Shown piece after piece: positions 1-64,000 of a DNA stretch of 64,000 nt; the first letter of the stretch is position 1; every line of letters starts with the position of its first letter. The translations under genes were made by a program, and so were the position numbers. The notes under the pieces are model-generated. The model searched no databases. It had not been told where the DNA came from and worked only from the letters and a program-made list of their open reading frames with translations. Source of the stretch: Callorhinchus milii (lineage: Eukaryota). The stretch spans positions 11,036,001 through 11,100,000 of the forward strand of contig NW_024704749.1 in NCBI RefSeq assembly GCF_018977255.1, given 5' to 3'.

Positions 1-599
1 CAGGGAAAGAGCAGGGGGTTGGGATTAGAACACATCGCTTCAGCAGCATCAACTCACGACGCAATGTGCTGTAAACATTCTTTGATTCTGTGTTGGGAAA
101 TAATAATAAATAATTCTTGCATTCAATACAGCACCTTATCATGTTGTTGAGACGTCTCCAAGCGCTTCACAGAATACACTGTAATGTGGATTGATTTGCA
201 GTTTGTGGGTGAAACATGGCAGCTGATTGTGCACAGCAGTGTCCAAAGTTGTGGATTGAGTCACCAAATTTCCCCCTGGAAAGCGATCCGCCAATCGACT
301 AGCAACCGGATTCCTACTTACGGATCGGTAAACAGAGGCGAGTGGAGTAAGGGAACTTGCTTGAGGTTTTGCTCTGCCCCGGAATCGAACCCGGGTCCCC
401 TCGCTTGCGAGGCGAGCGCTCTAACCACTACGCTACAGGACTCCACGTGATGGGAATCCTTCCAGATCTCATCCAAACAGCAACTCTTCACATGTGAACA
501 AAGACAATATAGGCAGAATAGTTAAGTGTGAATCTCTCTATATATTAAATTCTGCGTATTTACACACACACAAAAAAAATCCAAGCTACAAAATTACAA

Positions 600-3500
600 T
601 CTTACTTTACACTTTTTTTTAATATGTTCTGACATACATGGAAGGAAAGTACTGTATACATAGTTTATAAATATAGGTTCAGCTTTTATTATCCTTTGTG
701 TAGTAGCTAAATAAAGTGGCAGTTTTACGATTGTACAAAATACAGATTCTTGTTCATTCGACTATGAAACGACTATAAAAATAAAGATGGAATACAGGAA
801 TATACTCCTGTGGCAGCCGGTCACTGGCTCAAACACACCAAATATATTGTCCGTCTCTCTCGAACCATGGAAAGAAGCCCTTGTGATGACATGTATAGAT
901 AGATTGGGATTATAAAGGGTCTTAAGCAGTTTTGATGTGAATGAGTTATTTGTGCTGTGTGCCTTTATTATCACCAGGAGCTTCAGAATAATTAACGCTA
1001 TAAAATAATTCGCCAGACTATAAAAAAAGTGTGTTTATCAGGACATAACCGGTTTCATCAAACCGTAGCTCACGTGTACATGTGTGTGTGTGTGCGTGCG
1101 TATGCATGTGGAGAGAAGGGGAAGAGAGAGAGAGGGGGAGAGGCATTTGAGAGATATAGAAAGTAGCAGGCTTGGCTGGGACTAAATTGAGCCAATGGTT
1201 AACACACAAGCCAGCACATGGGAGTTTATAAGATAACAGGTTCACATTGGAATTAAAATGGGATGCGATACGGGTGAGAAAGGGAGGCTTTTGTGAGCAC
1301 ATGACACCAGGCAAAATTGCTTTGCAATGAAATTTGGGGAGGAAATGCTGCTTTGAGACATTGGCGTGAGGCGTCCTGATGTCTGCCTTCATCTCAACGG
1401 TCTCACGAGCATCTCTGGAGAGCGGACGCCAAGCGACACGGGTGAACAAAGGGTTGGAATGTAAATGGGCAGCTGGGGGAGGAGAAGCGGAGATGGTCAT
1501 ACATCTCAGGACAATTGAAGGCAACTGGACAGCACAATATTGACAGCTTGTTCGCTGTTTTGTGAAGGTAAATAGATGGTAGTGTCTGAAAGCCAACTGC
1601 GGTCAGATCAAGCAAGCCACCATCTGCTCACATCTAAAGACGCAACACCCGAGGAGACTTTACCGTTAGGTTGCAACCACCAGAAAGCTACTAATGTCTA
1701 AATGATGGATATACAACGCATCAGTCGCAACTCACGCCGACCGAAAAGCTTCACGGTTGCTTTTTTTTAAAAAAAAAAGATTTTTAAAAAAAAACGTTAT
1801 TCATGGCCGGCCTTCAAAGACTCTCTCTATTTGTGAGTACGGTTTAAAAATCCACAGCAAAACGCTTACTTAAAATTCCGATCGGGTCCCACGGGCTTTA
1901 AAGAACCAGAGTTAACGGCTTTAACACAGCAGCTTATCACTGAGTGCTTGAACTGCACGTCAAAGGCATTGGCAAATGGCCAAGGATTCGGAAAAAAGGA
2001 TTGAAAACCGATCTCCCAAATAAAAAGGAATCCAACTTCCGATATGAACATATTAATAATCCTTGCATCTGGTATAGCGCCTTATCACGTCTTCGAGATG
2101 TCTCAAAGGGCTTCACAGGATACACTGCAAAGTGAATTGGTTGTGTATTTTGCAGGCGAAACGTGGCAGCCAATTGCGCACAGCAGTGGATTGAGTGACC
2201 AAATTATTATTTTTTTAAAAAAAGGATTATTATCCCCAGAAAGCGATCCGTAAATCAGATTACTCTGGGGAATAGCTTCACCTCTTACCATCTTAGCCTC
2301 AACCTCTTCCTGGTATCAAACTCCGTCAGTAGAGGGAGGACTATCTCTAATGTCTACCTCTTCCCCCTCATTCCCTCTCCGCCCCCACAATGCCAGTCCA
2401 TGTTAAGCAAAGAAATAAGACAAGAACATTTCAGCTCCTCTCGCTGGCCGGCCAAGAGAAGGAACAGCACAAAGGCAAATGGGTGGTGGCTCTTTTGTTA
2501 CTGAAGCTTTAGGTGAGATAAACAGACTTGTTTGGCACCTTTCACTAGGAGAACGTCTCAAAGTACTTTAACAATATAATAATCCTTGCATTTGATACAG
2601 CACTTTTCACGTCTTCGAGACATCTCAAAGCGCTTCACAGAATATACTGTAAAGTGAATTGACTGTGTGTTTGTGGGTGAAACGCGGCAGCCAATTGCAC
2701 ACAGCAGCGTCCCACAAACAGTCGTGGATTGAGTGACTAAATTATTATTTTTTTTCTTAAGGGATTATTATTAGGCGAGTCGGGTAAGCAAATTTGCCCA
2801 AAGTTTTGCCCGGCCGGGAATCGAACCCAGGTCTCTCTCTTGCGAAGTGAGTGCTCTAACCACTGAGCTGCAGGATTCCACTTTACAAAGTGAGCGGGAG
2901 GGAGACAGAGCAGCACTTAGTGACTGACGGGACTTGACGTCTGACAGGCCAACTGTTCAGCAACATGGAATTAAGGGCGGAGGCAGAATGAGTGCACAGC
3001 ACATAGGGAGAATACAGGGACACCATGTACAATCTCTGTGGGTTTTATAGCTTTTACGGTTGGATTCTAACACTTCCCCAGCCTTCCTTTTGGTTCCCTC
3101 AATTGCCTGTGTATCTCATTCACACTTGATGTTGAGTCTTTAAACTCCTTCCCGATTCGCCTGCTGACAACGTCTTAAACTCAAACCCAAATCCACAATA
3201 GAAGGCAACAGAAACACGCACTGTACAAACAAAATACAATTCACAGGAGACAAGGGAACACATGAGAGAAGGAACCACTTTTTTTTGAAGGTTAAAAGCA
3301 TCTTTTGAAGTGATTCACTTGTGGGTGATAAGAAAGACGAAACCGTATGTTGAATACGGTGCACACGCAAACACTGAAACTTAATCTGGACTAAATAAAC
3401 GTGTGTAAATACAGTAAATGTCATTTACAAGGAATGGGGTGTGGGTAAAATAGAGCCTGCATTGAACACCTATGGCCCAGGTGTAGGTGTGTGTCGGGGG

Positions 3501-3976
3501 AAGGAATTCTACAGAATTAATGGATTGATTTCCGTCAATTCCACGCAGAAGGCAACATTAACCGCGGCACACATTTCAACGCGCCCTTTGGTCTTAGGTG
3601 GGGGAAAAAAATACGTATTATTCTGTAGGAACAGGTTATGTGAAAACTAGGCGAGTTTTAACTGCCCCTTCAGTGAGGAGGCTGTGATTTAAGACGACTT
3701 GGAAGGGAAGGCTGTATGTTGAAGAGCGCTTGTTGTCCTAGGGCTTTGTTCATACCTTTCTCACACGGCATTAAGACTTCAGCTTCCGATTCTCTCACCG
3801 AGCTTTCCGTTAACCCGTGAGACGATAGATGTTTTTTTTTCTCACTCTTTTTTGAGTCTCCTCTGATATGAATGGGGGTCGGTGAGGAGGATGGGGGGGG
3901 GGGTGTCGGGGTAAGAGTAAAGAGTTAAGGTTGAGAGCGGCTGAGTGTGACGGGAGCTGAGCATTCGCTCGCTCGC
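600..3976 (-). other. Probable long 3' UTR of KCTD10 (contains SINE insertions)
   Basis: Lies downstream of the KCTD10 stop; AU-rich with no credible ORF. Minus-strand AATAAA (plus TTTATT) near 685 and 964 and ATTAAA near 618. The exact end cannot be determined. Confidence 0.45.
2575..2881 (-). mobile_element. tRNA-derived SINE (dominant family), near full length
   Basis: Minus-strand tRNA-like head with A box (CAGCTCAGTGG) and B box (GGTTCGATTCC) and an ...AAATGCAAGGATTATT tail. Dozens of copies or fragments occur across the window. Confidence 0.85.
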
Positions 3977-6900
3977 TCACTGGTGCAGGTGGGACCTGTC
4001 ATCCGGTCTCTTGATGTGAATCCTCCGGACCCTCTCTATCCGCTCCTCATCCTCTTCCAGATGGTGGGATCGCCCGGCTGCCCCCCCAGTGGCCTCCAGC
4101 AGAGCGTCGTCAGGGCCTCGCCCGTCCTGCGTCTCATACAGCAAGATATTCAGCGTCTCCTCGTAGATCCGGGCCTCGGGGAACTCAACCTTGAGGAACC
4201 CAATTAAAAACAAAACGCATCCGGTTAATAATGCAGCAGAGCTCTGACTTGCGACTGAGCTCACACATAATGCCAGGCTGAGGCTCAGGGTTTCAACTCA
4301 CTGTCCCCATCCCACAATAGACACACCAGCCCGTCATGACCACCTGTCTTACATGGTTCGGCTTAAAATCGTTGTGTGCATTTCACTATATCAAATAATA
4401 ATGATAATCCTTACAGTTGGTACAGCGCCTTATCACGTCGTTGAGACCTCTCAAAGCGCTCCCGCACAATATACTGTAAAGTGGAGTGACTGCGTATTTT
4501 GTGGGCGAAATGTAAGGATTATTACTGGGGGAGAGGCGTAACCCAACAATGTCTGAGAGAGGACCTTATCGGGGGATGCAAACCTCGGAATGGGATTCAG
4601 AGAGTAAGCTAAGAACACTTCAAGATGCACCACGGCCGCAGAACGAGGTTTGGGGCTGAAAAAGGGCTATTGCAGGAGAGACACCAGGAAGTGTTTCTTT
4701 ACTAACTGATGGCTAATTACCAACTGGAACAGGGTTACCAGGAAGGCAGGGTGGGCAAGGCCAAGACTCAGGGACTCAGCTTGACGTGCTATTGGGAGGA
4801 TGGTAGGGCGGGTGTCCTGGAAGGATGAGAAGGATTCCCTCTTGTGAACACAGAAATGCAACTCTGGTGCCCCCAAGTGTTTTGTTGTTGAATTGCACCT
4901 TAAATAATAATAATAATAATTTATTAAACACCTTTGCTTCAGTTCACTAAAGGCTTTGATGTTGATGGCTGAGGCAGAACTCAATAAACGCTTAAGAGAC
5001 CATCGGAAAATGATTGAAGAAGGAAGAGGACGTGGGAGTGGGACTAAGAAGGATAGCATTCATCCTAAAGAACTAAAAGGATGAGACATTAAACAGAGGC
5101 CCTGCCTCCTCGAGATCTCAAAGCACTTCACAGGATTGTTGTTGATTTGCAGTTTTTATTCCCTTCACCCTACTACCTCTGTCCTGCTCCATGTCTCCAT
5201 CCCCTCCACCCACCACCTTGCCTCATTCTGTGGAACTCACTTCAACATACACAGTCACTACACTGTACCGTAACATGTCCAAGACAGTATTGCAGGGTAC
5301 ATTACATAGTAGTTCTCTAGGGTGTAAAGTGGAGCTTCTGTGTGTTTTGTGGGTGGGTAAATTGGTGGCCCACTGATCTGAGAGGAGCTGCTATAGAGAA
5401 GACTCAAGTAGATTACAGCCCAGAGAAGGTTGGGAGACTTGATAGGAGAGGACAGATCCCCTGGCGAAGGCCGGCCAGACCCACCTTGGTTTGCTTCTTC
5501 TCAGTGGCGTAGACAATTGAGGTGCAGCACACCTCCGCGATCTTCCGGCCCTGCCCGTAGAAGGACCAGCAGCAGATCTCGTCTCCGAGCACGTCCTTTA
5601 TGAAGAGGACCCTCCCATTGAAGCGCAGGGACAGCTTGTCAAACAGCTCGATGTTCTTCAGCATATTGTCATCCGAGTTACTGAGAGGAACATAACATGG
5701 AGGATGTGAGGAGCAGAACCACGGACACGTACAGCACAGAAGGAGGCAGGCCATTTGTGGCCCTCTGAAAGAGATCGCCATTTTATCCCATTCTCCTGCT
5801 TATTCCCGCTCCCCCCATACACCCGTGTACTGCATATTTCTCCTTGTCAGAAGCGAATACAGATTCTTAGTTCAATCATGGAGCCAGGTCAGGCATTCCA
5901 TGCTCTAGCAACCCTCCAGTGTTCTTTAGGTAATCTGTGTCCCCCGAGTTATTGACTCACTGACCAATGGAAATAAATTTCTCCCCCTTCTCTTCATCAA
6001 AATCCCTCATAATTTTACCTCAAGTTAAACTGTGGTAATGTACCTGTATATTTGCAGGTGACTGTGTTCTCTTACCTGGTGTAGGAGTATTTGTTGTTGC
6101 TTCTGTTGTATAACAGTTTAACTGCAGGCTGGAAAGGCAAAGGCAAAGATGTCAGCTCGTGTTCTGCAGCTCAAAGCAATTAGTTGGACGAGTTAGATTA
6201 TAATAATCCTTGCATTTGATATAGCACCTTATCACGTCGTTGATAGGTCTCAAAGCACTTCACAGGACATACTGTAAAGTGAAGTAATTGTATTTCGTGG
6301 TGAAACATGGCAGCCAATTGCGGACAGCGCCCCACAAACAATCATGGATTGAGTGAGCAAATTTTTATTTTTTTTTGGAGGGATTATTACCCCCGGAAAG
6401 TGATCCACCAATTGTCTAAAAAATGGGATCCTACTTGTATGGAGTAAGGAAACTACCTCAGGTTTCACCCTCCCTAGGAATCGAACCCGGGTCTTCTCGC
6501 TTGCAAGGTGAGCGCTCTAACCCCTACGCTACAGGTGCCCCACTTTGCCGACTCACCTTATTTGAGGTTGCTATCAATCGCTGCTCCTCCTTGTTTGATG
6601 TTATCACAGGAACTTTACAGAAAGGTTCGTAAGTTTCCTTCTGCTGTAAAAGAGATGCAAAAGAGAAGCTCTCAATTGGCACAAGGTCCGCATTACATTC
6701 CAGTCGTCAGGCAAATACTGATCAGCGCAATTTAAACAGACCGAACGTTTCTCAACCTCAAGCGAAGAGAGAATTTTCACTCCCTGTCACTGGGAGACAC
6801 TCATATCCTGAGTCAACGCTCTCTCCCTCTCCTTAAAAGTGACCTTTTGCATGAACTGCGTTGTATAATGGTAAAGTGCTGCTAACTCCCTTATGCTGCA

Positions 6901-9571
6901 AGTCTGACAGTGAGCGTGGTGTGGTTTGCAATTTTGAGGACGTTTCACTGGGTCTTACATCAGCCTTATCCTATCCACATGCACAGATTTTCCCACTGAA
7001 TAGTGAACAATTGCAGGGATTTGCGTTGAATTCTCCTCTGTACACCCCCAGGATGATGGTGGGCAGGGGTGGGGGGGGGTGGGGGGGGAGAGAATCTTGA
7101 CATCAGATTCAGTCAGAATATATATATACACACACAGAGAAAGGACTGGAGGTCAAACTGAAGCTCGCTACTGAATGACACAAACAACAGCTCCTGTCAT
7201 ACAGGCTTGCACCCATCAGGAGAAGCAGCGACAGAGAAGTAATAATAATTATCCTTCCATTTGACATGGCCCTTATCACATCGTTGAGACGTCCCAAAGC
7301 GCTTCATAGGATACACTGTAACGTGGATTGACTGTGTATGTTGGCTTTACCTGAAAGGCTGCCTGACATTCCTCCACCAGCCCCTGCACCAGGTAGTACT
7401 TGGCCTCTGCCAGTAGCTCCTCTATTTCCCTGTTGGTCTCAGGCAGCGGCACAGCCCCATCCCGCAGGTAGTTCAGAATGGCCCCGAAATGCTTCCCACA
7501 ACGGTCAATCAGGATCCAGCCTGAGGGAACAGCAAGAGGTCAGGAGATTCAATCCCAGTTTCCTCCTCAATCCCAGGCGCTCTCTCTCCTCCCACGCTAC
7601 ACGACCCCGCAAACGAGCGGACCTGGGTTCGATCCCCGGGCGGGTCAAAACCTTAAGTCACGTTTCCTCACTCCACACACCTCGGCTTACCCAGCGGCAG
7701 ACTAGGGAGCCGGTTGCCAGTCAGGGAGCGGAGGGGAAGAGGGACAACGATCGGCCACGATAATAATAATAATAATAATCCTTGCATTTGCTATAACGTT
7801 TTTCACGTTGGGAGGACGTCCCAAAGCGCTTCACAGAACACACTGTAAAGTGAATTGACTGTATATTTGTGGGCGAACGCGGCAGCCAATTGCGCACAGC
7901 AATGTCCCACAAACAGTCGTAGATTGACAATGACCAATTTATTATTGTTTTTGGTTTTGGAGGGATTATTATTAGGCTCTGTGTGGAGTAAGGAAACTTG
8001 CCCAAGGTTTCACCCTCTGCCTGGAATTGAACTCAGGTCTCTCACTTGCAAAGCGAGTGCTCTAACCACTGAGCCACAGGACTCCACGATCTCACAGAAA
8101 GGTGGAACGGGGCTCGAGCGGCTGAACGGGCCGGGCCGGTCCGGGCTCCTGTCCCTATGACAGGCCGGGAGGCCAAACGCGTTAAGGCGAGCGGGGAGGG
8201 GTCGGGAGGGGTCGGGAGGGGCGACACAAAGCAGCGGTTTTACCTTCGCTGTCCGTCAGCACCTCCATCCTGCCGCTGAACATGGCCTTCAGCATGGTGT
8301 CCTGCTTGGTCAGGGTCTGCATGGTGGTGTAGTACAGGGCGCCCCCCACGTTCAGCTTCACGTACTTGGAGCTGGGGCTGTTGCCCTTGAAGGAGGTGGT
8401 GCGAGTCGTTGCCGCAGGAACTGGGCTCACTGCACTGTCTCCCGACATTCTCTCTTCCTGCGCGAGGACAGNNNNNNNNNNNNNNNNNNNNNNNNNNNNN
8501 NNNNNNNNNNNNNNNNNNNNNNNNNNNNNNNNNNNNNNNNNNNNNNNNNNNNNNNNNNNNNNNNNNNNNNNNNNNNNNNNNNNNNNNNNNNNNNNNNNNN
8601 NNNNNNNNNNNNNNNNNNNNNNNNNNNNNNNNNNNNNNNNNNNNNNNNNNNNNNNNNNNNNNNNNNNNNNNNNNNNNNNNNNNNNNNNNNNNNNNNNNNN
8701 NNNNNNNNNNNNNNNNNNNNNNNNNNNNNNNNNNNNNNNNNNNNNNNNNNNNNNNNNNNNNNNNNNNNNNNNNNNNNNNNNNNNNNNNNNNNNNNNNNNN
8801 NNNNNNNNNNNNNNNNNNNNNNNNNNNNNNNNNNNNNNNNNNNNNNNNNNNNNNNTTTTCACGTCGGGAGGACGTCCCAAAGCGCTTCACAGAATATACT
8901 GTAAAGTGAATTGACTGTATATTTGTGGGCGAACGCGGCAGCCAATTGCGCACAGCAATGTCCCACAAACAGTCGTAGATTGAAAATGACCAATTTATTA
9001 TTGTTTTTGGTTTTGGAGGGATTATTATTAGGCTCTGTGTGGAGTAAGGAAACTTGCCCAAGGTTTCGCCCTCTGCCTGGAATTGAACCCAGGTCTCTCA
9101 CTTGCAAAGCGAGTGCTCTAACCACTGAGCTACAGGACTCCACATAATAATAATAATAATAATAATGATAATAATGATAATAATAATAATCGCCTCATCA
9201 CGTCTCCCGAGACGTCTCAGAGCGCTTCACAGGATACGCTGCGAAGTGTAGTGACTGTGCGTTTCGCGGGAGGTAACGCCTCAGCCGGTTGCGCCCGGCG
9301 GCGTCCCCGCGGTTGGGGTGAGAGTAGGGGGGGGGTGGGGGGGGGGTTGTGGGAATGCAAGTTGTTGTTGTCGTCGTCAGCAGACACCCAGGCCCCAGGC
9401 CTCGCCCCGGCCCGCGGGCCGCGCGGGGCCCGCGAGCCGGGAGTCCGTGTGTGTGTGTGTGTGTCAGCCCGAGAGAGAGAGAGAGAGGGAGAGGGGGAGA
9501 GAGGGAGTCCCGGGGCCCGCGCGCGGTCTCGCTCCCACCCGGAATGTTCCCGAAGCTTCTCCGCTCACCAT
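3977..9571 (-). CDS. KCTD10: BTB/POZ domain adapter for CUL3-mediated RhoA/RhoB degradation KCTD10 (BACURD3); 7 coding exons, 311 aa
   Basis: Minus-strand exons: 9571-9569 (ATG only, followed by GTGAGC), 8457-8244, 7520-7351, 6643-6557, 6128-6076, 5680-5485, 4189-3977 (TGA). All introns are GT-AG and phase-consistent; total 936 nt. Peptides [83 protein letters not shown] and [19 protein letters not shown] are characteristic of the KCTD10/TNFAIP1/KCTD13 family; the N- and C-termini (MEERMSGD..., [10 protein letters not shown]) fit KCTD10. Confidence 0.95.
7760..8088 (-). mobile_element. tRNA-derived SINE, young subfamily copy
   Basis: Nearly identical to the copies at 8856-9143 and 29810-30138; (AAT)n tail. 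Confidence 0.9.
8472..8855. other. Assembly gap (others at 31901-32229, 32419-32622, 33520-33765, 34351-34542, 54495-54637)
   Basis: Runs of N. Confidence 1.
8856..9143 (-). mobile_element. tRNA-derived SINE, young subfamily copy (tail lost in gap)
   Basis: Nearly identical to 7760-8088. Confidence 0.9.
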
Positions 9572-9800
9572 CAACCGCCGCCCGCCCGCGAGCCCCGCTT
9601 CCCTGTGTCTGGGCCCCCGCCGGAAACCGACTCCGCTCTGAACACGGGGACTTCCGCCCCGCTTCCGCGTCACGATCAGGGACTTCCGCCCCCCGCTTCC
9701 GCGCCACACACACAGGGACTTCCGCCCCGCACCGCGTCACACACACACACACACACAGGGACTTCCGCCCCGCTGTGTCACGCGTCAAATCCTCCGGTGC
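9190..9800 (-). promoter_or_regulatory. CpG-island promoter and first exon of KCTD10 with repeated ETS/GC-box cassettes
   Basis: GC- and CpG-rich. Four copies of GGGACTTCCGCCCC (minus strand GGGGCGGAAGTCCC) at about 9647, 9679, 9715 and 9758, plus CGTCAC half-CRE motifs, upstream of the ATG|GT exon end at 9569. Confidence 0.75.
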
Positions 9801-12142
9801 TTCTAGCCACTGCCCTGCGAAGAGTTCCGTGCCCCCCCCACATAGTCTCTCAGTGTTGTAGCTGTGTGTATGTGTGTTTGAGGGGAGGTGGTGGTGGTGG
9901 TGGGGTTGGGGGGGGGGTCTAATGCTTCAGGATCACTGACCAGGTCCCGGCCCCAGCCCCGTCTTTCTCACGGCCAATGGAGTTGGGTCTCGATTGACCC
10001 CACCCACCCCCCCACCCCCCTAACCCCCCACCCATCCGCTGTGACCCCAACATCAATATTTATAATACTTATAATAATAATCATCATCATCGTCATCGTC
10101 ATCATCCCTGCCTTTGGTCCGGAGCCTTTCACGTCGGGAGGTCGTCTCGAAGCGCTTCGCAGGACTTACTGTAAAGTGTAGTGACTGTGCGTCTCGCAGA
10201 CGAGCGCGGCAGCCCAATTTGCGCCCAGCGACGTCCCCGCAAACAGCCGTGACGTGAACGATTGATTTTATCTGAGGAGGGGGATTGTCGGCCAGGAGAC
10301 CGGGAGAGAGAGAGAGAGAGAGAGAGAAACTCCCTTCTCTTTTCCAATAGTCCCACAAGATCTTTGAAGGCACAGAGGGTGGGGGGGGGGGGGGGGGTGG
10401 GGGGGGAGTTTAATGTTTCATCCGAACAATGAGGGCTCTGGCAATGAGCGCTGATTAGCTCAGAGGTGCATCGTGGTTGCGTTGCTGATCGGTCAATGTG
10501 GGGTTCGAGAGGAACCATTGTTCCCTTTGACCGTTCACTGCCCCTTGTGGTCTTCAGGAAGCCTCAGAGGCGAGAGTGTGACCGACAGAGCCGGGGCTGA
10601 CACACAGGTCATGATTCAGTCCGTCCACTGAACCACAGCCCACATTCCTGCGTCAATGCATCTTTTATTTCCCATCAACAGTTTCACCCCCACTCTCACC
10701 CCCGCCCCCCCCCCCCACCAAAAAAAGGTGCAAATAAACAGGAGCAAAGTTTCCACGTTCTACAAGACGTAAATCAAATGAAATTGGGGGGTAAAAAAAA
10801 ATGACAAATTTTAATGTTCAATATTTTCCAGAGTTTCAAGAATAAAAGTTATCCGGATTATTTTTTGACGTAATAAAGGTTCCGACTCGGCAGCGGAGGA
10901 TCCATGGATTAGAGAAAAGAATCCACGATCAGGAATGGGGAGCAGATGGAACCTCTGGGGGACTTGACGAGAACGGGCGACTGACACAAAGGTCACAACA
11001 ACAACAAATTACATTTACATTTCACATCGGGAGGACGTCCTAAGGTGCTGGACAATCAGGGATTTGGTCCCGAGTTCAAAGTACAACAACAACAACAACA
11101 ACAATAACAAGTTCAGCTTGGTTGCGTCCATTTTGTTTGGTTCACATGAAGTGGCCCTGCCTGGATGGAGAGAGACAGAGAGCTTTGTGGAAGGGAAGCA
11201 CGGCACCTGGAAGGAGAGGGAAGGAAGGAGGGAAGGAAGGAAGGAAGGAAGGAGGGAGGGAAGGAAAGAGAGAGGGGATAGAAAAGAACAAACATGGGCA
11301 ATCGAAGCCCACGTTGACTCCTGGTGGCTGTTGAGACCTTTCCACTTGCTGACCAATGGCCCCCAGGTCTCTGCTTGCTCCACTTTCTGGGCTGAGGGGG
11401 CGCGTGGTGGGGGGGAACTCAGCAGGCGATGGATGATCTGCAAATGGGAGAAAGATGGAAAAATATGGGAAGAACATTTTTTGAACTGCAGGGAAACACG
11501 GCTTCCAAATTGAGACCTGGTTTAAGAATATCCCGCCATTCTGGCCAAAAAAACAGCCTCGTGGGCTTAGGTTGAATTTCGGGACTTGGAATTCCATCCT
11601 GTCCGGGATTTCCATTTGACCTGGTGATAATAATAATAATCCTTTCATTTGGTACAGAGACTTATCACCTCGTTGAGTCAACTCAAAGCGCTTCACAGAA
11701 CATACTGTAAAGTGAGCTGACTGTGTATTTTGTGGGCGAAACGCGGCAGCCAATTGCGCACAGCAGCGTCCCCACAATCAGTCATGGATTGAGTGACCAA
11801 TTTTTTCTTTGTAGGGATTATTACCTCCAGAAAGCGATCCGCCAATTGACTAAAAACTGGGATGATGACAACATTGTTCACTTCACTCACCAATCTTCAA
11901 GGTCCCTCTCTCACCAGGTTTCCCCATAAACGACAACCATCCTCATGACCTGGAGATGTCTCAAAGCGCTTCACAGAAAGTACTGTAAAGTGGTAGTGAC
12001 TGTAGATTTTTGTTGCAGATGAAATTCCCCTGAAAACTCTGGCAGAGAGCATAATTCAAACCCTCTGATACCTACCGTTAAGGTATTATAGAGCAGGAGA
12101 AACGTTCTCTCCTCTTGACATCGTTCGTTCCACCGTCCCCAT

Positions 12143-15100
12143 GTTAGTGTTACTGGATTAGTAAGTGTTAACTCTTTAGTGACTGTTCGGTGCAGACTCA
12201 CCAGCATTCCCAGGGTTAATTTACAATCATAATCCTTCCGTTTGATACAGCGTCTTATCACGTTGGCGAGACGTCTCAAAGCGCTTCACAGGATATACTG
12301 TAAAATGTCGTGATTGTGTACTTTGTGGGCAAAATCTACACAGTAAACATATCCACAGTGTGAATCCACAGGGTGAAGCTACAGCTTGAATCTTAACAGG
12401 AATTCCTTGGCAGAGGTGTAGGCAATGGTGCGCTCCTCCTGAGAGCTCGGACCATATCGCTGGTGGATGGGAATTCCGAATAGGATTCCTCAACAAGACG
12501 CCATTAAGAAATAGCGCAGGATAAAGCCCCGTGAACAATGTTGGAAGCTGGTGATTTAAAGAAGCGGCGGGGAGGTGGGGGCGGGGGGGGGGGGCGGAAA
12601 GGGGAGGGTTACACAGCGTGGGGGTTAAACGGCAGCAGGTCTGCACAGAACAGTCTGATTAGTCACAGTTAATATGGTTAGTGAGGTTAGTAACACCAGA
12701 GCCCTTGTTCATTATTAGTTATTGGGTTAGACACACGCATATCCTGCAAACGGCAAAAAACACACACAGAGCACATGTCTACACGGGTTCGGGGACATCA
12801 GCAACCTATTAACCCTCCCCCCCCCCCCACCGCCCCTACCCCTTCAAAACACCCTGTGTCACCTGGAATTTCCTGCTTGCAAGCACTAAATTCCTCCTTA
12901 CAAACACTCAGCACACGACCGGGTGACTGCTAACCTCCCTGCGGCTGTGTGTAAAGGGACAAAGAAGAGGGAAAGCTTGCCAGACCGTGCTCTCAACGGC
13001 AAAGCTGTGTGGTCTTAGCTGGTCAGACTCCAGCAGTTGCCCCACAACGCACACTCTCCCAACTCCTTCCAAACCTTGGCTCTCACGCCAACCTGCGCCC
13101 GATACTCTCCGGAATTAGCTGAGCAGGATACGTCTCTCCAGAAAGAAGGAAAGAGAGAGAGAGAGAGAGAGCACATTTGCTTCCAACAATTTAGCTCTGG
13201 GATTTCCAAGTGTAGATGGAATGCAGGGAATTCTCAGTCGGGGTTTGGCACGGTGATGGGTTTCCGCGTGTGTCAAACACCCAGCTGACCCCAAACCCCC
13301 ACTGCAAAGTGTTGCGTAATAGTAACACAGCCTTGGGACCTGGGGTTTGGCCCCCACATGATTGGGGCTGGGTACCTGTTTCCCCCCCTTCCCCCCACAC
13401 TGCTCTCCCCCCACACCGCCCCAGTGCTGAGTGGCTATAGACAGGAATATTACTGCCTGAATATCCTGGAAATTCCCATACACTACAAAGCATTTAAAGG
13501 GACGCTGCCACCCTGCAGAGATTGGGGAGCCTTCCTCATCCAACCAGACCCGGTCACTCACTCACTCTGTCTGCTCATCACTGCCGTCAAACACCCAAGG
13601 TTTTACCCCGTCCGGGAATCGAACCCGGGACCTCTCCCTCCCTCCCGCCCTCCCCTCCGGAAAGCGATCCGCCAAGCCACTAACAACTTTAATGAAATAA
13701 AAAATAATAATGATTTAAAAACAATAATAATTAACGGCTGGAGGGTGGTCAGGGTGCCTACAGGATGGCACCGTGTGTCAAGAAGCAAAGAGGGGGAACG
13801 GGGGATACAGAAGGGTATTGAAGGGACCATTTAACAATATCTGGGTCGAATGTTCAAAGCTCCAGCTGTGTTAACATCTGCGGGGTTTACAGGCGGACAG
13901 AGGTGAAATACGGCTCTGGTGTGTTGGCAGAGAAAGGCTGAGGTGGGGGGGTTGGGGGCGAGGAGATACAGGAGCCAGGACAGCGTACCCAACCCTGTAC
14001 TCCCAGGTCTCCTGGGATTCTCGTTATTCCCAGGAACCTCTTACATACACTTCCCCTTCCTACTTTATCCTCGTCACATTCACAACACGTGACAGAAACA
14101 CACGGGTGTCACATTTGTCGTGTTCACAACACGTGACAGAAACACACGTGTCATCTTTGTCACACTTAAGCCCGACTCATGGGGTGGGGGTGGTGGTGTG
14201 GGTGGGAGGCAGAAAGAGAAATGAAGGGTGGGGGGGGACTGGGATTCATCCCAAATAAGGCAGCGTCCCTTTCAACAGCGGAAAAGTGGAGTCGAGGTGT
14301 GTGGAAACGGTGCTTTTTACAAACAAAAACATATAAAGACCAGAGTGTAAAAAAAAAAGATTTTTTAAAAAACAATCCGCACACACCCCTCCCCCTCAGG
14401 GAGATTGCGTCGAAGACACGACACGCATGCATTGCAAAGCTTTGGGGGCCTTCGCCCTCCAATGTTAGTATGCGGTTCACTATTAGTCGTGTTAGTAACC
14501 GTTAGTAAAAATGGCCAGCGATGGATCACTGGCTTGAGGGCAAGGGATTAGTACCTGTTCTCTTGGAGCTAAGATATCAGCCCTCACAAAGGAAATACAT
14601 TAGAGTTTTCTGTGTCTCCCTCTCTCTCTCTCTCGATCTCTCTCTCCGCAATAACCCAGTCCCCAGCCTCTGGTCCGTGTCTGTAACCTGTTTAGGACTG
14701 ACTGAGTATTGCCTCAACACAATCAGTGCTACACAAGTTCCCTTGACAATCTCTGGGCTCGTCCTGTGGTTGGAACAGTGGCTGGCACACTGCGGCAGTG
14801 TGTGTGTGTGTGAGGCTGCGGAAATAATACTATTAATAATATTCCTCGAGACGTCTCGAAGCGCTTCACAGGATATATCCCGTAAAGTGGAGTGACTGTG
14901 TATTTTGTGGGCCCATCCAATTGTGCACAGCGGGCGTCCCACAATCAGCCGTGGATCGAGTGACTCAATTATTATTTTTTTCAAGGGATTTTTGTGAGGG
15001 GGAATTCACTGGACAGTGTTTGCGTTCAGTCACCCACATCCCCCTCAAAACGTGTCTGTGATCCCCTCTTTGCCCAGCGCTTTGGGACGTCCTCCCGACG

Positions 15101-18100
15101 TGAAAGCCACTCTACAATTACAAGGGCAGTTGCTTTGAGGTGAGCTCACAGAGAGTGAGTCCCTGGGTTTAGGTAACTCTTGATGCAGTGATACAGTCTG
15201 CAGGCCGCTGTGTGAAACATAGGGCACGTTTGGGTTTATTTGCCTTTGCTCTATGCCCCTAAACCCCAGCTCCGCACCCCTTCCCTTCTCTCCCCCCTTC
15301 CCCCCGGGTATGGCTTAGCCATCAGGAAGGCAGAGTGCGGTCATTGGCACACACTGGAAGTGGCATCATTGTCGACGTGATGCCCCGGATGTGTGATCGT
15401 GGCCATTTTTCCCCCAGACCCGGGGCGGTGGATATTAAAGATGAGATTGGCGTACAATACGCTGTGCTAAGACGCAGGGCAACACCTTGTGTTGAGACCC
15501 TGAGCAACATCTTAGTGGTCGCTGGCCAATTGGAATGAGAGCTTCATTGGGGTGAGCTTTCTGGGGAGGAAGCCATCAACAGGGGCAAATGTAGATCATT
15601 TACACCACGAACAAAAGCCCCAATCAAGGGACTCACTCCCTTCATTCACACAACATCGGCCTGAGATTGTATTAGCTGCGTTGGAACAGAAGAGCACAGG
15701 TCAAACCAGGACACAGGACACGATCAAAACCGGCATTGAAACTGGGTCAGGCTGAGAAAGGGTTCAAGCGTAAACAATCACAACACCAATCGTGGGAATA
15801 AATATTAAGAATAATAATAAAAATAATAATAATCCTTGCATTGGATGTATCCCCGTCATCAACCATCGTCGAGACGGGTGGGGGGGATTTTCGGCCAGGA
15901 CACCGCGAGAGAGAAACTCCCTTCTCTTTTCGAAAAGGGTCGCGGGACATTCAATTCCAGATTTTTTTTAGATTTTAAGGGGGAGCGGAAGGTTAGCAAG
16001 AAGCGGTTGAGAGACACAGAAAACCTCCGACAGGCTTCAAATAACAATTAGTACTCATTAGTATGTGTTAATTTGGTTAGTGCATGCAGCGATTTAGTAC
16101 AGAGCAACCTCTGAGCTCTGATATTATTGTGAGTTAATCCATGCAGTTTTTATAACACACTTTTTTAGGGACTGTATTTGGCAAAGTGATTTTAATTGAA
16201 AGAGCAGAGAGAGAGAGAGAAAGAGAGAGAGAAAAGCACCACCGATCTCTGCTGGGACGAACATTCGCACCAGCGAATAAGACTATTTACATTCTGCTGA
16301 TCAGTCTCTTTCTCTCGCTCTCCTCAAGTGGAAAGGATTAATAATAATAATAATAATAATCCTTGCATTTGAAATAGCGCCTTATCACTTTGCTGAGACG
16401 TCTCAAAGTGCTTCACAAAATATATTGTGAAGTGGGTTCACTGTGTAATTTGAGGGCGAAACGCGGCAGCCAATTGCACACAGCAGCGTTCCCACAAACC
16501 GTCGTGGATCGAGTGGCCACATTTTTTTTGGAGGGATTATTATCCCCAGAAAGCGATCAGCCAAATGACTAACAACTGAATTCCTGTTACTGCTGCGTAA
16601 ACGGAGGCGCGTGGAGTCAGGAAACTTGTGTAACCTTTCGCCCCGCCCGGGAATTGAACCCACTACGGGACGCGATAAATTAAGGGAATGAAGTGTGTTA
16701 TAAATCCGTTAGTGAATCAAACGTCATTCACCCCGCTCTCACCCCCGTCCCTCTCTCTCTCTCTCTCTCTGGGTTAAAGACGGCAGCGTTTGCTAGCCTG
16801 TTATCTCAACAGGCTGGCAAACTGGCTCAATAGAGCCAGCCTAGACCCTGGGCAGGATATCTCCCCTCGTCACTTGTTCCCCAATAAGAAGCTGCGTAAA
16901 ACAAACAATTGGTTATTGCAAGTTATTGTAAAATCACATCAGGTTCGGGCCTGGATTGGAACCCAACCTGGTTGAATATGTTGCCATCACACTAACGCGT
17001 ACATAATGACCACTTGGGGTGAGGTATTGGAGAGCGTTGAGGGTTCTTGCTGATGTCCGTGGAACCATAATCTGAGGGAAGGAAAGATTGGAGGGAAATA
17101 TTAAGCGATTGAAGAACACACTCTGATCTACGTTACAGCTTCCGCTGTCCATTCCGTGACATCGTTTCCTAGCGGCTTCTTGTTCTTTAATCGGGCTCCA
17201 ATGAGCCCCTAAGGTCCTGAAATTCCTCGTGCTCCTAGACTCAAGACCCCTCACTCAGTTTTAATTGGGGTTCCAGTTTTCCACAGGGCATTTCCCCCCC
17301 CTACCAAGTCTGAGTTTAAAAATCTTCCAAAAATTCAGTGTGGTGCTAAAATTTGGGAGAATGAAACTCCTTGTTTCCAACAGCGCTGCGTTGGGAGATC
17401 TTTAACGTCCACCTAAACGGAGCGCAGATGGGGAGTGGTTTAGCGTCTCGTCTGAAGGACGAACACCTCCGGCAATGCTTCGCTCTCTCCTCTCCCCCCC
17501 CACTCCCCTCAGCTTGAACCCACAACCTTCTGACTCAAGAGTTGAGAGCGCGACCGACTGGCTGAGAAGCTTATAGACGAACCAGTTAATCTCAGTTAGT
17601 AAAGAGTTTACTCAATCAAAATTAGTAAAGGTTAGTGTCTGTTAGTGCTGGTTAGTAGCAATGCATTAGATAGGAACACGTCACATCTGTTTCAGGTCCT
17701 CTTTGTCCCCAGGTTTGTCTTAACTGCTCAGATACAAGCGAGACGCAGGTGCTGGTGTTTTGGGTTTGGTATCTGAAACAAACCTTGCTTTTAAACACAT
17801 CGAGATGTCTCGGGCAGGTTGCCCAGTGACTTACTTTGAAGTGCAGTTACTTTTTCTGTAGGCAAACTTAACAACAATAATAATCCTGGCATTTGACACA
17901 GCGCCTTATCACGTCTTCGGGACGCCTCAAAGCGCTTCACAGAATACACTGTAAAGTGAATTGACGGTGTATTTTGTGGGCAAAACGTAGCCAATCGCAC
18001 GCAGCAGCGTCCTACAAACAGTCGTGGATTGAATAACCAAATGATTCTTTTTTTGGAGGGTTTATTACACCAGGAAGGCAATCCGCCAATCGACTAACAA

Positions 18101-20168
18101 CCAGGTTCCTACCTACTGCTGGGTAAACAGAGGCGTGTGTGTGGAGTAGGGAAACTTGCCTAAGGTTTCGCCTCATTTGGGAATCGAACCCGGGTTCTCT
18201 CGGGTGCTAACCACTGCGCTGCAGGATTCCACGTGATGCTGACTCTGGGCTCAGTCTCGCTACCCGACTTTCCTCTCGCCCTCCCCTAACGGTGTGGGTA
18301 ACACGAAGAGCTCCTGATCAGGAAGGAACGCACGAGCGTTCCACAAACACAATCCGCTGTTATCAAGCCAAGAGGCAAGTCGCAAGGGACAATATAATTA
18401 GTAGCAAAGTACAGGGTAATTATAGCAGGGGAAAGAACAGGCCCACGTAACTGCCGATGACTGGCAACGTTTACCAACCAGGCTGGATATTATTCAACTT
18501 CAGCTTCTGTTGGCAAAACACCTATTGTTCCTTCATTATTTTTCTCAAACACAGAGAATGCTGCTCCAATGGAATGAGCTCAGGCACTTCCCAAGTACAC
18601 AATTAATCTCAATCTAAGGAGCTTTCTGTCCACCTCTTCCCACCTCTCTCTCGCCGTCTCTCTCTCTCTCTCTCTCTCCCTCAGAGCTCTGAAGTGGGAT
18701 TTCCTGTAAAGTAATATGAACGGGAATGTTTGGAATTTCCGCTATTTGGCTGACAACCAGATTCCTACTTACTGCTGGGAAACAGAGGCGTGCGGAGTAA
18801 GGAAGCTTGCCCAAGGTTTTGCCCACCTGGGAATCAAAGCCGGGTAGTCTCGCTTGCGAAGTGAGTGAGTGCTCTAACCATTAAACTACAGGACCTCTTA
18901 AAATGACACCCGACTGCAAAGTGTTACACTGCACCAAAACTCAGTATTATTAGGCTGTTAATAACTGGAAATGTTAGTATCAGATTCAGCATCACTTAAG
19001 AATATGCGAGCAAACATGCATTGGTTGGGTTAGTACAAGAGTAGAATATTCCAAGGCAGTCACTAATAGCAAAGGATTCACTCATATAATAATAATAATA
19101 ATCGTTGCGTTTGGTACGGCGCCTTATCACGTCGTTGAGACGTCTCAAAGCGCTTCACAGAATATACTGTAAAGTGAATTGACTGTATATTTTGATCCAA
19201 TTGTGCACAGCAGTGTCCCACAAATAGTCATGGATTGAGTGACCAAATTATTATTAATATTTTGTTTTTTTGATTGTTTTATTACCCCCGGTTAGTGATC
19301 CACTAATCGACTAACAACTGAGTTCCTACTATCATTGCTGTGTTGAGATTCTATGAAAGCACATTATGTTCTGTTGCAACTCCAGTCAAGTTGTTCAGCT
19401 GTTGCTTTTTCCTTCACATAATTTACCAGTGAATTGGGGCCTTGAGCAATGATCTTCTGAGGTGCGGAATCAGATTAAGGGGATTTGGATTAGAGCTGCT
19501 TTGTGTATTTCTAATATTCATTTATGTGAGTAACTAAATGCAGTTTCTGCTTCAGAGTGTATCGTAGTCATACAACGGCAATCTGTCTCCGGGCAGGAGA
19601 GGCAGGAGAACTGAGAGGCACAAGATGCTGTGAACTCCCTGACTGTAATAACTGTATTCCTCTTTCTACAATTGCCGCTCTTAGACTGAGTACTGGAAGG
19701 AAAATAACATTGGGCACCGCTGATGATAGCACAGCCCAACCTGACTCATCGGCAGGCCTTGGCAGGGCAGACCAGTCACTGGGGGCAGGGAATCCTCCCA
19801 CCTCAACTCCTGTTAACCCTGCAGCCAAAGCCCTGATGGATAGCAAGGGAATGGGGTTAGAGTAGAGAGCTCCAGTGGGGGAGCGAGCACCAGCACCGAC
19901 ACTAAATGACCTTCTGTGCTGTGAAATTTCGATATTTTATCCACAAGTTGAGAGCGAGAAGATTACTCAGTGACGGTCTCAGTATAATCTAAGAGGGTAT
20001 AATCTTGATGAGCTCCATCTCATAAAGAAAGAGATAAATTAGTAAAAGATGAATCTGGGTTAGTACAACATTAATCTGTTAGTAAAACCTCTTTGGAGGT
20101 TCAGTCAGATCTTGCAGTGTTAATACGTTAATTTCAGGTTATAGAAACAGGTTAGTGAAGTAGTTAGT
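12143..20168 (-). repeat. Dispersed clusters of (T)ACTAAY (SF1 branch-point-like / QKI motif)
   Basis: Plus-strand GTTAGTA at 12686, 14464, 14491, 14501, 17595, 17651, 18973, 19029, 20059, 20078. Further GTTAGT at 12143, 12677, 16076, 16708, 17631, 17641, 19291, 20151, 20163. ATTAGT at 12157, 12658, 12714, 14482, 14547, 16047, 16057, 17621, 18397, 20038. Counted by eye. Confidence 0.9.
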
Positions 20169-21824
20169 GTTACCTTTCTCTTAAAAAGCATTGTTCTTTG
20201 TCTAACGCACTGGGGAGAGCAATGCAAACAGAATCCATCTGTCCTCACCCATTCCCCGCACACACATGCATCACCCAAAGGCCTCACTGCACCATAGCCA
20301 AGCATGTCTCCTTCCTGGCCCAGGGACACTGAAGCCAATCGCTCTGTACTCCCACTTGAGAGCCCTGGAGATCAGCCAACGCAGCAAGTATGGGCCACTG
20401 CCCCTCCCCATCCCATTCCTTCCCCCGCCCCACCCCATCTGGGTTGCTCAGTCTCACACTGGTTTGTGCTTTTACCAACTGAGATGAATGCAACTTTGTT
20501 GGGAACCATTTCGCTTTGAATCGCTCCGGTTGTGGGGAACATTGCTCAAGTAGTATCTGCTTACAGAATTCCCTGTAACAGAGGAACCCAGACACCAAGA
20601 GAAACTCGGATGGGAAATGCATAGACACAAGACACAGGACAGCTTCTGTGAGCTCGTTGGACCAAATGGCCTCTTCTCACTCTGTATCCTCATGTCTTGT
20701 CTTGTGCTCCCGAAGGCAGTGATATCCGTTCCGGCTCCGATCGCCAGCAGTGCCTGATGTAACTGCTCCAGACTGTCCCTAACCCACAGCTGTCAATCTG
20801 ACAACCTCAGCCTCCAAAACTCAGAATGATCTCAGTCTCTGTGGTTGAGACCCTAAATTTAAACCCTTCACCTGATAACAACAATCCTCGGGGAGCTTGC
20901 CCTGCCCTGGAGACCCAGATCTTTGCTTGTGTTACCAACCCAGAGGCATCTTAATAACAAGAGATTGCATTAACCATCAACACACAGTCTCACGCACAGC
21001 CTCACGGAGCAGGTCAGAGGATGGGAGCCCATCTCACAATTCAGATGATATCTCTCAAAGCCTCCAGGCTTTTTCCACTTGTGGAACTGAGGACATCTGA
21101 ATGGCTCTCTGCCTTGGACAATCCACCCCACCCCACCAGAGATGCCTTGCTCAGCACATCTGTACACAATGATCTTGTCTCGCCTTAGAAACCACTGCAA
21201 ACCATGGGCTTGTCAACGCCATCGACTGTGCCTTTCACTCGGGCGCTCTCTCTCTTGGCTCCTGGTCCACATCCTCTCTCTCTCGCCCCCTCTCCCTCTC
21301 CTTTGCCTCGCTGCCTCAGGGCGCCAATCGGGGTTCCCACATCCACGTCAAAGGGAATGGTCACTCCAGGACTTGCCAATGCTGGACTGACCTGCAAGAT
21401 ATGGAAGAGATGGTCAGTCATTATCAATGGTGTTCTGGCCTTGGGATTCAGATAACACACGCAGGAATCTCTCTCTCTCTCTCTTTCTCCCAGCAGTTTC
21501 AGGGCGTAGTGGCTGAAGGCCCGGCCATCAATGGTGGAGCAGAGGGCACGAGGGACAAGCAGGAGGCCGGAAGCCAGTCGAGCGGAGGCAGCCGGAAGTG
21601 GGTTGGGGAGTAAGCAAGTGGGAGAGATAGGTGGGGTGCCAGGGCGTGAAGGGATTTGAAGACAGATTACCTCCTCACCGAGACATCCTCACACTCCCAG
21701 TCACCGGGGCGTCCCAGCCGAGCTCCATCACACTCACTGGAAGGAGAAAAATGTGGGAAAAGAAAATAAATTGAACATTCACGCCAGACTTGACAACATT
21801 CCTACATCAGCTGGGAGCTCAACT

Positions 21825-22115
21825 CAGTCAGTCGGTCTTGGCTGATGTTCCAGCACAGTGCTGGGGTGGGTGGGGGCGAACACCGCATTGTCAGAGGTGC
21901 CGTCCTTCAGATGGGATGTTAAACTGAGCTCCCGTCTGTGCGCTGTTCAGATGGACAATAAAGATCCCATTGCACTACTCCGAAAGAGAAGAGAGTTTCT
22001 CTCTCCCCCTCGGTGTCCCCCTGAGAGAGAGCGAGAGAGAGACAATAATTGGTCAGGCACTGGCTGTTTGTGGACTGCTGCTACGTGCAAATTGGCTGCC
22101 GCATTCACCTACAAG
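21825..22115 (+). mobile_element. Deu-domain SINE (SacSINE1/AmnSINE1-related) fragment
   Basis: GAGGTGCCGTCCTTCAGATGGGATGTTAAACTGAG...GATGGAC..AAAGATCCCATTGCACTA...GGTGTCC resembles the Deu-SINE central domain as I recall it. Related copies at about 10280-10600 (-), 17370-17570 (-), 35590-35750 (+), 49810-49970 (-), 58690-58850 (+). Confidence 0.6.
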
Positions 22116-23789
22116 ATACACCATCACTGTTCACACAATCATGCATACGTGCAGACACAGACCCTGGTGTGTGTGCATGTGTATGTGTATGTGTATGTGT
22201 GTGTACGTGTCACTGCTGACCCCATGAGCTAAGCCACATCAATCCCATCAGTTTCAAACAGCCTTGGTTAAAGGTGACACTAAGGTAAGATCCAGCTCCA
22301 GCCTCCACTCTGTGGCGTTACAGGCCAGATGGACGCAATAGCTCTTTTTTTTCTCTCTCTCTCTCTCTCTCTCATTTTTTTTGTTACAAACTCCAATCTG
22401 GGATTTGCCAGCCAACAAAGAGGTCAGGGCTCTCAGCGAAAGGAAGGGATTTGATGCACTCACAGGACGCAAAGATGAGGGAGTTTGAGTGGAATGTGGT
22501 GGGTGGAAAGAGGATTTTTTTTTGGCTGAGATCATCTCTGACGGTTTAATTGCTGTGCGCAATTGGCTGCCGCGTTCGCCCACAAATATACAGTCAATTC
22601 ACTTTACAGTGTGTTCTGTGAAGCGCTTTGGGACATCCTCCCGACGTGAAAAGCGCTATATCAAATGCAAGGATTATTATTATTATTATTATTATTATTA
22701 ACCCCTGGAGAGAAACCAAGAGGCCAGAGGGGAGCTGCGAATGATGGTGGCAACTGTCCTCTCCTCACCCCTCCCTTCCCATCGCTTGCTAATCCCCAGT
22801 CACTCCGAGTCCCGAATTAAACTGCTAAATTGAAATGACAAGCGAAGAAGAATCTAAGTGCTATTAGGCAGATCTGGGCTGACGTTGCAATTTAATTAGT
22901 TTTATATTTGATGTAGCTGTTGCCCTCCCCTCCCCTCTCCCTCTCTCTCTCTCACTTTCCCCTTCTCATCTTTTTTAAAATTGAGATAACGTGTCTAGCT
23001 ACATAGGAACAGGAAGAGGCCATTCAGCCCCTCGAGTCTGTTCCGCCATTCTATTGGATCACGGCTGATCTGTATCTCAATTCCAATTATTGCGTTACAT
23101 TTAATCCTAAATCATAAACCCTTGCATTTGATATAGGGCCTCATCACATAGTCGAGACGTCTCAAAGTGCTTCACAGGATATACTGTAACGTGTAGTGAC
23201 TGTGTATTTTGTGGGACAAACGCGGCAGCCAATTGCGCCCAGCAGTGTCCCCGCAAACAACCATGAAACGAGTGACCAATGTTATCTGGAGGTTGAACCC
23301 AGCAATCCAATAATCTACAGGACCCCTATGTTTTATAGGATTTATAGATGAAGGTGAGACCTTGAACTCGGTCCGTTGGGTGACAGGGAGACAGCGGGTC
23401 TTGGTGAGGATGGGCGTGATGGGTGTGCGAAGCTGCGGTAGGGAGGAGGGAGGAGAAATAAATGGCAAGAAAAAAAGGCCGCTTTTTCATTAACTGTGAT
23501 GAACTGTCAGCAGGAAGTGTGGTTACATGGTGTGAATTACAAGTCTATTTGCAGGCCGGCGCTATAACCAGCTGATAGCTTGAAGCAAATGTCAGCAACA
23601 CGCACTTTTCTCTCTCTCTCTCTCTCCCCCTCTTCGTGGAGTCACGTGCAGAGCACACGGCAGCACACAGCAGTGCGAACACGCAGTGGGGGAGGGACAG
23701 ATCCACAGATTAACGCCTTCGACCGTTCCCCCCGCCCCTGCTCACACTTCTGTGCACTACTTCTTGACTGCCTGACTACACCACATTCT

Positions 23790-26150
23790 TAATAATAATA
23801 ATAATAATAATAATCCTTGCATTTGATACAGCGCCTTATCGCGTCATTGAGACGTCTCAAAGCGCTTTGCAGAATATATATTGTAAAGTGTATTTTGTGG
23901 GCAAAACGCGGCAGCCATTTGCGCACAGCAGCGTCCCACAAACAGTCGTGGATTGAGTAACCAAATTTTTTTTGGAGGCATTATTACCCCCCGAAAGCGA
24001 TCCACCAGTCGTCTAATAACCGGGTTCCTACCTACTGCTCGGTAAACAGAGGGCGTGTGGAGTAAGGAACTTGCTTGAGGTTTCACCTCACCCGGGAATC
24101 GAACCCGGGTCCTCTCGCTTGCGAGACGAGCGCTTTAACAACTACACCGCAGGACTCGATTAATGCTACATGACAGGAATGAGTGAGGGGTGGGGAGGGG
24201 GGGGGGGGGGGGGGTAAAGGGAAATGTGGGGATGGGGTTAAGACTAGATTCTAAAAATAATCATCCTTGTGTTTGATTCAGTGCCTTATCCTGTTGGGAG
24301 GACATCTCAAAGTGTAAAGTGTAGTGACTGTGGGTTTTGCAAGGGAACGCGGCAGCCGATTTAGGCCCAGCGACGTCCCCCACAGACAGCTGTGAAACCC
24401 CTTCTGCCATCAGAACGCTCCAATATCCCACAGCCACCAGTCAATTTGAGATGCACAGGGAGGAACTACGAAGGACTTGACATTATCCACTGTAACGCTG
24501 GGAGCAAATAAGCAAAATACATTCGAGGAACAGCACCTCATTTATCTGCTCGGGACCTTCCCGCCCTCGGGCCTCAATATTGATTTCAACAATTTCAGAC
24601 CGTAACATCTCACCTTCCCCCCGTCCCCCACTCTTCCGTGACCATCACCACATCATCCGGGTCCCAGACACACCTTTCCTCTCTCTGGTCGACCTGTTTT
24701 GTTGCAATGTTCTCCCCTCTTTTGTTTTGCATCATTAACACCGCTTTAACCCATCATCCCCTGTCCTCTGCCCCATTTTCTCTTCCTTGCCCTGCCTTCC
24801 CCCTCTCTCCGTTAACCCTTAAAAGCCTCTCCCTCCTAACATGCCCCAGTTCTGACGAAGGGCCCTGGACCCGAAACACTGACTCACTTTCCTCTCTCCA
24901 TAGATGCTGCCTCACCCGCTGAGTGTTCCCAGTGACTTCTGTTTTGTAGCAAGTAAGACAACGCTGTTGGAAGATGAGGTGCAAGTGCAATGCTCTGGTG
25001 TAATTTATGCACTTCCAACCTGCTTTGCAAAGCTAAGTGTAGTTTACTCCAATCCAACTGTACCGATGGAACCTCTCACCAAGTTCCGCTTGAGCAAACT
25101 ACACCGAGCTTTGCAAACCACTGTGGTGAGTGAGTGATCGATTTATCAACAACAGCAAACGACAATTACACAGCGCCTTTCATGTCGGGAGGACGTCTAC
25201 AAAAGCTGGACAATCAAGATTGGGTGGAGGACAGGGGTAGGAGGGTGACCGAAGGCGCGGTCGAAGAGGAGGGTCTTGAGACGGGCTTCGAAGGAGGCGA
25301 GGGAGGAGGCGAGGTGGAGGGAAGTGTGGGATGGATGGAGTTCCGTTGGGTGAGGCCAGAGAGGCTGAAGGCCCGACTGAGAATCAAACCCGGGCCCTCT
25401 CGTTTGCGAGGTGAGTGCACTCACCACTACACCACACTACAGGCCGCCCCTATCCTGTAATTACATATCATTTCTCACAGTCAACAAATAATTTTCATTC
25501 GTCAAGAAACTACAGACGTGTAATTATCACGAGGAACGTCGTGGAATGTCACAAAGGGGTTTCACAGCTGTTTGTGGGGACGTCGCTGTGCCTAAATCGG
25601 CTGCCGCGTTCCCTTGCAAAACCCACAGTCACTACACTTTACAGTGAATTGTTTGAAGCACTTTGAGATGTCCTCCCAACAGTATAAGGCACTGAATCAA
25701 TCACAAGGATGATTGTTATTAGGATCTAGTCTTACCCCCCCACCTCCCCTCACTCACTCCTGTCACGTAGCATTAACCGAGTCCTGCAGTGCAGTTGTTA
25801 AAGCGCTCGCCTCGCAAACGAGAGGACCCGGGTTCAATTCCCGTGTGGGGTGAAACCTCAAACAAGTTTCGTTACTCCACACGCCTTCTCTTTACCCAGC
25901 AGTAAGTAGGAACCTAGTTGTTAGTCGACTGGTGGATTGCTTTGGGGGGGGGGGGTAATAATATCTCCAAAAAACATTTGGTTACTCAATCCATGACTGT
26001 TTGAGGGACGCTCCTGAGTGCCATTAGCTGCTGTGGTTTGCCCACAAAATACGCAGTCAATCCACTTGACAGTGTATCCCGTGAAGTGCTTTGAGACTTT
26101 TCAATGACGTGATAAGGCGCTGTATCAGATGCAAAGATATATTGTTAGTG
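23790..26150. repeat. Long inverted duplication, arms ~23790-24401 and ~25556-26150
   Basis: The arms share two SINE pieces and the non-SINE linker between them (TAATGCTACATGACAGGAATGAGTGAGGGG / CCCCTCACTCACTCCTGTCACGTAGCATTA) in inverted orientation. Confidence 0.85.
24410..24947 (+). mobile_element. Penelope-like element 3' fragment (GIY-YIG C-terminus and pLTR)
   Basis: About 24522-24605 translates as FEEQHLIYLLGTFPPSGLNIDFNNFRP*, typical of the PLE endonuclease tail; followed by a CTGACGA...GAAAC hammerhead-like core at 24852-24877. Confidence 0.65.
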
Positions 26151-26660
26151 TTATGATTCACTCTCCTCCACTGTCCAAAGTGATCTCCGATGGTTGTAAT
26201 GAAAAGACAGCGCAATTAATTTTGTCCATTAAGAAATGAGCGTAGACTTTTGCTGTTGATGGCAGTAACGCGATCAATGAATATATTGCTAATAAAACGA
26301 CAATCACCCAGCTCTGAACTGAACTGTACCCTATGGAGCGCAGAACATCCCTGTTGGCCAGTTTAACACTGGGTTTAAACTGCGCGTGGAATTGTACCGA
26401 TATATAAAGATCTCCCACTTCTCCCTCCCACCCCATCCAACTACACCCTATACATCAATGGATTATCCAGAGCCACATCTATTGCTAATCTACAATTACA
26501 TATACATTTCAACATGTCACCTCGCTTTTTTTGGTCAGCCGGGTGTCTGACATGTGCGGAAACCCATCACCACGCTTAAGAATATCCAAACCAAACTGGT
26601 AAGATTAAATAATTAATTAATTCGCCTTAGTATGTGCAGCTCCCACCCCCCCACCCGCCC

Positions 26661-26697
<37 letters not shown>

Positions 26698-29600
26698 TCT
26701 TTCCATCACCTGCATAATCTCTCGTCAAAGCAAGAATACTTTTGAAACGCTGATCTCAAGTCTCGCGAAAAAAAAACTCCCAAATCTACATTTTCTCTCT
26801 TTCTCTCTGGCTGCAACTGAACATTATTACTACGTTACCTAATTCGCTTAGGACTTAGATTTAACACAGATTAAATGTCTAATTTTGGCTAATTTACCGG
26901 GGCTGGGTTCAAATAAAACAATCGCTATTTTCATTCCGATCCCAGATACAGAACGAATGATCTGAATGGGGTGAAATGGATAAACCTTATGTATGTGAAA
27001 AAAAAATGTTCATTTGTATTAATTGCAGGACATTTAATCCATGCACACTCCCCCCGTCCATTTGGGATCAATTTCATGCAGATTAATTTATGCATGTATG
27101 TATTCAATTGCGCTTTTCTTTGAAAAAAATGCCCCCCTCCCCCCATTATCTTTTACCAAACCTGCAATCAACCTTCCTCACACAATCCCCAGAAACTTAA
27201 TGATATCACCCCTCCACCCCCCCCCCCCACACACACACACAAAACACCTCAATCAAAATGAAATATATACGATCGACGAGTAATTTGTAACCTGGTAATG
27301 TTTCGCCCACAAAACACATAGTCAATTCACTTTACAGTATATGCTGTGAAGCGCTTTGAGGCATCTCAAAAACGTGATAAGGCGCTGAATCAAATGCCAG
27401 GAAAATTGTTATTACATTAATTTTATACAACCTGACAATTCATGTGGGGAATTTTGGGATTATCTGTAATATTTGCCGAATATTAGAAAGAGCGCACACA
27501 CACAAATAATAATTCAAATAAGGTTTGCGCCTCTCTCTCTCTCTCTCTCTGCATTGCTGATAGACAGATCCACTTACATAACACTGCACAAGAAGGAAGG
27601 GATATGGAACAACCATCAAGGACGGACAGACAGACAGACATCTAGTCAGAATCTCCCTCACAATCTGTGCACAATTTTGCTGCAGGTTAAAATGGCCATA
27701 TTTAGTATCTCCCAGAGACACACACACACACACACATACACAGCAAAAATCAGTACAGAATCACAGAGGGAGGAAATAAGTATTTTTTACACACGCACAT
27801 CAAATATACTCCACATCTCCCGGGGATTCAATGACAATCGATTAAAACTTGCAGCGTTTATAACAACCTGTTTTTTTTCAGATGCTTGACGTCGTTCAGA
27901 ATGGTGTCTTACCTGCTTAAAACCTTTATTTCCCCTTCAGTGAGCCTTTCAGAGGAGATTCCCTGGGAGGGTACGAGAGGAGAGAGAGAGAGAGAGAGAG
28001 AGAATAATAAAAATAACAGTCACCTCCTTTGTTGTCCTGTTGTTTCTGCCTGGTTTGCTTTGCAAAGAGATGGATGGCACTTAATGAAATAGCTCATAGC
28101 GTGGGGGGGGGTCAGTCAAATGGACACCACGGATCTCAAGTCCGAAGCATTTGCAAAGGAGAAAATAAAATTTGGTGTTGATTCATTTCAGGCTGACGGT
28201 AAATAAAAAAATGGAGATATTTTCACGTCCCACTTTTTCTTTCCTCCCTCCCTCCCTTCCTCGATGTGTTAGCCCCCAGCCTGGTCGAACAGCATTTGGG
28301 TATGTTGCAGAAGCCGTCAAGATCAAAGCGCTTTGAGACGTCTCGAAGACGCGATAAGGCGCTACATCAAATGCAAGGATTATTCCTATTCTTATTATCA
28401 CACGCACAAAGGTTACCTGCTCAGACGAAGCCGTGAGGATGGGTGGATGCTTTCATTGTGCCAGGCAGAGACACCTTGCAGCACAACGGCTGAGCAGAAG
28501 TGCAGTCCACACTCACTCACGCAGATATCTATTAAAAAGAGAGCGTGGAAACGAAAAGGATCGCACACATCTCTCTGTGCGTCAGGCAGGCGGGGGCACA
28601 GGGTGGTTCCTGCAATAGGAGGGAGAGGAGGGGTGGGGGGGGGGGGGAGAGAGAGAGAGAATTCTCTGTAATTAGTGTCACGGTGAATGAGGAGGTCTGG
28701 CTGAAAAGCAATGAATAATGAATCCATCTGCACTGCCTTGAATAGGACGGCCAGCTGCTGCCCGCCTTTCCCAACCACTCGCTCCCATTGTCTGTCTGCC
28801 TTCTGCTCAGGTCTCTGTGTCACGTACACACCAGCTGTGAGGGGCAAAACAAGGCAACAAGGCTCTCCCCTTTCCAACCCCGGGGCAAGGCGAGGGACCC
28901 ATTGATCGATCGAATGATATCGGATCCAAGAGTGGAGCCCTGTGGTGCAGTGGTTGGCACACTTGCCTCGCACCTGAGAGGCAAAACCTTACACAAGTTT
29001 CCTTACTCCACACTCCTCCAGCAGTAACTAGGAACCCTTGGTTGTTAGTCGATTGGCGGTTCAGTTTCCGGGGGTAATAATCCCGTAAAAGAATAATAAT
29101 AATCCCCGACTGTTTGTGGGGGCGCTGCTGTACACGATTCGCTGCCATGTTTCGCCCCCAAAATATACAGTCCATTCACTTTACAGTGTATCCTGTGAAG
29201 CGCTTTGAGGCGTCTAGAAGACACGCTAAGGCGCTATATCAAACGCAAAGATTATTATTACCCTTTAGATACTTGCTTTTGACACAGCTTGTCAAATGCA
29301 AGGACGTCTCAAAGCGTTTCACAGGAAATACTGTAAAGTGCAGTGACTGTGTATCTTGTGGGCGAAACACGACAGTTTGTGCACAGCAGCGTCCCCACAA
29401 ACAGCCATGGGTTAGGCAACCAATCCTTTTTATTATTTTGGTGGGGTGGGGCAGTTGTTGGCCAGGACACTGAAAGAGAGAGAGAGAGAGAGAGACTCTC
29501 TAGCCTTGGCTTATTTCCACCATTTTTTGATGTTGTTTGGAAATTGAAAATGTTGTTTTTGCTTAAAAAAGGACAAAACCGAAACTCCCCCAAGCTTGCT

Positions 29601-29809
29601 GTTGGAAGAAAGCCTTGCAGGAGGGTTGTCCTTCTGTTTCTGCTCACACTCTTGTTTGTTTGGAGCGAAAAGGTTAGAGTTCTGAATCATCGGGTTCCTC
29701 CGACGAGTGAGCAATTGCTCAAACAGAGATAGTGCCGGCTGGCAGTGTGGTGGGAACGCACACTCTATCCACTGTACGTGAGGATCAGGGTCCAAGGCAA
29801 TAAAACAAT

Positions 29810-30138
29810 AATAATAATAATAATAATAATCCTTGCATTTGATATAGCGCTTTTCACGTCGGGAGGACGTCCCAAAGCGCTTCACAGAATATACTGTAAA
29901 GTGAATTGACTGTATATTTGTGGGCGAACGTGGCAGCCAATTGCGCACAGCAATGTCCCACAAACAGTCGTAGATTGACAATGACCAATTTATTATTGTG
30001 TTTGGTTTTGGAGGGATTATTATTAGGCTCTGTGTGGAGTAAGGAAACTTGCCTAAGGTTTCGCCCTCTGCCTGGAATTGAGCTCAGGTCTCTCACTTGC
30101 AAAGCGAGTGCTCTAACCACTGAGCCACAGGACTCCAC
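29810..30138 (-). mobile_element. tRNA-derived SINE, young subfamily copy
   Basis: Nearly identical to 7760-8088; complete head and (AAT)n tail. Confidence 0.9.
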
Positions 30139-30938
30139 GATGGCATCTTCCTCAGGTACTTTGACTTGTGTGATCAGAATAGGCAGACGTCATCATCCAC
30201 AACAACAACAAATGACATTTACACGGCGCCTGTCACGTCGGGAGGCGCCGGACAGTCAGGGATTTGGACCCGAGCTGGGGGTTGGGATCAGGGGGGGTGG
30301 AGGGCGGGGAGGGCGGGGTGGCAGGAGGGTGACCGAAGGCAGAATATGCCGTGAAGCGCTTTGAGACGTCTCGACGACGTGTAAAGGCGCCGTATCAAAT
30401 GCAAGGATTATTAATATTAATAATAACAATAACGGTCGGTAAAAATCAATGCTCAGATCGGCTTAGAAATGACCTGTTTTCTGTTAACTGTAAAGGCAGC
30501 CCGGGGGCCTGACTGGTGAAAGGCTCACCGGGTGCAGTTAATCTTGCCAATTGATCCCTTGGAACCTCTTCCGCACATTAGCTGTTTGACAGAACAATGT
30601 ACGGTGGTCGCACCTGTCTCAGGTTTGGGCGTTCTCTGTTAATGCCACTCGCTGACCCCACGATGACAAGAGAAAGAGAGGGGGGCCCAGGCAGAGGGGG
30701 AAACCTCTAATAGTAATATTATTAGAATAATAATCCTCGCATTTGATACAGCGCCTTATCACATCTTCGAGACGTCTCGAAGCGGGCGATGCGGTAAAGT
30801 GAATTCACCGTGTAATTTGTGGGCCAAGAAACGCGGCAGCCAATTGCGCAGAGAGAGAGAGAGAGAGTGAGAGACAGAGAGAGTGAGATGGACAGAGAGT
30901 GAGACAGAGGCAAAGGTTGAGAAACGGCGACATGGAGC

Positions 30939-30970
<32 letters not shown>

Positions 30971-31411
30971 CAGCGAGAGAGATAAGTGCGTGAGGGAGAG
31001 ACAGACGAGCGAGCCGCACAGATTGTCAACCACATTTGATTTAACAGGTGCTGCGATCCTCAATGCAAAACACTCTGTTTCCTGTGCAATAGGACCTCTA
31101 AGTAGGGGGACAGCTGTTCATGTCAGCTTTCTTCAGTTCAGTTCAGTTTCCTGTCTTCAAACAAAGTGTTTCGCAATTCCGACCAGGAGGTAGAACGGAG
31201 CACACCCACACACACGCATACACACACGCACACACACACGCACACACCTGGCCATGATAGGCTGTAACTCGCTGCACATATCTCGCATAATAATAATCCT
31301 TACATTTATTTCGCCCACAAAATATACAGTCACTGCACTTTACAGCGTATCCTGTGAAGCGCTTTGAAACGTCTCGAAGACGTGATAAGGCGCTGTGTCA
31401 AATGCGAGTCC

Positions 31412-31451
<40 letters not shown>

Positions 31452-31656
31452 GATACAGCGCCTTATCGCGTCGTCGAGGCATCTCAATGCTGTATCCAGG
31501 ATATACTGTAAACTGGAATGACTGTGTAATTCGTGGGCGAAACACCAATTGCAGCCAATTGCACATCAGAGTTGAGCAGAAGTGCGTACTCCTGGCCACG
31601 GCTCAAAGAGGAAACTTGGAGTAAACACCAACCCATCTTACAATACAGTTCATTCC

Positions 31657-32418
31657 CCACACACACACACAGCCCTACACACACAGATATACACACACAC
31701 ACACAGATATACACACACACACACAGCCCTATACACACATACACACACACAGGCTGATAACGAACGAGAAACAAGTCATTTGGAAAGAGAAAGGCAGACA
31801 GTGTCCGCACATAGTTTGACAGACACACACACACACACACACACAGAGTGAGACACACACACACAGAGTGAGACACACACACACAGAGTGAGACACACAC
31901 NNNNNNNNNNNNNNNNNNNNNNNNNNNNNNNNNNNNNNNNNNNNNNNNNNNNNNNNNNNNNNNNNNNNNNNNNNNNNNNNNNNNNNNNNNNNNNNNNNNN
32001 NNNNNNNNNNNNNNNNNNNNNNNNNNNNNNNNNNNNNNNNNNNNNNNNNNNNNNNNNNNNNNNNNNNNNNNNNNNNNNNNNNNNNNNNNNNNNNNNNNNN
32101 NNNNNNNNNNNNNNNNNNNNNNNNNNNNNNNNNNNNNNNNNNNNNNNNNNNNNNNNNNNNNNNNNNNNNNNNNNNNNNNNNNNNNNNNNNNNNNNNNNNN
32201 NNNNNNNNNNNNNNNNNNNNNNNNNNNNNACACACAGAGTGAGACACACACACACACAGAGTGAGACACACACACAGAGTGAGATACACACACAGTGAGA
32301 TACACACACGCACAGAGTGAGATACACACACACAGAGTGAGATACACACACACACACAGAGTGAGACACACACACACACACAGAGTGAGACACACACAAA
32401 TACACACAGAGAGTGAGA
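31657..32418. repeat. CA-rich compound microsatellite (ACACAGAGTGAG)n interrupted by a gap
   Basis: Directly visible. Confidence 0.9.
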
Positions 32419-32622
32419 NNNNNNNNNNNNNNNNNNNNNNNNNNNNNNNNNNNNNNNNNNNNNNNNNNNNNNNNNNNNNNNNNNNNNNNNNNNNNNNNNN
32501 NNNNNNNNNNNNNNNNNNNNNNNNNNNNNNNNNNNNNNNNNNNNNNNNNNNNNNNNNNNNNNNNNNNNNNNNNNNNNNNNNNNNNNNNNNNNNNNNNNNN
32601 NNNNNNNNNNNNNNNNNNNNNN

Positions 32623-33038
32623 TGGGTGCCCTGGATGACCTGGGTGCCCTGGGTGCCCTGGGTGTCCTGGCGGTCCGGGGTGCCCTGGGTGCCCTGGGTG
32701 CCCTGGGTGTCCTGGCGGTCCGGGGTGCCCTGGGTGCCCTGGGTGCCCTGGGTGTCCTGGCGGTCCGGGGGGCCCTGGGTGCCCTGGGTGCCCTGGGTGT
32801 CCTGGCGGTCCGGGGGGCCCTGGGTGCCCTGGGTGCCCTGGATGCCCTGGGTGACCTGGCGGTCCGGGGGGCCCTGGGTGCCCTGGATGCCCTGGGTGTC
32901 CTGGTGGTCCGGGGTGCCCTGGGTGCCCTGGGTGCCCTGGGTGTCCTGGGTGCCCTGGGTGCCGTGGGTGCCCTGGGTGTCCTGGGTACCCTGGGTGCCC
33001 TGGGTGTCCTGGCGGTCCGGGGTGCCCTGGGTGTCCTT
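32623..33038 (+). repeat. 9-bp (CCCTGGGTG)n minisatellite with ~45-bp higher-order unit, in frame with the SDR gene
   Basis: Directly visible; translates as [15 protein letters not shown] repeats with no stop codon. Confidence 0.9.
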
Positions 33039-36000
33039 GCGTCCCTCCTGTTTTTGTTGCTCATCAAGTATTTGAAGAGAACGAATTACTGTCTGGAAAC
33101 CAGACGCCTGGATGGCAAAACTGTGCTCATTACAGGTCAGTACAGGCTGGGCATGGGCAGGGGTGGGCATGGGCTGGGCAGGGGCTGGGCTAGGCATGGG
33201 CAGGGGTGGGCATGGGCAGGTCTGGGCATGGGCAGGGGTGGGCATGGGCTGGCAGGGGCTGGGCAGGGGTGGGCAGGGCTGGGCAGTGCAGGGCAGGGCA
33301 GGGCAGGGCAGGGGCTGGGCAGGGCAGGGCAGGGCAGGGGCTGGGGCTGGGGCTGGGCAGGGGCTGGGGCAGGGGTGGGCATGGGCTGGCAGGGGCTGGG
33401 GCAGGGGTGGGCATGGGCTGGGCAAGGCAGGGCAGGGCAGGGCAGGGGCTGGCAGGGCAGGGCAGGGCAGGGCAGGGCAGGGGCTGGGCAGGGCAGGGCA
33501 GGGCTGTGCAGGGCAGGGGNNNNNNNNNNNNNNNNNNNNNNNNNNNNNNNNNNNNNNNNNNNNNNNNNNNNNNNNNNNNNNNNNNNNNNNNNNNNNNNNN
33601 NNNNNNNNNNNNNNNNNNNNNNNNNNNNNNNNNNNNNNNNNNNNNNNNNNNNNNNNNNNNNNNNNNNNNNNNNNNNNNNNNNNNNNNNNNNNNNNNNNNN
33701 NNNNNNNNNNNNNNNNNNNNNNNNNNNNNNNNNNNNNNNNNNNNNNNNNNNNNNNNNNNNNNNNNTGGGTTTGCGGCCGATAATTCCAGACTCAATGAGA
33801 ATAAACCCTCAAGAAAAACAAACAACAATAACTTGGGTCACTTGAACTCGTGGCTGTTCGCGGGGACGTCGCTGAGCGCAATTGGCTGCCGAGGTTTCGC
33901 CCGCAAAGTGCAAGCATATCCCGTGAAGCGCTTTGAGGCGTCTCGAAGACGCGATGAAAGCTCTGTATCAAATGCAAGGATTGTTGTTGTTGTTGTTGTT
34001 ATCAGTCATAATCCTTGCATTTGACATTGCGCCTTATCGCCGGGTCAAGACGTCTCGAAGCGCTTCGCGCGCTACACCGTCGCGTGTAGTGACTGCGCAC
34101 TTTGTGGGTGAAACGCGGCAGCTAATTTTCGCACAGCGACGTCCCCGCAAACAGCCGCGGGTTGAAGTGACCGACTTATTATTATTGATATTATTACTAT
34201 TATTAGTACTATTTATTTCGAATATTTTTTGAGACTTCTCGAACATCAACATCAAGTGCAGAGATTATTATTATTTTTTATTATTATTTATTGTTATTAT
34301 TATTTATTATTATTTATTATTCATTATTGTTATTATTTGTTATTCATTGTNNNNNNNNNNNNNNNNNNNNNNNNNNNNNNNNNNNNNNNNNNNNNNNNNN
34401 NNNNNNNNNNNNNNNNNNNNNNNNNNNNNNNNNNNNNNNNNNNNNNNNNNNNNNNNNNNNNNNNNNNNNNNNNNNNNNNNNNNNNNNNNNNNNNNNNNNN
34501 NNNNNNNNNNNNNNNNNNNNNNNNNNNNNNNNNNNNNNNNNNNTATTTATTGTTATTATTTATTATTACTATTATTATTATTTATTATTCATCATTAACT
34601 GAGAGCGTTGCTGTCGCAGGAGGGAACTCTGGGATCGGGAAGGAGACGGCAGTCCACCTGGCCCGGCGAGGAGCGAGGGTCATCATCGCGTGCCGGGACC
34701 CCGTCCGGGCAGAAGCCGCGGTCACGGACATCCGCCGGCGCAGCCTCAGCCTGGCCGTCCACCACCGGCAGCTGGACCTGGCCAGCCTGGCCTCCGTCAG
34801 GCACTTCTGCCGGTGTTTCCTGGAGGCGGAGAAGCGCCTGGACGTCTTGATCAACAATGCAGGTGCGGTCGGTCGGTCGGTCGGTCAGGGCCTGGCGTGC
34901 GGCTCAGTGCTCCGTAAGGCGTAGCGACTGTGTATTTTGTTGGCGAAACGCGGCGGACAGTTGTGGACCGAGTGACCCAATTCGGGATGTCTTGGGAGGC
35001 GAATCGACTGCGTGTTTTGTCCCCCTGCTTCGTGCCCGGAGTCGAACCCAGGTCCTGGCGAGGCAAGTTCGCTAACTGCTCCGCTCCAGGGCTCCACGTG
35101 TAACTTGTCGCTGTTGTTGTTTTTTCCCGCAGGAACGCCGGGCAGATTGGGCTGGACCTCTGACGGCTTCCAGATCTGCTTCGGAACCAACCACCTGGGC
35201 CCCTTCCTCCTCACCAACCTCCTGCTGGACCGGCTGAGGGAATCGGCGCCCAGCCGAGTAGTGACCGTGAGCTCCGACACCTACACCTTCGCCAAGCTGG
35301 ACTTCTCCCGTCTGAACGCCGAGGGCAACCGGTTCGCCAACTACAGCCGGAGCAAACTGGCCAACATCCTCTTCACCAGAGAGCTGGCACGGCGACTGGA
35401 GGGAACCGGGGTCACAGCTCACTCCTTGCACCCAGGTAATCCTCGGCCAAGAACCACAGCCCCGCCACCCGTGTCAGGCGGAGCTGGTGACTGATGGGCT
35501 TTCTTGTTATGGCTTGGACCCCCCCGTCAGGTTAGTGCGTTGCCCTGAGTTCCCTTCTCAAGACCCTCTTCTGCGACTTTAAACCTCACTCCCCATCGGG
35601 TGGACCTTAAAGATCCCACAGCGCTATTGGAAAAGAGACAGTAGTTTCTCTCTCTCTCTCTCTCTCTCCTCCCTCCCTCTCTCTCTCTCTCTCTCTATCC
35701 TGGTGATCCCAAAGATAATCTCAGTTGCCCACTTCATGGCTGTTTGTGGGATATTTTGTCCCAGTGAAGCCCTTTGAGATGTTCTGGCGTGACAGGCACT
35801 GTTATCAAACCAAGCACTGTTGTCAATTAATGTTGTTCGGGTCGTGTTGTGGTTTATTCCCAGGTTACATCTTCACCAACTGGGCCTCTCACTACTCCCT
35901 GGGGGTCCGCTTGGTCTGCTACCTATTCATGTCCCTGTTTTTCATCTCGAGTGAGCTAGGGTCACAGACCACCATCCACTGCGCCACATCCGACCAGGTC

Positions 36001-36126
36001 CTCGCACACAACGGTGGATATTTCTCCAACTGCCAACCGGCCAAACTCTCAGCCCAAGCCCTGGACGAGGGGGCAGCCAAAAAGCTATGGGACACCAGCG
36101 AACAACTGGTGGGGTTAAGCCACTGA
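32625..36126 (+). CDS. Short-chain dehydrogenase/reductase, DHRS13/RDH11-14-like (5' partial; start codon not visible, probably in the N gap)
   Basis: Exons <32625-33135, 34620-34862, 35133-35435, 35864-36126 (TGA); all introns phase 1 and GT-AG. Motifs: [18 protein letters not shown] (Rossmann TGxxxGxG), [21 protein letters not shown], catalytic YSRSK, SLHPG. A hydrophobic anchor ([10 protein letters not shown]) precedes the domain. Confidence 0.85.
33140..33519 (+). repeat. (GGGCA/GGGCT)n G-rich satellite in intron 1 of the SDR gene
   Basis: Directly visible runs of GGG separated by 2-3 nt; runs into an N gap. Confidence 0.9.
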
Positions 36127-36546
36127 GAGAGACAGAGACAGAGAGAGAGAGGGAGAGATGCTTTTGACCCATCTTGGCTGTCACCAATGGAGCCACAGAA
36201 CTTCTGAACGTAAGAATTTTTTGCCAGGTGAAAGAAGACCAAGTTCATCCAGTTCACCTTCCACCATCTTGCCGGGCGCTTGCACATGTCATGTCCCGAA
36301 CAATATGCCGTATCCCCGAGATATTATTTCCTAACAGAAATCTATCCTTTTTACTTTCGGAAACACTCGACACCTTCTGCCTCCACTGTCTGGTCTCCCT
36401 CGGGAACCCGTTCCATACTTTTACTACTCGCTCACTGTACCCCCAGGCCAAGGATTCTACCTGGTAAGACGGGTGAAATGTCGCAGTTCCTGATCTGTGT
36501 CCTGGGCAGGTTTGACTCCACTGAGGAGAACGTGAGTGCATCTGCA

Positions 36547-36952
36547 GTGGAGTCCTGTAGCTCAGTGGTTAGAGCCCTCGCCTCGCAAGCGAGAGGACCC
36601 AGTTCAATTCCCGGGCGGGTCAGGTCGAAACCTTATAAGATAAGATTCCTCGGTCCAGACACACGCCTCTGTTTACCCAGCAGTGAGTAGAAACCTGTCT
36701 GTTAGTCAATGCTCTTCTGGGGTCAATAATCCCTTCAAAACTAAAAAAAATAATAATTTGGTTACTCAATCCACCCTGTTTGTGGGGACGCTGCTGTGCG
36801 CAATTGGCTGCCACATTTCGCCCACAAAATACAATGACAAAAGTCAGTTCACTTTCCAGCGTATCCTGAGAAGCGCTTTGAGAGGTCTCGAAGACGTGAT
36901 AAGGCGCTGGGTCAAATCCCAGGATTATTATTATTATTATTATTATTACTAT
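36547..36952 (+). mobile_element. tRNA-derived SINE, full length
   Basis: Head GTGGAGTCCTGTAGCTCAGTGGTTAGAGC...AGTTCAATTCCC; tail GGATTATTATTATT. Confidence 0.88.
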
Positions 36953-38123
36953 TGTCTGTGTGGAGACTGTCCTCAACATATACTGAGTGACCTCCGCATT
37001 CTCGAGGGAGAGGGAGAGAGAGAGAGAGAGTGGAGACCTGCAGGCAATGCTGTATTATGCTTTGAGACATCAAAACGACATATTAAGGCATTATATCAAG
37101 CACAGGTATTATAATTATTATTATTACTAACCTCAACGCAGTGATTCTCACTCACTGTAACACTCCTCTCTTTCTCACCCCACCCCACCATTATAATCCT
37201 CACTTCTCCTCTCTCTGCCCACCATATTATCACCTATATTTTATTTTAAGATTAAACTTATTTTATTTATAATCTGCTGAAACTGTTTCTGGAATATGGG
37301 TGGAATATGTTTAGTTCCACACGTTGATGTGTTTGCCACCGTTGGTTATTAAGGGAAACTAAACCTGTGATCGCACACACGTGCCCACATACACGCACTG
37401 ACACGCGCTTCCTGTGAGCAGTCACATTTAAAATAAATTTATACATTTTCGCACAGCGAGTTGTTGGGTTCTGGAATGCGTTGGCGGAAAGCAGATTCGA
37501 TAACAGCTTTTAAGAGACAAGGAGATAATTATTTGGGGAGGACAAGTTTGCAGGGCTGTGGGGAGAGAGCGGGTCGGGGGAGAGGGATAGAATCGGGAAA
37601 GCTCTTTTAAAAGAGCCAGTCCGGACACGATGGGCCGAATGGCCTCCTTTTGCGCTGTATAATTCTATGATTCTATGTTATGTAGAGTCCTGTAACTCAG
37701 TGGTTAGAGCGCTCGCCTCGCAAGCGAGAGGAGCCAAGTTCGATTCCCGCGCGGGCCGACTGCTTAGGCGAGTTTCCTTACTCCACACGTCTCTGTTTAC
37801 CTAACGGTTAAGTAGGAACCCGGTTGTTAGTCAATTGGTGGATCGCTTTCCGGGGGTAATAGAAATGTATAGAAATCCTTTGTACAGTCCTGATCCCAAC
37901 CATAGATCCGAATGGGATCTTATTCCACACTCAGCAGACAACGACAACAACTTGTACTTACATAGCGCTCCTCGCGCAGGGTAGAGCCCAGAGCACCTGA
38001 CGACAGTACCTCTTCCTCCTTTGCCCACACCCTCCCCACACCCCCAGCCCCACCCCAGATCCCCCAAATGCTCCACAAACGAATCAGACAAAAGCCGATG
38101 ATTCTTAGCAAAGAAATAAAGTT

Positions 38124-38129
38124 TTTATT
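38124..38129 (-). terminator. CRYBA4 polyadenylation signal
   Basis: Minus-strand AATAAA about 80 nt after the stop codon. Confidence 0.7.
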
Positions 38130-38209
38130 CAGTTGAAAGCTGCTTGTGTGGAGCTTTGAAGATTAAAACGCGTCCTTGAAGAGCGTGCGGTGAAATCCAG
38201 TTGGCTTGA

Positions 38210-41039
38210 TTACTGCTGGACTCTGCGGATGGATTGGATCTGGAAGGTTTGCGAGTGAGATCCCCATTCTCGCCAGTGCTTGTACTCACCAGAATGGTGG
38301 TCGCACTCCATGATGAACTGGTAGCCACGGTATCCAGGGAATTGATAACACACCCACCTGGAGAGAGAAGGAACGTCAGGATTCAACATCAGGCAAACCA
38401 GGAACAGCTGGCGGTCAACTTGCTTGGAGTCAACCTTGCAAGCCAAGGCCCTAACGGGGAGGGTAGTCCTCGCTGGACAAGCAGCGGGGAAGCTGGCCAG
38501 ACAGCGCTCACAATGGCAAAGCTATGTGGTTTTAGCTGGACAGACTCCAGCAGTTACCCCCAACGCACACTCTGGGCTCCTTCCCCCCCCCCACCACCCC
38601 AAGCCTTGGCTCTTGCCAACCTGCGCCTAATTCTCTCTGGAATTAGGTAAGCAGGAGGCATCCCTCCAGGGGGAGAGAGAGAGAGAGAGCACATTCCATT
38701 CCAACAATCCGGGATTTCCGTGTGTAGGTGGGAGGCCTGGAGATCTCAGCTTGGGTTTGGAAACTCTTAAGCAACGGCGACGGGTTTCCTCATGAGTCAG
38801 ATGTAGAAAGGACCTTGAACGGCCGCCTCAGGGTGACAAAACAGACGACTTAATTGCGAAGCCAATTCCCTGGGGAGCGAGTAAAAGTTACCAGGTGACT
38901 TACGCTCCAGAATGGATGCGGAAGGATCCAACCTCGTTGTTGCACCAGCCCATGGCCTGCAGAGATGGGTAGTCATCAGCCAACTCGCCCTTCCTTCCCA
39001 GAAAGTTCTCTCTCTCGTACATGGACATCCTGCATTCACGGTGGTTCTGGTGGGAGGGAAGTTAAAGGGGGGGATTAAAGGGAAGAGCGAGCTATTCAGC
39101 GAAGGATTGTTTCTAGGAGCTTATTATTAATAATAATAATATTACTAATGACCCTCGCACTTGATGCAGCGCTTTTTCACATCTTCAAGATGTCTCAAAG
39201 CGCTTCACTGGATGTACTGTAAAGTGTAGTGACTGTATATTTTGTGGGTGAAACGCGGCAGCCAATTGCGCACAGCAGCGTCCCCACAAACAGTCGGGGA
39301 TTGTGTGACCAGATTATTATTAGTATTTTATTAAGGGATTATTACCCCCTGGAAAGCGATCCACCCATCGACTCACAACCGGGTTCCTGCGAGGTAAACA
39401 GCGGCGTGTGTGTGGAGTAAGGAAACTTGCCTAAGGTCGCACCCTCTCCCGCTTAGCTGGGAGTCGAACGTGTGTCCTCTCGTTTGCGGGGCGAGTGCTC
39501 TAACCCCTGAGCTACGGATGTACTTACAGCGCAGGCGATTGGTCGGAAGGAAGTCAGACGCTCGACGTGGTAGGCGTTGCTGCCACTCCAGCTATCCCAT
39601 CGTGGATACTCGCCTCGCTCCAGGATAAACTGCTGCCCTTGGAACCCAGAGTGTTCATAGCCAACCCAACTACACAGCAGAGAGAACGGCGGTCAGCAAT
39701 CATACCTGGACATCTGGCTTCTGCCCTCCACGGCCTTGCTCCTCCTTCCTTCCTCTGTGACCTGCTATCTCCATCCTAACCTGTCCATTCCCTCTGCTCC
39801 AGGTTTCCCTGCCCCCACCCTTTGGAACTCCATCCCACAGCCCCTCCGCCTCGACCCCTTCCCTCGCTCCCTTCAAGGCACGTCTCAAGGCACCTCCCCT
39901 ACGTCCGCACCTGCCGCCATCCTCCTACCCCCCACCCTCCCTGCCCTCCACCCCTCCTGATCCCAACCCCCAGCTCGCGTCCAAATCCCTGACTGTCCAG
40001 CGCCTTGGGACGTCCTCCAGACGTGACAGGCGCCGTGTGAATGTAACTTGTTGTTGTTGGCGTGTACCATGAATAACGCTGACATCTGTTGGCAGAACAC
40101 TGGTGCTGCACTCACCTTATCTTTAACAATGATAACTCTTACATTTGAGCCACTAAGTCCCGGAACTCTCTCCCTCTACCCCTCCGTCTTGCCCCCGTCT
40201 CCCCCATCTTCAGGTCGCGCCTGAAGACCTTCCTCTTCGGTCGTGCCTGTGGTCATCTCCCCCCCTCCCCCCCCACCCCGCCGGCTCGGTGTCAGACTCT
40301 GCCACTGTCGAGCTCTCTGGGGTGCTGTGTAAATGCAAGTTGTTGTTGGTCTCGTGCATTGCAGTTTCCTAGGCAGTCGAGAAAGTGCGAGACGTAAACT
40401 AGACACTCACGCTCCACTCTCCACCTTCATGGAGCGCACGGTTTCGAAGCCGGCCTCCATGATGTTGTAGCACTCAGCTGTGAACTCATGTCGACGGCCC
40501 TGGAAACACTCCTCATCCCAAACGATGATCTACAGGAGAGCAGAAAGAGACAGAGAGAGAGAGAAAGGTTGTCAGTGCTGAGGTGACGTGAAATGGTTAT
40601 AATAACAATAATGATCCTTGCATTTTATACAGCGCCTTATCACGTCGTTGATTAGTCTTAAAGCGCTTTGCAGAATATATCGCCAGGTGTATATTTTGTG
40701 GCCAAATGCGGCAGCCAATTGCTCACAGCAGAGTTCCTTCAAAACAGTCATGAATTCAGTGACCATATATTTTTTTGGAGGGCTTATTACCCACTGGAAA
40801 GCGATCCGACAATCTCCGAACAGCTGAGTTCCTACTGACTGCTGGTAAACAGAGGCATGTGGAGTAAGGAAACTTGCCCAACTTGCCTGGGAGTCAAACC
40901 CGGGTCCTCTTGCTTGCGAGGCGAGCGCTCTAACCACTGCACTACAGGACTGCACACTTGCCTCTCATTTCCCGGAGCCTGTGGTTGGGTAGGTACCTAC
41001 CTTCCAGTGGCTGGAGAATTTGGTGCAGTGAGACATCAT
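38210..41039 (-). CDS. CRYBA4: Beta-crystallin A4; 5 coding exons, 196 aa
   Basis: Exons 41039-41001 ([13 protein letters not shown]), 40529-40411 ([21 protein letters not shown]...), 39669-39528 ([24 protein letters not shown]...), 39046-38904, 38357-38210 ([48 protein letters not shown]). Sizes 39/119/142/143/148 nt, all GT-AG, one Greek-key motif per exon after the first. Head-to-head with CRYBB1 as in other vertebrates. Confidence 0.95.
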
Positions 41040-41579
41040 GAAAACGGTTTCCTCTCAAAGTTCTGAAAAGGCAAAGCCCCCAACCCCGAAAGAGAATGTT
41101 AACGCTTGCCGCTAATTGTGCCGTTTGACAGTCACTACACCTCGAAGTGTCTCGTTGTGAAGCGCACAGCGACACATTGGAGCTTCCACCTCTAACTCTT
41201 CCTCTCTATTTTTATTCTCTCTCATCCTCACGCTCTCTCTCTCTCTCCCACCCCCACTCCGTATTCCCCTTTCTCTCTTTCTTCTCTCTCTCTCGCCATC
41301 GTTTCCCCACTCTCGTGCTTTCCCTCTTCCCGCGCTCTCCCTTCCTCTCTCTGTCATTCCCCCTTTCATCTCTTATCTCTTTCTCTTCACTCTCACTCTC
41401 TTTCTCCTCTCTCTCCCTCTGCCCCGTCTCTTCCAATTAAGCAGAAACTTCCAAATAAATCCTCTTACGCGCAATCCCAAAATATTCCCTGGAAGCCTCC
41501 GTCACTCGCAACAAGCGGCCCCGCTAGTTAAACCAGTTCAGCAGTCTGTACTGCACGTTCGATGATTTCCTTTACTCAC

Positions 41580-41715
41580 CCACCTTGCCAAACCTGGGTT
41601 GAAACGAGCTGTAGTGAAGGGTATTTTCTGGCCTGGGTTTTTATAGCCTCCAGGGTAAGTGGAGTCAACGGTCTGTTGGAGTCCAGCATTGTTCAAATCC
41701 CTTGCTCAGCAACGT
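41580..41715 (-). promoter_or_regulatory. CRYBA4 promoter and non-coding exon 1
   Basis: Minus-strand TATAAAAA at 41645-41638; GTGAGT donor after 41580; exon 2 acceptor before 41062; Maf-like TGCTGAGCA at 41711-41703. Confidence 0.65.
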
Positions 41716-43269
41716 GGGAGGGCTTTCAACCTCAGCCATTTATTGTTCCGAACAACATACAGCTCTGGGCTGACCTATGGAGAACAGCGGGATACAGCCT
41801 GCAGACTGCAAACACATCACATCACATCGCCAACGATGACTGTGACCCTTTAACCTGCGAGTGTCTGTGTGTCTTGTGCTCGTTCAACAGGTCCATCCTC
41901 ACCTTTAAACCTGGCTGAGGACTATTGAGTCAAACCACAGCTGGTTACTTCACCCACAAAACACACAGTCGCTCCACTTTACAGTATATCCTGTGAAGCG
42001 CTTTTAGTCGTCTCGAAGACGTGATAAGGCACTATATCAAATGCCAGGATTATTATTATCATTATTATTATTATTGCGACGTCTCAAAGTGCTTCACGGA
42101 ACATATATTGTTAAGTGGATTGACTGTGATAGGCAATATAGACAGCACAAGACAGGTTTGAGTGAAGAAGGCACTCTATCAAATGCAAGGATCATTATTA
42201 TAATTATTATAAATGCACAGAAATGCACATTAACACTACAGTACATGAATGTAAATTGTGTTATAATGACTCGAGCATCTCTTTCGTTTGAATTTAGGGG
42301 TTAAATTGGATTAGGAGGAGATATTCCGGAAGGGGGAAATCAAGTAGACCAAAGGACCTTTGCCACGCAAACGTCACTTCTGAAGTGTGTTGTGGATGTG
42401 CTGTGAACAGTGCAAGTAATATCTCTCAATGTGGTGCCAACACTCCCTCCCTCCACACATTCCTCCCCCACCCACCCCCAATAGTTTATCACCCGCTCTC
42501 TATTCCCACAGCTCACTATATGTAACATGAAGATTGTTAAAAATGAGCGTTAGTTGGAGTAACTGATTAGGCCCCAGTTATGCACAACTCTAGATATCCA
42601 GCACTTCACACTCCAGCTTTCTGAAAGAAAACTTTCCTTTGCATTTTTAATAATCCTTAATAATGATAATAATCCTTCCATCTGATACAGCGCCTTATCA
42701 GGCCTTCAAATTGTCTTAAGCGCTTCACAGGATAGACTGTAAAGTGAATTGACTGCGTGTTTTGTGGGCGAAACGCGGCAGCCAATTGCGCACAGCAGCG
42801 TCCCCACAAACAGTCGTGGATTGACTGACCATTTATTTTTATTTTGAGGGATTATTTACTCCCAAAGAGCGATCTGTCAATCGACTAACAGGCGGGTACC
42901 TACTTACTGCAGGTAAACAGAGGAGTGTGTGCGTGGAGTAAGGAGACTTGCCTAAGGTTTGGCCTGGGAATCGAACCCGGGTCATCTTGCGAGGCGAGGC
43001 GAGAGGTCTAACCACCGAGCTACGGGACTCTCTCTTTTTGAGCCGCGCTGCGGGATCTTAAACCATCCACCTGGACAGTCGCAGGCGGGGAGTGAAGTTT
43101 AAGGCTCAGGGTCACTCTGGACCGATTAGCAAAAGTCATGAAGTCAGTCCTTTGGATTATTTTTTTTGTGTGGCGTCAGGAAAAACATGTAAACTGCGGA
43201 ACAATGCTGCGATGCCTGTTTCAGCTGACGGTGAATTGTGATTGTTCCAGCTCATTGAATCTGCTGCAG

Positions 43270-43424
43270 GAATAATGTGATGACTTCTGGGTTTGCGTGG
43301 CGGACTCTGATGAGCCGTCAGATCTATTGTCACCCTTCGTTCCGCGCCCGCTGTTGCCAGAGTATAAATTGACCGGTGATTTGTCAGTGGACACATATTC
43401 TCCCAGTCAGCGGCAGATCAACAG
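43270..43424 (+). promoter_or_regulatory. CRYBB1 lens promoter (two MARE-like elements, TATA box) and non-coding exon 1
   Basis: TGTGATGACT at 43276-43285; GACTCTGATGAGCCGTCAG at 43303-43321; TATAAA at 43363-43368; donor CAG|GTGAGC at 43424. Confidence 0.7.
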
Positions 43425-43768
43425 GTGAGCCAGCGAGCGAGCGAGCGAGCGGGAGAGGGGGTGAGAGTAGAGAGAGAAAGCGCTTGGGCGGGTGAGAGAA
43501 AGAGAGAGTGCAAGAGAGTGTGTGGGAGAGAGTATAGGTGTGGGAGAGGGAGAGAGAGAGAGAGAGTGTTTGAATGTGTGAGAGTATGCGTGAGAGAGAG
43601 ATAGAGCATGTGTGTGTGTGTGTGAGAGAAATTGTGCAAGACCCAGCCTGTGTGAAGGATGCTATAGAAATGCAAGTTGTTGTTGATTTCTTTTCCTCCC
43701 TCGCCCCCTCCTCCCCTCTCCCCTTCTCTCCCCCACCACTTTCCTCTCTCAGTTCGATATCAACCAGA

Positions 43769-46129
43769 ATGTCTCAGGCCACCAAAGGAACCAGCCAGGG
43801 GTCAGCGACCCAGACCTCCACCCAGGACAAGGGCACCCCAGCCCCCGCTTCAACCCCCACCCCAGCCTCCAAAATCCTCAAGAATGTGGAGCCTGGACAA
43901 GGCAACTTCCGGGTGAGTCACAGCTGTCAGCAGCTCGGGGTGTGGGGGAGCCAGTGTTCCCGTATTCCCGGGTTTCTATGTTCCTATGTTACCATTTCAG
44001 CGTGAAGTTAGTACTGTAGGTTCTCAGGTTCCTGCCTTCCCATGTTTACACGTTCCCATTTCAGTGTAAAGTTAGTATGTTTTCACATTCCTATGTTCAC
44101 ATGTCCCCGTGTTCCTATGTTACTGTGTTCCTATGTTACCGTGTTCCTATGTTACCGTGTTACCATGTTACTGTGTTCCCGTGTGCCCATGTTACTGTGT
44201 TCCTGTGTCCGGTGTCTCCTGTCTGACTCCTTGCCCTCTCCTTGCAGATGATGATTTACGAACAGGAGAACTTCCAGGGCCGTCACATGGAGTTCACCAC
44301 CGAGTGCGTGAACCTGTGTGAGCGCAGCTTCGACAGAGTGGGCAGCGTGCGTGTGGACTGTGGACCGTAAGTCACCCTCAGTAAACACGGGACCGTACAC
44401 AGAGGATAGATATGTGGTGGGAGAATCAAATGGACCATCTAAAATCACCCACCGCACTACACCACATCACACCACAACACAACACACCACAACACACCAC
44501 ATTATACCACATCAACACACCACAACACACACAACACAACACACCACACTATACCATATCACAACACACCACACTATACCACATCACACCACAACACACC
44601 ACAACACAACACACCACACTATACCATATCACAACAGACCACACTATACCACATAACAACACACCACAATACACCACATCACAGGAGGCTCTCTAAGGAC
44701 AGAGAGAGATGGAAATGGTACCTCACGATGTGCCTGAGATCCATCAATATGGCTGAGATGAGATAGTTATTGGAAGACGTGAAAGGGTTTGTTAATTCCT
44801 GGAGGAGATGTTACATGATGTTGATGTCGAAAGAACTATTATTGGGTCAGACTTGTTCACCAGGGCAATACCACTTGCTCCGGGCTTCTCTTCTCTCCTC
44901 TCTTAGGTCTCTTATCTTCTTCTCTCTTTCCTTCCCCAGTTGGGTGGCTTACGAGCAGGCCAACTTCCGTGGAGAGATGTTCATCCTGGAGAAGGGAGAG
45001 TATCCTCGCTGGGACTCGTGGTCAAACAGCTACAGGAGTGACCGTTTCATGTCCTTCCGTCCTGTCTGCATGGTAACCTTCCCATACAATCCTATAGAGT
45101 TCCACCAGTTGCCTTTACATTAAAAGCCGGGAGACAATAGCCCAGATTTGATGGTGGTAAAAACCCTTAAGACTTGGTTCGGGGCTGAGTCGGAGCCAGA
45201 GTGATAGCTTGGGATGTGATTAGTTGCAGCCCGTCCTTGGGTTAGGGTTGGGGCGATCGTCACTGGGGCAATGGCTAACTTGGGGACCATCCCTCAATGG
45301 AAAGGGGGTAAAAGGAGTGTGATGGGGAGGGGAGACAGGAGACAATGGCAGGAACACAATAGGCAGCCGATGCCTCACAGGTATCTGGGGTTTGCTTTGA
45401 CAGGATAACCAGGAACACAAGATCTGCCTGTTTGAGATCGCCGAATTCAAGGGCAACAAGATGGAGATCATGGAGGATGATGTGCCAAGTCTGTGGGCGT
45501 ACGGTTTCTGTGACCGCGTGGGCAGCTTGAGGGTCCCCAGTGGAACGTGAGTATTTCTGTAGCACCATCCAGGAGGACTAACCAACTAAAACTACATAGC
45601 TTACCATTGAGAGCACTGTCTGGCAAGCTTTCCTGCTGCTTTTCCAGCTAGGACCATCCTAGCCATTAGGGCTTTGGCTCTCTTCTCGATCATCATTGAT
45701 CTGCTCGACATTGATATAATAATAATAATAATAATAATAACAATCCTTGCATTTGATATAGCGCCTTATCACGTCGTCAAGACGTCTCACAGTGCTTCAC
45801 AGAATACACTGTGAGGTGGAGTGACTGCAGATTTTCTGGACGAATGTCTGATGCGCGCGAGCGTGTGTGTGTGTGTGTGTGTGGGCGGAGTGGGCGGTGG
45901 GATCAAAGGGGAGTGATGATTCTGTGTATGACGCCCAGTCTCCCTCTCCTGTCATAGGTGGGTTGGCTACCAGTACCCAGGTTACAGAGGTTACCAATAC
46001 CTGTTTGAGATGGGAGATTATAAGCACTGGAACGAGTGGTCTGCTCAGCAGCCTCAGATCCAGTCAATTCGTCGCCTGAGAGACATGCAGTGGCACCAGA
46101 AAGGCTGCTTCCAGTTCGCTACCAAGTGA
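43769..46129 (+). CDS. CRYBB1: Beta-crystallin B1; 5 coding exons, 236 aa
   Basis: Exons 43769-43912 (MSQATKGT...[12 protein letters not shown]...GNFR, Pro/Ala/Thr-rich N-terminal arm), 44248-44366, 44940-45072 ([34 protein letters not shown]), 45404-45546, 45958-46129 ([17 protein letters not shown]...[20 protein letters not shown]). All GT-AG and phase-consistent. Confidence 0.95.
43955..44210. repeat. Degenerate minisatellite (TGTTCCTATGTTACCG)n in a CRYBB1 intron
   Basis: Directly visible ~16-bp period. Confidence 0.75.
44453..44682. repeat. (CACCACAACA)-type CA-rich minisatellite in a CRYBB1 intron
   Basis: Directly visible. Confidence 0.85.
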
Positions 46130-46338
46130 GGACGTCCGCAGGCTTGCTATCTGACGGAGAGTCCGAAGCTGCCCATTTATTTAATGGAATAACTTAAGTT
46201 TAACTTCAACGATTTACTATTTTTAATTCATTTCTTTTTTTGCTCTGGTCAGCTGCATTTCTCCGTACTTTACAGTGTAAAGCAGATCGATCGATTAATC
46301 GATCAGTCGGAATTCAAACCACCAACGTTTGTGAACTT

Positions 46339-46344
46339 AATAAA
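46339..46344 (+). terminator. CRYBB1 polyadenylation signal
   Basis: AATAAA about 210 nt after the stop codon. Confidence 0.7.
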
Positions 46345-46398
46345 GACAATTTATTAAGCCAAAATCTGATGTCTCGGTCCTGGTTTGTCGACGGGTTC

Positions 46399-46433
<35 letters not shown>

Positions 46434-46606
46434 GCCTTGCATCTGAGATGTCTCGACGACGTGATAAGGCGCTATATCAAATGCAAGGATTATTATTATT
46501 ATTATGAGAAGGGGGGAAGAGGAGATGGGAGAGGGTGGGGAGGACGTGTAAACTGAATAGCAATGGGGAGCACAAACACTGATGGGTTTGAAGACTGGAT
46601 TCTCTA

Positions 46607-46985
46607 CAATAATAATAATAATAATCCTTTCATTTGATGCAGCGCCTCATCATGTCTTCAAGACATCTCAAAGCACTTCACAGAATATACCGTAAAGTGA
46701 ATTGACTGTGTATTTTGTGAGCGAAACGCAACAGCCAATTGCGCACAGCAGCGTCCCCACAAACAGCCGTGGATTGAAGTGACCAATTTATTATTTTTTT
46801 TGAAGGAGTTATTACCTCCAGAAAAGCAATCCACCAATCGACTAACAATGGGGTTCCTGCTCACTGCTGGTAAACAGAGGCGTGTGGAGTAAGGAAACTT
46901 GCCCGACATTTCGCCCTGTCCGGGAATCGAACCCAGGTCTCTCGCTTGCGAGGCGAGTGCTCTGAACACTGAGCTACAGGACATC
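46607..46985 (-). mobile_element. tRNA-derived SINE, full length
   Basis: Same head, body and tail as the other copies. Confidence 0.88.
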
Positions 46986-47228
46986 CACCCTCTCGGCAGT
47001 CATGGCTCTAGGCATTGCCCTAGGCGGACAATGATCAGTGGTCGTGTTGACGGACACGAGCCAGGACTGACATGTGACCACACTGTCAACGTGTTTCCTG
47101 CAACTCTCCCAAATCCCCGTATGTATAATTGTTATTAATATTCCCATTACGAGGCTGTCTTGCTATTAAAAGCTATGATTCGATTAGGTCTCAGTGCTAT
47201 AATTGTCTGTGACATAGTAAAGTTACAC

Positions 47229-47261
<33 letters not shown>

Positions 47262-48499
47262 CCCAGGCTTCTCTCCACCTGACACTCTCAGTCACACAGC
47301 AGCGAGCTCCAGCCTTTGGGAGGCCTTTGCGTGAGTGTGGACATCTCTTCGGTTCAGTAACTGGAGGAATTTTGCCAGATAAGGGAGGAGGACGTCTGTT
47401 TTTGTGTTCAGTTGAGCTCGGCCGTTCTGGACAGATCCTCCGTTTGTTTCCAAGACACAGGGGGGTGGGAGAGTGGGTTGAAATCCCAACTGGGTCTAGA
47501 TTTACTCTGTTTACATATAGCAAAAATAATGATACACAGGTTTAATATCACACCTTTCGGGTCAGTGAAATAATCCAACCAGAAAATCCCTCCAACAAAA
47601 AAATGGTGCGGTCACTCAATCCATAACTGTTTGTGGGACATCACTGTGGGCAATTTGCTGCCGGATTTCGCTCATAAAATATATCCTGTAATCATCCCAT
47701 TACAGTATATCCTGTGAAGCCCTTTGAGATGTCTCAATGACATGATAAGGCGCTCTATCAAACACAAGGATTATTATTATTATTATTATTATGAACACAG
47801 AGCTCATTCAGAGAGTATGTGTGATGGGTTGTAAAATTCTATCAATCTACAAACCTGTTTGAATTGGTAAATGAGAGATACCGAGAGCTTAGAAGCGAGG
47901 GGAGTTTATGAGACTCTTTTTTTCACACAAAGGGTCGTTGGAATTACCAAATCCTGTCACTTCCAAGTCAGGTGGTCGAGACAGAGCAGTGTGGGTTTCA
48001 AGAGGGAAGTGGACAGGAAGGCTGGAGGCTTGAAGGGGTGTGAGGACAAGGTGGGGCAGTGGGGACTGAATGAAAAGTTGCCCTGAGAATTGGTGTGGAC
48101 GTGATGGGCTGAATGGCTTCCTTCTGCCATGTGAGTTTCTGTGATACAACGATGCTGGAAGAGGTATTAAGGGGCGTGGCGGAAGGGCAGGGGGTGCTGG
48201 GGCTGAAAGATCTGCGAATAAAACTGAGGCAGGAGGAAAAGCTACCATTAATTTTGAAACCAGCTTCTGTGGAACGATGCTCGGAGATGGAAGTGCGTCC
48301 TGCTTGGGCCCAGTGGCAGCATTCTCGCCTCTTGTGACGTCTCGACGACGTGATAAGGCGCTATATCAAGTGCAAGGATTATTATTATTATTATTATTAT
48401 CAAATAAAGTGTGACACGGACGCAAAGGGCTGATGATCAGAGATACCCTGTGTCGCCCTCTCTCTCTCTCTCTCTCTTTCTCTTTTTCTCCCTCACACA

Positions 48500-48778
48500 C
48501 TCACACATGCCCAAACGTGGAATGAGGGAATATTTATAGCACTGAGCTGTGTCCAGTCAGCTGTTACTGCTCTGTTATCATACAGTGAGTGTGTGTGTCG
48601 GACTGGGGACAGGGAGAGGGGGAGGGGGAGTGAGACATATGGTAGGGGCTGCCCTCATCACATTTCTCTGTCTGTGGCCCGGTCGGTTCGAAGGGATCTG
48701 TTTAACCGCTGTTGAGGAGACGGTTCAAATCCAAGGCAATAAAGGTCGGAAATTAGGAGAAGCCGGGAATCTCGCAAG
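48500..48778 (+). promoter_or_regulatory. Candidate muscle-type promoter and non-coding exon 1 of MYO18B
   Basis: GGAATG (MCAT/TEAD-like) at about 48519; ATATTTATAG (MEF2/TATA-like) at about 48530; CAGCTG E-box at about 48558; possible donor AAG|GTATTT at 48778. The sequence is unique and lies upstream of the ATG exon. Confidence 0.4.
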
Positions 48779-51239
48779 GTATTTTCTCTCGTGCTGGTCT
48801 GGGAAGTTGGGAAAGAATCTTTACCGAGGAGACTTGTGTGTTTTACGGGCTGTGTTATCTGCACTCTGCCTGTGTGCTCGGACCAGTTGGGATTATTTTT
48901 ATCCTACCATTAGGACAGCTGCCTCGAGAGTGGCTAAGCTCTCGTCTCTGGGCTCCGAGTCTCTCTCTCCCTCTCTTTCTCTCTTTTTTTCTCTTTCTCT
49001 TTCTCCGGGTTGACCGAATAGAGACTTCTCCCGTCAGCCCTCCCACATCCATTTCACGCTTCATTTATTTATTTAATAATAATAATAATAATCCTTGCGT
49101 TTGATACAGCGCCTCAGCACGTTATCGAGACGCCTCATAGCGCTTCGCGGGACACACTGTAAAGTGTAGTGACTGTGTAGCTAGGGACAGGCAAGTGGAT
49201 TAAATTAAATAGGACGACGGGTTGAGTGGCAATGGTGGTTAAGCGCTCTGGGACGCTACCCTGCATGTCTGGCGCTGTATAAATGCAAGTTGTTGTTATC
49301 TGACTGCGGCTAAAAAAAAATTGCCGGTCGTCAGTGAGGCTTGAGCTAATAATACAGAGCCCTGTATTCAGGTCTAGACTGAGGCAGAACCTGAGGCAAT
49401 ATAGAACTAGACTGAGATCTGCATCCAGTTCTGGGTTTGGGTCCAAACCTATTTTAAATAAGGAATAGAAATTGTTAGAACTGTGGGAGAATTCTCAGCT
49501 CCTCAGACTGTGTTAGAAACGATAATTCGTCATATACTTCAAAAATAATCCTCGCATTTGATGTAGTGGCTACAACAACAACAATAATAATAATCCTCGC
49601 ATTTGATATAGCGCCTTATCGCATCATTGAGACGTCCCAAAGAGTTTTACCGGATATATATAAAGTGAATTGGCTGTGTATTTTGGTGTCAATATGTCTC
49701 AAAGTCCTTCACTGCCTGGACTGTAGTGACTGTGTATTTTGTGGGCGAACGCGGCAGCCAATTTGGCGCAGAGCAACACGGCATGAACAGCCACGAAGTG
49801 AGTGATCAATTATTATTTGACGGATTGTCGGCCAGGACACCGAGAGAGAGAGAGAGAGAAACTCCCTTCTCTTTTCGAACAGGGAGATCTTTGACGTCCA
49901 CCTGAACGGGGCACAGACGGGGAGTGAGTGAGGTTTAATGTCTCATCCGAAGGACTGCGTCTCCGATAATTCTTACTGCTGACTAATACGCTCTTAAATC
50001 GACCTTCACGGGGGTGGGGGGGAGTGGGGAGTAAACATTCCAACATGAAGTACAGTATCTGAGTCATAGGAAAATAATCCTCAGGGCCTTGGAATTGCAG
50101 GTTAGGCCGGAGGATATATATTAGATGTGTCAACAAGGAACGACTGGTCAAGGCTGTTGCCTAAATGGGCCTCAACAAAGTGTCTCTGAGCCTCTGTTTG
50201 CACATGTCCCTTTAAGAGGTGACTTTACAGCTGTCTATGCTTTGGTGTTGGGTCTTGCTTCGTTGCCCCATTAACCTCTGTCCCCACGTTGGGCAAACAG
50301 GACCTGCATTTGGGCATAGACTGCGAGGTGACAGACATGTTAAAAGGTGCTAAGTTGGATGTTCGATAACCTTAGCCTCAACATTCACCAGGGGAACTCC
50401 ATCCTAAACCTGCACTGAATATTACAGAGGGAGAACATCCCACTAACAGCTGGAAGCTACCATTTGATACAGCGCCTTACCACGTTTTCAAGACGTCTCA
50501 AAGCGCTCCACAGGATTTACCGTAAAGTGGAGTGACTGTGTCAACAACAACTTGCATTTACACAGCCCCCTTTATAGGGGGAGTAGCGTAACGGTGGGTT
50601 TAACAGTGATGCCGAGCCGGGGGGGGGGGGGGGGGGTGGCGGGGAGAGAGACTGGGGGTGGTTGGGGGGGTGGGAGTTGACCGTAGACACGGTCGAAAAG
50701 GAAAGTCTTCGGGTGTGATCTGAAGACGGGCAAAGAGGGAACAAGACAGAGGGATTGAGGCAGAGACATGCGGAGAGGTCCAGGGAAAGAAACGTAATAG
50801 TTAGATGTTCCTCTTTCCGACTTCACAAGACTGGCACGGAGCGAGCCTGGGGTCAGTGAGTGCGGATAATATTCTGACCTTGAATGGCATTAATTACCGG
50901 TGACAGGGCAACCACACCATAATGGGACACTGGCTGCATCTCAATGAGAACCAAATTGCAGGGAAAGTGCAGTGACTGTGTATTTTGCGTCTGAGCAAAA
51001 ACCCTACTGTCCATTTCTCTGTTTTATGTGACATCATTTCTGTGTGTTCACTACAGGACTAATCACACTGCTGTTTTCCCCTTTCTTCCTCTCTCTCTCT
51101 CTTTATTTTTTCTCTCCATTTTCCCCTCCCGTCTTTGTCTCACATCCATCGGGAAAATCTGCATGAATCCTGTTCACCCATCGTGTCGTTTCCATCTTCC
51201 ACCATCAATCCATCCGTCCACAAAGCCCATCCCTTCAAA

Positions 51240-54200
51240 ATGGCCGTCTCCTCACGTCGTGCACTATGGGAACAAAAGGAAAGTCCTCTTTCTGGGTCAA
51301 AGGTTTACCTCCTGCATGCGCGGCAATGGAGTTGCTTCGTTTCGGGGTTAAAGGTGTGAGAGATGTTCCACTAATTTCGAAGGGTTAGATGCAGCAAGAG
51401 GATATTTTTCTGTGGAAAACACACTAAACACCGCAACGCGTCTGTGTGAAAAGGGTAACAGCCGTGGTCTGATCGGGTAAGGTATCAGACCGTGAGGAAT
51501 GGACGCACGTGTGTGATGTGGAGTTTGGATTTAACCTCGACTTGGGCAAGGATTTGAATAGCTTTATGACTACATTGGGAATTGGGAGGTGAAGGTTATG
51601 TGAGATCCTGAGAGGCGGCATCATAACAACAGTAATACTAATACTACTAATAATACGATTACTACTAATAACACGACAACTAATAATAATCCTTGCGTTT
51701 GATATAGCGCCTTATCACGTTTTCAAGACGTCTCAAAGCGCAAAAGGTGGATTGACTCTATATTTTGATGGGGCAAAACCCAGCAGGCAAGTGTGCACAG
51801 CAGTGACCCACAAACAGTCGTGGATCGAATGACCAAATTATTATTATTATGTTTTGGCGGCATTATTAACCCCAGAAAAGTGATCCGCCAATCGACAAAA
51901 AAAAACGGGATCCTACTTTACTGCTAGATAAACAGCGGCACGTGGAGTAAGGAAACTTGAGTAGTGACTGAAAGCACGGCCACCGATGTTGGGATGAAGG
52001 GTACGAGGGACTAGCGGGAGGCTGCGGACAGTCGAGCAGAGGCAGCAAGCAGTGGGTTGGGGGGTAAGCAGGTCGGAGAGGTAGGCAGGTGTCAGGGCCT
52101 GACGGGATTTGAAGATCAATCGTGGAAAAGGATCTCAAACTCTGCCATTGCAAAACAGGTATTTCTGCTGTTTTCATTCAGTTTGCTATCGTGAAACCTC
52201 TCCCGCTTTGAAACCCCCTCCCCACGCCCCCCCACCCCCCGCTACATGCTCCCCTCGCCACCCCTTCCACGCACCCAATAAAATTGACCTTTGCACGCGT
52301 CTCCTGTAAATAGAAGTCATCTCAAAATTGGAGCCAGGCCATTTAGGAGTGAAATCAGGCAGCATTTTTTTCACACAAAAGGTTGTGAAAATCTGGAATT
52401 CTCTTCCCCCCCCCTCCCAAAAAGCTGTGGATTATGGCTGGATCCATTCACATTTTCAAGACTGAAGTGGAAAGATGTTTGCTGGCTCAGGGGATCGAGG
52501 GATATGGGCAAAGGCAGGTAATTGGGGTTGAGGTACAGATCAGCCTTGATCTAATAGAATGGAGGAACAGGCTCGCGGGGCTGAATGGCCTCCTCCTGCA
52601 TCCTATGTTCCTATGAAATGACTTGATTCATTTTGTCTTAATGTAGATCAAGGAAGAAGAACGGCCGCCTCCTCCCCCGGCCCCTCCCCCGCTCTCGCCC
52701 GTGGCCCCCGCGGGCTTTATCAAGCAGCTCGTGCGGGAAACGGAGAAGGAAGCCAGGCTGCCGAAGCACCGAGCCAAGGAGCAGAGACCGAGCCAGCACG
52801 TGAGTGGGCCTGAGAGGCAGCGCTTGGTCCAGCGGGGGGGTGGGGGGGGGGCAGTGACAGACACAATCCACCAGGGGGTGCTCTTGCCCTGTTGAAACCC
52901 TGCCACGTTGACTCTCTTTTGGGTTCGCCGGGTGTCTGACATGAGTTGAATCCCGTCACCGTTGCTTAAGAGGCTCCAATCCAAACTGAGAATTCTCTGC
53001 ATCCCACCTACACATGGAAATTCCAGGGATACATTGTCGGAATGGAATCGCACTCTCTCCCTCTCTCCCTGGAGGGATGCCCCCCTGCCCCCTGCCTACT
53101 GAAATCCGGAGAGTATCAGGTGCAGGTTGGCAAGAGCCAAGGCTTGGGGGGAACCCAGAGTGTGTGTTGGGGTAACTCCTGGAGTCTAACCAGCTAAAAC
53201 CACACGTAGCTTGGCCATTGAGACCACTGCCTGGCCAAGCTTTCCCGCTGCTTGTCCAGCGAGGACCTGTTAGGACTTTGGCCTGTGGGGTTACCAGGAG
53301 CTGAGGGGGAGGATTCCCTGCCCCCAGTGACTGGTCGGCCCTTCCAGGTCCTGCCGATGAGCCGGGCCGGGCTGAGCTGCCGTCAGCAGTGCCCTGAGAT
53401 ACTGCGGCCCCTCCTGGCTCAGGAACCGGGACTAGAGACCGGCACAGAGGGTGGGGGGGTCGGAGGGTGGGGGGGGGGTCTCGATTTTGATATTGCGTTA
53501 CCCAACATGTCTCCCGTGTTGTGTTGTGTTGTGATGCATGTGGTGCCACTGAGCACCTGTTGGTGGCACCATTGAGCTGTCTGTCACACACGCACACACA
53601 CACACACGGTGCCTCCGCAGCGCCGTCCGCGGGTATCCACCGGTAGTGTAACCCGACTTCCCAACTCAATGTATGTCGTCCTTTGGCCCATGTGAATGGA
53701 ATGGAGTCGGGATCCGAAGGTGTCCACTGCTCCTCTGAAGTCGACAGACATTGCGCATCAAAAGGAAGTGATTCGCTCACTGCCTCCGAGTGCTGAAAGT
53801 GTTCAAGTTTCCTAACAATGTGTATTTTGTGCTCCGTGATTGTCTTCCCCGATCCTTCCAACTTCGCCCATCTTGTTTGAACCTCTGTGCGCGCCGAACT
53901 CTCGTTGTTCTGTGTTTCTTTTTCCTTCCATTTCCCTCCGGACCTTTAACCGTTAACCCTTCGCCTGTCTCCCCTTTGCAGCCTCCGGGTAAATTGGATG
54001 ACGGTACGATTCAATATTTCTTACAGCTGACACAGAATGCCAACCCGCCGGTAGAGAGAGAGGAAGAGATGGCCAGCAGAGAGCCATCGCTTCTGGTCAA
54101 TGGTCACGGTGAAGCCGGGCTGGAGACGGACGCCAGAGTCCGGGGGAAGCCGGGGAAAGTGACCAGGCAGCCGCGAGTGGGGCAGGGAATGTCTTTGCCT

Positions 54201-57200
54201 GTAGATCAGGGCCCGGATTCCGTCAGTGTGGATCTCGCTCCACGTGAAGGCACTTCCTACAAATCTGCAGCCAATGTGGTTGCTGTAGAAACGCTGCTCG
54301 GAGCTGAGCAGCCCGGCGGAGACGGGGAGACGGAGAGGGATGGTGGCAAGTCGCCGGTGGAGTTGGACTTGGAGTTGGAGGGTGGGGAGGGGCAGGAGTC
54401 CGGTATTCCACCCGTCGAGGGGCTCAGAGCAGAGGAACAAGTGATGCAGACACAGGACAAGTGTGAGGAAGGTCTAGAGAAGGAACTGGAGGTANNNNNN
54501 NNNNNNNNNNNNNNNNNNNNNNNNNNNNNNNNNNNNNNNNNNNNNNNNNNNNNNNNNNNNNNNNNNNNNNNNNNNNNNNNNNNNNNNNNNNNNNNNNNNN
54601 NNNNNNNNNNNNNNNNNNNNNNNNNNNNNNNNNNNNNCCATCACTCAGTTTATGTTATAGTTTTGCTTTGCTCAGCCGGGTGTCTGACACATTACCCACC
54701 GAGCTTCAGAGTATCCCACCCGCACATGGAAATTCCAAAGCTGGAGAGCAGAGGGGAAAACACAAACGTATGAATCGGTAATTGCAGGAGAACACGTTCT
54801 CTGTTTGGGATCTACATTTAACCTGAAGCCAAAGTGCATCGACTGCATTTAACTGTGACTCTTCGCTCCTCCAGGTGGGAGAGGATGTTTGGTACGAGAG
54901 TGACAAGGTCTGGTACGTGCACAAAGAAGGCTTTACGTTAGGTAATTACCATTCAGGTCTCCAGCAGCCGATAACTGTTATTATTAATAATAATAATAAT
55001 ACTATTAATCCTTGCATTTTTTGATAGCGTCTTATCACGTCATTGAGACGTCTCAAAGCGCTTTGTAGAATATACTGTCAGGTGGAGTGACTGTGTATTA
55101 AGGAAACTTGCCTAACATTTTGTCCTGGCCGGGAATCGAACTTGCGAGGGGAGCGCTCTAACCACTACACCACAGGGCTCCACAGTCCCGTAGGGTAGTG
55201 GATGTAAGGATTAGTTTTATTTTATTTGTGCGTTAGTGTTTGCAAGTTGAATTTGACGTACCCCCCCTCCTGCCGTCTCCCCCTCAGCCACGGAGCTAAA
55301 GCCAGACGTGGGGACCCCCGAGCTCCCTGTGGGTCAAGTTCGGGTCCGTGTAGAGAGCAACGGCACGATCATAGACACAGATCAGGAACACGTGCACAGA
55401 GTGAGTAACTCACACTCCCCAACCTGACCTCGTGTGTATCTTTGATTCAGAACTCCGACACTCACATACTCGCACACCCTAAACTCTGTACCGCCGCTCC
55501 CCCATAGCACCCCACCCCCCCCACCCTGCCATCACTCCAGTCCTCACCAGGCTCCACTGGCCCCCACACCCCACCCCCCCATCACTCCAGTCCTCGCCAG
55601 GCTCCACTGCCCCCCCACCTCCCGCCACAGAATAGATTGACTTCAAGCTCCTCACACTCGTCTACAAATCCCTTCATGCCCTGGCACCTCCCTACCTCTT
55701 CGACCTGCTCGTACCCCTCACCTGCTACCCGCTGCCTCCGCTCGACTGGCTCCGGGCTCCTGCTTGCCCCTCGTCCCCTCCGCTCCGCCATCAGTGGCCG
55801 CAGTTTTAGCCGCTGCGCCCTGAAGCTTCGGAACTCTCTCCCCCAATCCCACTGCCTCGCCCCTTCCTTCCCTCCTTTTAGCTCATGACTGAAGACCTCC
55901 CTCTTTGACCGTGCATTGTTAAGCGGTGTAAATGCAAGTTGTTGTTGTTGTTGTTTCACGTGCTTCCCTGCTGTGCGGCTCAGACAAACCCCCTGAAGCT
56001 GGACTACGCCGAGGATCTCTCTCAGCTGCTCAGCCTGAACGAGTGCAGTGTCCTCCATGTCCTGCACCAACGCTATAGCTCCCAGCTCGCCCACACCAAG
56101 GCCGGAGGTCAACTGATCATCACCAACCCAGCCCGGCCGGTCACTGGCTACTCAGCCAAGGTAACGCAAGTCAGAGAGTGTGTCACGTGTCCAGAGACAG
56201 CATGACATGCATGTTGGGGAGAGAGTGATGGGCGTTGGCTTGGGAGGGGCGGGGTGGGGGAAAGAGAGGGTGAGATGAAGTGGACCAAAGGAATGTCTCA
56301 GAGCAGTTAACAGTGGTGGAGCACATCACCAAGCCAGGGGAGGCAGGAGGTGACCATAAGCGCAGTCGAAGAGGAAGGTCTTCAGTTCTGATCTGAAAGA
56401 GGGGGTGAGGCAGAGGGATCAGGGGAGAGAGTTCCAAAGCTTTGTGGAGCAGTGACATTTCTATCCTCCATTGTCTCTCTTTCTCTCTCTCTCTGTGACC
56501 AGATCTTCAGGGGGAAGAAGGAGAACATGCCTCCTCACGTGTTTGGCATGGCTCAGAGGGCGTATTGGAACATGCTAATGCACCGTAAGGACCAGACCAT
56601 CGTGCCGCTGGGTCAGAGCGGAGCGGGCAAGACCACCAGCTGCCAGCAGGTCCTGGAGTATCTAGTGGAGGTGGCGGGCAGTGTGGGCTCCGCAGTCACA
56701 GGTGAACTGAGCCTTAACAACAGAGGAACATAAGAGTTGCTGGGCCACAGAAGACCAAGGTCCATCCAGTTTGCCTTCCACCATCCTGGCCATCGCTTAC
56801 ACATGTCATGTCCCAAACTATACATTGTATCCCACAATATTCTGTAAAGTGTAGTGACTGTGTATTTTGTGAGCCAAACACCGACAGCCAATTGCGCATA
56901 GTGACGTCTCACAAACAGTCGTGGATTGAGTGACCGATTGTGGGACGGCTGTGAAGTGAACTGTCCCAAACTCTTTTTGTTTTGTCTCAGTGGAGAAGAT
57001 ACAGGCTGTGTTCACCATTCTCAAGGCCTTTGGCTCGGTTCCCACCACCAACAACAGCAGCACCACTCGCTTCTCAATGGTGGCCTCGCTGGACTTCAAC
57101 CAGGCCGGCCGTGTGTCCTCTGCCCAACTCCAGGTAAGCCACAGAGCAGACAGACATAGCACCCTCAAGAACGTCTCACAGCGCTTCACCCAGCCTCTGT

Positions 57201-60200
57201 CCACTGTAGTGACTGTGGGGTTTTGTCAGGGGAAAAGCCATTTTGGGCAGCCAATTGCACACAGCAGCGTCCCACAAACAGTTGTGGATTGAGTGACCGC
57301 ATTTTTTCTCTTTGGAGGGATTATTACCCCCACCCCCCCCGGGAAAGTGATCCACCAATCGAATAACAACCAGGTTCCCACTTACCGCTGGTAAACAGAG
57401 GCGTGTGTGTGTGTGTGTGTGCGTGTGGAATAAGGAAACTTGCTTAAGGTTTTGCCCCGCCTGGGAATCGAACCCGGGTCCTCTTGCTTGCGGGGCGAGC
57501 GTCCTACCCACCGCACTACAGGACTGCTTTGTCTTTCAGACCATGTTACTGGAACGCGTTCGTGTCGCTCAGCATCCAGAAGGCGAGGGCACATTTGACA
57601 TCTTCTCCCAGATGTTGGCAGGATTAGACCTTTCATTAAGGTACGACAACAACAACAACAACAACTCACATTTATATAACGCCCTCACGTAAGATCCCAG
57701 GCCGGGATTTGAACCCACAACCTTCTGACTCGGAGGCGGGATTGCTTCCACTGAGCCAGGCTGATCCCTAAATAGCGATCGGGGTGTAGTTCTACAGGAA
57801 CAAGGGCTTAGCCTAACGTCTGAGGACGTGTGTGTCCTCTGAGTATCGATGCTGAATGGCTGGGGATATGCTTACCCTTTGGGGACAATTCCTCGAATAC
57901 CTCGTCTCAAACGTAAAGCTTCTGATTTTTCTTCCGAGCAGTTGGAGTCAGTAAATTGACGATAATCCTCGCATTTGATACAGCGCCTTATCACGTCTCT
58001 AAAGCGCTCCACAGAATAATTGCCCGTCGCTTTTCGCCCTAGAAACACACAGACTTTACAGTGTATATCCCGTGAAGCGCTTTGAGACGCCTCGAAGCGC
58101 TGATAAGGCGCTGTATCAAAGGCGAGGATTATTATTACGGGAATCGGAGACCAAACACAGAGGGTCTGTGGTGGTTTTCTGAGAGTCACTCGCTGACTGT
58201 GACACGTTTCTGCTCTGTGCTTTGAACAGGACTGAGCTGCATCTCCACCAGTTGGCGCAGACCCACATGTTCGGGATTCTACCGGCCACAAAGGTAAGGA
58301 GGATCGTATTTCTCCGGACCCTGCAGTGAAACGTCAGCCCAGGGCTCCCGGAGGAGACGTCCCAAAGAGGGAACTTCATGAGAGGTTAGGAACGTAAAGA
58401 ATTTGCTGTGAAGCACCTGACTCTCGGGCCTTGAGTGTTCTGCGTGTGTCTCTCTCTGTCTCAGGTGGAGGAGAAGCAGAGGGCTTCGCTGGGGTTCAGC
58501 AGGGTCCAGGCAGCGCTGGAGACACTGGGAGTCACGGCAGATGAGCAAAGGGCCATTTGGCACGTGCTGGCATCCATTTACCATCTGGGAGCAGCCGGTG
58601 TTTGCAAAGGTAACAGAGGCTGTGGTCTGGGAAGCCCCAGGTCGGGGTCTCTGAGCTCACGCAGTGAGCCTCACTCCCCTTCAAACCTCACTCCCCGTCT
58701 GTGCCCTGTTCAGGTGGATGTTAAAGATCCCACCGCGCTCTTGGGAAAAGAGAAGGGAGTTTCTTTCTCTCTCTCTCTCTCTCTCTCTCGCTTTCTCTCG
58801 TTCCCGGTGTCCTGGCCCACAATCCCTGCCCACACCCCCACCCCCAGATAATATTGCTTTACGGTCTGCATTGAGGAGAGACAGATTGAGAGCGTATTCT
58901 ATGTGCGATGCCCGGCTGATCCAGATTAACGTCTCAGTTGGAATGTTTGCACACACTTTTCCTGAGCCAAGATAGTCGTAAAGGCTTTGAATGTGTGGCT
59001 TCCTCTCAACCAGCCAGCTCGGAAATAATGGTGACCATCCGTGGAGTCCTGTAGCTCGGTAGTTAGAGCGCTCGCCTCGCAAGCGAAAGGACCCGGGTTC
59101 GATTCCCGGGTCAGGGTGAAACGTTGGGCAAGTTTCCTTACTCCACACACACACCTCTGTTTACCCAGCGATACGTAGGTTGTTAGCAATTTGGCGGATT
59201 GCTTTTTCGGGGGGTAATAATCCCTCCGAAAAAAAATATAATAATTTGGTCATTCAATCCACGGCTGTTTGTGGGGACGCTGCTGTGCGCATTTGGCTGC
59301 CGCGTTTCGCCCACAAAATATACAGTCAATTAATTCACTTTACAGAATATGCTGCGAAGCGCTTTGAGACGTCTCGAAGACATGATAAGGCGCTGTATCA
59401 AATGCGAGGATCATTATTATTGTTATATATTCCTTCCACCACTTCTCTCTGTTGGTTCTCTCCACCCAAGCCTCGTATCATGAGGCAAAAGAGCAATGTA
59501 CTTTGGCAGCTGCAGGATTTCGGAGCCTGCTGGTTTGCATTAAACACTGATTAGAATGCAGACACTAACTAAAAACCCTCCATCTCAGATGCTGTGGTTT
59601 CTCAAACTCCCAATTAATCACCAGCATTTTCAGTCCTGTTAACCCGAGGCGGCATCAGACTGGCTCAATCAGTCACCCGTCACTGGGGGCAAGTGGACAT
59701 TCCGCTCAGCTCCTGATATCCTTGCAAGCTAAAGCCCTAACGGGAGGGTGGTCCCAGCTGGACGAGTAGTGGGAAAGCTTGCCATACAGCGCTCTCAATG
59801 GCTAAGCTGTGCGATTTTAGCTGGTTAGACTCCAGCAGTCGCCCCAACTCACACTCTGGTCTCCCCTCCACACCCACCACCAAGCCTTGGATCTCGCCAA
59901 CCTGCGCCTAATACTTTGTGGAATTAACTAAGCAGGATGTGTCCCTCCAGGGAGAGAGAGAGAGAGAGAGAGAGCGCATTCCATTCCAAGAATCTATCCC
60001 TGGGATTTCTATGTGTTGGCGGGAGGCCTGGAGTTCTCAGCTGGTGATTGGTTTTGTGATCTTATGATTGAATTATTGAGCTTGTGATTGATTTTGATCT
60101 CTCTCTCTCTCGCTCTCTCTCTCCGATCTTCACGTATCTCCCAAAATAGTGGGCAGGAAGCAGTTTATGATGTTCGAGTGGGCTCAGAAGGCGGCGAGCA

Positions 60201-62801
60201 ACCTGGGGTACGAGCTGGAGGAACTCTCGACAGCCGTCTTCAAACACCACCTCAAGGCTCTGATCCAGCAAGTCACGGCCGGGGCGACGAGGCTGAGGGC
60301 GGAGGAGATGGAGGAGACCGGCACAGGTAACCTCGCCGAGGGTTCCTCATCCACACCCATCTTGTTGTGGGATACACACAGTCACTCCACTTTACAGTAC
60401 GCCCTGTGAAGCGCTTTGAGATGCCTCGACGATGTGATGAGGTGCCGTATTAAATGCAAGGATTATTATTATTATAGAGGATACGAACAACGCCTAGCTA
60501 GTCTCACTGTCAAATAAAATAAATTGCTCTCATTGCCAGTTTGGGAGAAGTTCAGTCTCAGTCTCCACCAATAATTATATATAAATAGCTCGTTCAACTG
60601 TTGAACAAAAACAAGATAATCAAGCGCAAAGGTAATTATCTCAAATGACACGACAATTTAATATTCCGAACCACTGGGTTTCTCTGCTCGTGCCTTTGAA
60701 ACAGAAAGGAGACAACAGCAACTTGCATTTATGTAGCGTCCCTCACACGGGGTAGGCTCTAATTGCGCTTGAGAAGGTTGAGGGCTGATCAGGTTGAGGT
60801 GTTTAAAATGGTAAAGGGATTCGGTACAGTGGTAGCTGCAGAGAAACTATTTCCTCTGGTGGGTGGGGGAATCCAGAACAAGGGGGGGCATCATCTTAAA
60901 ATTAGAGCCAGGCCAATTAGGAGTGAAATCAGGAGGGAGTTTTTCACACACACACACACACACACACAAAGGCTGGTGGAAATCTGGAACTCTCTCCCCG
61001 CACCCCCAAAAGGCTGTGGATTATGGCTGGATCCATTCACATTTTCAACGCTGAGGTGGATAAATGTTTGTTAGGTTCGGGGATCGAGGGATATGGGGCA
61101 AAGGTGTTGAGGTACAAATCAGCCATGATCTTATAGAATGGAGTAACAGGCTTGAGTGGCCTCCTCCTGTTCCTATATAGGAAGCTGTGAGGATTGCAGT
61201 GCACATCCCCAACCAGAAGAGGAAGCAGAGACTGCTAACAGTTACGTAGATGTACAGATGATCATCAGAAATCTCCAGAGCAGAACAAAAACCATTCTGT
61301 CCATTGAGTCCGTACTGGCTCACACGCGTCCCTCCAATCTCACCGCCCAAACTGATCCCCACAAGGAGGCCTGTAGCTCAGTGGTTAGAGCGCTCGCTTG
61401 GCTAGTGAGAGGACCTGGGTTCGATTCCCGGGCATAGGGCAAGTTTTCTCACTCCACAAACACGCCTCTGTTTACCCTGCAGTAAGTAGGAACCCAGTCG
61501 AATGGTGGATCGCTTTCCGGGGTTAATAATCCCTCCAAAAAAAAAGCACTTTGAGATGTCTCGAAGATGTGATAAGGCGCTACATCATGGATCATTATTA
61601 TTGTTATATTAAGGATGATTATTATTGTGTAACCCTCGGCTTTCTGCCTGGTCCAGGCCTGCGACTGACCGGTTCGGAGTGTGTAGAAGGGATGGCAGCC
61701 GGACTCTATGAGGAACTCTTTGCTGCTATCGTCTCGCTCATCAACAGGTAAATGGTTTTCGTGTCCGCGTTTCACACCCCATTCACCGCCAGATAACTGG
61801 CCCGCCAATTTGGGGCCTTTTAGCCCCGTGGCGTGGTGGTTAGAGCGAGAGGACCTGGGTTCGATTCCCGGACAGGGCGAAACCTTGAGCAAGTTTCCTC
61901 ACTCCACACGGAACCTGGAATGTTAGTGATTGTCTGACAAGTCAGCAGACAAGTGGACAGGGTTCACTCCATGTAAAATAGAAATAATAACCCTTGCATT
62001 TGATGCAGCGTCTTATCAGGTCGTCGAGGCGTCTCAATTGACTGACAACTGGGTTCCTACTCGCTGCTAGGCAAACGGAGGGTTGCGCGGGGAGTCAGGA
62101 AACTTGCCTAAGGTTTCTCCACGAACCGCCCGGGAATCGAACCCGGGTCCTCTCGGTCGCGAGGTGAGGGCGGTCACCACCGAGCTACAAGAACGGCACA
62201 TTTAAAAGGAGCCGGGACTCTGCTGGTAAGAGGAGGAGTCCGGATGAATGGAACGACGCTGATTTCTGTCTTGATGGTCCCTCAGGTCAGTGTCCTCCAC
62301 CCAGGTGTCGCTGACGTCAATTATGGTGGTGGACACACCCGGCTTCCACAACCCGCGACATCAGAATACGGAACGAGCGGCGACGTTTGAGGAGCTTTGC
62401 CACAATTACGTGCACGAGAGGTTACAGCTGCTCTTCCACGAGAGGACTTTCGGCTCGGAGCTGGAACGATACAAAGAGGTAACATCAAACCCCGGGAAGG
62501 GGTTAGACAAGCCGCGCACAATCGGTTTGGCCCACAAAATGCACGGTCACTCCCACTTCACAGCGTACCCTGTGAAGCGCTTTGAGACGTGATGAGGCGC
62601 TACATCAAATGCAAGGCTTACTTATTGCTGTTATAATTTATGACCCCCCGCGTTATTTGCGTCGCTTTTTTAATCGAGCAGCGACTTGGTCACATTTACT
62701 GCTTGATCTTTCCGACACAGGAGAAGATCGTGGTGAGCTTTGACCCTCCAGAGACCTCTCCAGCGTCCACGGTGTCCGTCATAGATCAAACCTCATCTCA
62801 G
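51240..62801 (+). CDS. MYO18B: Unconventional myosin-XVIIIb, 5' portion (N-terminal extension and most of the motor domain); continues beyond the window
   Basis: Exons 51240-51278 ([13 protein letters not shown]), 52647-52799 (IKEEERPPP...[14 protein letters not shown]), 53982-~54491 (abuts gap), 54875-54941 ([18 protein letters not shown]), 55288-55400, 55984-56160, 56503-56701 (P-loop GQSGAGKT), 56991-57133, 57540-57640, 58230-58293, 58465-58609, 60150-60326, 61657-61747, 62286-62478 ([11 protein letters not shown]...FEELCHNY), 62721-62801. Phases are consistent. The N-terminus matches MYO18B and there is no PDZ domain, which MYO18A-alpha has. Confidence 0.93.
52935..53405 (-). repeat. Unclassified interspersed repeat family (~450 bp)
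   Basis: Shares the block GCTGG.CAGACTCCAGCAGTTACCCC...AACCTGCGCC...GAGAGAGCACATTCCATTCC...GGGATTTCC with 12975-13290 (+), 38425-38800 (+), 59640-60050 (+); partial copies at 19714-19835 and 54672-54750. Confidence 0.7.
55530..55955 (+). mobile_element. L2 LINE 3' fragment
   Basis: Reads [26 protein letters not shown]... (L2 ORF2 C-terminus) and ends in TAAATGCAAG(TTG)n. Similar pieces at about 25160-25375, 39690-40060, 51965-52120, 63085-63400, 63830-64000. Confidence 0.75.
59041..59425 (+). mobile_element. tRNA-derived SINE, full length
   Basis: Head GTGGAGTCCTGTAGCTCGGTAGTTAGAGCGCTCGCCTCGCAAGCGAAAGGACCCGGGTTCGATTCCCGG (tRNA-like, A and B boxes); L2-like tail. Confidence 0.9.
60760..61180 (+). 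mobile_element. CR1 LINE 3' fragment
   Basis: [18 protein letters not shown]...TRGG...RREFF...VEIWNSLP is a frameshifted CR1 ORF2 C-terminus followed by the CR1 3' UTR. Similar fragments at about 37440-37680, 47880-48145, 52305-52616. Confidence 0.8.
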
Positions 62802-64000
62802 GTAAGACACGCAGGAGACGGATCGGAATCACTGAGGGGTTTCACGAAGAGGGTTTGGAATCGAGAAGCCCTCTAAACCCCGGCCCCCCCCCCCTCCACT
62901 GTCACTCTCTGCTCTACAACAACAGCAACTGCTTACATTTATATATAACAACAGAGCTTGACAGTAGCGCAAAATACTGCAGGTGCTGGAAATCTGAAAG
63001 AAAGGCAGAAGTCGTTGGGAACATTCAGCAAGTGAGGCAGCATCTATGGAGAGATCTATGGATGCTGCCTGACCCGCTGAGTGTTCCCAGAGACTTATGT
63101 TTTTGTTAACCTTAGCGGAGCCTTATGCCGAGCTGTGGAGAGGGAGGGGAGGGAGGGGGGGGTGGAGGGAGGAGGTGACCGTAAACACGATCGAAGAGGA
63201 AAAGGTCTTCAGTCGTGATCTAATAGAGGGGACGGAGGGGGAGAGTGGAGGCAGTGGGTGGTGGGTTGGGGTAAAAGCAGATCGGTGAGGTAGGGAGGGA
63301 GGGATATGAAGGGATTTGTAGACGAGTGAGAGGACCTTGACATCGATCCGTTCGGTGATAGGGAGCCGGTGGAGCCAGGCGAGGCCTGAAGTTGACGGGG
63401 GAAACAGAGGCAGAACAAATGTATAGCACTGAAAGGGTTTAAGCCTTTCAGGGTTAGAACTTTACCTGACAGTTGGATTCTCCCTGCCTCTCCCTTTTCC
63501 CCCCTCTCCTCTCATGCCTGGCGACACAAGGTTACATGAAGCATTCAGAATGCAATCAGACAGCCTCCTGCAGGGCTAACAGACATCTCCACTGCCTAAC
63601 GTTTCCTGAATGGAGACCTGAATAGCGGGCGAGCTGACTGCACAGTGTACAGATGGATTTGCCTGCGTGACACACAGTTACTACACTTTGCTTCGCAGCA
63701 ACGATCCCATGAAGCGCTTTGAGGCGTCTCTGGGATGTGGTAGGGAATTGAGTCAGATGCAAGAATTATTATATTATTGATATCAGAATAGTAAGGCGGG
63801 GGAGAAGGGTGGGGGGGGGGGCGGAAGCAACAACAACTTGCATTTACACAACTTGGGGAGCGCTTAACAGTGGCGGAGTCTGACTCCGAGCCGGGGGAGG
63901 AAGGAGGAGGTGATCGTAAGCACGGTCGAAGAGGAAGGTGATCCAAAAGAGGGGAAGGAGGGCGCGAGGCAGAGGGATCGGGGGAGAGAGTTCCAAAGCT

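Follow-up and report, generated by a model that had tools for sequence, protein, structure and literature searches.

Genes and predicted features at the locus

The window is a stretch of 64,000 nucleotides from the elephant shark Callorhinchus milii (contig NW_024704749.1, positions 11,036,001 to 11,100,000). The following features were located in it; X1, X2, X3 and X7 are sequencing runs whose assembled contigs match the locus.

3977..9571, minus strand: KCTD10 coding region, co-oriented neighbour downstream; top PDB match BACURD3, E 1.4e-23
10664..10669, minus strand: second predicted poly(A) signal, AATAAA (3' end of the earlier note, 10645)
10810..10815, minus strand: predicted poly(A) signal ATTAAA, then CA and a T-rich tract
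10800..21391, minus strand: inferred long last exon of a MIAT/Gomafu-like RNA; limits inferred from a predicted acceptor at 21391 and a 3' end near 10800
12143..12163, minus strand: motif cluster 7; 2 ACTAAY; within contigs of X1 (11825-12295), X2 (11841-12295), X3 (11963-12295) and X7 (11843-12211)
12658..12719, minus strand: motif cluster 6; 4 ACTAAY, 1 perfect TACTAAC; within a single X2 contig (12588-13136)
14464..14553, minus strand: motif cluster 5; 5 ACTAAY, 3 perfect TACTAAC
16047..16098, minus strand: motif cluster 4; 3 ACTAAY and one ACTAA
17595..17657, minus strand: motif cluster 3; 5 ACTAAY, 2 perfect TACTAAC
18973..19035, minus strand: motif cluster 2; 2 perfect TACTAAC
20038..20169, minus strand: motif cluster 1; 5 ACTAAY, 2 perfect TACTAAC; flanks single-copy in a genome search
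33063..36126, plus strand: SDR / retinol-dehydrogenase-like gene (Si:dkey-174n20.1), tail-to-tail with CRYBA4; adh_short domain, 100% to C. milii UniRef proteins, exons mapped
38210..41039, minus strand: CRYBA4 coding region, the synteny anchor, co-oriented and upstream; assigned by exon identity, grouping and PDB match
43769..46129, plus strand: CRYBB1 coding region, head-to-head with CRYBA4; top PDB match beta-B1 crystallin, E 3.4e-33

A CRYBA4 head-to-head with CRYBB1 is the setting that MIAT has in human, mouse and chicken. Such a beta-B partner is not diagnostic, since the beta-A locus C10 also has one, and the identity of CRYBA4 therefore rests on its sequence: the exon is 88-90% identical to CRYBA4 of coelacanth, gar and bowfin versus 63-69% to CRYBA1-type genes, it groups with CRYBA4 rows (94/95), and its top PDB match is human beta-A4. 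The motif array lies on the CRYBA4 strand and 3' of this gene, 17-27 kb from the CRYBA4 stop. The earlier note had placed it just downstream of CRYBA4 and co-oriented with it; the side and the orientation hold for the verified CRYBA4, while direct adjacency does not, as the SDR gene, missed there, sits at about 33.1-36.1 kb between the motif interval and CRYBA4. The SDR gene adjoins CRYBA4 in coelacanth too, and an atlas search with its exon returned the SDR family only. The synteny is one-sided, because the SDR gene intervenes and the other flank is occupied by KCTD10 (we take BACURD3 to be KCTD10). According to the GC and CpG profile, KCTD10 has a CpG-rich promoter of its own at about 9500-10000. 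The predicted acceptor at 21391 scored 8.5 with a simple consensus matrix, and the inferred last exon contains all seven clusters. The 5' limit previously set at 28500 found no support and was a guess. On the plus strand, AATAAA occurs at 10733, 10841 and 10872.

The earlier view that the interval lacks coding potential agrees with our searches. None of 137 stop-to-stop ORFs of at least 55 aa matched Pfam (137 of 171 ORFs were searched, the other 34 lying mostly in repeats), while both in-frame SDR controls (2) did, and the longest ATG ORF within 9800-31400 has 168 aa. Rfam covariance models run over 9500-38300 gave no MIAT family among 18 matches down to E 10, and only tRNA-like SINE heads passed their own threshold. 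The Rfam 15 MIAT models were built from mammals. All eight SINE copies inside 10800..21391 are on the minus strand, i.e., sense to the inferred RNA, whereas neighbouring copies elsewhere agree in orientation in 48%; the same-orientation run of 11 copies is the longest of 385, a length that is not rare to find somewhere.

Counts, strand and sequence spectrum of the motifs

Between 12143 and 20169, the motif scan found 10 TACTAAC and 29 ACTAAY in seven clusters on the minus strand, and no TACTAAC on the plus strand. The perfect TACTAAC are at 12692, 14470, 14497, 14507, 17601, 17657, 18979, 19035, 20065 and 20084; the full 64 kb holds 12 on the minus and 2 on the plus strand. The related ACTAACC occurs nine times on the minus strand of the candidate (one within a SINE) and not on the plus strand. 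The approximate counts and the seven tight groups of the earlier note were thereby reproduced exactly, but its expectation of 0.5 copies per 8 kb was too high: the genome-wide rate (32,728 reverse-strand TACTAAC sites in 991.5 Mb) predicts 0.26 per 8.03 kb, against which the 10 observed have a Poisson P of 3.7e-13, a density unlike the genomic background. In 1000 dinucleotide shuffles of 10800-21400, TACTAAC reached a mean of 0.29 and a maximum of 3, and ACTAAY a mean of 3.4 and a maximum of 13. Each of 895 other 8-kb strand-windows in the 464 kb around the locus held at most 2 TACTAAC, and the two other beta-A loci of the C. milii genome (100 kb each) at most 1 per 8 kb.

Among the 21 single-base variants of TACTAAC, CACTAAC (9 vs 0.50 expected) and TACTAAT (7 vs 0.32) were raised and TATTAAC weakly so (3 vs 0.41), while the remaining 18 had 0 or 1 copies, including TAATAAC (0 vs 1.08). 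Enrichment is found only in variants compatible with the SF1/QKI motif YACTAAY. A bipartite arrangement was present at 27 of 29 sites versus 172 of 481, an excess that is partly circular because clustered ACTAAY sites provide half-sites to one another. Binding of SF1 and QKI is predicted from this variant spectrum and spacing. That the clusters occupy unique sequence, and that plus-strand ACTAAC is mainly SINE-derived, had also been claimed before; 28 of the 29 minus-strand ACTAAY lie outside the self-BLAST repeat mask, and 3 of 5 plus-strand ACTAAC in the interval lie inside it, which makes the second claim a fair one. The clusters are not mutual copies: their spacers differ, and the only common flank is SINE ends. 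Elsewhere in the window, a (TAA)n tail yields four plus-strand ACTAAT at 51637-51679, and a three-site ACTAAY pattern has 3,878 matches genome-wide, dominated by microsatellites.

Contig signal and competing readings

Runs X1, X2, X3 and X7 are RNA by guess, X1 and X2 come from two studies, and the contigs carry no strand. Sampled words of 11500-21400 were present at a share of 0.74 in X1, 0.61 in X2 and 0.55 in X3, at 0.05-0.06 in X4-X6 and at 0.00 in X12 (organism B); runs of the X1-X3 type (74-270 million letters of contigs) hold 0.55-0.74, a level similar to that of genome-sized runs (0.65-0.75 with 886-963 million letters). The contigs, from X1, X2, X3 and X7, map to pieces of 10827-13600 in the 3' part of the candidate, comprising unique sequence and two of the seven clusters (6 and 7). 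Their depth is 200-420 in X1 and 136-584 in X2 below 12540, 33-67 above 12588, 15-20 in X3 and 5-35 in X7, values that cannot rank parts or samples. The low ends of the contigs listed for four runs fall at 10827-10893, close to ATTAAA, a weak hint; the sequence there is AT-rich and has the character of a minus-strand 3' end, not of a promoter. A loose X1 end at 10827 is presumably sequencing adapter and yields no strand. Contig cover has no clean stop at ATTAAA, because X2 also covers bins 10596-10869; X1, X2 and X7 have no contig over 10322-10595, part of which is a skipped repeat, and gaps occur inside the candidate too. Such gaps prove nothing. The 15 joints listed of 106 are cross-matches between SINE copies, with no intron-like joint, and no poly(A) loose end was seen among the 24 listed of 456.

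Considering these results, we conclude that the non-coding interval 3' of CRYBA4 with its seven minus-strand YACTAAY clusters probably forms the long last exon of the MIAT/Gomafu ortholog in the elephant shark (probability roughly 0.8), since position, motif, lack of coding signal and lineage all fit, the same criteria on which the chick and Xenopus orthologs were initially put forward (PMC2876091, PMC3116199). The homolog in a cartilaginous fish suggested by the earlier note is in this way supported as a likely ortholog, an orthology that rests on one genome, that of C. milii.

Alternatively, the clusters could be QKI/SF1 elements of a coding-gene transcript. They might belong to CRYBA4, whose transcript would read through far or carry a long 3' extension, or to KCTD10, as part of a long first intron upstream or of a 5' extension. 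Both genes share the strand of the array, and no splice joint was seen among the joints listed, but this reading is improbable given that the CRYBA4 stop is 17 kb upstream past an opposite-strand gene, that KCTD10 has its own promoter with predicted poly(A) signals between it and the clusters, that none of the 137 ORFs is a coding exon, and that the sites mostly lack branch-point context.

We also give little credence to a non-coding gene in which most clusters would fall within an intron, retained or not, or to an RNA of independent origin that converged on the tetrapod MIAT motif. Such readings would agree with the lack of alignable sequence and of an Rfam match, with a comparison that runs from C. 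milii directly to tetrapods, and with an extended pyrimidine tract and a CAG around 12548-12610, noticed by eye, which could be an acceptor excluding six of the seven clusters. However, one X2 contig spans cluster 6, upstream of that tract, and the word shares extend across 11500-21400. It is unlikely that the same 7-mer array arose independently in the same position relative to its gene neighbours, given that none of the 895 background windows exceeds 2 sites.

It is very unlikely that the contigs derive from a plus-strand transcript (e.g., one arising divergently at the KCTD10 promoter) or from library DNA, with the array acting at the DNA level or unexpressed; the strandless contigs of guessed RNA nature, their low ends about 1 kb off the KCTD10 promoter and the plus-strand AATAAA hexamers would allow it, whereas the strict strand bias, the fit of the enriched variants to an RNA-binding motif and the character of the low ends speak against it. 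An origin by chance, from decayed (TAA)n SINE tails or from a diverged tandem repeat, for which the common ACTAAY-rich microsatellites and the (TAA)n tail would be precedents, can be practically dismissed in view of seven separate one-strand clusters outside repeats (P about 4e-13), their differing spacers and the missing TAATAAC.

Proposed function and comparison with known systems

As a MIAT/Gomafu ortholog, the RNA would be transcribed from the minus strand, with a start in the range from 21.4 to about 33 kb and an end near 10800, and its roughly 28 ACUAAY sites would serve as decoys. If it acts as Gomafu does in mammals, a nuclear-retained neural RNA may bind SF1 and QKI, two proteins of the STAR family, with the paired site spacing possibly favouring dimeric QKI-type binding; the bound proteins would be lowered in free local concentration, and alternative splicing would be tuned at weak branch points. 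We think it probable that the last ancestor shared by all jawed vertebrates already had MIAT/Gomafu and that an SF1/QKI decoy array has been kept beside CRYBA4 since, without alignable sequence. The elephant shark array would be the largest yet counted (10 TACTAAC, and 28 ACTAAY in unique sequence), with QKI-dimer spacing, and maintained despite eight SINE insertions, all sense.

To our knowledge, few lncRNAs are traceable past amniotes; a 17-species lncRNA study reportedly included the elephant shark. If true, a chondrichthyan ortholog would take MIAT back about 420-450 million years, to the ancestor of jawed vertebrates, with only motif and address kept. The published range of MIAT/Gomafu is mammals, chicken and putatively frog, and no fish report was found in the literature searched, in which the shark candidate would be the first outside tetrapods. 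The chicken and frog homologs, missed by the earlier note, are already published (PMC2876091, PMC3116199): Tsuiji et al. knew of no syntenic region beyond human, mouse and chicken and took such nuclear RNAs as recent (PMC3116199), and Rapicavoli et al. extended the range to amphibians. As the mouse Gomafu knockout is mild (PMC4890022), retention over such a time would speak for selection on the decoy array. The shark RNA would offer a natural test of whether an unalignable RNA with the same motif can stand in for mouse Gomafu in assays of SF1/QKI binding and of splicing.

The candidate resembles human and mouse MIAT/Gomafu/RNCR2 in lying 3' of CRYBA4, in its clustered TACTAAC/ACTAACC, in being non-coding and in its scale of about 10 kb (PMC3116199, PMC2876091), the human RNA having 10,142 nt and the mouse RNA 8,701 nt (PMC3116199 Table 1). 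TACTAAC occurs 7 times in human, 6 in mouse and 3 in chicken (PMC3116199 Table 1), compared to 10 in the shark, and ACTAACC 5-8 times in each published ortholog (PMC2876091), compared to 9. Unlike human and mouse MIAT, the shark candidate has no Rfam MIAT match, an SDR gene between it and CRYBA4, and more sites, which form seven clusters separated by SINEs over 8 kb. Further marks of MIAT/Gomafu are a spliced, polyadenylated RNA, motif repeats in its largest exon and binding of SF1 and QKI. Tsuiji et al. defined Gomafu functionally by nervous-system-specific expression and nuclear retention in spots, and multiple UACUAAC are insufficient for nuclear retention, as in Slc8a1 (PMC3116199).

Like chicken cGomafu and the putative RNCR2 of Xenopus tropicalis, themselves unalignable (PMC2876091), the shark candidate is recognised via synteny and motif only. 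Chicken cGomafu is 3.3 kb long with 3 TACTAAC and is demonstrably brain-specific and nuclear; the frog RNCR2 is itself putative. The other system for comparison is that of QKI response element arrays and the competition of SF1 and QKI for branch points (PMC11483029). The shark sites would be decoys and not branch points, because most have no downstream pyrimidine tract and AG and they lie in a non-coding interval.

The TACTAAC array and its background

On the minus strand of 12143-20169, the core of the candidate MIAT/Gomafu-like lncRNA, we detected 10 TACTAAC and 29 ACTAAY sites in seven clusters, confirming the clustering and approximate counts of the earlier note, and no TACTAAC on the plus strand of the same interval. 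A self-BLAST repeat mask placed 28 of the 29 ACTAAY sites outside repeats, and with repeats masked TACTAAC ranked first among the 7-mers of the interval (10 vs 0.32 expected under a second-order Markov model). The genome-wide comparison proposed in that note also supports enrichment: at the genome rate (991.5 Mb with 33,029 sites on the forward and 32,728 on the reverse strand) 0.26 TACTAAC are expected per 8.03 kb, and P(>=10) = 3.7e-13, a post hoc value like all motif enrichment values here because the interval was chosen for its motif. Within 464 kb around the locus, none of the 895 other 8-kb strand-windows held more than two TACTAAC, and the best of them contained 10 ACTAAY vs 24 in one window at the candidate. 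Maxima in 1000 dinucleotide shuffles were 3 TACTAAC and 13 ACTAAY.

Among the 21 single-base variants of TACTAAC, CACTAAC (9 vs 0.50 expected) and TACTAAT (7 vs 0.32) were raised and TATTAAC weakly so (3 vs 0.41), the remaining 18 occurring once or never. The enriched variants form a YACTAAY consensus, which fits the Quaking site ACUAAY and the SF1 site UACUAAC given in PMC2876091 and PMC3116199, respectively, and predicts binding of both proteins. A TAAY half-site lies <=20 nt from 27 of the 29 sites vs 172 of 481 in the background, an excess that is partly circular since clustered sites serve as each other's half-sites. As judged by eye, the majority of sites have no downstream pyrimidine tract and AG, and are thus unlike working branch points.

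Neither a tandem repeat nor decayed SINE tails account for the array, given its unshared flanks (with the motif masked, the clusters have in common only SINE ends and 12-17 nt matches) and the absence of TAATAAC from the interval. When 19350-21450 was used as a genome query, the matches elsewhere, among the 40 scored of 3177 candidates, were confined to its positions 1549-1739, which lie clear of the cluster. Elsewhere in the window, two minus-strand TACTAAC lie within a short tandem repeat of a CRYBB1 intron, antisense to CRYBB1 (44007-44077), and a (TAA)n SINE tail at 51637-51679 holds four ACTAAT on the plus strand, a microsatellite look-alike of the motif.

Gene context and coding potential

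With the motif statistics post hoc, gene context is the independent test of the candidate. The genes of this holocephalan locus are, in window order:

KCTD10, minus strand, first gene
10800-21391, minus strand, putative last exon of the candidate
33063-36126, plus strand, SDR gene (retinol-dehydrogenase-like)
38210-41039, minus strand, CRYBA4
CRYBB1, plus strand
Beyond CRYBB1, ORFs of what we take to be a myosin-18-like gene

The window beta-A exon shows 88-90% identity to coelacanth, gar and bowfin CRYBA4 vs 63-69% to CRYBA1-type rows. In a tree built from 18 rows (the window sequence, two paralogs and 15 of 61 matches, picked by name), it clusters with CRYBA4 rows at 94/95, slightly below the starred level. 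Two more beta-A loci exist in the genome, with <=1 TACTAAC per 8 kb in the 100 kb around each. At C10, 5726600-5735400, a second beta-A crystallin and a beta-B1-like gene are arranged head-to-head as a paralog of the CRYBA4-CRYBB1 pair; no TACTAAC array was found downstream.

The candidate lies 3' of CRYBA4 on the same strand, as claimed earlier, but not just downstream, as the SDR gene intervenes. One exon of this gene matches Callorhinchus milii proteins named Si:dkey-174n20.1 at 100% identity, which identifies the species as the elephant shark. The arrangement seems to be ancestral: in the last 55 residues of the coelacanth protein model of this gene (P0076), 50 of 55 codons fit the antisense strand of coelacanth CRYBA4 (next best 17), and we therefore infer the same tail-to-tail SDR-CRYBA4 adjacency in coelacanth. 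Compared with window positions 38885-39049, this model ends in an antisense translation of a CRYBA4 exon, i.e., a mis-predicted last exon. The SDR gene has three C. milii UniRef models that differ in their N-termini, which derive from simple repeats or a SINE; 33063-33137, with 80% to a protein of a sawshark, is preferable as the first coding exon. The KCTD10 CpG island carries six minus-strand CGGAAG at 9650-9770, which are ETS-like sites. Human KCTD10 has a promoter in common with UBE3B; no UBE3B-like promoter partner was seen in the window.

None of 137 stop-to-stop ORFs (>=55 aa, 9800-31300; 34 mostly-repeat ORFs of 171 dropped) matched Pfam, while both SDR ORFs used as positive controls did, in agreement with the lack of coding potential noted before. 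Rfam gave no MIAT match at the candidate.

Hints of transcription

Two studies supplied three runs that we guess to be RNA, none of the listed runs being recorded as such. These three contain 0.74, 0.61 and 0.55 of the sampled words of 11500-21400 (contig totals of 217, 74 and 270 million letters; runs ranked by their content of these words), and genome-sized runs (886-963 million letters) contain 0.65-0.75. Small contig sets thus contain the interval as fully as genomic sets, which suggests, if these runs are indeed RNA, transcription over most of its length. Contigs were mapped at 9500-13600 for 4 of 12 runs, likewise guessed RNA. Those of X1 and X2 cover, in pieces, unique sequence from 10827 or 10860 to 13600; cluster 7 (12143-12163) lies within contigs of all four runs, and cluster 6 (12658-12719) within one X2 contig. 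The low ends of the listed contigs (10827-10893) are directly upstream of ATTAAA (10815), then CA and a T tract, a weak hint of the predicted 3' end.

All eight SINE copies in 10800-21400 are on the minus strand, neighbouring copies agree in orientation 48% of the time over 464 kb, and strands are mixed above 22500. This uniformity mildly supports one long sense exon, perhaps starting at a predicted acceptor at 21391. The longest same-strand run among the 385 copies in 464 kb is 7764-19329 (11 copies). At 26600-27150, unique AT-rich sequence contains several TAAT/ATTA words and may hold the promoter or a 5' exon of the RNA; possible splice donors occur at 27912 and near 26860.

Putative function and comparison with known MIAT/Gomafu

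The proposed mechanism builds on the observed motif array, its strand bias, its position and the missing coding signal, and on the hinted transcription and 3' end. Judging from mammalian work, the RNA would be nuclear and neural, and may bind SF1, slowing the removal of introns whose branch points are weak (PMC3116199). It could also titrate QKI against SF1, itself a proposal in PMC11483029. In mouse, PMC3116199 describes the UACUAAC repeats as neither required nor enough for nuclear retention, and RNA location is therefore unpredictable from them; PMC4890022 describes a mild behavioural phenotype of the knockout.

The candidate has the position, the motif and the non-coding status of MIAT/Gomafu, and we regard it as a likely ortholog (probability about 0.8). 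A 17-species lncRNA study reportedly included the elephant shark. In full-text literature, mostly without subscription papers and without supplements, no fish ortholog was found, and a supplementary-table or database listing is possible; the available text of PMC6347452, PMC9221589, PMC6468844 and PMC4894931 reports none. MIAT/Gomafu is described in human, mouse and chicken, and PMC3116199 states that its authors found no syntenic region in other vertebrates; PMC2876091 adds a putative Xenopus ortholog. If the candidate is an ortholog, this range widens from tetrapods to cartilaginous fish.
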